The notes under the pieces: model-generated | Database searches by the model: none | What the model was told of the DNA's origin: nothing | Seen by the model: the letters and a program-made list of their open reading frames with translations, nothing else | In this document: piece after piece, positions 1-64,000 of the stretch | Numbering within the stretch: position 1 is the first letter of the stretch | Layout: each line of letters opens with the position of its first letter | Assembly: GCA_963736855.1 (NCBI GenBank) | Contig: CAVTQK010000021.1 | Location: 384,001 to 448,000 of the forward strand | Source: an uncultured delta proteobacterium | GTDB lineage: Bacteria; Desulfobacterota; Desulfobacteria; Desulfobacterales; UBA2156 | Length of the DNA: 64,000 nucleotides | Direction: 5' to 3' | Program-made: the position numbers and the translations under genes

Positions 1-209
1 ACCTTTCGCTGTGCCATGAAAATATTTTTTCTTTAGATAATCCTACGCCCGATCATATCGCAGAAGCCCTTTTATCGTCTATCCGACGATTTTCAAAAGA
101 TCCTAATATCGGATTGAGGGGGAAAAGCAAAACCCCGGATTACTGTAACAACCCCGAGATGTTTCCATTTGCGGAAGTGCTTTCTAAAATTCTCTTTTCC
201 ACCCTGTGA
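1..209 (+). CDS. C-terminal fragment of a WsaF-like rhamnosyltransferase (5'-truncated by window edge)
   Basis: Manual translation from nt 3: LSLCHENIFSLDNPTPDHIAEALLSSIRRFSKDPNIG...SKILFSTL, TGA at 207-209. Resembles the WsaF C-terminus as I recall it, and sits in a glycosyltransferase locus. Confidence 0.55.
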   Translation, partial: LSLCHENIFSLDNPTPDHIAEALLSSIRRFSKDPNIGLRGKSKTPDYCNNPEMFPFAEVLSKILFSTL

Positions 210-218
210 ACAAAGACT

Positions 219-1235
219 TTGAGCCGAGTTTCAGTCATTGTTTTAAATTACAACGGCAAACGGTTTTTAACATTTTGCCTGGATAACTTAATTCGGCAGA
301 ATTATGGGGATATCACTATTTCGGTAGTTGATAACGGCTCCTCAGATGGATCTGTCGAATTTATCAAAAATCAATACCCTCATCTCAGGCTAATTTCTTT
401 GAATTCGAATTTAGGTTTTTCAAAGGCAAACAACCGAATCATTCGATCCGGAACTGAGGAATATGTTGCCTTGCTCAATGCAGATGCAGTACCGGATTTA
501 AACTGGATTCAGAAACTGATTGAAGCCATGGATGAATTTCCGGATGCGGGTTTTGCCGCTTCAAAAATGCTCTATTTCCATAAACCGGATATTATCGATC
601 GGGCAGGCGACGGATATACACGTGCCGGAGTCGGATTACTTCGTGGACGCGGACAGCATATCTCGAATTACCAAAAGAAGGAATGGGTATTTGGCGCCTG
701 CGCTGGAGGTGCGATTTACAGAAGATCCATGCTCAACCATATCGGATTGTTTGATGAGGATTTCTTTTTGCTTTATGAAGATGTAGATTTAAGTTTCAGA
801 GCCCAACTATTTGGATATCAGTGTATTTATGTTCCGGAAGCGATGATTTTCCATATGGCCAGCGAAAGCATCGGTTACGACTCTCCTGTCTCGGTTTACT
901 ATTCACATCGCAATTTGGAATGGACCTATTTTCAAAATATGCCTAAACAATTGATGCTCAGATCCATCCATCAGCACTCGTTTTACATTTTTTTGGCTTT
1001 TCTGTTTTTTTCTACAAAAGGACTCGCAACACCATTTTTAAAGGCCAAAATTGACGCTCTGAAAGGGCTTAAATCAACAATAAAAAAACGAAAAGAGATC
1101 CAACGAAATAAATCAGTAACCGATCGATACATTTGGTCTCTTCTTGAAAATGAGTACTACCTACCTCGGCTGAATCGAAGATTAAAGAAGCCGGCCCGGA
1201 AGGTGCATGACATTTATGAGGGCAACAGAAAGTGA
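219..1235 (+). CDS. Glycosyltransferase family 2 (rhamnosyltransferase-like)
   Basis: VSVIVLNYNG, VVDNGSSDGS, NLGFSKANN, LLNAD, FDEDFFLLYEDVDLSFR motifs; TTG start. Confidence 0.9.
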   Translation: MSRVSVIVLNYNGKRFLTFCLDNLIRQNYGDITISVVDNGSSDGSVEFIKNQYPHLRLISLNSNLGFSKANNRIIRSGTEEYVALLNADAVPDLNWIQKLIEAMDEFPDAGFAASKMLYFHKPDIIDRAGDGYTRAGVGLLRGRGQHISNYQKKEWVFGACAGGAIYRRSMLNHIGLFDEDFFLLYEDVDLSFRAQLFGYQCIYVPEAMIFHMASESIGYDSPVSVYYSHRNLEWTYFQNMPKQLMLRSIHQHSFYIFLAFLFFSTKGLATPFLKAKIDALKGLKSTIKKRKEIQRNKSVTDRYIWSLLENEYYLPRLNRRLKKPARKVHDIYEGNRK

Positions 1236-3382
1236 AGACAGAACAAGTATCCATTGACACCATTATTGTAAATTATAACAGTACCGATTTCCTTTTAAAA
1301 TGTCTTGAATCGCTTTACAAAGACCTTGGAGATATTCCAGGGAAGGTTTTTATTCAAGATAACGCCTCAACGGATAACGTCGATCGGATTCTCGACCATT
1401 TTCCTCAGGCTGTTTTAAAGAAGAATGTAACGAATTTAGGCTTCTCAGCCGCAGTCAACCAAGCTCTAAAACAAAGCAAAGCCCCCTATGTCGTATTATT
1501 GAATCCGGATTCATTTATCATGGAAGGATTTTTCGAAGCCGTTTTAACTCATTTTATAGAAAATCCTTCCATAGGTATCCTTGGCCCGAAGATCCTGGAT
1601 AGCGATGGTAAGGTGCAAGGGTCTGCTCGCTCATTCCCGACTCCCCTGACAGCCTTTTTCGGGCGAAAATCTCTTTTTACCCGACTTTTTCCCAACAACC
1701 CCATTACCACGTCGAACGTGCTGACGATGCAAAGTGACGGCGTGACCCCCATGGAGGTGGACTGGGTATCCGGGGCATGCATGGTGGTCAGCCGGAAGGC
1801 CGTTGAAGCTGCAGGGTATCTGGATGAACGATTTTTTATCTACTGGGAAGACGCAGATTGGTGTCGGAGAATGTCCCAGGCAGGTTGGGAGGTCGTCTAC
1901 TTTCCGCGTGCCTGTGTGGTGCACTTTGTGGGGGTGAGCAGCGATCAATTGCTGGTACGATCCCTCTTTGAATTTCATAAAAGCGTCTATCTTCTTTTTG
2001 AAAAATACAGCCGGCCCTCCTCCTGGATCATGAAGGCGATGATCATCTCGGGCCTGTACTTCCGTTTTTGTTTTGTCATCATTTCCAGCGGAATCGCCTT
2101 GTGGATCCGAAAGCATCAGATACCGGCGCGTCACGCGATTGAGGCCTTCGTTCCGACTTTAACCCGGAAAATTCGGGTATTGCGTATGATTGCCCGCTTG
2201 AACATCGGTGGTCCTGCCATCCATGTTTATCTCCTCACCAAAGGGCTAAACGAGGAAAGGTTCGATTCCACCTTGGTCACCGGCATCATCTCGCCTCTGG
2301 AAGGAGATATGAGTTATCTTCTCAAATCGGATAACATGAAGACCATTGTAATCCCGGAACTTCAGCGGGAAATCAGCTTCAAGATGGATTTAAAAACCAT
2401 CGCTAAAATCTTCAGGGTTCTCATGTCCGAACGCCCGGACATTGTCCACACCCATACCGCCAAGGCCGGCACCAGTGCCCGGCTGGCTGCGCTGGCCTAT
2501 AATTTAATCAGAAGAAATTCTCTCCGGGTGGTCCACACGTTTCATGGGCATATTTTTGAAGGATATTTCAGCAAGGGAAAATCAATGTTTTTTGTCCTCA
2601 TCGAGCGTCTCCTGGCAAGAATCACCGATGCCATTATTGCCATCAGCAAGACCCAGAAAGAAGATCTGGTTGAAAAATACCGTATTGCCCCTGCTGAAAA
2701 AATCAAAACCGTGGAATTGGGTTTTGATCTTGAGCCCTTTCTGAATTCCGAGAATCTGAAGGGAAAATTCAGGCAGTCATTGGGTGTGTCAGAAGACGTG
2801 ACTCTCATCGGGATCATCGGAAGGCTTGTCCCGATCAAGAACCATGTTATGTTTTTAAAGGCGGCAAAGATCCTTTTAGACCGTAACCCTGAACGCAATC
2901 TTCTTTTCGTCGTGGTGGGTGATGGCGAATTACGCGAGGATCTGGAGCGCTTTTGTCAAAATCAGGGCCTTTCCAAACGTGTCCGCTTTTGCGGATGGAT
3001 CCGTGAAGTTTCTCAAGTGTACGCCGATCTGGACATCCTGGCGTTGACTTCCATCAATGAAGGGACGCCCGTTTCCATCATCGAAGCCATGGCCTCTTCA
3101 ATCCCGGTTGTCGCCACCGATGTAGGCGGCGTCCGAGATCTCCTTGGGAGACCACAAGATTCCGGGCAAATTGATGGATTGATGTTATGCGAACGAGGAA
3201 TTTTATGCAGAAACAAAGATGTTCTCGGCTTTGCTAAGGGACTGGATTATCTTCTCAAGAACCGGGAATCAGAAGGGCAGATGCGCGTTGCAAACGCCCG
3301 AGCCTTTGTCCGGGAACGGTTCGACCAGAAGCGGCTCCTGCAGGACATGGAAAGCCTGTATCTAGAACTCATGAACCTATAG
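1232..3382 (+). CDS. Bifunctional glycosyltransferase: GT2 (WbbL-like) domain, hydrophobic segment, GT4 domain
   Basis: GT2 motifs IIVNYN, LLNPD, DWVSGACM, DERFFIYWEDADWC; GT4 motifs ARLNIGGPA, HTHTAKAG, SINEGTPVSIIEAMA. Confidence 0.9.
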   Translation: MKTEQVSIDTIIVNYNSTDFLLKCLESLYKDLGDIPGKVFIQDNASTDNVDRILDHFPQAVLKKNVTNLGFSAAVNQALKQSKAPYVVLLNPDSFIMEGFFEAVLTHFIENPSIGILGPKILDSDGKVQGSARSFPTPLTAFFGRKSLFTRLFPNNPITTSNVLTMQSDGVTPMEVDWVSGACMVVSRKAVEAAGYLDERFFIYWEDADWCRRMSQAGWEVVYFPRACVVHFVGVSSDQLLVRSLFEFHKSVYLLFEKYSRPSSWIMKAMIISGLYFRFCFVIISSGIALWIRKHQIPARHAIEAFVPTLTRKIRVLRMIARLNIGGPAIHVYLLTKGLNEERFDSTLVTGIISPLEGDMSYLLKSDNMKTIVIPELQREISFKMDLKTIAKIFRVLMSERPDIVHTHTAKAGTSARLAALAYNLIRRNSLRVVHTFHGHIFEGYFSKGKSMFFVLIERLLARITDAIIAISKTQKEDLVEKYRIAPAEKIKTVELGFDLEPFLNSENLKGKFRQSLGVSEDVTLIGIIGRLVPIKNHVMFLKAAKILLDRNPERNLLFVVVGDGELREDLERFCQNQGLSKRVRFCGWIREVSQVYADLDILALTSINEGTPVSIIEAMASSIPVVATDVGGVRDLLGRPQDSGQIDGLMLCERGILCRNKDVLGFAKGLDYLLKNRESEGQMRVANARAFVRERFDQKRLLQDMESLYLELMNL

Positions 3383-3412
3383 ATTCTTAGAAAACCTTTT
3401 TCGTATTTTACG

Positions 3413-4213
3413 ATGCAACTTTTTTCCTTCTTAGTACCTTTAAAGCACGCGTCCCTCATTTTCCGGCTCGCCAAACGTGAAGTTTCTTCCCGATACCGGG
3501 GGTCATTTTTAGGCTTGGCATGGTCGGTTATTACGCCGCTGGTGATGCTGAGTATCTACACTTTTATTTTCAGCCAGGTGTTCAAAATACGCTGGGGGTC
3601 TTTGGAGCAAGGAACCGGGGAATTTGCACTCAGGCTTTTTTCCGGGTTGATTGTATTCAACTTTTTTTCAGAGAATATCAACCGGGCGCCAAACCTCATC
3701 CTTGAAAACCCCTCTTACGTTAAGAAGGTAGTTTTCCCCTTGGAGATTCTCCCCATCACCGGAACATTGTCCGTGCTTTTCAATACATTGACTTCAATGC
3801 TGGTACTTGTGTTCGGGATTGTTGTAATAAAAAGAAGCTTGGGTTTTGGTGTTGTGTATCTCGTACCCATATGGATCTCACTGATGCTGGTCACTTGGGG
3901 GATCGGATGGTTTTTAGCCGGACTCGGCGTCTACCTAAGAGATTTGAGGCATGTCGTTTCCACAGGGTTGACCATTATGCTTTTTTTAAGCCCCATTTTT
4001 TATCCGGTGACCGCACTTCCCGCAGGGATGCGAAAGATAATTTATTTCAATCCCTTGACTTTCTTCATCGAACAAAATCGCAATATACTCATGGAAAATA
4101 AGCCTCCGGATCTTTTATATTTGGTCATTGCTATGATCGCTTCCTGTCTAACGGCCTCGGTAGGCTTTTGGTTGTTCGAAAAAATGAGGAAAGGGTTTCC
4201 CGATGTCCTTTGA
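3413..4213 (+). CDS. wzm: ABC-2 polysaccharide export permease Wzm
   Basis: RYRGSFLGLAW, YVKKVVFPLEILP, LSPIFYP, NPLT motifs; multiple TM segments; overlaps wzt start. Confidence 0.92.
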   Translation: MQLFSFLVPLKHASLIFRLAKREVSSRYRGSFLGLAWSVITPLVMLSIYTFIFSQVFKIRWGSLEQGTGEFALRLFSGLIVFNFFSENINRAPNLILENPSYVKKVVFPLEILPITGTLSVLFNTLTSMLVLVFGIVVIKRSLGFGVVYLVPIWISLMLVTWGIGWFLAGLGVYLRDLRHVVSTGLTIMLFLSPIFYPVTALPAGMRKIIYFNPLTFFIEQNRNILMENKPPDLLYLVIAMIASCLTASVGFWLFEKMRKGFPDVL

Positions 4214-5456
4214 TGCGCCACTTAATGCAGGCGTGAATAGAGCACAGGGAAATCCGGAAACCCGGTATGCCGTCAGAACCGCCGGCCTTTCCAAAAAATA
4301 TCGCATTTACAACCAGCCCCGGGACCGCCTCTTCCAGATGTTTAATTTCACCCGGAAAAGGTTTTATTCGGAATTCTGGGCACTCAAAGATGTCAGCTTC
4401 ATGGTTCGACCCGGAGAGACTATCGGCATCGTGGGCCGGAACGGATCCGGAAAGACCACTCTGTTGCAGCTCATCTGCGGCACGTTGATCCCGACTTCCG
4501 GTTTTGTGGAGGTCAACGGTCGAACCGCTCCGCTTCTCGAGCTGGGATCCGGCTTTAATCCGGAATACAGCGGCTTGGAAAACGTGTATATAAACGGTGC
4601 GATTCTGGGGATGAGCACCGAAGAGATCGAATCGAAACTGGAATCGATTTTAGCGTTTGCGAATATCGGGGAGTTTGTACACCGTCCGGTAAAAATATAC
4701 TCCAGTGGCATGTATGTGCGTTTAGCCTTTGCCGTCGCCATCCACACGGATCCTCAGATTCTGATCATAGACGAAATCCTGACGGTGGGGGATGCGGCCT
4801 TCCAGCGGAAATGCATCCAGCGTTTCTATGAACTCCGAAGCAGGGGCTGCACCATTCTTTTCGTTTCCCATGATGCTTACCAGGTCAAAGCCATATGCCA
4901 AAAGGCTCTCTATTTATCCCAGGGACACGCAGTCGTTTACGGCGACTCTCATGAGGTCGTGGATCGCTACGTAGAAGATTTGCAAAAATCCGAATCCGAA
5001 CCGGAGTCCACCGAATCCTTGCGAGCAACGGCCTCTAAACCCCCCTTGCAAATCTCACGGGTTTGCATTGAAAATACCGAAGGTCGAGCCGTCGACCAAA
5101 TTAAAAGCGGTGAAACCCTGTTCCTTATTTTTCAATACGAACGACTCGATAAAGGTTTTAACGAAGAGATTTCTTTTGTCTTCAACCTCTACCGCCAGGA
5201 TGGAACTTATATCTGCGGGGCCACCACCCTGATGGAACATCTGCCCCCGGTATCGGTTCAGGATAAAGGGGAAGTTTCGATCTGTTTTCCGGAATTGTCG
5301 CTTACCGCAGGCTCTTACATGTGGCGGGTGGCCATCAATGATGCGGGAGGCATGATGGTGCATGCCCAGGCCAGGTATGTCTCTCCTTTTCGAGTGGTGG
5401 ACGATTTTCGGTCGGTGGGAATCGTGGATCTGAAGCGGACATGGTCTTTTCGATAA
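4203..5456 (+). CDS. wzt: ABC polysaccharide export ATPase Wzt with C-terminal carbohydrate-binding domain
   Basis: Walker A GRNGSGKT, signature YSSGMYVRLAF, Walker B ILIIDE, plus a beta-rich C-terminal extension. Confidence 0.92.
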   Translation: MSFDAPLNAGVNRAQGNPETRYAVRTAGLSKKYRIYNQPRDRLFQMFNFTRKRFYSEFWALKDVSFMVRPGETIGIVGRNGSGKTTLLQLICGTLIPTSGFVEVNGRTAPLLELGSGFNPEYSGLENVYINGAILGMSTEEIESKLESILAFANIGEFVHRPVKIYSSGMYVRLAFAVAIHTDPQILIIDEILTVGDAAFQRKCIQRFYELRSRGCTILFVSHDAYQVKAICQKALYLSQGHAVVYGDSHEVVDRYVEDLQKSESEPESTESLRATASKPPLQISRVCIENTEGRAVDQIKSGETLFLIFQYERLDKGFNEEISFVFNLYRQDGTYICGATTLMEHLPPVSVQDKGEVSICFPELSLTAGSYMWRVAINDAGGMMVHAQARYVSPFRVVDDFRSVGIVDLKRTWSFR

Positions 5457-5494
5457 AGAAATCGGTAAATGAAAGAAGCTGAATAAGAAAAGTC

Positions 5495-7510
5495 ATGGAA
5501 CGGTTGGAATTTCAGGCAAATCCGAATAATCCCATGGAGTTGAGCAATCATGTGGCGCGCTATTTCCTTTTGGCTGAGCACGTCAAAGGGCGCCGGATCC
5601 TGGACATCGCATGCGGGGAAGGGTGGGGCAGCTATCTGATGGCCAAAAAGTGGGGAGCCGATTTTGTGCATGCCGTGGACCGATCTTGTGCGGCCATTCA
5701 GGAAGCGGAGAAGAGATTTCATCTTCCCAACATTGAATGGTCCGTCATGGATGCCGAGAGCCTTAACCCATCTGATTTTAAGCTCCCCTTTGACGTGGTG
5801 GTCAGCATTGAAACTTTAGAGCATCTCAATGACCCAGAAGCCTTCCTTAGGATCATCTCTCGTCTCATCCGCCCAGGAGGGCTGATCCTGATTTCCTGCC
5901 CCAATGACCGGTGGTTTTACGGTCCCGGAAAGTCCAAGAACCCCTATCACGTCCGAACCTATTCTTTTTTTCAGTTCAAGGAATTGACCGAAAGCGTTTT
6001 GGGTCCGGCATCAATATATTTTTTAGGGACAAAGGCGGATGGATTTGCGATAATTCCGGTGGACGCTGCTGAAGATACACCCCTCGACATGATTAGCGCT
6101 TTGGAAGGATTGGGAAGTATTCGTGCCGTGAAGGTCTCAGCGAACCCGCAGCTTACCGTCGATTCCGAGCATGCCTTATATTTTATGGGTGTCTGGGGTC
6201 CGTCCCCTCCGGATCCTGTTTTCGCTGTTACCGCCATTCACCCGGAGAAGCGTTTTTTCCTGGATCACCTGCGACCGTTAGGCATGGATGTCCATGGCCC
6301 CAAGAAAAAGATCACCCTGGTGGCCGACACTCCGGGATGGGCTTATGACAACATCAGCCGGAATATCCACAAGTATCTCGGCGACCTTTTCGATATCCGA
6401 ATCGTGCACGTGGTGGACTACAAGGATTATCATGCCGCATTTCTCGATCTTTTCTGCTTAAATACAACCGACCATGTCCACTTTTTCTGGCGAGAATATC
6501 TTTTTGCCATGCTCCAAAGCCTTTCCGCAAAAACGATTAACGCATCTATCCCCTTGGAACAGGCCATTGATCGGTTTTGTGAAAAAAGCATCACCTTCTC
6601 CATTTATGACCATCTTTATCTTAGTGATGAAGAAATCGAGGCACGCCAGAGTCTTTTTGCCGTTACGGATGCTTACAGCGTCAGTTCCCGGCGTTTGTCT
6701 GAAATCTATCAGAAACGGTTCCAAATTATTCCGGATGTCATTATCGAAGATGGTGTGGATCTCGACCTTTTTAAGCCTCAACACCTGGATCGATTACAGG
6801 AGACCGGACGGGACTTGGTGGTGGGTTGGTCCGGAAACAGCCGATGGCATCTCACCGATACCGAAGATCCCAAGGGACTGCACACCATCCTCAAGCCTGC
6901 GATTAAACACCTTCAGGATCAGGGAGTTTCCATTCAGGGACGATATGCCGACGTATCGGAAAAGATCCGGCCCAGGTCCGAAATGCCGGAGTTTTACAAC
7001 AGCCTCGATGTTCTGGTTTGTGCGTCGGCTATTGAAGGAACGCCCAATCCGGTCCTGGAAGCCATGGCCTGCGGCGTCCCTATTTTATCGACGGATGTGG
7101 GGATTATTCCTCAGCTTCTCGGTCCCAGGCAGCAGCAATTCATCCTGTCCGAACGCTCGGTGGAGGCGATGGTGGAAAAGCTTTCCCTCCTGGCCCAAAA
7201 TCGAACGATTTTAACCGAACTTTCCATCGAAAATCTCGAGCAGATTCGACATTGGACCTGGGAACACCATATGACCAAATGGATGCTCCTGTTCAAGACA
7301 GCTTCTCTTCGCCATGATACCCGGGCCATGCATCGAAAAAAGCGGTTTCTGAAAAGTTATATGAAAACGGAATCGATGCTCAAAGGGCCCAGCCCCAAGG
7401 ATCATCTAAAAAAGGTGGCCTACCGGATCCATCCGGATACCCTTTTCTGGCGAAACTTGAAAAATCGGGTACTCAAACCTTATTACAAAATCCGCAGAAT
7501 CTGGCCATGA
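5495..7510 (+). CDS. Class I SAM methyltransferase fused to a GT4-type glycosyltransferase
   Basis: ILDIACGEGWGS and FDVVVSIETLEHL (MTase); EGTPNPVLEAMACGVPILSTDVG (GT-B). Confidence 0.85.
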   Translation: MERLEFQANPNNPMELSNHVARYFLLAEHVKGRRILDIACGEGWGSYLMAKKWGADFVHAVDRSCAAIQEAEKRFHLPNIEWSVMDAESLNPSDFKLPFDVVVSIETLEHLNDPEAFLRIISRLIRPGGLILISCPNDRWFYGPGKSKNPYHVRTYSFFQFKELTESVLGPASIYFLGTKADGFAIIPVDAAEDTPLDMISALEGLGSIRAVKVSANPQLTVDSEHALYFMGVWGPSPPDPVFAVTAIHPEKRFFLDHLRPLGMDVHGPKKKITLVADTPGWAYDNISRNIHKYLGDLFDIRIVHVVDYKDYHAAFLDLFCLNTTDHVHFFWREYLFAMLQSLSAKTINASIPLEQAIDRFCEKSITFSIYDHLYLSDEEIEARQSLFAVTDAYSVSSRRLSEIYQKRFQIIPDVIIEDGVDLDLFKPQHLDRLQETGRDLVVGWSGNSRWHLTDTEDPKGLHTILKPAIKHLQDQGVSIQGRYADVSEKIRPRSEMPEFYNSLDVLVCASAIEGTPNPVLEAMACGVPILSTDVGIIPQLLGPRQQQFILSERSVEAMVEKLSLLAQNRTILTELSIENLEQIRHWTWEHHMTKWMLLFKTASLRHDTRAMHRKKRFLKSYMKTESMLKGPSPKDHLKKVAYRIHPDTLFWRNLKNRVLKPYYKIRRIWP

Positions 7511-8670
7511 TATCGGGAAGGGGCTGTCAAGACTCGATCCGAATCCTGCATCTCATCACCACTTTGGATGTGGGCGGCGCCGAGGTGATGCTGATGCGTC
7601 TTCTTACCGCCCTGGATCCAAACTTGTTTTCCAGTCGGGTCGTCTGCATGGCCGGCCCCGGAGAAATCGGCGAACAAATTGGCTTGTTGGGGATACCGGT
7701 TTCCTATCTGGACTTTCAGCGTGGACGTATCGCACTTTTCGGTATCTTCAAGTGGTTTAAGATTTTGCGCGAATACCGACCTGCGATCATTCAGGCATGG
7801 ATGTATCACGCCAACCTCCTGGCACTTTCTGCGCCTCTTGCGGTCGGCAGTGCCCGGGTTTTCTGGAATATCCAGGCTTCCGGAAGAGATCCCTCAGGAT
7901 TCAAGGCGCTGACACGGGGAGTAATACGGGCCTGCAGCCGTCTTTCCGCTTTTCCGGAGGCTGTCATTGTTAATTCGAAAAAAGGCCTGGCAGACCATTG
8001 CCGCATGGGATATCGGCCCGGGAATCTGAATTATATCCCTAACGGGTTTGATGTAAATTTATATTTGCCCCTTAAACCCGAGATCCGCAGACGGATTCGA
8101 CAAATCCTCGGGATCAACGACGAAACCCCTTGTGTGGGCATGTTCGCCCGATACCACCCCATCAAGGATCATTTCACGGCTTTGTTGGCAGCCCGTGGAG
8201 TGCAGGAAAGCGGTTTAAGAACGCATTTTTTCTTTGCCGGCGCTGGTGTAGACCATCACAACACCGCCCTTTGCCGCCTGATTTCGAGGCTGGGTCTGGA
8301 ATCTTCGGCGCACCTTCTGGGATACCGGAAAGATGTCGCCTCCCTCATGGCCGCCATGGACACGGTGATCTCATGTTCCCATAGTGAGGGGCTTTCCAAT
8401 GTCATCGGAGAGGCCATGGCCGCAGGTGTTCCGTGCGTGGTCACGGATGTGGGGGATTCCGCCCTGGTGGTGGGTGACACCGGAAAAACGGTCAGACCTC
8501 ATGATCCCGAAGCCCTGGCCAAGGCCCTTCTGGAAATTCTCCGAATGCCCGCGGATGAAAGAAAGGCCCTGGGGGGAAAAGCCAGGGCCCGGATTCAGCT
8601 TCATTATACCATCGAAAAAGTGGCGGACACCTATTCGCAATTGTACCAAAAGGCCACAACCAAAAAATAA
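7507..8670 (+). CDS. Glycosyltransferase family 4
   Basis: LDVGGAE, WMYHANL, IPNGFD, SEGLSNVIGEAMAAGVPCVVTDVGD. Confidence 0.92.
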   Translation: MISGRGCQDSIRILHLITTLDVGGAEVMLMRLLTALDPNLFSSRVVCMAGPGEIGEQIGLLGIPVSYLDFQRGRIALFGIFKWFKILREYRPAIIQAWMYHANLLALSAPLAVGSARVFWNIQASGRDPSGFKALTRGVIRACSRLSAFPEAVIVNSKKGLADHCRMGYRPGNLNYIPNGFDVNLYLPLKPEIRRRIRQILGINDETPCVGMFARYHPIKDHFTALLAARGVQESGLRTHFFFAGAGVDHHNTALCRLISRLGLESSAHLLGYRKDVASLMAAMDTVISCSHSEGLSNVIGEAMAAGVPCVVTDVGDSALVVGDTGKTVRPHDPEALAKALLEILRMPADERKALGGKARARIQLHYTIEKVADTYSQLYQKATTKK

Positions 8671-8691
8671 GCCTTCGGGTAAGGAAGTCCA

Positions 8692-9876
8692 ATGGACAAA
8701 ACCATCGATCTATTGGTTAAAAAAGGGATTCGTTTCACGCACCCTGAGAGCGTGGAGATCGGTTCCGAAGTGAATATCGAACGCATTTCAGGACAAGGGA
8801 TCGTCATTTACGGGGGATGCCGAATATATGGTAAAGATACGTGTATTTCGGAGAAAGCTGTTATAGGAGAAGAGGCCCCTGTGACCGTTGTCGATTGCCA
8901 GGTGGGGCCCCACGTGAAGCTGAAAGGCGGCTTTTTCAAGGAAGCCGTATTTCTCAAGGGATCCTCAATGGGCTCCGGTGCCCATGCCCGGGAAGGCACC
9001 ATACTGGAAGAAGAGGCCGGCGGCGCCCACACTGTCGGCTTAAAGCAGACGATTCTCTTTCCATTTGTAACTCTTGGAAGTCTGATCAATTTTTGTGACT
9101 GTTTCATGGCGGGTGGGACCAGTCGGAAAGACCATAGTGAAGTGGGAAGCAGTTATATTCACTTCAATTATACCCCCTATCAGGACAAAGCCACGCCTTC
9201 CCTGATCGGAGATGTGCCCAGAGGCGTGATGCTTCGCGAAAACCCGATTTTTCTGGGAGGGCAGGGGGGCATGGTAGGCCCCTGTCGTTTGGCCTTCGGC
9301 ACAGTGATCGCCGCCGGATCCATCTGCCGGAAAGACGAGTTGCGGACGAATCGGCTGATTCTTCACGCATCCCCTAAAACCCTCAACACCGAATTCAAAC
9401 GGGATCATAACCTCAACCCCGGTCGGATCATTACCAACAATACCATCTATATCGCCAACCTCATGGCCCTGCGGAGATGGTACCGGGATGTCCGAAGGCT
9501 ATTCATAACCGATACTTTTTCGGAAGCGCTCCATGCAGGGCTGATGGAAAAAGCGGAGATGGCGTTAAAGGAAAGGATCCGACGCCTGAAGGAGTATGTC
9601 TTAAAAATATCTGTTCCGGGTGCCGAAGGCCGGTGGAACGGCTTCGAGGATACGGTACAAGAAATGCATGGCTTCCAGGGGAAAAACAAATTCCGGGATA
9701 CTTTCCTGAAAGCCCTCCAGGATTCAATGGCCGTAAATTCAAAAGAATACCTGCCATCCATTAAAGGTTTAAGTGAAAAAGGAGCGGCCGCAGGAACGAC
9801 GTGGCTTCAGGAAATCGTCGATGCTGCCGTAATGCGACTGACCGCCGCTGTTTCCTGCAAGCACAAAGGATGCTGA
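8692..9876 (+). CDS. GlmU-like left-handed beta-helix (acetyltransferase-type) protein lacking the uridyltransferase domain
   Basis: Starts like the GlmU linker/LbH region (LLVKKGIRFTHPESVEIG), hexapeptide-like repeats, SHxxY-equivalent GSLINFCD, IHFNY; directly upstream of glmM. Confidence 0.7.
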   Translation: MDKTIDLLVKKGIRFTHPESVEIGSEVNIERISGQGIVIYGGCRIYGKDTCISEKAVIGEEAPVTVVDCQVGPHVKLKGGFFKEAVFLKGSSMGSGAHAREGTILEEEAGGAHTVGLKQTILFPFVTLGSLINFCDCFMAGGTSRKDHSEVGSSYIHFNYTPYQDKATPSLIGDVPRGVMLRENPIFLGGQGGMVGPCRLAFGTVIAAGSICRKDELRTNRLILHASPKTLNTEFKRDHNLNPGRIITNNTIYIANLMALRRWYRDVRRLFITDTFSEALHAGLMEKAEMALKERIRRLKEYVLKISVPGAEGRWNGFEDTVQEMHGFQGKNKFRDTFLKALQDSMAVNSKEYLPSIKGLSEKGAAAGTTWLQEIVDAAVMRLTAAVSCKHKGC

Positions 9877-9877
9877 T

Positions 9878-11281
9878 ATGGGCAAGTTTTTTGGGACCGA
9901 CGGAATCCGGGGGGTGGCAAACAAACATCCCATGACTCCTGAACTGGCTCTCGCACTGGGGAAAACGGTTTCGCGACTTTGGACCAGCGGTAAAGAGAAC
10001 TCTATCGTCATCGGAAAAGACACCCGGCTTTCCGGAGACATGCTCGAACACGCCCTGGTCTCGGGAATCCTTTCTCAAGGGGTCAATGTTTGGCTTTCCG
10101 GCATCATCCCGACGCCTGCGGTGGCCTTCCTGACGGCATCCCTGAAAGCCCATTGCGGTATCATGGTCTCCGCGTCCCACAACCCTTTTTATGACAACGG
10201 AATCAAGATCTTCCGACATGACGGTTTTAAGCTATCGGATGCCGAGGAAACCGAAATCGAAGCCATTCTGATGGGAAAACCATCCGAGATCGGTGAGGTA
10301 TCCCGCAATAGTATTGGAAGAGCCTTTCCAATGAACGAGGCTGTGGATCGATACGCAGACTTTTTGATCAACATCTTTCCTAAAAGACTTCGCCTTGAAG
10401 GGTTGAACGTGGTCATGGACTGTTCCCATGGGGCCACTTTCGAGGTGGCTCCTCGAGTCTTTAACTCCATCGGAGCCAGAGTCGTCCTGATGGCCGCCCA
10501 ACCCAACGGAAAGAATATCAATGATCATTGCGGATCCCAGCATCCGGAAGAAGTATCCCGTCAGGTGAGACAAATGGGGGCCGATATCGGTCTGGCCTTT
10601 GACGGTGACGGTGATCGGCTTATCGCCGTGGATGAGAAGGGGAGGGTGATTACCGGCGATCAGATCATCACGGTCTGCTCGGGAGTCATGAAGAAGCACG
10701 GCGAATTGAAAAATAACACGGTGGTGACTACGGTGATGAGTAACATCGGGTTGAGCATCGCTCTAAAAAAGATGGGGGTCCGGCACATCATGGCAAACGT
10801 TGGAGACCGGTACGTCCTGGAACAGATGCTGGCAAACGGATCGGTTCTGGGCGGGGAGGACTCCGGCCACATGATTTTTCTGGCCCATCACACGACCGGG
10901 GACGGCATTCTGACGGCCCTCAAGCTCATCGAAGCGATGCTCATTGAATCCAAATCCCTGTCCTTCCTAGCCGATAGGATGAGGGTCTTTCCTCAAACTC
11001 TTGTTAATGTTTCGGTTAAGGAAAAGAAGGATATCTTATTGATTCCTGAGATTTATAACGCAATTAAATCGGCAGAATCGGACCTCGGGGAAAGGGGAAG
11101 GGTCCTGGTGCGTTATTCAGGAACCCAGCCCCTTTGCCGTATCATGGTGGAAGGACCGACGGATCAGGAGACCCGGGTGTATTGTGAACGGATCGCTTCA
11201 GCGGTTAAAAAAACAATTGGCGTAGCGGAGCCTATTCGTTCCGATTCCCTAAAATCCTCAAAAGCATCAGGAAAAGATTGA
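9878..11281 (+). CDS. glmM: Phosphoglucosamine mutase (true stop may be TAG at 11223-11225)
   Basis: FGTDGIRG, SASHNP phosphoserine loop, DGDGDR metal loop, GGEDSGH, VRYSGTQP. Confidence 0.95.
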   Translation: MGKFFGTDGIRGVANKHPMTPELALALGKTVSRLWTSGKENSIVIGKDTRLSGDMLEHALVSGILSQGVNVWLSGIIPTPAVAFLTASLKAHCGIMVSASHNPFYDNGIKIFRHDGFKLSDAEETEIEAILMGKPSEIGEVSRNSIGRAFPMNEAVDRYADFLINIFPKRLRLEGLNVVMDCSHGATFEVAPRVFNSIGARVVLMAAQPNGKNINDHCGSQHPEEVSRQVRQMGADIGLAFDGDGDRLIAVDEKGRVITGDQIITVCSGVMKKHGELKNNTVVTTVMSNIGLSIALKKMGVRHIMANVGDRYVLEQMLANGSVLGGEDSGHMIFLAHHTTGDGILTALKLIEAMLIESKSLSFLADRMRVFPQTLVNVSVKEKKDILLIPEIYNAIKSAESDLGERGRVLVRYSGTQPLCRIMVEGPTDQETRVYCERIASAVKKTIGVAEPIRSDSLKSSKASGKD

Positions 11282-11936
11282 TGAAATCCAGATATAGGGA
11301 GAGGGCGCCGAGGATCGCCCCTTTTCGTATAACCCCGGTATCGAGTCCGGCTGGCTGGGAGAGGGCCATTGATTTAAGCTTCTGCGTGTCAAATGCAGTC
11401 AGCCCGACGAAAATAATCACGCCGAGATAACTGATGATCAGTTCCATGCCGGTGCTTTTAAGAAATAGGTTCACGACCGAGGCGATAATGATCCCGATGA
11501 GTCCCATGGCCATGAAGTTGCCTATGGAGGTCAGGTCGCGTTTGGTGCTCATCCCATAGATGCTGGCCGCGATAAAGGTCCCCGCGCAGATGAAAAAGGT
11601 TGATGCAATAGAAGTTCTTGTAAAGACAAGAAAAATTGATGAAAGGGTCACACCGTTGAGTCCGGCGTAAAGCACAAACAGGGCCGTTGCCGTGCCGGCT
11701 TGAATCCGTTGAATCCGTGCGCTGATGACAAATACAAGGGCCAGCTCTGCGATGATGAGTCCGAAAAAGAGCATCTGATTCCCAAAAATCAACCGGATGA
11801 GGGAAGGGCTGCCGGCAACTCCATAGGCAATGGCCCCGGTCAAGGCAAGCCCGATCGCCATCCAGTTATATACGCTGCGTACAAACTCATTGACCCAAAC
11901 CTGGGTTTGTGTTTTTCTTAAAGTGATGGAATCCAT
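11232..11936 (-). CDS. Bax inhibitor-1/YccA family membrane protein
   Basis: About 7 TM helices; TAFDTQKLK and GALSLYLDFINLFLMLL motifs; GGAGG SD upstream. Confidence 0.92.
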   Translation of the reverse strand: MDSITLRKTQTQVWVNEFVRSVYNWMAIGLALTGAIAYGVAGSPSLIRLIFGNQMLFFGLIIAELALVFVISARIQRIQAGTATALFVLYAGLNGVTLSSIFLVFTRTSIASTFFICAGTFIAASIYGMSTKRDLTSIGNFMAMGLIGIIIASVVNLFLKSTGMELIISYLGVIIFVGLTAFDTQKLKSMALSQPAGLDTGVIRKGAILGALSLYLDFINLFLMLLRILGNRNE

Positions 11937-12010
11937 TTATCCCTCCTGCTTTCTTTAATTGATTTATTTCCTATAATAATGAATTTTACAGATTGTTCAA
12001 GTCAAATTCC

Positions 12011-12322
12011 ATGAAGTCTGAAACAATATTTGAAGGGCTCAAAGACCTGGCACAGAAGATGGGCATCACGGTTTCGGAGCAAAACTTTCGGCGATTGGGT
12101 GTTCGAGCCAAAAGCGGGTTTTGCATCGTTAAAGGGAAATCGATGTTTTTTGTCGACAAGAAAAGTGCGATATCCGAAAAGATCGAGGCGCTATCTTCTT
12201 ATCTGGCCACGTTGCCCACGGATCATATCTATATCGTTCCAGCGATCCGCCAGCGACTCCAATCGGTCCAGAAGGGCGTTCAAGGTGACGAATTGATCCT
12301 TCAACCCGAAGATTCAAAATAG
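12011..12322 (+). CDS. Small hypothetical protein
   Basis: Fills the gap upstream of xseA; MKSETIFEGLKDLAQKMGI...SGFCIVKG; its stop codon overlaps the dif site. Confidence 0.65.
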   Translation: MKSETIFEGLKDLAQKMGITVSEQNFRRLGVRAKSGFCIVKGKSMFFVDKKSAISEKIEALSSYLATLPTDHIYIVPAIRQRLQSVQKGVQGDELILQPEDSK

Positions 12323-12348
12323 TTTACATAATATATCTTATCAGACGT
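12321..12348 (-). other. dif: dif site (XerCD chromosome-dimer resolution site)
   Basis: Minus strand ACGTCTGATAA-GATATA-TTATGTAAACT: 11-6-11 layout, inner ATAA/TTAT palindrome, XerD arm matching the B. subtilis-type arm as recalled. Confidence 0.85.
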
Positions 12349-12369
12349 TAGTTTAAAGGATAAATTCCT

Positions 12370-13758
12370 GTGGACCCCCTGTCGGACCAGATACGCTTCA
12401 ACCCCCCCGCAAACTCCGAGCATCACATTCTGACCGTATCGGAGCTCACTTCTCAAATTAAAGCTTTACTTGAAGATGAATTCAATTTCATATGGATATC
12501 AGGAGAAATATCTGATTTTAGAATTCCGACATCAGGACACTTTTACTTTACATTAAAAGACGAAAAAGCCCGTATCCAAGCCGTCATGTTCAAGGGTCAG
12601 AACCGCCATCTGCCCTTTCAACCTGAAGACGGAATGAACGTGGTGGGTCTCGGCAGGGTTTCCGTCTACGAACCACGTGGAAGCTATCAAATCATCTTCG
12701 AGATTCTTGAGCCCAAAGGTGTGGGAGCCCTGCAGATTGCCTTTGAACAGCTCAAGCGCCGGCTTTCCGATGAAGGGCTCTTTGACGATCGATATAAGAA
12801 GCCGATTCCTTTTTTTCCTGAAAAAATCGCCGTAATTACATCTCCCAGCGGTGCCGCGATTCACGACATCCTCCAGGTTGCCCGGCGCCGATTCGAAAAC
12901 ATCCGGCTTGTTGTCATTCCGACGATGGTCCAGGGAAGCGGCGCAGAGGCCCAGATCGTTTCAGCCATCGAACTTCTGAACACAGGAGGTCCCGAGGGAG
13001 GACCCGTTGCTGACGTGGCTGTATTGGCCAGAGGCGGCGGATCCCTGGAGGACTTGCAGGCCTTCAATTCGGAAGCTGTTGCCCGGGCGATATTTACTTC
13101 CGGGGTTCCCATCGTCTCCGGTGTCGGTCATGAAACCGATTTTACCATCGCCGATTTCGTAGCCGATTTCAGGGCGCCCACGCCATCGGCTGCCGCCGAA
13201 ATCGTTGTTCCGAAAAAGGTCGATTTGGTTTTAAGAATCCGGGAATATAACCTTGCTTTGGTACGCACGATCCATAAACAAATTAAAGAGTATCGGAAGC
13301 GACTGATGGAAACCATCCATCATCTGAAAGACCCAAGGAAAAAGATGGGTGATCAGCGCCTTCAACTCGACGATTTCACCCAGAGACTGATTCAGATCAC
13401 ACAAAAAAGGATCCGAAACGTACGGGAAAAGCTGGCGTGGAGAACCGAAAACCTGTGTGCCAAGAGCCCGATGCAGCTTTTGCTAAAATATAAAGAAAAG
13501 ATTGATAAATTATATATTAATATTTTGAAATTATTAGAATTATATTTATCAATTAGGAAAGGGTTGTCTCAGGAGCTTTTTGCAAGGTTGAGGTCTCTTG
13601 GCCCCATGGATGTCCTCAGCCGGGGATACAGCATCGCCCGAACGATTCCGAAGGGTACCGTTATCCAGGATCCGGATCAGGTCGGTATCGGTGACGGGAT
13701 CGACCTTTTGGTGGCCAAAGGAAACATCCTGTGCCGCGTGGAAAGGAAAAGGAAATAA
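12370..13758 (+). CDS. xseA: Exodeoxyribonuclease VII large subunit
   Basis: OB fold GEIS...SGHFYFTLKD, ARGGGSLEDL, GVGHETDFTIADFVADFRAPTPSAAAE. Confidence 0.97.
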   Translation: MDPLSDQIRFNPPANSEHHILTVSELTSQIKALLEDEFNFIWISGEISDFRIPTSGHFYFTLKDEKARIQAVMFKGQNRHLPFQPEDGMNVVGLGRVSVYEPRGSYQIIFEILEPKGVGALQIAFEQLKRRLSDEGLFDDRYKKPIPFFPEKIAVITSPSGAAIHDILQVARRRFENIRLVVIPTMVQGSGAEAQIVSAIELLNTGGPEGGPVADVAVLARGGGSLEDLQAFNSEAVARAIFTSGVPIVSGVGHETDFTIADFVADFRAPTPSAAAEIVVPKKVDLVLRIREYNLALVRTIHKQIKEYRKRLMETIHHLKDPRKKMGDQRLQLDDFTQRLIQITQKRIRNVREKLAWRTENLCAKSPMQLLLKYKEKIDKLYINILKLLELYLSIRKGLSQELFARLRSLGPMDVLSRGYSIARTIPKGTVIQDPDQVGIGDGIDLLVAKGNILCRVERKRK

Positions 13759-13762
13759 ACCC

Positions 13763-14014
13763 ATGTCAAAACAGACCTTTGAAGGCGCCATGAAGCAATT
13801 GGAAGAGATCGTGAGGGAGCTCGAAGCAGGGGATCTGCCTCTGGAAAAAGCCCTTCAGCGATTTGAGGAAGGGATGAAGCTCTCCAAATATTGCGCCCAA
13901 AAACTCGACGAGACCGAAAAGAAAGTGACACTCTTGCTCAAAGACCACCAGGGATCTGTTTCGGAAAAACCCTTTTTAGAAGACGAAGTCCCCCCGGACG
14001 ACGGCCATGTTTGA
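13763..14014 (+). CDS. xseB: Exodeoxyribonuclease VII small subunit
   Basis: FEGAMKQLEEIVRELEAGDLPLEKALQRFEEGMKL; ATG at 13763 just after xseA. Confidence 0.95.
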   Translation: MSKQTFEGAMKQLEEIVRELEAGDLPLEKALQRFEEGMKLSKYCAQKLDETEKKVTLLLKDHQGSVSEKPFLEDEVPPDDGHV

Positions 14015-14900
14015 CCTTTCCGGCTATTTGATTCAGAAAAGGAAGTCTATTGATGCCTCCTTGAAGGGGCGCCTCCGCTCGGCACTGCCGGAAAATAGCC
14101 GCCTCAAAAAAGCGATGGCATACTCCCTGATCGCCGGAGGGAAACGGTTGAGGCCGATTCTTTGCATTGCAGCCGCGGAATCGGTGGGAGGCAGACCAGA
14201 CGAGGTCATGGCCGGAGCATGCGCCATCGAGATGATCCACACCTATTCCTTAATTCACGATGATCTTCCGGCCATGGATGACGACGCCCTGCGCCGGGGA
14301 AAGCCTTCCTGTCATATAGCCTTTGATGAAGCCACGGCCATCCTCGCTGGGGATGCCCTCCTCACCCTGGCTTTCGAGGTCCTTGTAATGGATCGATTTC
14401 TGCCGCCTCATAACCTGGAAAGAGCGCTGGAAGTCGTCGGAATCCTTTCACGCGCCGCCGGTCCTGCCGGAATGATCCAGGGGCAGATGGAGGATATCGC
14501 AGCCGAAGGGTCTGCCTTGACTCTTATACAGCTCCGTCGACTGCACAGCCTCAAGACCGGTGCCCTCATTCAAGCGTCTGTGGAGATTGGAGCAACGCTT
14601 TGCGGCGGTTCATCCCGGCAGCTTGAAGGATTGAAAAGCTACGCCAGAAAACTCGGGTTAGCCTTCCAGGTCATCGACGATGTCCTGAATGTGGAAGGGG
14701 ATCCCTCCGTGACGGGAAAAGCTTCGGGAACAGACCAGCTCAGGAAAAAAAGCACCTACCCTGCCCTCATGGGCCTGGAAGAATCCAAAATATTTGCCAA
14801 AAAATGCATCGAATCGGCCTTGCAGAGTCTCTCCGATTTTGATAACAAGGCGGATCCTCTTCGGGCCATCGCATCGTATGTCATCGAAAGAAAACGCTGA
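14007..14900 (+). CDS. ispA: Geranyltranstransferase / farnesyl diphosphate synthase
   Basis: GGKRLRP, SLIHDDLPAMDDDALRRGKP, AFQVIDD; xseB-ispA-dxs synteny. Confidence 0.93.
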   Translation: MFDLSGYLIQKRKSIDASLKGRLRSALPENSRLKKAMAYSLIAGGKRLRPILCIAAAESVGGRPDEVMAGACAIEMIHTYSLIHDDLPAMDDDALRRGKPSCHIAFDEATAILAGDALLTLAFEVLVMDRFLPPHNLERALEVVGILSRAAGPAGMIQGQMEDIAAEGSALTLIQLRRLHSLKTGALIQASVEIGATLCGGSSRQLEGLKSYARKLGLAFQVIDDVLNVEGDPSVTGKASGTDQLRKKSTYPALMGLEESKIFAKKCIESALQSLSDFDNKADPLRAIASYVIERKR

Positions 14901-14912
14901 AAACGGCGAGAG

Positions 14913-16811
14913 ATGAAATCTAATCTTACCACAAACCTCCTGGATCGTATCGATTCCCCCGTTGATCTGAAAAAGCTTTCACGGAAAGAACTGCCGTTAT
15001 TGGCCCAGGAGATCCGGAAACGGATTGTGGATGTGGTCTCCAAAAACGGCGGCCATCTGGCCTCGAGCCTGGGAGCCGTGGAGCTGGCCATCGCCGTTCA
15101 TTATGTTTTCGACAGCCCGAAGGACAGGATTCTATGGGATGTCGGACATCAGGCTTATGCCCACAAGCTCATCACCGGAAGACGGGACCGGTTCGCAACC
15201 CTGCGGCAGCACGGAGGACTGTCAGGATTCACCAAAATGAGCGAAAGTCCCCATGATGCTTTTTCCACCGGACACAGCAGTACGTCTATTTCAGCCGGGC
15301 TGGGAATCGCCTGTGCGAAAGGGCTCAAAGGAGAAGATTCCAGGGTGGTAACCATCATCGGTGACGGATCCATGACCGCGGGGCTGGCCTACGAGGGTCT
15401 GAACCAGGCCGGTGATCTCCAGAAGGATATTGTCGTCATTTTGAACGACAATGAAATGTCCATTTCTAAGAACGTGGGAGCGCTCTCTTCTTTTTTGAGT
15501 CGTACCTTTTCAAGAAAACGACTCCTGGAGCTGCGCAAGGATCTGGGCGATTTTCTGAAATCGTTGCCCAAATTTGGGGAAGATATCTACCAGTTCGCCA
15601 AGCGCTGGGAGGATTCCCTGAAGTCCTTTATCACCCCAGGCATGCTTTTCGAAGCATTTAATTTTAATTATTTCGGACCAATCGACGGGCACAACCTAAA
15701 CCATCTCATCGATATCCTCCGTAACATCCAGTACCTGAAAGAGCCGATCCTCCTTCATGTTTCCACCAAGAAGGGGATGGGGTATCCCCCTGCAGAATCG
15801 AACCCGGTCTATTTTCATGGAGTGGGGTGTTTCGAAGTTGAAACCGGCAACTGCATCGACTCTCCAAGTCCTATTCCTACTTATACTCAGGTTTTTGGGA
15901 AAGCGCTGACGGCACTGGCCGAAAAAGACGAGAGGATCGTTGCGGTGACCGCCGCCATGCCGGAGGGAACCGGTCTGGTGGATTTTTTCGGAAAATTTCC
16001 GGAGCGTTTTTTCGATGTAGGAATCGCTGAGCAACACGGTGTGACCTTCGCCGCTGGAATGGCAACGGAAGGGTTACGTCCGGTAGTGGCGATTTATTCA
16101 ACCTTCCTGCAGCGCGCCTTTGACCAGATCCTGCATGATGTCTGTATTGAATCCCTCCCGGTTGTTTTTGCCGTCGACCGGGGAGGAATCGTGGGGGAAG
16201 ATGGAATGACCCATCATGGGCTCTTTGATCTTACCTATCTTCGAAGCCTTCCCAATATGACGGTCATGGCCCCAAAAGACGAAAATGAACTCTGCCGAAT
16301 GCTCGCCACCGCCATTGTCCATGATGGCCCCATCGCCCTCCGCTATCCTCGGGGAATCGGTGTCGGCGTTTCCATCGACGAGGTGTATCCGGTTCTGCCC
16401 ATAGGGAAAGCAGAAATCCTGGAAGAAGGAAACGATGCCCTCGTCCTTGCCATAGGCCGTCCTGTTCAGGATGCGGTGAAGGCATGTGACGCCCTGAAGA
16501 AGGAAGGTTTCACAACTACCCTAGTTAACTGCCGGTTCGTCAAACCCCTGGACGCGAACCTCATTTGTTCCCTGGCCGAAAGGATTCAGGCTGTCGTCAC
16601 GGTGGAAGAAAACGTGCTTCAGGGCGGATTCGGAAGCGCAGTCTTGGAATGCCTGTGCAATCATGGCATGTTGCATCGGTGTCGCATCACCCGGCTCGGC
16701 ATCCCGGACGTGTTCGTGGAACATGGTCCTCAGCAGGTATTGCGGGCCGAGTACCGTATTGATGCCCCGGCCATCGTCGATGCCGTCAAGCGTCTCTTGC
16801 AGGGGCATTAA
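14913..16811 (+). CDS. dxs: 1-deoxy-D-xylulose-5-phosphate synthase
   Basis: GGHLASSLG, WDVGHQAY, GDGSMTAG...NDN ThDP motif, GIAEQH, DRGG. Confidence 0.97.
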   Translation: MKSNLTTNLLDRIDSPVDLKKLSRKELPLLAQEIRKRIVDVVSKNGGHLASSLGAVELAIAVHYVFDSPKDRILWDVGHQAYAHKLITGRRDRFATLRQHGGLSGFTKMSESPHDAFSTGHSSTSISAGLGIACAKGLKGEDSRVVTIIGDGSMTAGLAYEGLNQAGDLQKDIVVILNDNEMSISKNVGALSSFLSRTFSRKRLLELRKDLGDFLKSLPKFGEDIYQFAKRWEDSLKSFITPGMLFEAFNFNYFGPIDGHNLNHLIDILRNIQYLKEPILLHVSTKKGMGYPPAESNPVYFHGVGCFEVETGNCIDSPSPIPTYTQVFGKALTALAEKDERIVAVTAAMPEGTGLVDFFGKFPERFFDVGIAEQHGVTFAAGMATEGLRPVVAIYSTFLQRAFDQILHDVCIESLPVVFAVDRGGIVGEDGMTHHGLFDLTYLRSLPNMTVMAPKDENELCRMLATAIVHDGPIALRYPRGIGVGVSIDEVYPVLPIGKAEILEEGNDALVLAIGRPVQDAVKACDALKKEGFTTTLVNCRFVKPLDANLICSLAERIQAVVTVEENVLQGGFGSAVLECLCNHGMLHRCRITRLGIPDVFVEHGPQQVLRAEYRIDAPAIVDAVKRLLQGH

Positions 16812-16890
16812 CCCTTCCCCTACTCTCCCTTCCTGTTTCAACTCAAAGCTTGACAGATCCGGATCCGTTTATGATTTCAATAAGGCAAAA

Positions 16891-17661
16891 ATGACTAAAA
16901 AACGACTGGATAATCTCGTGATGGAACAAGGATTTACCGAAAGCCGGGAAGGTGCCAGGCGGCTGATCTTATCCGGTAATGTTTCCGCGAACAATCATGT
17001 GGCGGACAAACCGGGATCTCTTTTTCCGGAGAATACGCGGATTTCCCTGATCCGTGAGCCTGCCGGATATGTGAGCCGGGGAGGTGACAAGCTGGCCGGC
17101 GCTCTGGAATCCCTCTCCATTAAGGTTTCGGGATGTGTGTGTCTCGATGTGGGAGCTTCCACCGGAGGGTTTACGGATTGCCTGCTCCAGCGGGGAGCCG
17201 CCCGGATCTATGCCGTGGATGTGGGATACGGTCAGCTGGCCTGGAAACTCAGGAACGACCCCAGAGTCATCGCCATCGAGCGGGCCAATATCCGTTATCT
17301 TCCGGAATCGGCAATCCCAGAACCTGTGGACCTGGTCACGATGGATACTTCCTTCATTTCTCTGAAGATCGTGGTCCCCGCGGTCTTCAAGTTCATGAGA
17401 CCCGGGGCGGATATGGTCGTTTTGGTGAAGCCGCAGTTCGAAGTGGGAAAATCGATGGTCGGAAAGGGAGGCGTCGTCCGGGATCCGAGGCTCCACGAGG
17501 CGGTACTAGGCGACTTGACCGCATTTTTTTCCCGGCAAGGACTTACGGTCCGGGCGATGGTTCCTTCTCCCCTCTTGGGACCCAAAGGGAATCGGGAGTT
17601 TTTCATGTGGCTATCCTTGGTTCTCCATCCCTCCCGAAAATTCCCGGAGTATTCGTGCTAA
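16891..17661 (+). CDS. tlyA: TlyA family rRNA (cytidine-2'-O)-methyltransferase
   Basis: S4-like N-terminus KKRLD, YVSRGGDKL, LDVGASTGGFTD, KPQFE, GPKGNREF; start reset to ATG 16891. Confidence 0.94.
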   Translation: MTKKRLDNLVMEQGFTESREGARRLILSGNVSANNHVADKPGSLFPENTRISLIREPAGYVSRGGDKLAGALESLSIKVSGCVCLDVGASTGGFTDCLLQRGAARIYAVDVGYGQLAWKLRNDPRVIAIERANIRYLPESAIPEPVDLVTMDTSFISLKIVVPAVFKFMRPGADMVVLVKPQFEVGKSMVGKGGVVRDPRLHEAVLGDLTAFFSRQGLTVRAMVPSPLLGPKGNREFFMWLSLVLHPSRKFPEYSC

Positions 17662-17756
17662 ATTTTGGTTTTGCAGTTGATTCATGGCTTGATTTTTCAG
17701 ATAGATGCCGATAGAAAAGCCGGTACCCAAATATCAGAGAACAGGAAGGATGGAAT

Positions 17757-19820
17757 ATGACAGAGAACTTGAGAAACATTGCGTTGGTGGGTCACGGCGG
17801 ATCCGGTAAAACCTCTTTGGCGGAGATCATACTTTTCACCGCCGGAGTTCTCTCTCGACTGGGGCGCGTGGAAGACGGGAACACGGCAATGGACTTCGAA
17901 CCCGAGGAATTGAAACGCCGCTCCAGCATGAGCAGTGCGTTTCATCAGTACCACTGGGCAAAGAAAGTCGTCAATATTATTGATACTCCGGGAGATCAAA
18001 ACTTTTTTGCCGATACCCGAAACTGCATCCTGGCGGCTGATGCAGCCCTTCTGGTTATTGATGCGGTGGACGGCGTAAAAGTTCAGACTGAACTGGCCTG
18101 GGACCTTGCCTCGGAATTTCATCTTCCCTGTGCCATCTTTGTCAACAAATTGGATCGGGAGCGGGCCGATTTCATCCGGGTCTTTGAAGGCATATCCGAC
18201 GCCTTTTCCCCCAAACCCATCCTTCTGCAACTGCCCATCGGTTCCGAAGCCCAATTCAACGGTGTCGTAGACCTGGTTCAGATGAAAGCCTTTTCTTACG
18301 ATCCGGAAGGAAAAAGAAAAGAAACCCCCATACCGGAAACTATGAAGGATCAGGCTAAAAAGGCCCGGGAGAACCTGATTGAAGCCATTGCGGAAGCCGA
18401 CGACGCCCTTCTGGAACGGTACCTGGAAGGAGAAATGCCGACGGATGACGAAATCCGCACGGCCCTGAAAAAAGGACTGGTTTCCAGGGTCATCGTACCG
18501 GTCTTCTGTGGCAGTGCCACGAAACGGATCGGAATCGATCGGCTGATGGACATGATCTCGGAATACTTCCCCTCACCGATAGACCGCGGCGCCTGGACGG
18601 GGATTCATCCGGATAGCAAAGAAATCGTGGAACGGATTCCTGATCCGGAAGCTCCTTTTTCCGGACTGGTCTTCAAGACCGTTACCGACCCTTACTACGG
18701 CCGCCTCTCCATTTTTCGGGTGGTTTCCGGCTCTATCGGTGGGGACGGCACTTTTTTCAATGTGAACAAAAGGGCCAAAGAGCGCTATACTCAACTGCTT
18801 CAGTTGGCGGGAAGGGAACAGAAACCGATTACCGGAGCAGGGTCTGGAGCTATTGTTGCCGTAGCCAAGCTTAAAGAGACCGGCACCGGCGACACCCTGT
18901 GTAACGAGGCCCAAAAGATTCAATATCCATCCGTGGAGCCGCCGACTCCCCTCACTTCTTTTGCCGTAAAACCGAAATCCACAGGCGACGAGGATAAGGT
19001 ATACAGCTCCCTGGTGCGGCTCACCGAAGAGGACGTGGGACTTCAATTGACCCGTAATTCCGAAACCAAGGAGATCCTTATATCAGGGGCGGGACAGGTC
19101 CATATCGAGGCTACTGTAGAAAAGATCAAGCGGAAGTTTGGCGTGGAAGTGGTTCTGGAACTGCCCAAGATTCCCTACCGGGAGACCATCAAGAAAAAGA
19201 TTCGGGTTCAGGGGAGGCATAAAAAACAGACGGGTGGACACGGTCAGTTCGGAGACTGCTGGATCCAGCTGGAACCGCTTCCCAGGGGTGGCGGTTTTGA
19301 ATTTGTGGATGCCATCGTCGGCGGTTCCATCCCCCGGCAATACATCCCTGCCGTTGAAAAAGGGATCGTGGAGTCGCGCCAGAGGGGCGTTCTGGCCGGG
19401 TTCCCGTGCATCGATTTCAGGGTAATCCTAGACGACGGATCCTATCACGCCGTCGATTCCTCGGAAATGGCATTTAAAATTGCCGGTTCTCTGGCCTTCC
19501 GAAAGGCTGCAGAACAGGCCCAGCCGGTCCTCCTGGAACCGATCATGGAGGTCACCATCATCGCCCCGGATGAATACATGGGGGATATCATGGGAAACCT
19601 GAACAGCCGTCGGGGCAGGGTCCTGGGAATGGACTCCAAAGGGAAGCACCAAGCCATTCGGGCCCATGTTCCCATGGCGGAGTTTCAGACATACGCCCCG
19701 GACCTCAACTCCATGACCGGCGGCCGAGGAACCTACACGATGAAATTCTCCCATTACGACGAGATACCGGCCCAGTTGGCCCAAAAAATCGTGGAGAAGG
19801 CCAAAAAAGAGGCCGAATAA
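17757..19820 (+). CDS. fusA: Elongation factor G paralogue (EF-G2-like)
   Basis: GHGGSGKT, DTPG, NKLD, KKQTGGHGQFG, DGSYHAVDSSEMAF; lies outside an rpsL-rpsG operon. Confidence 0.92.
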   Translation: MTENLRNIALVGHGGSGKTSLAEIILFTAGVLSRLGRVEDGNTAMDFEPEELKRRSSMSSAFHQYHWAKKVVNIIDTPGDQNFFADTRNCILAADAALLVIDAVDGVKVQTELAWDLASEFHLPCAIFVNKLDRERADFIRVFEGISDAFSPKPILLQLPIGSEAQFNGVVDLVQMKAFSYDPEGKRKETPIPETMKDQAKKARENLIEAIAEADDALLERYLEGEMPTDDEIRTALKKGLVSRVIVPVFCGSATKRIGIDRLMDMISEYFPSPIDRGAWTGIHPDSKEIVERIPDPEAPFSGLVFKTVTDPYYGRLSIFRVVSGSIGGDGTFFNVNKRAKERYTQLLQLAGREQKPITGAGSGAIVAVAKLKETGTGDTLCNEAQKIQYPSVEPPTPLTSFAVKPKSTGDEDKVYSSLVRLTEEDVGLQLTRNSETKEILISGAGQVHIEATVEKIKRKFGVEVVLELPKIPYRETIKKKIRVQGRHKKQTGGHGQFGDCWIQLEPLPRGGGFEFVDAIVGGSIPRQYIPAVEKGIVESRQRGVLAGFPCIDFRVILDDGSYHAVDSSEMAFKIAGSLAFRKAAEQAQPVLLEPIMEVTIIAPDEYMGDIMGNLNSRRGRVLGMDSKGKHQAIRAHVPMAEFQTYAPDLNSMTGGRGTYTMKFSHYDEIPAQLAQKIVEKAKKEAE

Positions 19821-19827
19821 GTCAGGA

Positions 19828-20466
19828 TTAGGGGGACATGCAACAGGATGCCGGGGCGTAACCTTCCCAGAAGGGATCCCATATCCGGGTAAAAACCACG
19901 TAGTTTTTCGGATATATTTCTTTTGCCTTCGGACAGTCAGGCAAATGAAATCGCATGGAAGACCGGTTTCCGATATATATTTTCGCCCTTTCCTGCAGGT
20001 CTTTCCAGATTCCTCTTTTTGCAGTCATCGCCCGCCGCTGGGCTGCAAGAAAAAATTCGATCCGGTCAAGATTGGGCGGTTGATACAGCAGATGGGCAAA
20101 ACCGGCCTCTAATAAGGCTGCGTTGATCAGGGTTTCGTCCGGCAGATATACGTAGGCCAGCCATCGACCGTAGCGATCCGATGCCTCTTTGTCAAAGACC
20201 AGCCGAACCCTCTTTCCCGATACCAGGTTCCTATTGAACGCCGCAGCCTCTTCTCCCAGGGGCTCCCCTTTTTGATCCCCCCTTTTGACCTCCGGGGCGT
20301 CGATGCCGATGTAGCGGACATGTTTGCCGTTTTCGAGCAATACGGTATCCCCATCATCCACCCAACGGACTCGGAAGATCTCCTGAGAAATGGCGGCCGA
20401 TACTCCGGCATGAATCCCGGAAGCCATCAGGAGAAATATCAGAAGCCCCTGTAAAACCCTCGCCAC
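19828..20466 (-). CDS. Secreted thermonuclease (SNase) with C-terminal Ada-type metal-binding-like domain
   Basis: Signal-peptide-like N-terminus; DDGDT, VRYIGIDAPE, DRYGRWLAYVY; tail YIGNRSSMRFHLPDC...GYAPASCC. Confidence 0.88.
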   Translation of the reverse strand: MARVLQGLLIFLLMASGIHAGVSAAISQEIFRVRWVDDGDTVLLENGKHVRYIGIDAPEVKRGDQKGEPLGEEAAAFNRNLVSGKRVRLVFDKEASDRYGRWLAYVYLPDETLINAALLEAGFAHLLYQPPNLDRIEFFLAAQRRAMTAKRGIWKDLQERAKIYIGNRSSMRFHLPDCPKAKEIYPKNYVVFTRIWDPFWEGYAPASCCMSP

Positions 20467-20481
20467 CCCCTTCCCTTCCTT

Positions 20482-21582
20482 TCACCCTTCCCTCAGGCCG
20501 CACTTTTTAATAGCGGCCTCGTCCAGCATCCGTTTCACCCCCCCTCCCCGTGGCGGAATCCTTCCCAATGCCTTTTCCCACACCTCATCGTCCTCCATGC
20601 AGAAATAAAGGGTAACCTCCGGAGCCTTCTCCCGGATCCGGGAGGCGATTTCCCGGTAGAGCCGGATCCGGAGCGGTTTGAAGTACCGCATCTTTCCGTC
20701 CATGCCCCGGATGAATTCTCCATATATCAGCTTCGAATGGGGGTGTCGCATCCGGATGATCGTTTTCAATTCCGGTTGGAACCGAAAGGCCCCGAGGCTG
20801 ATCCAGACGATGTTTTGAGGATCAACCGATGCGAAGAGCCGATCCACAACCGCGGCATATTCGGCCTCGCACCCCTCGTAGATCACCATCGGGTCAAAGT
20901 GAAACGCCAGTGGATACCCTTCTTTCTGGCAGAGAACTGCAGCGGCAAGCCTTGCCGAAAGATCCGCACTCCCCTGCTCTTCAGTTTCGATAACCCGCGG
21001 GGTGTTAAGAGACCAGGCGACAACGGTCTTGCGGTTGTGGTGCAGACCCTGTAAGGTGGACACGTCCGCGGTCTTGGTCTTTAGCTCAAGGATGCAGGAA
21101 GATTGTTCCGAAAAGCTCGGAACCAACACCCGGGAAAGATCGGTCCACCGGTCCCAGATGAGGCTGTCCGTGAACTCACCGGTCCCGATCCTTTGGATTA
21201 AGCGTGTCGCAAATAGGCTTTTCAATTCGGCCATCAGATCCTCTTGATTCACGAAGAATTGGAGCACCGGAGGGTGGAAATAGGCCTGAAGGATGCAGTA
21301 GGAACAGTCCATCGTGCAGTAGGTCCCTACATGAAGGATCCGGTATCCACAACAGGTATACCCCCGGGTTCCCGGGCAGGGCCTGAGAAACGTTCCTTTA
21401 TTGTGCGTCAGGATGAGAACGCTCTTTCCCTTTGCAATGGGGTCCGGTGCCTTCATGATGTCGGCATAGGCTTGCCGCACGTCGGTAATGATCTGATGGG
21501 AAACGGTCAGTTTCGACAGGATATGATGGACTCGAAGCAGGTTCTTAACGGATTCATGGACATAAAGAGCGGAGACAGACAT
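20482..21582 (-). CDS. Spore photoproduct lyase (SPL) family radical SAM protein
   Basis: CTMDCSYC (CX3CX2C) followed by ILQ, ELKTK, WSLN, RLAAA, FHFDP, GKMRY, LYFCME, typical of the SPL family. Confidence 0.85.
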   Translation of the reverse strand: MSVSALYVHESVKNLLRVHHILSKLTVSHQIITDVRQAYADIMKAPDPIAKGKSVLILTHNKGTFLRPCPGTRGYTCCGYRILHVGTYCTMDCSYCILQAYFHPPVLQFFVNQEDLMAELKSLFATRLIQRIGTGEFTDSLIWDRWTDLSRVLVPSFSEQSSCILELKTKTADVSTLQGLHHNRKTVVAWSLNTPRVIETEEQGSADLSARLAAAVLCQKEGYPLAFHFDPMVIYEGCEAEYAAVVDRLFASVDPQNIVWISLGAFRFQPELKTIIRMRHPHSKLIYGEFIRGMDGKMRYFKPLRIRLYREIASRIREKAPEVTLYFCMEDDEVWEKALGRIPPRGGGVKRMLDEAAIKKCGLREG

Positions 21583-21604
21583 CTAAGCCTCGCAACCCAT
21601 GATG

Positions 21605-21645
21605 AAAAAGGGGCGGTCACCGATGCGGAGGCATCGCAGCGCCCC
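21605..21645 (-). terminator. GC-rich hairpin plus U5 in the leader of the SPL-like gene (candidate attenuator)
   Basis: Minus strand GGGGCG-CTG-CGATGC-CTCC-GCATCG-GTGAC-CGCCCC-TTTTT. Confidence 0.5.
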
Positions 21646-21657
21646 AAGTATTCATGG

Positions 21658-21686
21658 ACCTTACGGAAAAGGGCTGCAAGCGTCAA
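21658..21686 (-). promoter_or_regulatory. Sigma70-type promoter upstream of the SPL-like gene
   Basis: TTGACG-N17-TAAGGT on the minus strand. Confidence 0.55.
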
Positions 21687-21701
21687 GGGCAAAAGGGGGG
21701 A

Positions 21702-21797
21702 TCATGTCAGGCCTGTGAAATTCACATCCAGCTTGGCCTGAAACTTTTCGATGCGCTTAAAGATCTCCTTGAAATCGCCAATCCATTCATCCGTCAC
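21702..21797 (-). CDS. Candidate 31-aa small protein
   Basis: GTG start 9 nt after GGAG; MTDEWIGDFKEIFKRIEKFQAKLDVNFTGLT; below the ORF-track cutoff. Confidence 0.35.
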   Translation of the reverse strand: MTDEWIGDFKEIFKRIEKFQAKLDVNFTGLT

Positions 21798-21822
21798 GAA
21801 ATCAAGCTCCGTTAGACTTATC

Positions 21823-22452
21823 TCAGGCTCGGATGCCGCGCCAGAATATTTCAAAGGCCAAATCCAAAGTCGGTTTCAGGTAGTCTTTTCCGTTGTCGAT
21901 GATCTTTTTACTTTCTTCCCAAAGGACTATTCCGGAAAAAAGCGCCCAAAGCGAGTCGGCCATCGCGGTCGGATGGCGCTCGATGAAAAGCTTTTGTTTG
22001 ATTCCTTCATCGAATACGCTGGCCATGGCCCTGAGGGATTTACTCGATAACGCTTTGATCTCCGCAATCAGTTCGTCGGAAAGATTCTTGAGTGTTTCAC
22101 TGGATTGCAAATGAAACATATTGATCAGGACCAGTGGATCGAAATCATACACATCATACAGGGCCTGTTTGAGGATTTGATACTTCTTTTCAATGGAGAG
22201 ATTTCGGTCTTTGCTCAGTTTCTCAAGTCGAATATTTAAAAAATGAAGCATCCTCAGGGACAAAGAGGCAAAGAGTTCGTCTTTGTTCCTGAAATACAGG
22301 TAAAGGGTTCCGGGGCTAAGTTCTGCCTCCGTGGCGATATCCTCCATGGTGCTCTTATTGAAGCCTTTGGCGCTGAAGACGCGTAAGGCTGCCAATATGA
22401 TCTGCTGTCGCCTTCGCTCCCTTTCCCGCTCCTTTCGTTCCTGTATTCCCAT
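21823..22452 (-). CDS. TetR/AcrR family transcriptional regulator
   Basis: [10 protein letters not shown]...[29 protein letters not shown]; start reset to ATG 22452. Confidence 0.93.
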
Positions 22453-22465
22453 AATATATTGAATT

Positions 22466-22514
22466 ACATTTAGTCGTTTGAATGTCCTATATTTCCTGTT
22501 TTCCATTTGGTCAA
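22466..22514 (-). promoter_or_regulatory. Candidate tetR promoter with overlapping imperfect palindrome (possible auto-operator)
   Basis: TTGACC-N17-TATAGG (22486-22514), then ACATT-N10-AATGT (22466-22485). Confidence 0.35.
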
Positions 22515-22692
22515 GAAAAAAATATATATAGTTGGAGTTGTCAAGGGGGCGGAACCGGTCTATGGTGACGTTCGAGCAGCCCCCTGTTTCATCCGAAAAG
22601 AGCCTGTTTTTCATGCCATTTGAAACGCTGCCCGCAAGTGTGCGCAACGGGATTCTTTTATGGATCGGTGATCTCGGTACGGATGACGTCCG

Positions 22693-23685
22693 TTATTGAT
22701 CCAGAAACGCTTTGAAATCCGGATCGTTCAGGATCCGGTCGATGGCGGCTTTTCGTGCTGAAAGAGTGTCGAGGTTGTTGAACTGCAGGGTGAGGGAATA
22801 AGTGGGCTTTTCGAAATCCCGGGGATGCGATAGAAAAACGCCGACCCCGAGTTTCAGTTTTTTGATGCACTTCTTGAAAGCTTCCTCTCTTTCCGCAAGG
22901 TACGGAAAACGCCGTTTTTTCAGATAAGACCGGACTCCGAGGCTCTTTTGAACCCGGTCTGATTGGGAGTCGTTCAGGACTTCTTCAAAAGCCGGTTCCT
23001 TCAAGAGGTCCGCAAGGGGAAGATCTTCCCGTCCGGCGATTTCCGTAGCCCATAGGATGGTTTCCCGCTGCTGGCTGAAACCCATCTTCAACCGGTCGAA
23101 AAGTGCAGTCAGGGCCACGGCTCCCTTTGAATCTAAATCCGCCAGGTCCATTGCCACCGGTAAGGTGATAAAGCCCTCTGCAACGGCTTCCTGCACCGGG
23201 TGCGGGAGCCGGCCTAATGTGATCAGTTTCTCGACCATGGCCGGATGTAGTGGAAACCCTGCAAGAGTGGATGCTTCCGCCAGCGCTGTGTGGTCCGGGT
23301 GAATCCGGGAAAAAAGTGTCACGATCCGTGAGGCTTCCAGAGGATTGAGGGGGCACTGAAAGGCGTTATCCGTCACAGCCAATCGGATGCAGTGGGATTC
23401 ATCTATATCCCGTGAAACCACCCGTGCGGGAATCCGGGAAAACCCTATTTGCCGACAAGCCTCAATCCTTCGGAATCCGCTGATAATACTAAACGTTGAT
23501 CCTTTCTCCCTCAGGATGGGAAGGTTGATCAGCCCGCAGGATCGGATGGAGGCCGTCAGATCGTCGGTGCAGGGACGGGTAGTGATCCGGAAGGTCTCTT
23601 CACCGAAATCGATCTTTTCGATGGGGACATCGGATTCAGTCCATATGCCGACTTTCGGAAGGCGCGGTTTCAAATCAGGCCTCAA
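22693..23685 (-). CDS. ParB/Srx N-terminal domain protein
   Basis: [16 protein letters not shown] and [10 protein letters not shown] (ParB box I/II, GxRR); no adjacent parA. Confidence 0.8.
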
Positions 23686-24571
23686 GGGATTCCCCGGTCA
23701 GTTGTTGGAGGGCTTCGAGGTACTTATCCCGGGTTTTTTCGATCACTTCCCTGGGAAGGGATGGGCCGGGAGGCTTTTTATTGAACCGGACGGAAAGCAG
23801 GTAATCCCTCAAATATTGTTTGTCGAAGCTTTGCTGGGGTTTTCCGGGGCGATAGGCGGCTTTGGGCCAGAATCTCGAGGAGTCCGGCGTCAACACTTCG
23901 TCGATGAGGATGAGCCTGCCGTCCAGAAGCCCGAACTCGAACTTGGTGTCTGCGATGAGGATCCCCTTTTTTTCCGCCAGATCCGTCCCCTTCCGGTAAA
24001 GGGCAAAGCTTAGGTCCCGGACTTTTTCGGCCACCCCCCTTCCGATCCGCCGGGCTGTTTCTTCGAAATCGATATTGATATCGTGCAAACCGATTTCCTC
24101 CTTGGTGGAAGGGGTGAAAATAGGCTCCGGCAGGCGATCCGATTCTTTCAACCCTTCGCGGAGGCGGATGCCGCAGACGGCGCCGGTTTCCTGGTAGGCC
24201 TTCCATCCGGATCCGCTGATGTAACCGCGCACCACGCATTCGACGGGAAGGGGATCTGCCTTTTTAACGAGCATGCTCCGGCCCCTTAAGATTGCGGAAT
24301 AGGGTCGGCAGGAGACGGGATACGCTGCGACGTCGGAAGTGATCAGATGGTTATCGACGATGGGCGCCAGGGTCTTGAACCAGAAAAGGGAAATCCGGGT
24401 TAAAATCTTTCCCTTGTCCGGAATCGGGTCGGGCATGATCACATCGAAAGCCGAAATACGGTCCGTCGCCACCATGAGGAGGGCGTCGCCCAGATCGTAG
24501 ATATCCCGGACTTTCCCCTTTTTCATGAGCCTTAAATCCGTAAAATCGGTTTCAAAAACTGTTTTTTTCAT
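23675..24571 (-). CDS. purC: SAICAR synthetase
   Basis: [50 protein letters not shown] 24571 after AAGGAG. Confidence 0.97.
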
Positions 24572-24608
24572 ATCGCTCTCCTTAAGGATTTCAGACAAAG
24601 GATTTTTT

Positions 24609-25088
24609 TTACAGGGGAATGATTTTTCCGGTGACGCCTTCGCCTAGCTCGAGGATTCCCACGGAACGGCCTGAACGGAAAAAGAGGCTTCCGTAATAAG
24701 CCCCCGGATTGAACATGAGTATCCCCTCCTGGATGTGGTTGGCCGGCTGATGGCTGTGGCCGTAAACGATGACATTCACCCGGTCGAAGCGGGTCCGCAC
24801 ACGCTCCTCCAGTCCCTTTCCCGGCCCCCAGCCGTGGGTCAACCCGATCCGGAACCCGCCCACTTCGATCACTTCCCGGTCTTTCAGGCGGTTGGCTACC
24901 TCAAAGCGGTCCATGTTCCCGCACACAGCCACCACTTCTTTATCCCAAAACGCATCCAGGACCGCCAGGTGTGTCAAATCCCCGGCGTGGAGAATCATTT
25001 CGACCTCTCCGAACACGGTCTTTGCCGTATGAATCAGCGCTTCGTCGGCATGTTGCATGTGCGTGTCCGAAATGACTCCGATCTTCAT
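24609..25088 (-). CDS. YfcE/MJ0936 family metallophosphoesterase
   Basis: SDTH, HAGD, GNMD, THG, GHSH, NPG motifs. Confidence 0.93.
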
Positions 25089-25112
25089 GTTTCCTCCCGT
25101 CCAATGTCCGCC

Positions 25113-25191
25113 TTTATCCCGATTGTTCTTGAAATGTCAACACGCAAAGCCGAACCGCACGGTTGACAAATTCAATTGGGCAGGGGATAAA
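25113..25191. promoter_or_regulatory. Back-to-back sigma70-type promoters for the phosphoesterase operon and mdh
   Basis: TTGACA on minus (25135-25140) and plus (25163-25168), followed by GATAAA after 16 and 17 nt; the -10 boxes are weak. Confidence 0.35.
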
Positions 25192-25298
25192 TGCCAATTC
25201 AAGAGGACAAGGGTTCATGGAGCAGCATGAAATGAAAAAGGATCGAATACCTGTAGGCTTTCAGGCCGTTTAAAATCGTTGGATCGAATTTTTTTTGA

Positions 25299-26246
<948 letters not shown>

Positions 26247-26253
26247 GAATTCA

Positions 26254-28086
26254 TCAGTCTTTATTCAGAGCTTCCAGGACAGCCCGGGCGATTTTCAGTG
26301 TCATGGAGGGAAGGCCGGAGAGTTCTTCCGCCGTCGCATTTCGAATCTTGTCGATACCCCCGAAATGAGTCAGCAGGATTCGCTTGCGTATATCCCCGAT
26401 ACCGGGAACGGCATCCAGTGTCGAGGCCAATGCCAGGGTCTTTCGTTTTTTCCGATGAAACATCACGGCGAAACGGTGGGCTTCATCCCGAATGCGCTCG
26501 AGCAGGCGCAGTAGGTCCATTTCCCGTCCAAAATGTACAGAATCGGCCCGATTCAGGGTGTAAATCTTGTCCTCTGGCTCTCTTTTTTTTCGATCCCTCT
26601 TGGCGATGGCGACCATCGAAAAGGCGTTTTCAAGGCCCAGATCCCGGGAAACGGCGGCGGCCACATTCAACTGCCCTTTTCCGCCGTCCACCATCAGCAG
26701 ATCCGGAAGATCTTTTTCCTGGGCTTCCCTAAAACGTCGCCGCAGCACTTCTTCCATAAAGGCGTAGTCGTCTGTATTATCGATAGTTCGGATCCGGTAG
26801 TGCCGGTATTCGGAAGGCTTCGGGACCCCTTTTTCGAAAACCACGAGACTCGCTACCGGCTCCACTCCGAATGTGGTGGAATTGTCGATGCACTCGATGC
26901 GATTGGGGAAACGAGGCAGAGCCAAGCGCCGCTTCAGCCTCAATAGCCGATCCAGGTCGGAAGCGGCGGCATTGGCTACCGTCTTGAGGTGGTTTTCAGC
27001 GTTTTGAATGGCGATGGCAGTCAGCCGTGCTTTTTCCCCGCGATGCGGCGATATAACGTGCACCCGTCTCCCCCTGGCAGCCGAAAGGGCCTCCTGGATC
27101 AAATCACCCCCTTCCAGTGCAGCCGCCGTCAAAACCTCCTCCGGAATGAAGTGCCCTTTCTCATAATATCCGCGAATGAAGGAGCTTAAAGCCTCCGCAT
27201 CTGTTGCCAGGGTCTGGTTAAAATCGAAATGCTGAATCCCCAAAAGGAACCCACCCCGGATGTGAAGACGGGTCATCACCGCCAGATCCGGGATCCGGGC
27301 AATGGCAAACACATCCCGATCCTTGAAGTCAGTGCAGACCGAGACCTGTTTTTCCATAGTCCGCTTCAGGGCGAACACCTTGTCCCGGAGGGCGGCCGCC
27401 TCTTCAAATTCAAAGCGTTGGGATGCGGCCTGCATCTCTTCTTCGATCATGGTGATGAGCTGAGGGGTGCGTCCCTTCAAGAATAAAACGACTTCATCCA
27501 CAATCTTCCGGTAGTCACGTTCCGGAATTTTTCCCGAGCAAAGGCCGAGACACTGGCCCAACTGGTAATTGAGGCAGGGCCGGGGTTTTTGTTTGAGGGG
27601 GTGTGTTTTACATTTTCGAAGCTTGAAGGTGCGGTGAATCACCTTCAGTGTTTCCCTCACGGCTTGTGCGGAAGCGTAGGGTCCGAAATACAAGGCCCCG
27701 TCCTTTTGGATGCGCCGGACGACCTCCAATACGGGATAAGGATCATTCAAATCCAATCGAAGCGATGGATAGCGTTTGTCATCCTTGAGAAAGAAATTGT
27801 AACGGGGACTGTATCGCCGGATGAGATTGGCTTCCAGGATGAAGGCTTCCTGTTCGGTTTCAGTGAGGATGGTCTCGAAGGACCGGATCTGCTTGACCAG
27901 CACCTCCGTCTTGGGATCGAACCGGGGGGAACTTGAAAAGTAGGTGGATACGCGTTTCCTGAGGCTGAGGGCCTTTCCGACGTAAAGAATCTCGCCGTTT
28001 TCCCCTTTCATGAGATAGACGCCGGGGGAATCCGGCAGTTGCGACACCCGCTCTTCCAAGGAAGTATCGCGCTGGGGTTCTACCAT
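26254..28086 (-). CDS. uvrC: Excinuclease ABC subunit C
   Basis: GIY-YIG GVYLM...[33 protein letters not shown], HhH tail. Confidence 0.97.
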
Positions 28087-30074
28087 TCGAAAACCATGCG
28101 CTTTTTCAAATCCCGGATCCGGTCCCTCAGTTGGGCCGCCCTTTCGAAAGCCAGCTCCGCCGCTGCCTGTTTCATTTCGGTTTCCAGAGAGGCGATATGG
28201 GCTTCCAGGTCTTCCGGTTTTCCATAGTCGGCCGCAGGCTCACGGACCCGATCCACCGTGACGTAATCGGCTTCGTAGACCGACTCGAAAATGCGGCCGA
28301 TCTCTTTTTCCACGGTTTCGGGGGTGATGTGGTGCACCCGGTTATATTCAATTTGTATAGTCCGGCGCCGGGCAGTTTCCTCGATGGCTTCTTTCATGGA
28401 TTGGGTCATCTTATCGGCATAAAGGATGACTTTTCCCATCACGTTTCGGGCAGCCCGTCCGAAGGTCTGGATGAGGGAACGCCGGGAGCGTAAAAAACCC
28501 TCCTTGTCGGCATCGAGGATCACCACCAGAGAGACCTCGGGAATGTCCAATCCCTCCCGAAGCAGGTTGATACCCACGAGGACATCGAATTTTCCGATCC
28601 TCAACTCCCGGATGATCTCCATCCGATCAAGGGTGCTGATGTCCGAATGAAGGTATCGTACACGGATACCCAGGTCCGACAGGTATTCCGTGAGATCTTC
28701 CGCCATCCTTTTGGTCAGCGTCGTAACCAGGATGCGCGCGTCCTGATTCTTCCGCAGCAGGATCTCCTGGAACAGGTCATCCACCTGATTGCAGGCGCTT
28801 CTGACCTCCAACTCGGGGTCGGCAAGGCCTGTGGGACGCACGATCTGTTCCGCTACGGCATCCTCCGCCTGCAACAGCTCATAATCGGCCGGTGTGGCAG
28901 AGACATAAACCACCTGGGAAACCCGGGTATTGAATTCCTCGAAGGTTAGGGGCCGGTTGTCGAGAGCCGAAGGGAGGCGGAATCCATACGCCACCAGGGT
29001 TTCCTTACGGGACCGGTCACCCAGGTACATCCCCCGCAACTGAGGGACGGCGATATGGCTCTCATCGATGAACAGCAGGAAGTCCTTTGGAAAATAATCC
29101 AAAAGGGTGGGTGGTGGTTCCCCGGCCTTTCTTCCGGTAAAATGGCGGGAATAATTCTCGATGCCGGTGCAATATCCCAACTCGGCGATCATCTCGAGAT
29201 CGTATCGGGTCCGCTCATCGATCCGCTGGGCCTCGATGAGCTTTTCTTCCCTTCTGAATGCTTCGATCCGATCTTTCAGTTCCGTCTTGATAGCCTCGAT
29301 GGCCCTCAGGGCGCGGTTTTTCTCGGTTACATAATGGCTTGCCGGAAAGAGAGTCACTCTCTCAAGCCGTTTCTTGGTTACTCCCCGCAGGGGATCGATT
29401 TCGGCGATTCCTTCGATCTGGTCTCCGAAGAACTCGACCCGGATGGCCCGGTCCTCCTCGTAGGCAGGAAAGATTTCCACTCGATCCCCTCTCACCCGGA
29501 ACACGCCTCGATGAAAATCATAATCGTTGCGCGAGTAATGCATGGTCGCCAGATCGGATAGCAATCGATCCCGGGACAGGCTTACGCCGTTCATCAAGTC
29601 CACCCGCATGGCCAGGTAATCTTCAGGGGCCCCCAGGCCGAAGATGCACGAGACGCTTGCAACCACGATGACGTCACGCCGGGTCAGAACGGACCGTGTG
29701 GCTGAATGCCGGAGTTTGTCGATCATCTCGTTGATGGAGGAGTCTTTCTGAATATAGGTATCGGTGGATGGAATGTAGGCCTCGGGCTGGTAGTAATCGT
29801 AATAGCTTACGAAATATTCCACCGTGTTTTCCGGGAAAAAGCCTTTGAACTCGTGGTACAGTTGGGCGGCCAATGTCTTATTCGGGGCAATGACCAGAGT
29901 GGGCCTTTGAATGGCGGCAATGACATTGGCCATCGTGAAGGTTTTCCCCGACCCGGTCACCCCCAGCAGGACCTGATGCCGCTTCCCGGATGCAATGGAT
30001 CCGCAGAGGGAGGCAATGGCTTTGGGCTGGTCCCCTTTTGGGGTGAAATGGGAAGTCAGCTTGAATTCAGGCAT
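28080..30074 (-). CDS. uvrB: Excinuclease ABC subunit B
   Basis: [43 protein letters not shown]-terminal UVR domain. Confidence 0.98.
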
Positions 30075-30087
30075 GAGGGGGTGCGGA

Positions 30088-31527
30088 CTACCGGATCTTC
30101 CAGACGGTTCCGTCGGGCCGATCCTCCAACAGGACGTTCATGGATTCGAGTTTCCGGCGGATTACATCGGCCCTGGCCCAGTCTTTGGCTATCCGGGCTG
30201 CGGTTCGTTCGGTTACAAGTGCATCCACGGCAGCGGCATCGACCTGCTTTTTCTCCTGCAGACGTGCCTGCCTGCCTTCGAAATAGGCCTTGGGGGATTC
30301 GGTCAAAATCCCCAGAACGGCTCCTATTTTCCGAACGTCCCGGAGTTGCCGTATCAGTTGTTGTTGAAAATCGTTGCCGACGAACGCCGTTGTCTCGTCC
30401 ATGAGCCGATTGATTTGCCTTGCGGCTTCAAAGAGAACCCCGATCCCCTGGGCGGTATTGAAGTCATTGTCCATGGCCTCGCAGAAACGAGCCCAGTGAT
30501 CCCCGGGTTCATATTGTATCCCGACATCGTCGGTTCCCAAAACCGTTTGCGTGCGTTCCATGAGGGCATAAAGCTTGTCCAGACCGGCACCGGCCTCCTC
30601 CATGTGCTGGGGAGTGAAATCGATGGGGCTTCGGTAGTGGCTGGAAAGAAGGAAGAGCCTTAAAGCCTCCGGATGGTGCTCCTTCAGCAGATCCCGGATC
30701 AGGAGGAAGTTACCCAGGGATTTGGACATCTTCTCCTGGTTGATATTGACGAATCCGTTGTGTACCCAGTAATTTACAAAGGGTTGACCGAAGGCGGCTT
30801 CAGACTGAGCAATTTCATTTTCATGGTGCGGAAAGACCAGATCCTTTCCTCCGCCGTGGATGTCGAAGGTCTGCCCCAGGTATTCGCTGCTCATGGCCGA
30901 GCATTCGATATGCCATCCCGGCCTTCCGGCGCCCCAGGGGCTTTCCCAAAAAGGCTCCCCGGGTTTGGCGGATTTCCAGAGGACGAAATCGAAGGGGTTC
31001 CGCTTTCGCTCATCCACATCCACCCGGGCTCCAGCCTCCATATCTTCCAGCTTCCGGCCGGAAAGCTTGCCATAGCCACTGAAGGCGGTTATCGAAAAAA
31101 AGATATCCCCGTCCACTGCATAGGCGTATCCCTTTTCCATAAGAAGTCGGATAACCCGGATGATCTGCGGGATGTGGTCAGTGGCCTTGGGTTCGAATGT
31201 GGCCCGGTCCACTTTCAGGGCGTCCATGTCCTGATGGAACTCATGGATGTATTTTTCCGCAAGATCCTTCGGATCGATTCCCAGCTGGGCCGCCCTCTGG
31301 ATGATCTTGTCGTCGATGTCCGTAAAATTGCGTACATACGTCACCTCAAATCCCCGAGATCGGAAGTAACGTGCGATGACGTCGAAAACCACGACGGAAC
31401 GGGCGTGGCCGATGTGGCACGAGTCGTAAACCGTGGGCCCGCATACATACATCCGGACCATACCGGGTTCTTTCGGCACGAAAATCTCTTTTTTCCCCTT
31501 AAGGGTATTATACAGGCGAATGCTCAT
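30088..31527 (-). CDS. cysS: Cysteine--tRNA ligase
   Basis: [34 protein letters not shown]. Confidence 0.98.
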
Positions 31528-31539
31528 ACGTGTTTTGAA

Positions 31540-32016
31540 TCAGCGGCTTTCTTCCAGGAGGGCCACACACATGGCGCTGATTCCCTCTCCTTTCCCGATG
31601 AAACCCAGTTTCTCTGTGGTGGTGAACTTGATGTTGATTCGGGATGCATCTAAACCAAGAACCTCACCAACGGCAAGAGCCATCTTTTCCCGGAAAGAGG
31701 AAAGCCTGGGGGCCTCGGCGGCAACCACGGCGTCCACATTGGCGATCTGAAAACCGGCATCCCGGATCCGGTCCCGGACCTGGGCCAGAAGGGTTAGGCT
31801 CGAAACGTCTTTGAACCGGGGGTCGGAGTCGGGAAAATGCAGCCCGATATCTCCAAGACCTGCACCCCCCAGAAGCGCGTCGCAGAGGGCATGTAAAAGG
31901 ACATCCGCATCGGAATGCCCTAAAAGCCCTTTTTCAAACGGGACAGGAACTCCTCCTATGATCAGGCGCCGCCCTTCTGCCAGCCGGTGAACATCATATC
32001 CCATTCCCACGCGCAT
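31540..32016 (-). CDS. ispF: 2-C-methyl-D-erythritol 2,4-cyclodiphosphate synthase
   Basis: GYDVH, GHSDADVLLHA, GDIGLHFPD, TTTEKLGF. Confidence 0.97.
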   Translation of the reverse strand: MRVGMGYDVHRLAEGRRLIIGGVPVPFEKGLLGHSDADVLLHALCDALLGGAGLGDIGLHFPDSDPRFKDVSSLTLLAQVRDRIRDAGFQIANVDAVVAAEAPRLSSFREKMALAVGEVLGLDASRINIKFTTTEKLGFIGKGEGISAMCVALLEESR

Positions 32017-32120
32017 ATGCTCTTCCCAATCCAAACAAGGGTTGTTGAAATTGAAGCTAAATTTATATCAGGATACCAATAGAGACACAAGCGGCGGAGC
32101 GATTCAAACCAAACATGGCG

Positions 32121-35021
32121 TTACGTCGGCTTTTGGTCCAGCACGGAGCGGACGACCGTGGACAATTTCGCGATTTCGATGGGCTTCATGATCATCGCCC
32201 GGATTCCCTCTTTCTTTGTCTTTTCCTCGGATATCCGTTCGCTGAAGCCGGTGCAAAGAATAATCGGGATATCCGGACGGATTTCCAGGAGGGTCTGGGC
32301 CAGCCGAAGCCCCGTCATTTTGGGCATGGTCATGTCCGTGATGACTAGGTCGAAGGCTTTAGGATCGGATCGAAACCATTCGAGGGCTTCCGCTGAGTCC
32401 GGGGTGCTTTTCACCCTGTAGCCGAGCATTTGCAGGATCTGGTTGTTCAAATGTACCACCGACTCCTCATCGTCGACAAAAAGGATCCGCTCCTTCCCTT
32501 TGAGGATCGTTTTCTCGGATTCCGGTACGACCTCGGAGCTTTTATCGGTGGCCGGGAACAGAAGCGTGAAGGTTGTCCCCTTCCCTCTCTCGCTGTTGAC
32601 AATGGTCATCCCATTGTGGGCCTTAACGATCCCATGGACCACGGCCAGTCCCATTCCGGTCCCCTGCCCCACTTCCTTAGTCGTAAAAAATGGATCAAAG
32701 ATCCGATCGATATCTTGGGGATCGATCCCCTTTCCTGTGTCTTTGACCGTAAGCGCAACATATCGACCCGGGTTCAGATTGGGATAAGGAAAATCGACAC
32801 CCTCGTTGACCGCCACACTATTCAATCGGATTTCCAGGATTCCTCCCTCTTCCTGCATGGCATCCCTGGCGTTGGTGCACAGGTTGATGAGGACCTGGTG
32901 GATTTGTGTAGCATCGCCCAGGATCGATCCCGCATCTTCATCAATGGAGCCACGGATCTCAATAAGGGAGGGAATAGAAGCCCTCAAAAGCCGCAGGGAT
33001 TCTTTTACCAGGGACGCCATTTGTACAGTTCCTTTCTTGACTTCCGACTTCCGACTGAAGGATAAAAGTTGACGAACGACATCCCTTGCCCGCACACAGG
33101 CCAAGCGCGACTCCTTCAAATTATGCCGTGCCGGGTTCCATTCCGGAACGTTCTCAAGGGCTAACTCTGTGTTTCCTAGAATGATGGCAAGGATGTTGTT
33201 GAATTCATGGGCGATTCCACCGGACAGAGTCCCGATGGCTTCCATCTTCATCGCTTGCTGAAGCTGAGCCTTGACCTTTTTTTCCTCTGTGATGTCCCTG
33301 ATGGCGATGATGCTGTTGAGTATCTTGTTATCTTTGTCTCTTGTAAAAGCGCCGCTGATAGCGACAGGGATCTTTTTTCCGTCTTTGGTCAGCCGCAGCG
33401 TTTCCACACTCAAGAAACGTTCCCCGGAAAGCACTTTTTGTATCATGGCCCGTGTTTCCGGCCAGGCTTCTTCCGGAACGAAATCATCCAGTTTTTCCCC
33501 GGCTCTTTCTTTCAAGGACCATCCGAAGACTTCCGTAAAAGCATGGTTAAAATAGACGACCCGGCCTTCCATGTCGTAAACGACCATCGGGTCCGGGCCA
33601 GCTTCCAGCACCGAACGGTACTTTTCCTCGCCGGTCCTCAGCGCCTCCTCCATCTGCTTCCGTTCGGTGATGTCAGAGGCCACCTGCAGCCGAACCATGC
33701 GGCCGTCGATCCAACGGATGGCGCGGTCATAGTTGATGTACCATCTATGGGTGATGGGATTCTGTCCTTCCCATACCTGAACACCCGAGGCATCTCCTTC
33801 GGCGTCCAGGAGCCGCTCATTGTTGCAACAGGAACAGGGTGATGACTCTCCTCGGAACACCTGGAAGCACTTTTTACCCACGGCGTCTTCTCCGAAAAGG
33901 GTTTTCATGTGCCGGTTCAAGAAGAGGATCTCATGGGTCTTCAGGTCAGCGACACATATGGTGGCGTCGATGCTGTCGAGGATGGAAAGCAATTGCGCCC
34001 GTTCGAACATCAAATGCTTTTCAGCTTCTTTCCGTTTCTGGTCCTCTTTGACGATTTCCCATGCCCTCATGACGAGATAGACAAAAAGAATCCCTCCTAA
34101 AAATAAAAGCCCGACAACCAGAATCAGTCGTAGCCTCAGGCTCTCCAGGACTAAAAGCGCCTCTTTTTCGCTGAATGTTACCGCCAGAGACCAGAAGGTA
34201 TCGGAAAAATGGATCGGCAAATAGGCCGCATGCATGGGTTGCCTTTCATTGCTTTTTTCCGATAAAGACTCGGCGAGATAAATTTCCAAACCTTCTTTTC
34301 GTTGAAGCATTTGTCGGAGCACGGACATGAAGCCTGATGAATTCGGCACAGTTTCAAAAACTGATTTCCCCTCATGACCCCGCAGGGAAGAGTAGATCTC
34401 AATTCCTTGGGCCGTGACCAGGTGTACCGTTCCGTTTGTTCCGATGCGGATACCGTCGAGAACCCCCCGGCCTATCTCGCGAAAATCCAACAAAACGGCT
34501 AAAGTTCCTCGGAATTCCGGGCCGCTGAAAACCGGCACATGCACGGCAATGGCCGGATACCCCTGCACCGCTTTAAAAACATCGCTGATCACGGGTGTTC
34601 GGGTCGTTAAAATTTTCCGGACATGCTCCTGTGAAGTTATATCAAGACCGATGACTTTCGGGTCCTCGGGTAAGGTATAGAAGATTTTCCCATGTTCGTT
34701 TACGCGGGTCACGGCCCGGATATGGCCGCCGAAAGCGCCAAGGATAAATGCGATCCGATCCTTTCCTGCGCCGTCCAGATCAACGATGTGCCGGCTTTTC
34801 GCCGCCTCATTAAGGATATCAATCCATCGAGTGATGGATTCCTTGATCCCTTTTACAGCCTGTTGGGCGGACATCGTCTGTATGGCGTTCAGATCTTTCA
34901 GTGTCCTCTTTCTGGCATCGCCATAGATCCGGTAAAGGAGAAAAAGGCTCAAAGCGATCCATGCCAAAAAGAGAGCCCATCGAACTGAATATTTCATGGG
35001 AGTCTCCAATAGTCGAACCAT
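32121..35021 (-). CDS. Hybrid sensor histidine kinase (Cache-like sensor, 2 PAS, HisKA, HATPase, REC)
   Basis: Two TM segments, GIAHEFNN H-box, DPFFTTK/GTGMGL, FVDDE...DMTMP...KP receiver. Confidence 0.93.
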   Translation of the reverse strand: MVRLLETPMKYSVRWALFLAWIALSLFLLYRIYGDARKRTLKDLNAIQTMSAQQAVKGIKESITRWIDILNEAAKSRHIVDLDGAGKDRIAFILGAFGGHIRAVTRVNEHGKIFYTLPEDPKVIGLDITSQEHVRKILTTRTPVISDVFKAVQGYPAIAVHVPVFSGPEFRGTLAVLLDFREIGRGVLDGIRIGTNGTVHLVTAQGIEIYSSLRGHEGKSVFETVPNSSGFMSVLRQMLQRKEGLEIYLAESLSEKSNERQPMHAAYLPIHFSDTFWSLAVTFSEKEALLVLESLRLRLILVVGLLFLGGILFVYLVMRAWEIVKEDQKRKEAEKHLMFERAQLLSILDSIDATICVADLKTHEILFLNRHMKTLFGEDAVGKKCFQVFRGESSPCSCCNNERLLDAEGDASGVQVWEGQNPITHRWYINYDRAIRWIDGRMVRLQVASDITERKQMEEALRTGEEKYRSVLEAGPDPMVVYDMEGRVVYFNHAFTEVFGWSLKERAGEKLDDFVPEEAWPETRAMIQKVLSGERFLSVETLRLTKDGKKIPVAISGAFTRDKDNKILNSIIAIRDITEEKKVKAQLQQAMKMEAIGTLSGGIAHEFNNILAIILGNTELALENVPEWNPARHNLKESRLACVRARDVVRQLLSFSRKSEVKKGTVQMASLVKESLRLLRASIPSLIEIRGSIDEDAGSILGDATQIHQVLINLCTNARDAMQEEGGILEIRLNSVAVNEGVDFPYPNLNPGRYVALTVKDTGKGIDPQDIDRIFDPFFTTKEVGQGTGMGLAVVHGIVKAHNGMTIVNSERGKGTTFTLLFPATDKSSEVVPESEKTILKGKERILFVDDEESVVHLNNQILQMLGYRVKSTPDSAEALEWFRSDPKAFDLVITDMTMPKMTGLRLAQTLLEIRPDIPIILCTGFSERISEEKTKKEGIRAMIMKPIEIAKLSTVVRSVLDQKPT

Positions 35022-35030
35022 CGACCCGGA

Positions 35031-35867
35031 TCAATCTTTATAAACCCGGTCCGACATTTCCTGACGAAATCCGTGTCGGAGGGCAAGCTTTTTGAACATT
35101 CTGGCCAATCCGACGCAAAGGGTGAATAAAGATCCGATATCTAAATTTTTTCCGGCGGTTCCATCGAGATAGAGGTTGAGGCTGGACTCAAAGTTTTCTT
35201 CAGGGATCCAATAACAGATCATCAGTGGAATTTTCGGCAGCGGATATAATACCACGGAGATATCGGATTGAAACTGAGGCGCCACGGCCTTTCCATCGAA
35301 AATGTGGACCAAATCGTCGAAAAGGCCGGTGAAGGTGTCGGCGACCCGTTTCATGGCCCTTTCACACCGCTTCTGAAAGAGCGCATAACGTTCCCGTCCC
35401 CCTTCGAGTTCCCGAAAAGAGACCCAATTGCCGGAAACCGGGAGCCCTGCTCCGTAAAGCACATAATTGAGAAAAGGGACAGCAATCCAGGGATTGACAT
35501 GGATGTCTCCATGGAAATTCCCGTTTCCATCGATGCTGAAAGGCTTTCCCATGACCTTGAGGGTCAACCGGCCGTTCGAAAAGCGGCCCCCGCTCCGCTG
35601 CGCGGCCTCTGAAAGATCCAAGTTTACCACGGCCCCTTGCAAGCGCAATAAATATTCTTCACCTTCAGGTTTCGGAACATCCTGGATTTTGCCGCCCGGA
35701 TCGAGGCGTTGGATGGTTTTTTCGTTAAGCTTTGGGCATGCTCGGATCGATTGTCGTCTCAGAAAGACTTCACCGGCAAAGGCCAGACAGGTCTTTTCTC
35801 CACACCGCCGACAGTTGGACTTGTCGAGATGTTTAAAAATGTCCATGACCGTTTTTGGGCCTTCCAT
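35031..35867 (-). CDS. Fe-S cluster domain plus DUF3786-like protein
   Basis: N-terminal NCRRCGEKTCLAFA...CP four-Cys motif; start uncertain (35867 or further upstream). Confidence 0.7.
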   Translation of the reverse strand: MEGPKTVMDIFKHLDKSNCRRCGEKTCLAFAGEVFLRRQSIRACPKLNEKTIQRLDPGGKIQDVPKPEGEEYLLRLQGAVVNLDLSEAAQRSGGRFSNGRLTLKVMGKPFSIDGNGNFHGDIHVNPWIAVPFLNYVLYGAGLPVSGNWVSFRELEGGRERYALFQKRCERAMKRVADTFTGLFDDLVHIFDGKAVAPQFQSDISVVLYPLPKIPLMICYWIPEENFESSLNLYLDGTAGKNLDIGSLFTLCVGLARMFKKLALRHGFRQEMSDRVYKD

Positions 35868-35989
35868 GTCAATCCCCGCTCTCGGTCCTTCAGGTACACG
35901 ATTTGACAATATAGGATTCTTCTATTAATGGATTAAAATTATCAAATAGTCCAAAATCAACCTTTTCAAAAGAAAAAATCGGGGGAAGA

Positions 35990-36418
35990 ATGGCTGCCAA
36001 GACGACTGTACGGTGGATCGACGGAAAACATTTCGTCGGCATCGACTCGACTCATCATTCGGTGGTCCTGTCGGGACAAAGCGACGGGATCGGGGTCAAA
36101 CCCTCTGAAATGCTCCTCATCGCTCTTTCCGCATGCTCCGCTGTGGACGTGGTTCAGATTTTAGAAAAAAAGCGCATCGCGCTTTCATTCCTGGAGGTGG
36201 TGACCACTGTGGAACAGGATCCCCAGCCGCCTTGGGCTTTTCGGAAATTCCACCTGGTATACCGTCTTTCCGGAAACAATTTGACCCCTAAGGCTGTGGA
36301 GCAGGCGATCACCCTCTCCCAGGATAAATACTGCTCGGTGGGCGCCACGCTCCGGAGTGTCCCGCAAATCACCACCGAGTATGTCATCCAGCCGGAAAAA
36401 AACTCGAGTCCGGGTTAA
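35990..36418 (+). CDS. OsmC/YhfA family protein
   Basis: KPSEMLLIALSACSAVDV and KYCSV two-Cys pattern. Confidence 0.9.
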   Translation: MAAKTTVRWIDGKHFVGIDSTHHSVVLSGQSDGIGVKPSEMLLIALSACSAVDVVQILEKKRIALSFLEVVTTVEQDPQPPWAFRKFHLVYRLSGNNLTPKAVEQAITLSQDKYCSVGATLRSVPQITTEYVIQPEKNSSPG

Positions 36419-38298
36419 GGGACCTCGGATCCCCATAGGGCGTCCTTTAGTCCGGATCGACGCCGGATCTTTCTTGATACCGTGCGGCGTATCACCTCTT
36501 CGCTTCCCCACAAGACCACCCGGTGCCGGGCCCGGGTGATCCCTGTGTACAGGAGCTCCCTCGTAAGAAGGGGAAGGTCGGCATCCGAAAGGATTAATAA
36601 TACCTCATCAAACTCAGAACCCTGGCTTTTATGAACCGTCATGGCGAAAGCGGTTTCATGCTCCGGAAGCCTGGAAATGGGAACGACCCTGAGGTTTCCA
36701 TCGGTTCCTGGAAAAACCGCATAGAGGCCTTTTTCAGGATCGGACCATATCAAACCCGCATCTCCGTTGAAAAGCTCTGTTTCATAATGGTTCCGGGTGA
36801 TGAGAATCGGCATACCGCGGTATCCCAATCCGTACCTTAGCGCGCCGGTGGGGATTAGACCCTGGCCCTGGAAGAGCTTTTCTGCAAAAGCATTGATCGT
36901 CTCCACTCCAAACGGCCCCTTATTGACGGCGCACAGAATCCTGAATCGTTCCATCGCATTTAAGGCTTCTTGCGGGTCTTGGGCTTTCAGACACGGCTTA
37001 AACCCTCTCAGTACCGCTGCAGAAAGGATCTCCTGATATTCATCAGCCCTTATTCCGGGAACCCACTCGATGTCATCAAATTTTTCAGAGCAGAGGACAT
37101 CCAGCACCCCATCCGCATCCCCTTGGATTACCGCTCGGCTCAATCGTCCGATTCCGCTCGTCTCGGAAAACCGATAATTCTTTTCAAGCGAAACGATGCA
37201 ATCCGAAAGTCCTCTCTCTTGGCCCTTCCGGAGGCCAATCGTGCCTTCTGGGAGACCCAACGCGGCCTCCAGTTCCCTGGCCGTCTCTTTGACATAACCG
37301 GATGGACGTGCACCGCCGCAGATATCTTTTAACACATGACCCGCTTCCACGGAGGCCAGCTGGTCGCTGTCTCCCATAAGGACGACCCTGGACGGCTCCG
37401 GCAAGGCCCGGAAGAGTCCGGCCATGAGGGGTAAATCGATCATGGACGCTTCATCAACGATCACCAGGTCGGCCGGGAGCGGGTTTTTTTCATTAAAACG
37501 AAAATCGGTTCTTCCGGGAACGCTTCCCAGCAAGCGGTGAAGGGTAGCGGCTTCTTCCGGTATCATGGCCTTGACCGTGTCGCTGACCGGAAGGAAACCC
37601 TTGGCAAAACGGATGGATTCCTTGAGCCTGGCTGCTGCTTTTCCGGTAGGGGCCGCCAGATGGATCCGCAGTTTTCGTGGCTCTTCGAGTTCGCTGACCA
37701 GTGCGAGGATTTTTGCTGCCGTGAAGGTCTTGCCGGTTCCCGGTCCCCCGGAGATGACGCAGAGACTGCGGGTGGCGGTGATGTAGGCAGCCGCTCCTTG
37801 CCGATAATCCGATGCGGAAGCATTCCAGGGGAAAAGCCGTGCAAGGGCTGCTTTCAGTCGATTCCTGGAAAACTCTGAAACCGGCATCTGAGCCCGGCTG
37901 AGAATCTTTTTTGCAAGGGATGTTTCATCCTGCCAGAAACGATGCAGGTAAAGCCGGGCTTCCGTATCCAAAACCAAAGGGGTGAACGTATCCCCTTTTC
38001 CCACCATGCGGTTTTGTTTCAACCCTTTCAGCCAGGGCTCGGCCGCCGGGCAGACGAGTTCCGGCATTCCGGTTTCCGCTTCCAACAGACACTGACTTCC
38101 GATTTCTTTCAGGTCCATGCATATATGCCCCATGGCTACGGCACGGCTGGTCAAAGCCGCTGCCATGAAAAGATCGAAATCATCGGAACCCGAAAGCCGA
38201 AGGATCAGGAGGCCGAAGCGGACATCCAATGCCGACAGGATCCCTTTTTCAAAAAGTCGGGGTGAAACGGACGCCAAAAGGCTTTGCGTAAGATTCAT
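36415..38298 (-). CDS. recD: Exodeoxyribonuclease V alpha subunit
   Basis: GGPGTGKT, APTGKAA, TLHRLL, VDEASM, AMTVHKSQGSEF, LLYTGITRA. Confidence 0.96.
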   Translation of the reverse strand: MNLTQSLLASVSPRLFEKGILSALDVRFGLLILRLSGSDDFDLFMAAALTSRAVAMGHICMDLKEIGSQCLLEAETGMPELVCPAAEPWLKGLKQNRMVGKGDTFTPLVLDTEARLYLHRFWQDETSLAKKILSRAQMPVSEFSRNRLKAALARLFPWNASASDYRQGAAAYITATRSLCVISGGPGTGKTFTAAKILALVSELEEPRKLRIHLAAPTGKAAARLKESIRFAKGFLPVSDTVKAMIPEEAATLHRLLGSVPGRTDFRFNEKNPLPADLVIVDEASMIDLPLMAGLFRALPEPSRVVLMGDSDQLASVEAGHVLKDICGGARPSGYVKETARELEAALGLPEGTIGLRKGQERGLSDCIVSLEKNYRFSETSGIGRLSRAVIQGDADGVLDVLCSEKFDDIEWVPGIRADEYQEILSAAVLRGFKPCLKAQDPQEALNAMERFRILCAVNKGPFGVETINAFAEKLFQGQGLIPTGALRYGLGYRGMPILITRNHYETELFNGDAGLIWSDPEKGLYAVFPGTDGNLRVVPISRLPEHETAFAMTVHKSQGSEFDEVLLILSDADLPLLTRELLYTGITRARHRVVLWGSEEVIRRTVSRKIRRRSGLKDALWGSEVP

Positions 38299-41200
38299 AT
38301 ACTTTCCTGAGGTATCAAAGTCTTTTCCAGCGCCATGATTTTATTTATATCCGGTAGATCGTAGTAGACCCCTGTTCCGGAAACCCCGGTCTCCGGGTCC
38401 GGAGATATGCCCCGGATGAAGAGATAAAATACACCGCCGAAATCCCTCTCGTAGGAAAACCCCGGTTTTTTCAGTTTCAGAAACCGATACAGGGCGAGAA
38501 CATAAAGATGATATTGGAGGAAGTAATAGTCTTCTTCAACGGCCCGGATCAAATGGGAGTCGGTGTAGGCATCCCAATCGTTTCCTAAAAGATTCGATTT
38601 CCAGTCGATGAGATAGTATCGTCCCCCCTGTAAGGCCACCAGGTCCATAAAACCCCGCATGAAGCCTTCCCAGGGAGAGAAAAAAAGCTTCCCCATACGC
38701 CCTGAACAATCAGCCGCCCTCCCCTTTTTCCCCTCTCCGCCAAAGGCCGCCGCCAGGTCTTCGGGGGATACCCATTTTATCGGAAAGTGAAATTCCATTT
38801 CGTGAATCCGGTCTGTCAGTGAAAGGGCTGAAAGGATCAGGTCGCCTCCGGCGGCCTGCAGGCGGGTGGAAAGGACCCGGCTTGCCGCAACACAGACGGC
38901 TTCTTTCCAACCCGTATCGAACCCGAAAGCGGAAAGAGCCGTAGCCGCAAGATCCGTCTGTTGCATGGGAGATCTGGAAAAATCAAGGTCTTCGAAAAAG
39001 GCATGAAAGAAGCGCCCGGCATGGGGACCGGCAGGAAAGGTAAAAAGGTTTGCGGGTTCCAATGTCACTGGTTCTTTTATCGTTTTTGTCATGTCATCGT
39101 CCATCCATCGGGCGCGTTCCGGAGCACCGGCGATGAGAGACGAGTAGCTCGAAACCTTCCATCCGGCCGGGATATTCCCCGTAAATTGCCGGCAGGAAAG
39201 CATCAGGGATGTTTTCTTTTCGGGACGCTGTTTTTTTATTCTCTCCTCCGGAAGACGGGAAACAGCGATGCATCCGCCAGACCTGGCTTCCATGGCCCGA
39301 AGGTCTGCCAACAATTCAGCGTCATCTTTTTTAGAAAATGAATCCTCCAAAATTTGTGACGGAAGTCGGGCCGGATCGCTAAAATCGGCACCCGTGAGAT
39401 GATGGAAAAGGTAAACCATGGCGGACGACTCTGCCGTGCGGATTCTTCCCCAAACCAGGTAGCATCGTTTCTTTGCGCGGGTAACCGCCACATAAAGGAG
39501 CCGGATGTTTTCCGCCAGGCGTTCCTTCTGGGCAAGGAAAATACCTTTCGGATTGGTCTTTGGGTCCAGATCCACCACCAGCCCAAGGTCCGAATCCGGA
39601 TCATGGAAAGACAATGCCTCTTCCTTTGCCTCGGCGCTTTCCCATGCGAAGGGACAGAAGACGACAGGGTACTCGAGTCCCTTGCTTCGATGCATGGTAA
39701 CGATGGTCACCGCGTTTTCATCGCTTTCGAGCCTCAGTTGATGCGCATCCGGACGGGGAGAAGCGGGATCCCGCCGCTCGGATATCCATTTCATGAGTCC
39801 TTCCATGGTGAATGGATGCGACGCCGAAGCTTCCTGGATGAGTTCCGTCAGGTGTGCCAGGTTAGTCAATCGCCTTTCGCCGTCCGGGTGCCGGACCAGA
39901 CGGGCCTTCACCCCTTCGCGCTTCATAAGCCTTGCAAACATGGGGATAAATCCCCGGCTGTGCCACAGATCATGATACTCCCGAAATCGGATAAGCGTCG
40001 CTTCAAGGACTCGATTTTCCGACTTCTCCGAATCCAAGCCGGCCGCTGTAAGCCCCATTATGTCCGTTGCCAGAGCAGCACTGACTCGAAAAGGATTCAG
40101 GGGATCCTGAATCCCCAAAAGGAGGCGTTCCAGTTCGACGGCTTCGTGGGAATCGAAAACATTTTCGTCGCTGAAAAGAACCGCCGGGACCCCCTGGTGT
40201 GCCAGGGTCTCCTTGACGATCCGCGCCTGTCGATGGGTGCGTACCAGGACGGCGATCTCATTTTCCTGAAAAGCCCGGGAGTCGACGAGCGAAACAATCT
40301 CCGCACTTACGGCTTCGGAAACAGCGGCTACCGCTTCTGTCTTTCCGATGGACTTCCCGTTTTTTCCCGATAAAAACCAGATCCTCAGGGCAGCCCGATC
40401 CAAGGTTTGCTCGGTTTCGGTTTTCAGGGCAACACTACCAGTGTGAAAGGGTATCCCATCGAATAGAAACGGATGGGAAACATTGGAAAAAAGCGTGTTG
40501 ACCGACTGAACCAGCCCTGGAGTCGATCGAAAATTCCGGGTGAGGGTGTGGCGTTTTTGGGCGTATTTCGCAGCTTTCATATAAGAAAAGACATCTGCGC
40601 CCCTGAATCCGTATATGGCTTGCTTGGGGTCTCCTATCATGAAAAAGGCCTGCCCCGGTTTTGAAAAAAGCCGGGAAAAGATTTCGTATTGGACCGGATC
40701 GGTATCCTGAAATTCATCCACCAGTGCTGCCTGGTATCTCCCGGACACTGAACGGATCAATCGGGCTCCTGCGACATCGCGCAGGGCGTTTCGGACCGTC
40801 AGTAGTAGATCCTCAAAAAATTGGATCCGGAGACGGTACTTTCGCTGGGTCATCTCGTCTTCAGCATACCGGAAAAACTCTGTCTTTAAAGCCATCAGAT
40901 GATCGTGCATCTGGGTTTTCAGGACATCGGCAGCTTCCTGAAACGCCCCGCACAGATCGAAAAACGACGTGGGCCGGGGTTTTACATTTCTTTTTCGTAT
41001 TTTCTTTTAATTTCTTTGGAGTGAATCGCTCGAATCCTTCCACCAATGGGAATCCCGGTGCGTCGGATTCGGATAAGCAATCCATGCACTCCGCCAACTC
41101 CATGATGCCCTTTTCGGTGTAGATGTGCCGATTCAGTGCGGGGTCTTTCAGGCACATAAGAACGGAGTCCTTGGATTTCTGCCACGATTTTTTAATATGG

Positions 41201-41850
41201 CAAAGGAGCCTGCGAAACGTGTCCAGTCCGGAAAGCGGAGACTTTTGGATGTTGGGAAGGAGTGTGATTTCCGAATGGCGGATTTTCCTCAGCATTGAAC
41301 AAAGCGCCTTTGGATCATTCCATGAGTCTTTGCAATAATTGATGAACTCTGGCGGCGCAGGATGGAAATGAATCCGCCAAAAATCGTCACTTACTTCCTG
41401 CATGACGGATAGTGGGTCGGCGACAAGGTCCATATCAAAATAAGAACCGGTCTCAAAAGCCCATTCCTGCAATAGACGATTGCAAAACCCATGGATGGTA
41501 AATATGGAAGCCCGATCGAATTCCCGGAGTGCGTCGGTGAGGATTTGAAGTGCGTGTCGGTCCTGGCGAAACCTGAAGACGATGTGTCGCATCACCGCAT
41601 CCTCACCCTGGATCACGCCACAGGCTATAGCCTTTCGGGCCTCGCGGAGCCTTTTTCGGACCCGCATCCGCAGTTCTTCGGTAGCAGCATTGGTGAAGGT
41701 CACCACCAGGATCTGTTCCACCCTCAACCTTTTTTCAAGAAGCAGCCTTAAAAAAATCCCCGTGATGGACCAGGTCTTCCCGGTTCCGGCGCTGGCTTCG
41801 ATCAGTGTGGTCCCTTCCAGGGGGACGGAGCAGATATCCAGCTCCTTCAT
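38295..41850 (-). pseudogene. recB: Exodeoxyribonuclease V beta subunit split by a +1 frameshift near 40965-40970 (possibly an assembly error)
   Basis: ORF 40861-41850 has IEASAGTGKT and FTIHGFC; ORF 38295-40910 has DEFQD, GDPKQAIY, SKGLEY and nuclease GFMDL...DWK. Frames join as TPAH/SFFDLC. Confidence 0.92.
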
Positions 41851-41852
41851 GC

Positions 41853-44800
41853 CTATGACTTCCTCTTTTCCAAATGGGCGAACAGGGGGGCAAACACGGT
41901 TTCTGCATATTGCTCAAACAGGGTCCCTATAGGATCAACTCCTCTAAAGCATCGCTCGATGTAAGGGTCCAAGGCGTCTCCCGCTGCGAATTCGTTTCCG
42001 GTCCATTTTGTCTTTGCCCCTTGAAGGGCTTCCTCCCTGGATCGACCCTTGTAAAACCGTTGCCGGGCATATTCGAAGGATGATTGAGGGAAAAGGAGAA
42101 CGGGCTGCAAAAGGCCTTCTCGATAGAGATTGAGAAGCGATTCAAGTAAAAATGAGGCTTCACGGACCGGGTGAAACCGAAATAGGGCCTCTTTGCAAAA
42201 ATACAATGTTTCTCCGGACTTTTTCGTCGAGACGGCCGCCAGAAACAGGTGACGGATCCAGGAATCCAGCAGGTCTTTTCCCTGGGTGTTGACATACCGG
42301 TATCGGATCAATCGACCCTGGCATACCGAACCGACCTTGCCGGAAAGGGTCAGATTGTCAAAATGTATTTCACCCGAGAACTCTTCGGGCTTTTCATGGC
42401 CACAAAGCTCTTTGACCTTTCGGCTGAATTTAGCAACATCCTGATTCAAACGATGAAATAGGGCCAAACCCACATTTCCATGGGGAAGGCGACCCTCAAG
42501 ATGCCATATCCGATGGACATTTTCAGGGAGCAATCCTTTGAGATGGGCCTCGACGAGGTCCTGGGCCATCCGATAGGTTTCCAGACCATCCAAGCCAAAC
42601 GGTTCGCGCTCCAGAAGCGGCTGCTCTCCTTCTGAAAGATACACACCGAGTCGATTTTTCAGGAAAAAGGCGGAGGTGTTGGAAAAGAAACGGCACAAAA
42701 CCTCCAGATCCGGATGTGCGAACGCCTCATCCGGTGCATCCAGAGGGAATTCAATGAACGGAGACTGGGCAGCTGAAAGGCGTTGCCCTTCTTTTGCGGC
42801 GAGAAAATCGTCTTCGGAATAACTGAACAGAACCGGATGGTTTTGAAAATAGGCGGGTGAAAATGGGTGAAGCCGGTGATGGACTACCAGATCAGTTTCC
42901 GGGATTCCGTACCCATCCCGAATGTAATCCAAAAGCTGTGTCACAAGCACTGACGGAGGTATGACGGTGTTATCCTGGATATTCAACCCCACGTAACTGA
43001 TGAACAGTCTTCGCCTCGCCGAAAGGAGAGCTTCCAGAAAGAGGTATTTGTCGTCCCGCCGCCGGGAGCGATCTCCGGCCCGGGGTTTCATGGCCATCTT
43101 ATCGAACGTCAGAGGATGGTCTTGCCCAGGATAGGCTCCATCGTTCATTCCCACCATACAGATCACCTGGGCCGGAATGCTCCGCATGGGAAGCAAGGTG
43201 CAGAAGGTCATGCCTTCCGAAGCAAACCGATGACCCTCTGTTTTCCGTTTCAAACGCTCCTCGAGATAGGACCGGACCACCGGAAAATCCACTTTTTCTT
43301 CGAATCCGGACTGGGTTCCCACCCATCCTAGGTGATGGATCGCATCTTCAATGGCGAAAATCCCCTGGCTTGCCGATGTTTCCATCTCCATAAAATCGTG
43401 AAGTAATTGATTAATTAATGCTATCCAACTGTCTATATTATTTATAGAATAATAGTTATTATAATAAATAACGGTGGTATCAAAAAATGTGAAAAATTTT
43501 TCCAGGGTTTTAACGAATTCGCCGGATACGGCGCCGTATGGTAAAACACCGGCTACATCTTTTTCTCCTTCTTCGATCATGGCGTAACCCAGGAGCAGCC
43601 GATCGAGTCCGGCTTCCCACGTATTTTCCATAAAACCGGGAATGCCCCACCGGTTCCTATCTTCGGAGTTTACCCCCCATCGAATACGGGTTTCCCGGAT
43701 CCATCTTTCGATGGTCCTGACTTCCGCCTCGGATAGATTAAAGCGATGACGGATTGGAGCATACTCAAGAATCCCCAGGAGTTGGGAGGCACCGAGGCGG
43801 GTGTTATAAAGAGACAAAATGGATAAAAACGCTTCCACCGCCTCATCCTCCATGCCGATCCCCCGGTCTGCGATGCGAAACGGAATTCGGGGGTTTCCTT
43901 CCGACTGAGTACCGAAGACGGCCTGGATGAAAGGGGCATAGGTTTCGATCTCCGGTGTCATCACAAGGATGTCCTGGGGGGTTATCTCCGGTTCAGATTC
44001 GAAAAGATCGAGGATTAAATCCCGGAGCACCTCCATCTCCCGCATGGGGCTGTGGCATGCATGAATCCAAATGGAGCGATCCGATTTGACGGGTCCTGGA
44101 ACCGCTCTCCCGACTCCGGCAGCCGTCTCAGGATCCGTTAGTGTTAAGATGTCCCTTTGGATCCGCGAAAGGAGGGTATTGCCGTCAGGCTCCTGGAAAA
44201 GCTCTTCCACACTCGCTTCAAGGGTATTGACGGTGGAAAAGAATTGTCTCCCCTGGACACCCCAGGCCGATAGCAACCGGTTTCCCCTTTCCATATGGAA
44301 GTCGCGGCCTGAACCGATGGGCTCCGGATAAGCGGAACGGATACGCTGCGCTTCGTAATCCGAGACGATTTCGGACCAATACTCCCGGCAGGGATTCATT
44401 AAAAAAAGATACACGGGAACCTGTCGGGAAATTTCGGCCATAATCTGGAGGTAAACCGGCGGGAGATAAGAGATGCCGAAGACGCAAACCCGATGAAAAT
44501 GGATATCCAGTCGAATACGTCCCTCCCGAATCTTCTCCACGAGTTGCCTCATCCAGAACGCCGGATGACGATTTGGGCTTTCCAACATCAAGTCACGCCA
44601 CAGCACCGCCTGCCAATCGCTTTCCTGACCGGATTCCCATGAAAAAACCATATCGGGCCGGAAGATCGGATATTGATCGAAAAGATGGGAGATCTTTCTG
44701 GATATTCCGTAGCGCTTCAGCCGGTCACCCCCCTCTCCCAGATACGTCGAAAGGGGTTCAAAGACCGGCTCCCCGATCCGATCCTTGAGGTGCTTCATGA

Positions 44801-45086
44801 TGCGAAACGTCATGACTTCCGGATCGAAAGCATACGGAGGAATAAATTCCGGAAAGCATTTTTTGAAGATATCTTCCAGAAAAGCCCTGGGAAAAGGAAA
44901 AACCATGTTAGCGCAAATCCCGTTGATCCGGGCCAGGGCCATGCGGATCCAGCTCTCCATTCCCTTGCTTTGAACCACGACAAGATCTGGAGCAAGGGGT
45001 TCTTCAAGCGGTTGTGCCGCGATGTCCGCCAACCGCTCGGCAAGCACTTCCAGTCGATTACCGGTGATAACGGTCAGGTGCGCCAT
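41853..45086 (-). CDS. recC: Exodeoxyribonuclease V gamma subunit
   Basis: NPCREYW, HACHSPMREMEVL, TLLPMRSIP, DDKYLFLEALLSAR; recC-recB-recD order. Confidence 0.96.
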   Translation of the reverse strand: MAHLTVITGNRLEVLAERLADIAAQPLEEPLAPDLVVVQSKGMESWIRMALARINGICANMVFPFPRAFLEDIFKKCFPEFIPPYAFDPEVMTFRIMKHLKDRIGEPVFEPLSTYLGEGGDRLKRYGISRKISHLFDQYPIFRPDMVFSWESGQESDWQAVLWRDLMLESPNRHPAFWMRQLVEKIREGRIRLDIHFHRVCVFGISYLPPVYLQIMAEISRQVPVYLFLMNPCREYWSEIVSDYEAQRIRSAYPEPIGSGRDFHMERGNRLLSAWGVQGRQFFSTVNTLEASVEELFQEPDGNTLLSRIQRDILTLTDPETAAGVGRAVPGPVKSDRSIWIHACHSPMREMEVLRDLILDLFESEPEITPQDILVMTPEIETYAPFIQAVFGTQSEGNPRIPFRIADRGIGMEDEAVEAFLSILSLYNTRLGASQLLGILEYAPIRHRFNLSEAEVRTIERWIRETRIRWGVNSEDRNRWGIPGFMENTWEAGLDRLLLGYAMIEEGEKDVAGVLPYGAVSGEFVKTLEKFFTFFDTTVIYYNNYYSINNIDSWIALINQLLHDFMEMETSASQGIFAIEDAIHHLGWVGTQSGFEEKVDFPVVRSYLEERLKRKTEGHRFASEGMTFCTLLPMRSIPAQVICMVGMNDGAYPGQDHPLTFDKMAMKPRAGDRSRRRDDKYLFLEALLSARRRLFISYVGLNIQDNTVIPPSVLVTQLLDYIRDGYGIPETDLVVHHRLHPFSPAYFQNHPVLFSYSEDDFLAAKEGQRLSAAQSPFIEFPLDAPDEAFAHPDLEVLCRFFSNTSAFFLKNRLGVYLSEGEQPLLEREPFGLDGLETYRMAQDLVEAHLKGLLPENVHRIWHLEGRLPHGNVGLALFHRLNQDVAKFSRKVKELCGHEKPEEFSGEIHFDNLTLSGKVGSVCQGRLIRYRYVNTQGKDLLDSWIRHLFLAAVSTKKSGETLYFCKEALFRFHPVREASFLLESLLNLYREGLLQPVLLFPQSSFEYARQRFYKGRSREEALQGAKTKWTGNEFAAGDALDPYIERCFRGVDPIGTLFEQYAETVFAPLFAHLEKRKS

Positions 45087-45170
45087 GCGAAGGCCGGTAC
45101 AAATGGGTTCGACGGATTCCTGAAAAAGAAATTTCGAAGCTTAAAAAAAGAGGCGAAAATAACGGATCAT

Positions 45171-45836
45171 TCATGAAATCATGGCCACCACCTGGTTCAC
45201 AAGCTTTTCGATTCCTTCGGCAACTTCCTTGATTCCGGGTCCCAGCATGTATGCAGGAGTGGACACGATGCGGTTAGCCTTGTCAATGTGGATCTGATCC
45301 ACCATGCAGATCCGATGCACCCCGCCCATGGTTTCGATGGCGGCAGCAGTCCCAGGATCGTCTCCGATGGTGACTTCGGGTCTTCGTTCCGCCAGGGCTT
45401 TGGTTACGGTGGCGGGGGCAATACAGATAGCGCCTATGGGCTTTTTGGCTTTGGCCATCTCGGTTAAAAGCCTTTTGACTTCCGGATGAACCTTTGCATC
45501 CGGACCTTTCACGGCAAAATTACTTAAATTTTTAGCCGCACCGTATCCCCCCGGAATGATGAGGGCATCAAGATCGGAGGCTCTGACTTCCTTGATGTTT
45601 CGGATGTCCCCCCGGGCGATCCGGGCCGATTCAACCAGTACGTTTCGTCGTTCTTTTTCCTCTTCGCGGTTCAGATGATTGACGACATGGAACTGATCCA
45701 CATCCGGGGCTATGCAGACGCTCTTTGCGCCGGCGCGATCCAGCGTCAGCAGCGTAATGACTGCCTCGTGGATCTCCGTTCCATCAAAAACGCCGCACCC
45801 CGACAATAAGACGCCCACCCGTTTCTCCATAGCCAT
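45171..45836 (-). CDS. elbB: ElbB glyoxalase (DJ-1/PfpI superfamily)
   Basis: LSGCGVFDGTEIHE, ESARIARG, PGGYGAAKNL, CIAP, STPAYM. Confidence 0.94.
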   Translation of the reverse strand: MAMEKRVGVLLSGCGVFDGTEIHEAVITLLTLDRAGAKSVCIAPDVDQFHVVNHLNREEEKERRNVLVESARIARGDIRNIKEVRASDLDALIIPGGYGAAKNLSNFAVKGPDAKVHPEVKRLLTEMAKAKKPIGAICIAPATVTKALAERRPEVTIGDDPGTAAAIETMGGVHRICMVDQIHIDKANRIVSTPAYMLGPGIKEVAEGIEKLVNQVVAMIS

Positions 45837-45914
45837 GCTCCTTTTCTTTTCTTTCGGCCATCCCCAAAGCGAATGTGGTCGCCTAATGGAAAACTCCGAT
45901 TTGCTGGAAAAACA

Positions 45915-47399
45915 TTAGAACTGAAATCGTTTTTGAATAAAAACTTTTCTGCATGCTTCAACGACGCCGGGATCATACAAACACCCGCTATTTTTTGTGA
46001 TCTCTTCCAAAGCGGCATCAACACCCAGGGCCGGTCGATAAGGACGATGCGTAGCCATGGCTTCCACGGTGTCGGCCACCGCCATGATGCGGGCTTCCAG
46101 AAGTGTCTGGTCGCCGGTGAGGTTCCTGGGGTATCCGGACCCGTTCATCCTTTCGTGATGCTGGAAGATGATCTCGGCGATGGGCCAGGGAAACGCAATC
46201 CCGCTCATGATATCATAGCCGGATTGCGAGTGTATTTTAATAAGCTGAAATTCCACGTCGGATAATCGTCCCGGTTTGCTTAAGATTTCGGCGGGTACAG
46301 CGATCTTTCCGATGTCGTGTATCAGAGCGGCCATGAAGATCCCCTCCACCCGATTTTCGAGAAGGTTCATTTCCTGGGCGATGGCCCGGCTGAGCTTGGC
46401 CACTCTTTGCTGATGACCGGCGGTGTACGGGTCCCGACGTTCTACAATACCGGCCATGGCTTGAATGGTCCCCACCATGGCGTTTTGGAGCTTGTCGTAG
46501 CTTTGAGTGATGGCCTGCTCCATGCGTTTGCGTTCACTAATATCCCGAATGGAAGCCAGAAATGCCTTTTCTCCTTCCCATTCGGTTTCAACCACTTGCA
46601 TTTCGGCAATTACAGAAGACCGGTCTCCATTTTGGATTTCGATTTCTGTGGTCTGTCCCACCCGAATCGGATAAATAAAGGGATGATCGACCAAGTCCGC
46701 CTCGCGGCTGGCAAACAGATTTTGAGCTGCCGGATTGAAGAATTGTGCGATATTTTTTTGGTCCAGGATGACAATCCCATCCGAATTGTTGGTGATCATC
46801 TGTCGAAAGTTTTTCTCACTCGCCCTCAGGGCGATTTCCGCACGGGTACGGGCCTGAACCTCATCCGAAAGCTTCTTATTAGCTTCCAGAAGAGATAAGG
46901 TACGGGCCTTCACTCTCTCCTCCAGTTCTTGAAGGACGGATTGGTATTCCCGCTCCACCCGCCACTTTTCGCTCAGCGCAGAGGCAAACTGGAGGATTTC
47001 CTGGGGGTAAAATGGTTTCTGAAGATAGAGAAGCTTGTCCACGGGTAAAATGGAACGGGCAGTCCCCAGGATGTCCACCCGGGCTTGACCCGTCACCAGA
47101 ACGATGCCGACGTCCGGATCGATTTTTCGGATCTCCCGGGCGGTCCATATTCCGTCGGGTCCCGGAGGCATGTTGATATCGAGAAAGACCGCGGAAAAGG
47201 GACGGCCGGTTTGTTGGCTTTCTTGCACCAACGTTATGGCATGATCCCCTTGCCGGCTTTGGGCGACGTCGAAGTGCGGCATTTCCTGGGTATCGCCAAT
47301 TAGGTACTGGCTGGAAGAAAGGATCTGGTGATATAAATCGAGGATCGTCTCTTCATCGTCCACGGTGAGGATTCGAAAGGGCGGTTCCTTCTGAGGCAT
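45915..47399 (-). CDS. Response regulator with REC, PAS and HD-GYP phosphodiesterase domains
   Basis: VDDE...DINMP receiver; TAGHQQRV, IHDIGK, HHERMNGSGYP. Confidence 0.93.
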   Translation of the reverse strand: MPQKEPPFRILTVDDEETILDLYHQILSSSQYLIGDTQEMPHFDVAQSRQGDHAITLVQESQQTGRPFSAVFLDINMPPGPDGIWTAREIRKIDPDVGIVLVTGQARVDILGTARSILPVDKLLYLQKPFYPQEILQFASALSEKWRVEREYQSVLQELEERVKARTLSLLEANKKLSDEVQARTRAEIALRASEKNFRQMITNNSDGIVILDQKNIAQFFNPAAQNLFASREADLVDHPFIYPIRVGQTTEIEIQNGDRSSVIAEMQVVETEWEGEKAFLASIRDISERKRMEQAITQSYDKLQNAMVGTIQAMAGIVERRDPYTAGHQQRVAKLSRAIAQEMNLLENRVEGIFMAALIHDIGKIAVPAEILSKPGRLSDVEFQLIKIHSQSGYDIMSGIAFPWPIAEIIFQHHERMNGSGYPRNLTGDQTLLEARIMAVADTVEAMATHRPYRPALGVDAALEEITKNSGCLYDPGVVEACRKVFIQKRFQF

Positions 47400-47586
47400 G
47401 GCGGCACTCCTGTTCGGCTGATCTCAGATCCAATGTATTAAAATCCTTAACACATCCGGCCGGTATTTTCAAGGAGGTTTTAATAGATTGACCCCGCATG
47501 GTTGTCCCGGTTCTAATGAAAAGGAGAAGGTCCTTTTAAAAATCAAACCGAAACGAGGGGGGATGCCTGAAAAGAGAATATCGATT

Positions 47587-48244
47587 TTAGACCAACGCCT
47601 TGATTTTCTTAATGTCTTTAGACTTCCCCAGCATGATCAGTATGTCGCTGTCTTTTATGATAAAACTTGCCGGGGGTACCAGAATAAAATTTTCCGGTAC
47701 AAGCTCCTTGATGGCGATGATATGCACATTGTATTTGGCCCGCAGATTCAGCTCTTGTAAGACTTTTTCCGATGAACTCGCGCGGGGGGTCGACCTGAAC
47801 CAGATCGAATTCGTCCGCAAGCGGAATAAAATCCAGGATGTTGGGCCGGGAAAGACCCTTTGACACGCGCAGGGCCATGTCGCGTTCCGGATGGATGATT
47901 TCGGTAGCCCCGACGCGTCTTAAAATTTTACCGTGATCTTCGTCGAGTGCCTTGACGAGAATCTTTTTTACACCGATTTCCTGAAGATACAGACAGATCA
48001 GGATGCTGATGCTGATTTTCGTGCCGGTGGAAACAATCACCCCGTCCATATCCTCCAGTCCCATCGCTTTTAAAGCATCCTTGTCCGTGGCATTCATGAC
48101 AATGGCTTCGGTCGAGTAAGGATCGATGGCCTGAATTTTCCCTTTATCGATGTCAATGGCCACCACCTCATTCCCATCCTCAAACAACGCCTTGGCCGTA
48201 TGAAAACCAAAATTTCCGAGCCCTATGACTGCAAATCGTTTCAT
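47587..48244 (-). pseudogene. trkA: KtrA/TrkA-type RCK regulatory subunit with a +1 frameshift near 47757-47762
   Basis: GLGNFG Rossmann, HPERDMA; IGKSL continues as QELNLRAKYNVHIIAIK in the next frame. Confidence 0.88.
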
Positions 48245-48257
48245 TTCCGTTTTTCCT

Positions 48258-49628
48258 TCATCCGATCATGATATTCTCTTCCGAATACTCAATACCACTG
48301 GTCGCACTTGTTCCGACAATGATATACGAAAAGGTGAGAACCCCTACCCTGCCTAAAATCATCATCAGGATGATCCAGCACTTACCCCAAAGAGTTAATG
48401 CCGGGGTTATACCGATGGACAAACCTACGGTTCCAAAAGCCGATACGGTTTCAAAGAGATAAGCCAGGAAGGCGCCTTGTCGACGCGGGAACAGGTGATC
48501 ACCTCCTGTATCTCCGATCAAAAGCATGAACAATACGATGCTGATAATCCCAATGGAAAGGAGAAGGAGCGACATGCTTCGGGTCATCGTTTCCGCGGGG
48601 ATGCTTTTCTTAAACATGTTGACACGTCGCTTTCTTTTCACCCGACTCAAGATGAATGCCGTCAAAAGCGCCAAGGTTGTGGTCTTGACTCCGCCGCCGC
48701 AGGAACCCGGCGAGGCGCCGAAGAACATGAGAAAGATCATCATGGCCAAGGTGGCGTCCTTAAGCGAACCGATGTCCACCGTGTTGAATCCTGCGGTGCG
48801 ACACGTGATGGATTGAAACACCGGGACTAAGATTCGATGCGAAAGCGTTTGCGCATCCCCAAGGGCCTGCCGCTCCAAGAATGCAAATATCAAGGCTCCG
48901 GATACGATGAGGATTAAGGTCGTCAACAGCACGGTCTTGGTTTGAATCGAGAGCCTGCAGCGTTTGCGGTTCCGCAATCCGATCCAGCATTGCAGATCAT
49001 AGAGCACTGGGAACCCAACGCCGCCGACAACAATCAAGCTGCAAACGGTTGTGTTCAGGAGAAAATTGCCGCTGTAGTTCATCATACTGTCGGAAAACAG
49101 CGCAAAGCCGGCATTACAGAACGCGGAAACCGAGTGAAAGACCGCTGTATAGAGGGCAGGAAAAAAGGAGAATTCCTGACTCCAATGGAGGGTCAGGAAA
49201 ACAGCCCCGATGACCTCCGAACCGAGTGTAAAGAGGACAGTGCTCTTTACAAGACCGTAGATATCCTCGCGCGGGGTATGGGCGAACAGGTCCTGCATGG
49301 CCATGCGCTGACGGAAGGAAATATTTCGGCCGATCCATCTGAACAGGGCTACGGAAATGGTCATGACGCCGAGACCGCCGATTTGGATCATCGCGAGTAT
49401 CACACACTGTCCGAACACGGTGAAATAACTCCCTGTATCCACCACCGCCAGGCCTGTGACACATACGGCAGACGTGATCGTGAACAGGGCATCCACCCAA
49501 GGGATGTGACCGGTTATGCTGGAAGCCGGGAGTTTGAGCAGGATCGTCCCGACGGTAATGGCCAAGAGAAAACTGGCCAGGACGAGAGTTGCCGGGTGCA
49601 CCTTGAGTATACGAGTCCGAAGCGTCAT
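48258..49628 (-). CDS. KtrB-type potassium/sodium uptake membrane subunit
   Basis: Four pore loops SAVCVTG, SAFCNAG, CRTAG, SAFGTVG; GASPGSCGGGVK. Confidence 0.92.
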   Translation of the reverse strand: MTLRTRILKVHPATLVLASFLLAITVGTILLKLPASSITGHIPWVDALFTITSAVCVTGLAVVDTGSYFTVFGQCVILAMIQIGGLGVMTISVALFRWIGRNISFRQRMAMQDLFAHTPREDIYGLVKSTVLFTLGSEVIGAVFLTLHWSQEFSFFPALYTAVFHSVSAFCNAGFALFSDSMMNYSGNFLLNTTVCSLIVVGGVGFPVLYDLQCWIGLRNRKRCRLSIQTKTVLLTTLILIVSGALIFAFLERQALGDAQTLSHRILVPVFQSITCRTAGFNTVDIGSLKDATLAMMIFLMFFGASPGSCGGGVKTTTLALLTAFILSRVKRKRRVNMFKKSIPAETMTRSMSLLLLSIGIISIVLFMLLIGDTGGDHLFPRRQGAFLAYLFETVSAFGTVGLSIGITPALTLWGKCWIILMMILGRVGVLTFSYIIVGTSATSGIEYSEENIMIG

Positions 49629-50227
49629 GATTTACGCCTCGGGTTCAGGTAGTATTCACAGTGAAGATGGCTCTCTGTTTCACACAGTTCATGCAGTCTA
49701 TGACCGCCAAGGGCCATCCGATCCAGGTACGCCCCGCATACCGTCATTTCGTTTTGTGAATCGATCTTGCTGTAATTCAAGAAAGGGCATACCATATCAA
49801 GATGCTGTTCCAGTCGATCCCCCGGTCCCAAGCCTTCGATGATCTCCCGCACCAGGATTGAACCTAATTTGGCATCACCGATGTACCGGATGTAATCGAC
49901 TTGCGCTCGCCCCAGATCTTCAATCAGTTTGCGGTGCTTTGAATGGACAAGAGCCAGTACGGGACACTGTTTGGTATGGCTGTTTCGCTTCAGGGAGGCA
50001 CTCAGTTCCACGAGGGCTTCACGTTCTCTGATCGGCATCTGACCAAAAGAAACCACAATGATCCCGGGCTTCACATCGACAGCCTTTTCCAGACATTGGA
50101 TCGGACTGGAAACCCATTTTTCATCGGGTGATGACAGATTAGCGATGTTGCCTGTTGTGTCGCATAACAAGAATCGAAGGTTTCGCCCAGTATCCTCATC
50201 AATCGGTATAATCTTTTCTTTCATCAC
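49625..50227 (-). CDS. Hypothetical protein (degenerate receiver-like region plus C-terminal Cys4 motif)
   Basis: In the operon, overlapping the KtrB start; tail CPFL...CGAY...CETE..HCEYY. Confidence 0.7.
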   Translation of the reverse strand: MMKEKIIPIDEDTGRNLRFLLCDTTGNIANLSSPDEKWVSSPIQCLEKAVDVKPGIIVVSFGQMPIREREALVELSASLKRNSHTKQCPVLALVHSKHRKLIEDLGRAQVDYIRYIGDAKLGSILVREIIEGLGPGDRLEQHLDMVCPFLNYSKIDSQNEMTVCGAYLDRMALGGHRLHELCETESHLHCEYYLNPRRKS

Positions 50228-50239
50228 ATCAATTTCTCT

Positions 50240-51721
50240 TTAGTGTGTCCGCGCCAACATCAGTCGGCTGTCCCTGCCGAGCTTGAGCAGACTGACGATC
50301 ACCACGATGAACTCCAGCCGGCCTAGGAACATGGCGAGAGTTAATGCCCACATCGCGGGGCAGGGCATCCGCTGCGAGACAACCCCCACCGACAAACCGG
50401 AATTGGAGATGGCGGAGGCGAATTCGAAAAGAGAGTCCTTCAGGCTATAGCCGTAAACGCACATGACCATGACTCCCAGCAGATAGACCGCCGAATACAG
50501 AAAAACAAAGACGCCCACCTGGCGCACCCGGACATCATCGACAAAGACTCGCCCGCCGCTCTCCCAGATGGGATGTTCCATGATCACGGTCCGGGGCAGC
50601 AATGCGCGCGCGATCTCCCAGACGAACATCTTCCACAGCAGATAGACCCGGAACTGCTTGATCCCGCCGGCCGTGGAACAGGTTCCGCCGCCGATCAGCA
50701 TCAGCAGAATCAAGATGAAAATGCCGAGGTCGTTCCAGTTGTTGTAGCCCACCGTTACAAAACCCGTTGTGGTCAGGGCTGATATCGTCTCGAATACCGC
50801 AACACGGGTCCCTTTTGCAAGTGCGGGATAAATCGACTGACAGGTGAAGATGAACACAGCCATCGCGGACAGGGGGATGAGCACGGCCATGACGCGGACT
50901 TCGCCGTTGCGGGCGACAAACCTGAAGCGGCCGCGCAACAGCGACCATACGGTCACGAAGCTCATGTTGCCGATCAGCATCAGCGGAATCGACACCCCCT
51001 CGATGGCCGGGGAATCCCAATAGCCGATACTTTCCGCATGGGTTGAGAATCCTCCTGTGGATATGGCGGCAAAGGTATGGTTGACGGCATCGAAAAAGGA
51101 CATTCCAACCGCCCAATAGGCCAAGGTCCCGACGAGGGCGTACCCGGTGTAAATGATCAGCACCAGTCGAGCCGATTGACGCACCTGGGGAACCAGTTGA
51201 TCGCCTCTGCCCTCTGCGATCGATATGCCCGCTCCCGTTGGTCCGACGATGGCCGACATCATGATAACGGCAAGCCCTGCCCCTCCCGCCAGTTCGGTAA
51301 TGCTGCGCCAGAGCAGGATCATCGGGCCTGCCTTGGTCACATCCACCACCGAAAGCCCGGTGGTGGTCCATCCACTCACCGACTCAAAAACGCCCTGAGA
51401 AAACGTATGCCCCACGACAAACATGAAGGGCAGTGCCGAAAAAACGACGGCAACAATCCAACTGATGAGCACGATCACTCCGCCTTCCTGGATCGAGATG
51501 GGGTTATGGTAAGCGGGGCGAAACAGCTTCCACAACAAAAACCCCGTCAGGCCGAGACCTCCTGCGGGAAGGCCAAAAGCCCAGGCATGGACCGCCTCCT
51601 CTGGGTAAGCGAGGAGGATCAGGAGCGGCGTGAGCATCACGAGGCCGGAAAGAAGGAAGATCATGCCGACGGATGAGAGAATCGCGGCATAGCGCTGCCT
51701 GAGATATTCCTTTTCCCGCAA
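50240..51721 (-). CDS. trkH: TrkH family potassium uptake membrane subunit
   Basis: Pore loops SGWTTTG, ISTGGF, SALTTTG, SAISNSG; GGGTCSTAGGIK, GRLE. Confidence 0.92.
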   Translation of the reverse strand: MREKEYLRQRYAAILSSVGMIFLLSGLVMLTPLLILLAYPEEAVHAWAFGLPAGGLGLTGFLLWKLFRPAYHNPISIQEGGVIVLISWIVAVVFSALPFMFVVGHTFSQGVFESVSGWTTTGLSVVDVTKAGPMILLWRSITELAGGAGLAVIMMSAIVGPTGAGISIAEGRGDQLVPQVRQSARLVLIIYTGYALVGTLAYWAVGMSFFDAVNHTFAAISTGGFSTHAESIGYWDSPAIEGVSIPLMLIGNMSFVTVWSLLRGRFRFVARNGEVRVMAVLIPLSAMAVFIFTCQSIYPALAKGTRVAVFETISALTTTGFVTVGYNNWNDLGIFILILLMLIGGGTCSTAGGIKQFRVYLLWKMFVWEIARALLPRTVIMEHPIWESGGRVFVDDVRVRQVGVFVFLYSAVYLLGVMVMCVYGYSLKDSLFEFASAISNSGLSVGVVSQRMPCPAMWALTLAMFLGRLEFIVVIVSLLKLGRDSRLMLARTH

Positions 51722-51732
51722 GGCCGGCCCTC

Positions 51733-52395
51733 CTATTTGGATTCGCCCGTGAAGGCTTTAAGCACCGGGCCATGGTTCTCCGGCAGGGTGATCAGCACCA
51801 CCCGGTCACCCGATAGTAATTCATTGGCTCCGCGGGGAATGATCGGCTGATGGTCCCGGATAACGACCGCGACCAGGGCGTTCGTGGGGAGGTCGATGTC
51901 CTTCAAAAGCTTTCCTGCCACCGGGGAATGGGTGTCCAGTATGATCTCCGTCACGTTCACCCGGCCTTCACCGACCGGAAGGAGGTTGATGATCTGTTCG
52001 AGGGATGCCCGTTGTTCGATCAGACTGCTGACGATATGCGTGGTCGAAAAGGACGAAACACCCAGTTTGTCGAACACCTCGGCATTGTCAGGATCATTGG
52101 CCAGGGCCACGGCTCTTGGCACCCCGAATTTGAGAGATGCCAGTTGGCAGATCACCAGGTTGTCCTGGTCGTTGGGCGTGATGGCGAGCACCGCGTCCGC
52201 CCCCATGGCGCCGGCCTCCTCGAGAATTCCGGCATCGCTTCCGTCGCCGCAAACCACCACGGCGGAGAGTTGCCGGGCCAATCGGGTGCATTCCCCCCGG
52301 CTCCGGTTGATAATGACGACCTCATATCCCTTGGCGGTGAAGTTCCGGCACAGGAAAAAAAGCATCTTGCCGCCACCGACAATGAGCACTTTCAT
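51733..52395 (-). CDS. trkA: TrkA family protein (RCK_N plus RCK_C)
   Basis: MKVLIVGGGK, GDGSD, DQDNL, SPVAGK...IIPRG; ATG 52395 after GAGGAG. Confidence 0.88.
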   Translation of the reverse strand: MKVLIVGGGKMLFFLCRNFTAKGYEVVIINRSRGECTRLARQLSAVVVCGDGSDAGILEEAGAMGADAVLAITPNDQDNLVICQLASLKFGVPRAVALANDPDNAEVFDKLGVSSFSTTHIVSSLIEQRASLEQIINLLPVGEGRVNVTEIILDTHSPVAGKLLKDIDLPTNALVAVVIRDHQPIIPRGANELLSGDRVVLITLPENHGPVLKAFTGESK

Positions 52396-52828
52396 GGTGG
52401 CTCCTCTGTTCGGCGGCTCCTTTAGCAACAGCCAGCAGGAACATGTCTGCGGCCACGGATGTAGGACAAATGGTATCGATCCCCAATTGAGCATAGACTT
52501 CCTCCCTCTTGGGATCAAAAACCCTGGCCAGCACATGCGGGACATTGAAGATCTTCCGAGCCACCTGGGCGACCATCAGGTTGACATTATCCTCGTGCGT
52601 CGTGGCGAAAAAGACGTCGGCCTTTTTTATCTTGGCCTCTTTCAGCACCGCTATCTGCGTAGCGTCCCCTGCCACGCGAAAACCGCTGAAGTCCGGCGAC
52701 AGGTTATTGAAGGCGGCCTCATCCGTGTCGATCGCCACCACCGCATGGCCCATGCGGCTGAGTTGGTTGGCCAGATGAGAACCCAGGCGTCCGCACCCGA
52801 TGATCACGATATAGCGGTTATTCTTCAT
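52322..52828 (-). CDS. Single-domain TrkA (RCK_N only)
   Basis: IIGCGRLG, GDAT, DNVNL, ARVFDP, ICPT; C-terminal tail overlaps the next gene by 74 nt. Confidence 0.85.
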   Translation of the reverse strand: MKNNRYIVIIGCGRLGSHLANQLSRMGHAVVAIDTDEAAFNNLSPDFSGFRVAGDATQIAVLKEAKIKKADVFFATTHEDNVNLMVAQVARKIFNVPHVLARVFDPKREEVYAQLGIDTICPTSVAADMFLLAVAKGAAEQRSHHESAHCRWRQDAFFPVPELHRQGI

Positions 52829-53543
52829 GCTGATCCTTTTCGGCGCTTACGTCCTTTGAATCTGTATCCCTTTTATCCGGTCCGAAATCGATCCTGCCGA
52901 ATTTGTTCCAGGACGTGGTCCGTTCCAGGTTCGCCCAGGCCGGCTTGAAAGTGGGATCAATATCCAGTGCCGCCCGATAAAACTTCTGTGCCTCCAGCCA
53001 GTCACCCTTGATTTCAAGCAAAACCCCAAGAAGGTTGTATGCCTCCGGCTGGGCAGGGTCCGCGGCTATGGCCTTTCGTGCAGTTTCCCGGGCCGCGGAA
53101 AAACTGCGATCCGAGATGTGGCGTTTGCTGATCTCGATCAGCGAAAGGTAATCGACCGCGTTTTCTTCATCCAGGGCCTCACGCTCCAGCACCTGAGTCG
53201 CCAATTCTCGAATTTCACTGGGGCTAAAAGGCTTCTGAATGAAATCCGCCGCTCCGAGTTTCATGGCTTCCACAGCGAATTCGATGGTTCCGTGGGCGGT
53301 GATGATGATCACCCGCGTTTTTGGCCAGTCGTTCTTGATTTGACGCAGGACCTCCATTCCGTCTATCCCTGGCATCTTCAAATCCAGGAACACCAAACCG
53401 AACGAACCCTCGCGAAGCTTTTGCAGCGCTTCTTCGCCGTTTACGGCCGTCTGGACCGAAATTTCCAGCGGCTCCAATGATTGGGACATGGTCAGACGGA
53501 TGTTATTTTCGTCGTCAACGACCAGAATCGGTTTCTTTTCCAT
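52818..53543 (-). CDS. Response regulator with C-terminal TPR domain
   Basis: VVDDE, DLKMP, TAHG, KPF; tail PEAYNLLGVLLE...FYRAALDIDP. Confidence 0.88.
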   Translation of the reverse strand: MEKKPILVVDDENNIRLTMSQSLEPLEISVQTAVNGEEALQKLREGSFGLVFLDLKMPGIDGMEVLRQIKNDWPKTRVIIITAHGTIEFAVEAMKLGAADFIQKPFSPSEIRELATQVLEREALDEENAVDYLSLIEISKRHISDRSFSAARETARKAIAADPAQPEAYNLLGVLLEIKGDWLEAQKFYRAALDIDPTFKPAWANLERTTSWNKFGRIDFGPDKRDTDSKDVSAEKDQHEE

Positions 53544-53552
53544 GGGTTCCTC

Positions 53553-55386
53553 CTATTGGGCCACCGGCAGGGTGAAGGTAAAGGTGCTGCCCTTGCCTTG
53601 GGACGATTCCACCCAGATTGCACCACCATGAGCGCGCACTATTTCCTTGCAGATGGCGAGTCCCAGACCCGTGCCGCCCGCTTCTTGGCCTTTAACCTGT
53701 ACAAATTTCTGAAATATCTTGGATTGGTAATCAGAGGGAATTCCCGGCCCATCGTCACGCACGGACAAGTGGACGTGAGGCCCAATCCTTTGAGCCATGA
53801 GTTCTATATGGCCGCCCTTGCTCACATACCGTAGGGCATTCGAAATCAGGTTGCTCAATACCCATGTGATCTTGTTGGCATCAGCGCGAACTTTGGGCAA
53901 CTCGCCGGTGAAATCTGATGTAAGCGTAACTTCCTTCATGTCGATCTGGCTTTTGAAAACCGCTTTAACTTGGTCAAACAAGGTTGGGAACGAAACACTC
54001 TCGAACTCCAGCTCGATTCTACCCGCCTCGATTTTGGACAGGTCAAGCAAGTCATTGACTAGAGCCTTCATCCGGTGGACTTCCTCGTGAGCGGCTTGGA
54101 GGAGATCCCGGTCCTTTCCGGCAAGTCCAGGTGCGGCGTGTTCCAGGAGAAGATCCAGGCTCATACCCAGGCTGGTCAGCGGCGTACGTAGCTCATGAGA
54201 CGCGGCCATGACGAATTCACTCTTGAGTCGCTCCACTTCCTTCAGGCGGGTGACGTCCCGGAGCAAAAGCACGATGCCGGACAGGTTGCGATCCCTTCCT
54301 CGAATGGCCGTAACGGAAAAGAGATAGTGTCGGGACCTTTCTCCCTCCGGAAGAACGATGATCCGCTGTTCATCGGGGATATTGGATTGCACTCCCGTCT
54401 CGACGGTCTTTCGGATGAGATCGCAAACATTCGGATCAGGCAGAATGTCCATACAGAGTAATGTGGAGTTTTCATCAAATTCCAAATCCAGTAACCGGCG
54501 CGCTGATGGGTTAATGCCGGTCACCTTGAGTTGAGTATCGAAAACCACCAAGCCATCCTCGATGCTTGAAAGAATCGCCTCGCCCTTGTTCTTTTCGGAG
54601 ATGATCTGCTCGATATTCATCTCGTGATAACGACCGAGTTGGTTAGCCATTTGATTGAACTCTCCTGCCAGACGCCCCAGCTCGTCGCCGGTTTCCACGG
54701 GCACCTGGACTGCGTAGTCTCCCGATGAGATTTTTCTGGATGCCTCCATGAAACGCCGGATCGGTCGGACGATCCGCTCAGCGAGAAACAAGCTGAATAT
54801 CAGGGCTACAATCAGAGCTGATGCAGCCACGAGCACCGTTGACCAGATAGCACGTTTGGCAACGTTGCCGGCCTTAACGCTGGCAGCGTACATTGTCCCC
54901 TCGTTGAGATTGCGAAGGCCGATACACACCTCGCGCACCTTAGCGAAAAGGGGGTAAACCGTTTCCTGATAATAGGCGTGTGTGGAAAGCCGCTCTGGGA
55001 GTTTCATGCAAGTCGGTCAACTCCGAGAATTGTCGCCGATAGTTCGCATAGCCAGCCTCTATGGATTGGACAAGCTCCGCTTCGCCCTGAATTGTGATGT
55101 TGTCCTTGGCGCGGGCCAACCATTCCAGAAAGACCGCCTCGTTTTCCCGGAATTGAGCGGTTCCTTTTTTTGTGTCGCCCAGGAACATGAGCAGAATGCC
55201 GCTGTCTTGCCGTTCCAGCGCACCGACCATGTTCTCGGCGGCAAGAATGCTTCGGTAGTTTTCGCTTAAGATAGCATTAGTCGCCTTGCCCAGGGATACC
55301 AGATTCGTAACGGCCCACGCGACCACCATGCCCATGAGCGCAAAGGCTATGCCATGTCCAAGCAGGATTTTCTCTTTAAGTTTCAA
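53553..55386 (-). pseudogene. Sensor histidine kinase (periplasmic helical sensor, HAMP, PAS, HisKA, HATPase) with a +1 frameshift near 54990-55010
   Basis: ORF 54940-55386 carries TM1 and the sensor; ORF 53553-55007 carries TM2, HAMP, ASHELRTPL, GTGLGL. Confidence 0.88.
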
Positions 55387-55427
55387 CTATCTTCATCCTT
55401 TTGCCATCATCCCTGCATGAGGATTTA

Positions 55428-55443
55428 TGCATTTCAGATGCCA
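55428..55443 (-). promoter_or_regulatory. Sigma54 (-24/-12) promoter
   Basis: TGGCATCTGAAATGCA: GG-N10-GC spacing, about 40 nt upstream of the kinase start. Confidence 0.8.
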
Positions 55444-55517
55444 ATATTGTAATTCTTTAATTTTATTGATTTAATTAATATTCAGGAGGGATAGAAACAA
55501 AAGACTTTAGATGGGAA

Positions 55518-55555
55518 CCTGCATTTTGCAGGAATGACAGCTTGCAGGTTGCAAG
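55518..55555. promoter_or_regulatory. Tandem palindromic enhancer (UAS) sites
   Basis: CCTGCA-TTT-TGCAGG (55518-55532) and CTTGCA-GGT-TGCAAG (55541-55555), centres 23 bp apart. Confidence 0.7.
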
Positions 55556-55559
55556 ATCA

Positions 55560-56885
55560 TCAATCCAATTGGAATCTTTTTCTTTTACGCCACAACGTCG
55601 CCGGATCGATTCCCAGAATTTTTGCCGCTTCTTCGAGAGAATCCGCATGTAAAATCACATTTTGGATGTGATTTTTTTCCATATCGGCCAAACTTTCAAG
55701 CGCTGGAGAGGAGCCGGAGGAAGGTTTGAAATTCGCAATATTCGGCGTAAGGTCATCGATGGAAAGCGCGGTTTCACGGGCCATGATGACACCGCGTTCT
55801 ATCACGTTGATCAGCTCCCGAACATTGCCCGGCCAGGGATAGTTCTGAAGCCGTTGCAGGGCATCGGGTGAAATATGCTGCATCGCTTTGGCATTCATTC
55901 GGGCGGAGCGCTTCAGATAATATTCGGTCAGGAGCTCAATATCTTCTGGTCTCTCCCTGAGAGGCGGCAGGAAGAGTTCCAATACGTTGATTCGGAAAAA
56001 AAGATCTTCCCGGAAAGCGCCGTCACGCACGAGTTCCTCTAAATCCTTATTCGTGGCTGCGATCAAGCGCACATCGACATGCTGAGTGACGGGATCACCC
56101 AGGCGTTCGAACTCCCGGTGCTGTAAAAAACGCAAAAGCTTCCCTTGAATCGGAGGAGGTATTTCCGATACTTCGTCTAAGAAAACGGTTCCGCCTTCCG
56201 CCAGTTTGAGTTTACCCACTTTATCGCGAAGGGCACCGGTGAAGGCACCTTTGACATGCCCGAACAAATCGCTTTCCAAAAAACTTTCCTGCAGGGCTGC
56301 GCAGTCCACGGTGACAAAAGGGTACTCGGCACGTGGGCTCCAATCATGAATCAGGCGTGCCAGCAGTCCTTTTCCAGTCCCGCTTTCCCCGGATATCAGG
56401 ATGATCGCGTTGGATTCGGCTGCCTGCCGCGCAGTCTGGAGGATCCTTCTCATTTTGCGGTTACGCGTCAGAATGCCGCCTTCGGAAAAGATTCCTTTAA
56501 GCGTTGCTACTTCCGTTTCCAGCGTCTGAAAGCGTTTAAGCCTCTCCAAAACAAGATCGAGCTGACCCGGTACAAAAGGTTTAGGCAGATAATCGAAGGC
56601 GCCCATTTTGACGGCACTGACGGCGGTTTCGATGCTGGCGTAAGCCGTGATCATCAAAACATGCGATTGATTGCCGCTGGTGATGATTTCTTTTAAGATT
56701 TCCAGTCCGTCCCGGTCCGGCAGTTTCATATCCAATAATACGAGATCCGGCGTTTCATACCGAAAAATCTCCAAACCTTTGACCCCGGAAGATGCGGTGA
56801 AAACTTCAAGGCCCCGGTCTTCGAGATAGGCTTCCAAAGTGGTCAGGATGTTTCGATCATCATCAATGATCAATGCTTTTTTCAT
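55560..56885 (-). CDS. Sigma54-dependent NtrC/AlgB-family response regulator
   Basis: IIDDD receiver, GESGTGKG, GAFTGA, FLDEV, WPGNVREL, Fis-type HTH; start reset to ATG 56885. Confidence 0.95.
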   Translation of the reverse strand: MKKALIIDDDRNILTTLEAYLEDRGLEVFTASSGVKGLEIFRYETPDLVLLDMKLPDRDGLEILKEIITSGNQSHVLMITAYASIETAVSAVKMGAFDYLPKPFVPGQLDLVLERLKRFQTLETEVATLKGIFSEGGILTRNRKMRRILQTARQAAESNAIILISGESGTGKGLLARLIHDWSPRAEYPFVTVDCAALQESFLESDLFGHVKGAFTGALRDKVGKLKLAEGGTVFLDEVSEIPPPIQGKLLRFLQHREFERLGDPVTQHVDVRLIAATNKDLEELVRDGAFREDLFFRINVLELFLPPLRERPEDIELLTEYYLKRSARMNAKAMQHISPDALQRLQNYPWPGNVRELINVIERGVIMARETALSIDDLTPNIANFKPSSGSSPALESLADMEKNHIQNVILHADSLEEAAKILGIDPATLWRKRKRFQLD

Positions 56886-58452
56886 AATCATCGTCCTCTT
56901 CGGCGGGTATCCAGAAAACGAATGTCGTGCCTTTACCGGGTGTACTTTCCACCCGGATATCACCCCTGTGCTGCTCGATGACGTCTTTGACGATAGCCAG
57001 ACCCAATCCGATGGTTCCGCTTTTTCCGCGTTCCGAGAACTGGGAAAAGCGGTCAAAAATATGCGGGAGATAGTGCGCCTCAATCCCGCTCCCCGTATCG
57101 CTGCATTTGAAATAGAACCGTGATCCGCTTTTATGAACATGAAACCGGATGTGTCCGCCGCGTTCGGTGTATCGCAGCGCGTTGCCGACTAGATTCGTGA
57201 TTACCCACGGGAAACGAAAAGAGTCGATGGTTAGCTTTGGCAAGCCTTCTGCAATTTCGATCTGAAGCTTGACCCCTTTTTGCTCCGCCTGCTTCATCAG
57301 CGGGGCTAGGCATTCCTCTATGACGATAGCGACATCGAGGGTTTCTTTGTGACGCGGCCGAGCCATGGTTTCGAGTCTGGAAATATCTACCAATTCATTT
57401 ACCAGGCTTGACAGCCTCATACACTCTTCCTGAGCTGTTTTCAGCAATTTTCCCCGCTTTTCCCCTCCAAGGTGCTCCCCTCTTTCATGGAGCAATCCGA
57501 TGCTCATTGAAAGTGATGTCATCGGAGTCTTCAGTTGGTGGGAAATATCGGCGATAAATCTTCCCTTGGCCTCCTCGATTCGGCGAACCTTTTCTTTTTC
57601 GACGGCAATGATATCGTCACGGTAACGGTCATAGAGTTCGAGGCGATTAAACAATTGATTGAATGAAGAAGTCAAAAATCCGATTTCATCTTTTGACCGC
57701 GGGTTGATTTTGGGATATACCCCGCTTCCTTCTCTGGCATCGGAAAGGCTTCGCGCTAAAGTCATCATTGGCTTGGCGATGCGATAGGACAAGAAGGAAC
57801 TCAGGATCAAAATAACTCCGATGACAACGGTGAACAGGATCACTGCATCTCTCTGGGCACGACTGGCTAAAAGTCGGGTCTGGTATACGGCGCGCTCCAT
57901 GGCCTCTTCGTTGATGTTCGCCAAATCCTCAAAACGAGATACCATGTCAGCCGTCAGTGCCAAAAATTCAGCGAAACGTGCATTTTCCCACAAGCTGACA
58001 TCCGCTTTAGACAAAACATGGATAACCTCTTCATAGCCGATATAGCCTCTGATTAAATGATCGATAACCTCCTGTTCTCCGGATTCGGTGACGTTGTCCC
58101 GACAAATCATCAAAGGATCGGATAGATTTGTCAATAGTTTGGCCGGCACCAAAGCGGGGCTTTGCTTAAGCGACATCTGTTCCAGGAGCTGATTACGAGT
58201 TCCTTCAAGCATTTTACGGGCCTGCTGGGCGGCCCGGATGGATTTGTAGTTCTTGGACAGGATCTGTTCCGCACTTTCTCCAAGGGAGATTAAATACTGA
58301 TGATTGAGCAACGCTGCAATCAAAAGGGCAAAGGTCGGCAGCAGGCTGACAACAAAGATCTTGAGCCATATCGGATACCGAACCGGTCTTTTTTCCTTTT
58401 CGAGTTCTTTTTTCTCTACCATAACCAACGCTGTATGATCATCTTCGTTCAA
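56863..58452 (-). CDS. Sensor histidine kinase (periplasmic helical sensor, HAMP, HisKA, HATPase)
   Basis: Two TM segments, ISHQLKTPM H-box, NLVGNALRY, GLGLAIV; start uncertain. Confidence 0.92.
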   Translation of the reverse strand: MNEDDHTALVMVEKKELEKEKRPVRYPIWLKIFVVSLLPTFALLIAALLNHQYLISLGESAEQILSKNYKSIRAAQQARKMLEGTRNQLLEQMSLKQSPALVPAKLLTNLSDPLMICRDNVTESGEQEVIDHLIRGYIGYEEVIHVLSKADVSLWENARFAEFLALTADMVSRFEDLANINEEAMERAVYQTRLLASRAQRDAVILFTVVIGVILILSSFLSYRIAKPMMTLARSLSDAREGSGVYPKINPRSKDEIGFLTSSFNQLFNRLELYDRYRDDIIAVEKEKVRRIEEAKGRFIADISHQLKTPMTSLSMSIGLLHERGEHLGGEKRGKLLKTAQEECMRLSSLVNELVDISRLETMARPRHKETLDVAIVIEECLAPLMKQAEQKGVKLQIEIAEGLPKLTIDSFRFPWVITNLVGNALRYTERGGHIRFHVHKSGSRFYFKCSDTGSGIEAHYLPHIFDRFSQFSERGKSGTIGLGLAIVKDVIEQHRGDIRVESTPGKGTTFVFWIPAEEDDDYEKSIDH

Positions 58453-58656
58453 TCAAATTTCTTTTTCCTATCTATTCGTTACATTGCATATTTGGATAAC
58501 ACAGTTCCACAATGACATATACCTATTTACCCTCTTGCAATAAAACATTTCAACCGATAAAGATAGCGGTGATGTTAAGCGAGGGGATTCCATGCAACAC
58601 AGACCCGAAACAAGAAAGCAGAGATAGGTTTATCTTACTGAAATTTATAAAAATTA

Positions 58657-58754
58657 TGGCGGAAGTGCATGGGAATCGAACCCACCCGAGACGGTTTTAG
58701 CGCCTCACACCGGATTTGAAGTCCGGGAGCCCCACCAGTGAGCTGTGCACTTCC
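58657..58754 (-). tRNA. selC: tRNA-Sec (UCA)
   Basis: 8-bp acceptor GGAAGTGC/GCACTTCC, anticodon arm CCGGA-CTTCAAA-TCCGG, long variable arm, TTCGATT T-loop, GCCA end. Confidence 0.96.
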
Positions 58755-58767
58755 GTGAATATCTAAA

Positions 58768-58797
58768 TCTATACTATGTACTTCTTTTGCCTGTCAA
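58768..58797 (-). promoter_or_regulatory. Candidate sigma70 promoter of selC
   Basis: TTGACA-N18-TATAGA just upstream of the tRNA 5' end. Confidence 0.45.
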
Positions 58798-58821
58798 GGA
58801 AGATGAAAAAAGGAGTTGACC

Positions 58822-59973
58822 ATGATTGATGCTGAACGTCTAAAAAAGATATTTCTTTCCTTGGTGAAAACCAGCAGCGTCAGTAAAAAAGAAGGCGCTT
58901 TTTCCCGAATGCTCCAGGGGCGTTTGGAAAACTTGGGGGCTTTCACCTGGATAGATGATGCCGGGAAAATGACGGGAAGCGATACCGGAAACCTCATCGC
59001 AAAGTTCTCCGGAAATCGAAGCGTGCCGCCTTTGCTCTTGAGCGCCCATATGGATACGGTTCAACCGGGAGAGGATATTCATCCCGTTTATGAAGATGGT
59101 GTTTTCAAAAGCAATGGAAGGACCATCCTGGGAGCCGACGACAAGAGTGCCATCGCCATCATCCTGGAATCAATCCGCGTAATCCAGGAAAACGGGCTTC
59201 CCTGCGGTCCGCTGGATTTGGTCTTCACCGTATGCGAGGAAGATGCCCTTGCCGGCTCAAAATGTCTCGATCTTGACCGCATCTCTGCCAAGTGCGGGTA
59301 TGTTCTGGATGCCACCGATACTGAAGGTATCGTCACACGTGCACCTGCAGCCAACCGCCTGACCTTCGATGTTTTTGGGAAGGAAGCTCATGCCGGAGCG
59401 GCGCCGGAGAAGGGGATCAATGCGATTCATCTCGCCTGCCGGGCGATAGCATCTTTGGAGCTAGGGCGGATCGATCGTGAAACAACCTGTAACATCGGTG
59501 TAATTCATGGAGGATTCGCTACCAATATTGTTCCGAATCGGGTTACGGTCATCGGTGAGGCCCGCAGCCATGACGAAGCCAAGCTGGAACGAGTGACCGA
59601 GACCATCGTTGAGGCATTCAGGGAGTCTGTGGAACATCATGTCGGTCCGGCATCCGGGAACGGCCTTCCCCGGTTGGAAAGCCGAGTGGAACGATCTTTT
59701 TCCAGAACATGCGTCCCGGAAGATCACCCGGTAGTTTTACTGGCCCGGAACGCTGCCTCAGCGATGGGTCGAAAAATGGTTTGCAAGTCCTCCGGCGGGG
59801 GGTCGGATGCCAACATCTTTTTCGAAAAAGGGATCGTGACCGGAGTCCTTGGTTCCGGGATGCGGGATATGCACACGGTCTTGGAATGGATCCGTTTAGA
59901 TGACATGGTCCGCACGTCCGAACTTCTGGTGAAAATACTCACCCTCCATGCCAACACGACGTTCAGTTCCTGA
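58822..59973 (+). CDS. M20 family metallopeptidase (peptidase T-like)
   Basis: SAHMDTV, LGADDK, CEE, AHAG..PEKG, GGGSDAN, MHT; ATG after AGGAG. Confidence 0.92.
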   Translation: MIDAERLKKIFLSLVKTSSVSKKEGAFSRMLQGRLENLGAFTWIDDAGKMTGSDTGNLIAKFSGNRSVPPLLLSAHMDTVQPGEDIHPVYEDGVFKSNGRTILGADDKSAIAIILESIRVIQENGLPCGPLDLVFTVCEEDALAGSKCLDLDRISAKCGYVLDATDTEGIVTRAPAANRLTFDVFGKEAHAGAAPEKGINAIHLACRAIASLELGRIDRETTCNIGVIHGGFATNIVPNRVTVIGEARSHDEAKLERVTETIVEAFRESVEHHVGPASGNGLPRLESRVERSFSRTCVPEDHPVVLLARNAASAMGRKMVCKSSGGGSDANIFFEKGIVTGVLGSGMRDMHTVLEWIRLDDMVRTSELLVKILTLHANTTFSS

Positions 59974-59989
59974 TAGAGAGGTCCCGGCC

Positions 59990-61183
59990 TTGTTCGCCTA
60001 TCTCAACTGCTTTTCCGGCCTGAGCGGAGACATGATGCTGGGAGCGCTCATCGATCTGGGCGTTCCCGTGGGATGGCTCGACGATCAGTTGAAAAGCTTT
60101 TCAATTTCCGGGTTTACCTTGCACACAAGCCCGACTTTTCGTCATGGGATTCGGGCGGTCAAGCTCGATGTGGAAGTACACGACAATTCATCGATTCGGC
60201 GCTTTGCCGATATCCGCGCCCTCATCGACCGAAGCCCGATGTCTCCGGGCGTCAAGGCATCGAGTCTCAAAATTTTCGATCGAATCGCCGACGCTGAATC
60301 AGTCCTCCATGGTTGTCCCAAAGAGCAGTTGCATTTCCATGAGATCGGATCCGTTGATTCACTGGTGGATGTGGTGGGAACGTGCCTGGGACTGGAATAC
60401 CTCGGGGTTCAAGAAATCTCCGCCTCCCGAATCCCTCTCGGAAACGGTTGGGTCGACTGCGCCCACGGAAGGCTTCCCTTACCGGCGCCTGCCACTCTTG
60501 AAATACTTACGGGTGTGCCGATCTATCAAACGGACATCCCCTATGAACTGACGACACCCACGGGAGCTGCGATCCTTGTCTCCCTTTCAGATCATTTCGG
60601 TCCGATGCCGGAGATGACCGTGGATAAGATTGGGTACGGCGCCGGAACACGGGATCTGGAAGCGGTTCCAAACCTTTTGAGGGTGGCTCTGGGCCGACGA
60701 TCATCTCCGGTGCAACGGATCGAAGACCGGGTCATTGTGGCCGAATGCACCATCGACGACATGAATCCGGAGCTCTTCGGGCACCTCATGGAACGGCTGT
60801 TCCAGGATGGTGCTCTGGACGTCTACTGGATTCCGGTATTTATGAAAAAGAATCGACCCGGTACATGGGTTCAGGTTCTCTGCCGGGAGGACCGGCGGGA
60901 AGCGGTCTTGGAACGCATTCTGACGGAAACCACATCCATCGGGGTTCGATATTCAGAGGTCCGGCGGTGGACTCTGCCTCGGGAGCCTGTCATCATCGAA
61001 ACGGAATTCGGATCTCTTTTGGCCAAGCGGATCAGGTCGTTGAATGGAAAATGGCGCGTTGTACCGGAATATGACGCCTGTCGGAAAATCGCTGCGGAAA
61101 GAGGCATTCCTTTGCACATCGTCTATGAGGCGGTGTCGGCGGCCGGGAGACGACTGACGGATCCGGATTCGGTCAACCCATAA
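59990..61183 (+). CDS. larC: Nickel-pincer cofactor biosynthesis protein LarC
   Basis: CFSGLSGDMMLGAL, HFHEIG, PAPATLEIL, TPTGAA, IDDMNPE, MKKNRPG, PEYD; TTG start after GAGAGG. Confidence 0.93.
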   Translation: MFAYLNCFSGLSGDMMLGALIDLGVPVGWLDDQLKSFSISGFTLHTSPTFRHGIRAVKLDVEVHDNSSIRRFADIRALIDRSPMSPGVKASSLKIFDRIADAESVLHGCPKEQLHFHEIGSVDSLVDVVGTCLGLEYLGVQEISASRIPLGNGWVDCAHGRLPLPAPATLEILTGVPIYQTDIPYELTTPTGAAILVSLSDHFGPMPEMTVDKIGYGAGTRDLEAVPNLLRVALGRRSSPVQRIEDRVIVAECTIDDMNPELFGHLMERLFQDGALDVYWIPVFMKKNRPGTWVQVLCREDRREAVLERILTETTSIGVRYSEVRRWTLPREPVIIETEFGSLLAKRIRSLNGKWRVVPEYDACRKIAAERGIPLHIVYEAVSAAGRRLTDPDSVNP

Positions 61184-63170
61184 AAACATTGAGAATGTCT
61201 TTTCGGGCATCTACATGCTGGATGGTGATTTGGATAACGTCCTCAGGCTTGAGATCGTAGCTGCCGGGTACCGAGACCCGGCATTCCAGCATGTATTCCG
61301 GGATCAAGGCATGGTACCCGTTTCTGGACTTCCCCAACACGATGGCCTCCTCCTTCTGGCCGACCCGCCTCTCTAAAAATTTTAAGAGCCAGTAACGGCT
61401 CCTTCTGGCCTGTACGGCGGCAACGTTTGCCATAACCGGTTCCAACTCGGCAATAATCCTCTCCACTTCCTGCCGGGAGTAAGGGCGCTCAAGGCCAAAA
61501 GCGGAACGGATCTGTCGCTGGGTTATTAAATCGAAATATTTTCGGATTGGAGAAGTTCCGGTGAGGTAGGCGTCGAGCCCAAGGCCGCTATGGGGTTCGG
61601 GTTCGGGTCCTAAAACGAACCGACTGAGGAGCTTGCGCTGCATCCAGTTTTGAAAAAGGGTCCCGCCGTCGGCATTAAAAAGCCGGTCTTTTGGATGGGG
61701 CTGGGATCGAAAAACCGCGGGTATGCCCCTTTCCTTCAGAAACGAAGCCATGATCCAGTTGGCCAGGATCATGATCTCGGCCACCGCGAGACGGCTTGGA
61801 CTTTCCCGGTTGATCCGGTTGATCGAAACCTCTCCCGATTCATCAAGACGGATATGAATTTCCGGAAGAGAAATATGCAAGGCCCCCTGGCCCAACCGCT
61901 TCCGTCGATATTGTAAGGCTACGTTCACCAGAGCCTGAAGCCTCGGATCATCGCTGACTGAAAGGTTGGCATCCTGATATGTGAGCTGGTCTTTCACCCG
62001 AATCATGCTGGGGACGATTTCCCAGTTCATGATCTCTCCGCTAGTGTTCAGTTCCGCCAGGATGCTGATAGCCGGCCGCATTTCCCCGGAACAGAGGCTG
62101 CAAAGATCTTCCGAAAGATCCGATGGGATCATGGGGATCCGCCGATCCGGCATATAAATCGAACTTCCCCGTGAGAAGGCCTCCCGGTCCAGGGGGCTAT
62201 CCCTTTCAATGACTTCCCCCACGTCGGCAATATGGACGCCGAGCCGCAATTGCTTGCCGAAATCCTCAATGCACATAGCGTCATCGAAGTCTAAAGTGGC
62301 CTGACCATCGATGGTGAGAATCGATAAGTGCGTCAGATCCTTTCGAACGATGCCCGATGAAAGGGTGTATGGAGCGGCCGTCCGCAACTGAACCAGCATT
62401 TCCGCCGAAGCGGTTACCCCGGACGGAAATCGAGTGGGGATTTCCAGTCGGATCAGATCGATGTTTTCATCCAATGTCCATGCCCCCAGTTTGACGAGCA
62501 AATGAAAGATCCTGTCCGGAGTATCGATTCCGCTGTCTGATAAAAGGGTTCGGGTCAACTCAAAAGTCGGGCTTTCCTTTTCAAGAAGGTAATACGCCTT
62601 GAGCATTTCCACATAAGGCATGTCCTCTTCGGCAAGAGGCTTGTGTGCGTTTTCGATAACCATTTTCAGCCATCGTCTCCCTCGTTCCACCGCTTCCTGG
62701 CGGCGCTTTTCCTCCTCAGCATGCGCGATCATTTTTTGGACTTCGGCTTCGGAATGGGGGAAAAAACGGCCGTGATCAAACTTAAAATAGTGACGCTGAT
62801 TGAAAAGCGCCCTCACCACAGCCGATTCGTGATCTCCATCGGGAGCATTAGGAAAACAGAGTCCGGTTACTGTGGCAAGGTCGATCCAATCCTGCTCCGA
62901 ATTCAAGATCTCCCATAGCTCCACGACATTTACCTGCTCCATGAGCGCATTTCTGGTAGCGACAATTTCTTTGATTATGCCGACCAGTCTATCCCGGCGG
63001 ACGGAAGTGTCCAAAACAGCATCACTAGAATGTGAGAGGCGATTGGGGGAGAGATTGATCTCTCGATTTCCTTCGGTAATCAGGTGCAGCCGGTCGCCCT
63101 TGAGCTCTGCGACCACAGCACAGATAACTTTTTGACGGTCGATGAACTCGACGACGTTACCGATTTTCAT
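61173..63170 (-). CDS. RNase II/RNase R family (RNB domain) exoribonuclease
   Basis: TIDGQATLDFDDA catalytic motif, GVHIADV, HSGLG, TSPIRKYFDL. Confidence 0.92.
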   Translation of the reverse strand: MKIGNVVEFIDRQKVICAVVAELKGDRLHLITEGNREINLSPNRLSHSSDAVLDTSVRRDRLVGIIKEIVATRNALMEQVNVVELWEILNSEQDWIDLATVTGLCFPNAPDGDHESAVVRALFNQRHYFKFDHGRFFPHSEAEVQKMIAHAEEEKRRQEAVERGRRWLKMVIENAHKPLAEEDMPYVEMLKAYYLLEKESPTFELTRTLLSDSGIDTPDRIFHLLVKLGAWTLDENIDLIRLEIPTRFPSGVTASAEMLVQLRTAAPYTLSSGIVRKDLTHLSILTIDGQATLDFDDAMCIEDFGKQLRLGVHIADVGEVIERDSPLDREAFSRGSSIYMPDRRIPMIPSDLSEDLCSLCSGEMRPAISILAELNTSGEIMNWEIVPSMIRVKDQLTYQDANLSVSDDPRLQALVNVALQYRRKRLGQGALHISLPEIHIRLDESGEVSINRINRESPSRLAVAEIMILANWIMASFLKERGIPAVFRSQPHPKDRLFNADGGTLFQNWMQRKLLSRFVLGPEPEPHSGLGLDAYLTGTSPIRKYFDLITQRQIRSAFGLERPYSRQEVERIIAELEPVMANVAAVQARRSRYWLLKFLERRVGQKEEAIVLGKSRNGYHALIPEYMLECRVSVPGSYDLKPEDVIQITIQHVDARKDILNVFMG

Positions 63171-63176
63171 GGCGAC

Positions 63177-63205
63177 ACTTTAACAACGGGATAAGGCAAA
63201 GTCAA
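63177..63205 (-). promoter_or_regulatory. Sigma70-type promoter predicting a leaderless RNB mRNA
   Basis: TTGACT-N17-TAAAGT, then 6 nt to the ATG; no SD sequence. Confidence 0.5.
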
Positions 63206-63334
63206 CGAAGGATCTGAAAGGATCCGAGGAGAAAAGGCAGCAAAACCGAAGTTGTCTCCGGCAATTTATTCTGGTATAGCTCCCGGCATCCCAGCGTCGC
63301 GTTGCTTTGCGTCATGATGGGTATTTTCGAGCCT

Positions 63335-64000
63335 ATGCGAACTTTTTACCTTGTCAGACCCTATTTTCATGAAAACCGCTTCGACATCTCGGCGGGTCTG
63401 CTCTGCCTTGTCGCCGTCGATATCTTGCAGCTTTTTATTCCCAGGGTATTGAAACTGGCAGTGGACGATCTGACGTCGTTTCGCGCCACAACAAAGGATC
63501 TTTTGCACTATGCCATCATCATTATCGCCATCGCATCGGCCATGGGGATCCTTCGATATGGATGGCGCCTGCGTCTCATGGGTCTTTCCCGGGAGGTGGA
63601 AGAAGGGTTGCGAAACCGCTTTTTTGCTCACATCCAGAGCCTTGGCGCAGGTTATTTCGACGAGACAACCACCGGCGACATCATGGCACACGCCACCAAC
63701 GACATTCAGAACGTGCGCATGGCGGTAGGCATGGGCCTGGTCGCACTGACGGACGCAGTTGTCCTGGGGATCGCCGCTGTAGGCTTCATGTCTTATATCC
63801 ACATGCGCCTGACCCTCTTTGTGCTCATCCCCATGCCCTTCATTGTTTTGTCTGCAAAATTTTTTAGCAAGCGGATGCACCACCTCTATAAGGAAGTGCA
63901 GAGCGTCTTTTCCGAAATGACGGAAGCGGTTCGGGAGCGTTTTTCCGGAATCCGCATCGTCAAAGCCTATTCTCTAGAGGAACAGGACGCTAGGGAAATG
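63335..64000 (+). CDS. ABC exporter, fused permease/ATPase type (3'-truncated by window edge)
   Basis: Manual translation open to the window end: MRTFYLVRPYF...LRNRFFAHIQSL...TGDIMAHATNDI...ERFSGIRIVKAY. Confidence 0.9.
   Translation, partial: MRTFYLVRPYFHENRFDISAGLLCLVAVDILQLFIPRVLKLAVDDLTSFRATTKDLLHYAIIIIAIASAMGILRYGWRLRLMGLSREVEEGLRNRFFAHIQSLGAGYFDETTTGDIMAHATNDIQNVRMAVGMGLVALTDAVVLGIAAVGFMSYIHMRLTLFVLIPMPFIVLSAKFFSKRMHHLYKEVQSVFSEMTEAVRERFSGIRIVKAYSLEEQDAREM

Follow-up and report, generated by a model that had tools for sequence, protein, structure and literature searches.

Inducible potassium uptake is tied to Kdp, and an excerpt of PMC4380455 names Trk as the principal K+ transporter that E. 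coli makes constitutively. The locus analyzed here, from a 64,000-nucleotide stretch of the genome of an uncultured delta proteobacterium (the window), attaches a kdp-type sigma54 regulator to both Trk and Ktr, and no KdpD domain accompanies it. The gene set named in the initial annotation, all of it on the minus strand, was borne out together with its promoter and motifs; both of the sensor motifs it had quoted were located (at 58263 and 55272), and the four filter-motif glycines are retained in TrkH and likewise in KtrB. The features are as follows.

58657 to 58754, minus strand: tRNA-Sec; the K+ locus starts just beyond its 3' end
56863 to 58452, minus strand: kinase 1, with two transmembrane helices, a four-helix periplasmic sensor, a weak HAMP domain, HisKA and HATPase
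55560 to 56885, minus strand: sigma54 activator (REC-AAA+-HTH), with Asp52, Walker A and GAFTGA intact
55518 to 55555, minus strand: two enhancer palindromes (55555-55541 and 55532-55518), consensus CTTGCA-N3-TGCAAG
55428 to 55443, minus strand: sigma54 -24/-12 promoter, by sequence pattern
53553 to 55386, minus strand: kinase 2, with a sensor of the kinase 1 family, HAMP, PAS, HisKA (SHELRTP) and HATPase
52818 to 53543, minus strand: REC-TPR response regulator, with Asp54, Thr82 and Lys104 retained
52322 to 52828, minus strand: RCK_N-only TrkA subunit, TM1088A type, by the ortholog from L018
51733 to 52395, minus strand: RCK_N+C TrkA subunit, TM1088B type (3L4B chain C, E 5e-43)
50240 to 51721, minus strand: TrkH, with four filter glycines
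49625 to 50227, minus strand: 'Cys4' protein, a receiver-fold domain followed by a C-terminal Cys-rich domain
48258 to 49628, minus strand: KtrB, with four filter glycines (E 3e-84)
47587 to 48244, minus strand: KtrA, by the ortholog from G005 (E 2e-46; 218 aa in relatives)
48800 to 55530, no strand: segment foreign to the sister genome G005, spanning kinase 2 up to and including the 5' portion of ktrB

We read this locus, with a probability of about two in three, as a K+ uptake operon under a kdp-associated sigma54 two-component family of deltaproteobacteria, built from two modules. Module A would consist of kinase 1, the activator, the promoter, the Cys4 protein, KtrB and KtrA, and module B of kinase 2, REC-TPR, the two-subunit TrkA and TrkH. 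The ten-gene order was found again in four other loci (L010, where an additional ORF is present, L020 from Desulfosarcina widdelii, L027 from Desulfamplus magnetovallimortis, and L044), with D. widdelii PP31 and D. magnetovallimortis as the named species carrying it in full. No description of this operon was found in the literature searched, a scope in which subscription journals mostly did not fall, and an RNA-family scan of positions 44000-62000 returned no known family besides tRNA-Sec.

The promoter GG is preceded by the enhancer palindromes at distances of 113 and 90 bp, and rpoN was found in this genome. Of 59 regions that follow related activators, a set of kin loci containing the window and one duplicate, 44 showed the combined enhancer and promoter geometry, which exceeds chance (0 of 1770 shuffles); the consensus used was derived from the same loci that it scored. 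This geometry is common to Trk/Ktr and kdp loci, the same enhancer standing upstream of kdp operons too, and in the scan of this genome a single, weaker match came up besides this site. The recurrence of the geometry supports the earlier suggestion that K+ uptake genes form a sigma54-dependent operon here, one whose enhancer is conserved. Autoregulation of kinase 1 through the same enhancer was considered and rejected, there being no enhancer-promoter pair upstream of kinase 1. The activator would, in all likelihood, bind both palindromes and open the sigma54 promoter, and kinase 2, REC-TPR and both transporters would then be induced, probably above a basal read-through that is suggested by the lack of any detected terminator-like site downstream of the activator.

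These regulators do not stand apart from Kdp control; clade, sensor and neighboring genes place them within a kdp-associated family. In a quick tree without bootstrap, the activator groups with kdp-linked activators (33 rows, SH-aLRT 100), and ten other sigma54 activators of this genome fall outside that clade. The clade takes in the activator of L189, a kdp operon with both published DVU3334 sites, whose kinase carries the same sensor (hhalign 96%, E 1.3e-9). Between the first palindrome of the window and the first published DVU3334 site, 8 of 12 half-site positions agree by eye. The L189 activator helix differs from the DNA-binding sequence given for DVU3334 in the supplement of that paper, so that L189 serves only as a proxy for DVU3334. 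The shared sensor family, activator clade and enhancer suggest that the locus works like the split DVU3334-DVU3336 kdp system of Desulfovibrio vulgaris (PMC3333781, PMC4641369), with which it has in common a sigma54 activator, a separate kinase, K+ uptake as output, a sigma54 promoter preceded by paired 6-3-6 palindromes and, via the proxy, the sensor family and activator clade. In contrast to that system, the KdpD-N/Usp protein and kdpFABC are absent here, the output is Trk plus Ktr, and a second kinase, REC-TPR and a pseudo-receiver have been added. The classical KdpDE system of E. coli likewise places K+ uptake under two-component control, but the regulators here are REC-AAA+-HTH and REC-TPR rather than an OmpR-type KdpE, the kinases have two transmembrane helices and a four-helix periplasmic domain with no KdpD or GAF domain found, and the transporters differ. 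The KdpD N-terminal domain (PF02702) had 0 matches in this genome (100% complete; the control matched 6 of 14), in which no KdpA, Kup, KdpD-N or KimA-like genes were found either. Lacking a KdpD domain, the kinases must sense by themselves or via the transporter.

Kinase 1 has the H-box SHQLKTP, no PAS domain was found in it, and it forms a separate clade (13 rows, SH-aLRT 100, again a quick tree without bootstrap). A Gln directly after the phospho-His may lower kinase activity; such a Gln is present in kinase 1 and in most of the kdp-linked kinases examined. As the start of the activator gene overlaps the kinase 1 stop and the two co-occur, kinase 1 very probably controls activator phosphorylation. 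Of the 60 best-scoring phylum loci retrieved, 54 have genes for K+ uptake beside the sensor family (Kdp at 35, TrkH at 11, KimA-like at 8, Kup at 7 and KtrB at 5), as do only 4 of 16 weaker-scoring loci, so that other signals must be served by the sensor fold as well. At six polar positions, conservation reaches 99-100% across the 150 best representatives. Foldseek returned nothing for the sensor model at or below E 0.001, the resemblance to Tar/NarQ-type ligand-binding bundles being weak (best E 0.04), and no significant hit came from searching PDB sequences with the sensor profile. KinB_sensor (PF16767) was matched by 4 of 18 sensor members, below the cut-off (best E 0.021). In Pseudomonas aeruginosa, the all-helical periplasmic sensor kinase KinB is paired with the sigma54 activator AlgB. 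PDB entries 4LLC and 3KKB matched at E 0.4-0.5, and KinB concerns alginate, not K+.

On this evidence, the four-helix domain of kinase 1 would sense a periplasmic cue, for which low K+ is the likeliest candidate, if by a modest degree. A cue such as Na+, pH, osmolarity or transporter activity (through a kinase-transporter complex) is the less likely choice: the absence of a KdpD-type domain, the weak Tar/NarQ resemblance and a kinase-less sensor-HAMP protein that adjoins trkH in five loci (L136, L138, L142, L143 and L146) would all fit it, but the presence of five different K+ transporter types beside the family is simply explained by a direct K+ sensor, and the near-invariant polar positions also speak against it.

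The original proposal spoke of a phosphorelay, yet a Pfam scan of the locus proteins found no Hpt domain and no kinase-borne receiver, leaving two ordinary kinase-regulator pairs. REC-TPR itself was as proposed, with an intact phospho-acceptor and no DNA-binding domain, and 693 clusters were found with its C-terminal part; the TPR region is well conserved. Its neighborhoods were compared in 49 loci, most of them found by similarity to the REC-TPR of the window and so favoring Trk neighbors. Out of 80 loci, the counts take in the 31 whose REC-TPR matches score highly and are nearly full-length (L016-L046); eight others were inspected, one of these (L061) being a kdp locus with the sensor family of the window; the proteins scanned from L056 and L070 were OmpR-type regulators, and L096, a duplicate of L019, was left out of the 49. 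Kinase 2 (about 610 aa in relatives) is present in 42 of the 49, a closer association than that of any transporter, and with high confidence it phosphorylates REC-TPR in our proposal. A tiered cascade was abandoned as the core design, since kinase 1 occurs at only 9 of the 49 loci. Most relatives have kinase 2 alone with both regulators, as in the single-contig genomes G060 and G073, where it is the sole kinase of the sensor family and stands beside activator and REC-TPR; two tiers would thus be a minority wiring. There is perhaps an even chance that kinase 2 acts on the activator as well, which would make the circuit one of feedback instead of a one-way cascade.

The Cys4 protein belongs to an unannotated family (289 clusters). 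Its N-terminal part has a receiver fold (Z 11.5, rmsd 2.5, 101 aligned), but the phospho-acceptor Asp is absent at the end of strand 3, where Arg, Phe, Gly and Lys predominate at positions 59-62 (122 rows). It is therefore a pseudo-receiver with a Cys-rich tail, and this tail, with Cys146, Cys163, Cys181, Cys189 and His186, would bind metal. The gene is retained at loci where no KtrB was found (L019, L025, L127 and L150). Could REC-TPR and the pseudo-receiver merely tune the kinases, as a phosphate sink or a DHp-binding brake, so that the system sets transcription only? We find this doubtful. It would explain why REC-TPR tracks kinase 2 above any transporter, why its helix-1 residues NIRLT resemble the NIRKT and NILTT of the activators, and why a receiver fold without Asp is kept in the absence of a detected KtrB. 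However, five loci (L011, L013, L104, L105 and L128) have kinase 2 and REC-TPR without an activator in the stretch covered, and thus no obvious transcription to tune, and a conserved TPR part would be unneeded in a pure sink.

Those same activator-free pairs fit a non-transcriptional output, and would also suit a strict cascade in which kinase 1 activates transcription and kinase 2 phosphorylates only REC-TPR, which then binds and gates the TrkA or KtrA rings. A TM1088A-like gene is found at 37 of the 49 REC-TPR loci, usually adjacent and overlapping, and joint transcriptional and post-translational control has a precedent in Kdp, according to an excerpt of PMC11018627. Against such a cascade stand the scarcity of kinase 1 and the genomes in which kinase 2, alone of its family, stands beside both regulators. 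Moreover, at 8 of the 49 loci the stretch covered contains neither Trk nor Ktr, and 7 of these have KimA-like, Kup or Kdp genes, and this in a sample biased to Trk neighbors. We consider the strict cascade unlikely, and since REC-TPR also has Kup, KimA-like and Kdp genes for neighbors, we treat RCK-ring gating as a proposal. In the feedback circuit that we prefer, the output of REC-TPR would be non-transcriptional, with a putative target that is not specific to RCK rings.

The transporter genes have close counterparts. The top PDB matches of the TrkA pair (3L4B and 2G1U) are from the two-subunit Trk of Thermotoga maritima, TM1088A/TM1088B-TM1089, which shares the RCK_N-only subunit, the RCK_N+C subunit and TrkH with this locus (excerpt of PMC4380455). 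In contrast, Trk is preceded here by a kinase, REC-TPR and a sigma54 promoter, and no such regulators are mentioned in that excerpt. The KtrAB systems of Bacillus subtilis and Vibrio alginolyticus have in common with it a KtrB with four filter glycines and a KtrA ortholog, whereas here a coupled pseudo-receiver gene precedes, control is of the two-component, sigma54 type, and ktrA is frameshifted in the assembly. This genome has two TrkH-family genes, both at this locus; two MthK-type channel genes and one Kef-like gene are located elsewhere.

While the genes called in the initial annotation stood, it had overlooked one-base frameshifts in kinase 2 and KtrA, and its KtrA end at 47587 is the stop of another frame, the KtrA ORF stopping at 47618. 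A single extra base near 54982 breaks kinase 2 into two ORFs (55386-54940 and 55007-53553), and one extra base near 47761 shifts the ktrA frame and cuts off the C-terminal lobe in this assembly; full-length KtrA (RCK_N + RCK_C) is intact in X1, X2 and G005. In the RCK_N-only gene (146 aa in relatives), 4 bases are missing near 52400, making it 22 codons longer. The extra base at 54982 is absent from contigs of runs X1, X2 and X4, in which the 4 bases near 52400 are present; those of X1 and X2 are free of the extra ktrA base too. With 4 frameshifts in 108 other ORFs (a count that leaves out thirteen in-frame-stop flags), 0.30 would be expected against the two seen here (P about 0.04), and some components may therefore be non-functional in this strain. 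That kinase 2 and KtrA are true pseudogenes, with Trk largely constitutive via read-through, nevertheless appears improbable: three indels within 11 kb, the loss of housekeeping trkAH (so that steady uptake is needed) and the lack of a detected terminator-like site after the activator would favor it, but contigs about 98% identical show no break at any of the three places, neither the enhancers nor the promoter are damaged, and single-base breaks like assembly indels also affect recB, an HrpA-like helicase, a protease and another kinase.

The two modules can be told apart by comparison with related genomes. In G001, G003 and G004, tRNA-Sec lies 0.3-0.9 kb from an HD-GYP gene with no K+ locus in between, and at the corresponding place the sister genome G005 carries module A without module B. 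The flanks are 85-99% identical to G005 per alignment window (73% in the one at the tRNA), whereas from about 55530 to 48800 identity falls to 64-67% or no alignment is obtained. The swapped genes are closest to other donors, with kinase 2 and REC-TPR 84-85% identical to L016 in nucleotides, and KtrB is chimeric with a crossover near 48800. This comparison shows what is, at the level of sequence, a recent mosaic, in which a kinase 2-REC-TPR-Trk block was recombined into a kinase 1-activator-Ktr locus. It likewise shows the loss in this lineage of housekeeping trkAH, present only as a decayed remnant on C17; we infer the order of the module B recombination and this loss. Inspection by eye of the distal side of the locus revealed no duplicated tRNA end, and there is no long ORF between tRNA-Sec and kinase 1; hence an integrase-type island is not claimed.

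Overall, the locus would represent a re-use of known parts, joining Kdp-adjacent signaling to two well-known K+ transporters, and it illustrates operon rebuilding by recombination at a shared enhancer and within a filter motif. A bolder version, to which we give rather little credence, treats the four-helix domain as a sensor of K+ in the periplasm with no relation to KdpD, and its kinases as an exchangeable control kit that serves Kdp, Trk, Ktr, Kup and KimA-like transporters; in it, phospho-REC-TPR, perhaps with the metal-binding pseudo-receiver, switches the transporters directly. If true, this would be two-component phosphorylation gating Trk/Ktr channels, with REC-TPR taking the role that the N-terminal serine kinase of KdpD, acting on KdpB (excerpt of PMC11018627), has for Kdp. 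As that KdpD domain is a KdpB serine kinase, the locus also bears on how K+ is sensed in split Kdp systems, and it offers three objects for study: a conserved periplasmic sensor family, the REC-TPR regulator and an unannotated pseudo-receiver family.

The ten-gene order that had been proposed on the minus strand was borne out, with intergenic gaps of -74 to +13 bases and a single wide gap, the 173-base spacer between the activator and kinase 2. The enhancers and sigma54 promoter of the initial annotation are present in this spacer as two palindromes and a -24/-12 promoter, four filter glycines are retained in each of TrkH and KtrB, and a Pfam scan backed the gene labels except for Cys4 (a pseudo-receiver with a Cys-rich tail) and the N-terminal ORF of kinase 2, neither of which gave a match. 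Three genes have indels in this assembly: a single surplus base in kinase 2, another in ktrA, and a loss of four bases in the RCK_N gene. All three are unbroken at these places in contigs from other runs (~98% identical), as is ktrA in the sister genome G005. With G005 as reference, this assembly has frameshifts in 5 of the 109 ORFs with orthologs, ktrA among them, and two breaks within the K+ locus are somewhat over this background rate (P about 0.04); assembly error is a likelier cause than strain-specific decay. A recB-like gene (window 38295-41850, minus strand) is likewise divided by a frameshift near 40960-40994 and is a single ORF of ~1180 aa in three other genomes of the genus (G001, G004, G005). 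An HD-GYP-like gene with a REC domain (window 45915-47399, minus strand) lies 188 bases after ktrA and is probably not part of the K+ system, because it is resident in the genus where the K+ locus is missing.

The full gene order was seen again in four other loci, yet the two-tier cascade claimed as its design resolved into two modules. Among 49 loci with REC-TPR, the label counts were 42 for kinase 2, 37 for a TM1088A-like gene, 32 for the activator, 22 for KtrB, 21 for Cys4 and only 9 for kinase 1; the commonest arrangement is activator, promoter, kinase 2, REC-TPR and Trk, with the upstream kinase absent. Conversely, kinase 1, activator, Cys4 and KtrAB are also found without the rest (G005 and locus L139). 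Two genomes, each on a single contig, hold no kinase of the family other than kinase 2, which therefore probably serves both regulators there. REC-TPR matched in 6 of 60 relatives and in none of five within the genus. Records titled Aminicenantes, Clostridia and Bacteroidota also contain the cassette (L024, L026, L041, L045), with REC-TPR identities of 80-82% in the first three loci, a pattern suggestive of cross-phylum transfer or mis-binning.

REC-TPR keeps its phosphorylation site, and no DNA-binding domain was found in it. Since 8 of the 49 loci contain neither Trk nor Ktr genes, it appears doubtful that its target is confined to RCK rings. An APC-family transporter with distant KimA likeness accompanies REC-TPR in L097, L098, L104, L112 and L128 (E 1.6e-7 against PDB KimA for the L097 copy, the one checked). 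The Cys4 family comprises 289 clusters, none of the 120 listed carrying a Pfam domain, and 10 of the 401 genomes of the phylum have a member. The Cys4 model (pLDDT 87) has a receiver fold from which the acceptor Asp is absent, the four Cys are conserved in 121-122 of 122 rows, and it usually, with exceptions, precedes ktrB.

Kinase 1 and kinase 2 share one periplasmic family; in the model of the L016 ortholog (pLDDT 86) it forms a four-helix bundle flanked by the two TM helices, and Pfam matches it only weakly (4HB_MCP_1 in 10 and KinB_sensor in 4 of 18 members). Searching the phylum sample of 401 genomes with its profile gave matches in 68. K+ uptake genes lay near the sensor in 54 of 60 regions fetched at the best matches versus 4 of 16 at weaker ones; four of the six best-match regions lacking them are short stretches running to contig ends. 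Transporter types in the 60 regions were Kdp (35), TrkH (11), KimA-like (8), Kup (7) and KtrB (5). In a quick tree, kinase 1 forms a clade with support 100 and kinase 2 one with 95; the kinases of a third group, whose support is weak (83), are for the most part Kdp-linked. The residue after the phospho-His is Gln, not acidic, in kinase 1 (window 57523-57543, minus strand) and most kdp-linked kinases compared, and Glu in kinase 2. In L136, L138, L142, L143 and L146, the gene immediately before trkH encodes this sensor domain with no kinase domain attached (about 254 aa, but 348 aa in L136), a hint that sensor and transporter may form a complex. In G026 the operon opens, directly behind the promoter, with an additional inserted gene for a 212-aa 4HB_MCP protein (L010:5733-6371).

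The Trk and Ktr parts are already known. TM1088A is the best match for the RCK_N-only gene and TM1088B for the 220-residue TrkA, the two being the subunits of the Trk ring of Thermotoga (PMC4380455), and KtrB and KtrA match Bacillus and Vibrio proteins. The window's genome (G000) has no TrkH-family genes besides TrkH and KtrB of this locus, and searches in it for KdpA, Kup, KdpD-N and KimA-like genes found none; two MthK-type channel genes and one Kef-like gene, labeled from their sequences, lie elsewhere. Each of the genus's other five genomes (G001-G005) has a full-length trkA-trkH pair, and in G000 the housekeeping pair is a remnant of about 35 and 39 codons with an early stop and about 2.5 kb gone:

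G000:C17:101495-101873, decayed trkA-trkH remnant

The same contig carries a diadenylate-cyclase-family gene (182875-183228); the RCK_C lobes could be targets of c-di-AMP.

Compared with G005, the flanks are 85-99% identical per window of the alignment on both sides, with one at the tRNA at 73%, and a foreign stretch has one end between the two enhancers (~55530) and the other at ktrB's third filter motif (~48800). Against L021, ktrB is 80% identical in its 5' part and 75% in its 3' part, versus 71-73% for both parts in G005, and we read the window, rather than G005, as the putative recombinant. In three further members of the genus, tRNA-Sec and the HD-GYP gene are direct neighbors, and thus the whole K+ locus is variable at this site.

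The analysis establishes gene content, DNA sites and family links, and we infer the signal, the pairs in phosphotransfer and each step of binding. Most likely, kinase 1 would respond to a cue in the periplasm, with low K+ the probable candidate, and the activator would open the sigma54 promoter; kinase 2 would next phosphorylate REC-TPR and perhaps feed back on the activator. A literature search turned up nothing published about the operon, nor any paper that pairs REC-TPR with Trk; PMC3543383 and PMC8534201 provide context only. Kdp combines transcriptional and post-translational control via the KdpD serine-kinase domain (PMC11018627), and this domain is absent from the window's genome.

The palindrome CTTGCA-N3-TGCAAG (<=2 mismatches) lies downstream of 54 of the 59 related activator genes versus 1.6% of shuffles, and is followed 70-130 bases on by a sigma54 promoter in 44 of 59 versus 0 of 1770 shuffles, figures that measure conservation, not function, because the consensus was derived from the same loci. 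It lies upstream of Trk/Ktr and kdp operons alike. In D. vulgaris, the sigma54 regulator of kdpFABC is DVU3334, with the kinase split into DVU3336 and DVU3335 (PMC3333781, PMC4641369). Metagenome locus L189 has both published DVU3334 sites, the same gene set, a kinase of the window's sensor family and an activator in one clade with the window's; the recognition helix of this activator does not match that listed for DVU3334, so L189 is only a proxy. The stand-alone KdpD-N protein at L030:18860-20542 carries a fused PTS EIIA domain, and KdpD-N proteins of equal length (about 560 aa) occur in many other kdp loci. Overall, the window locus works like the split kdp system, yet stands outside it on both the KdpD-N protein and the target.
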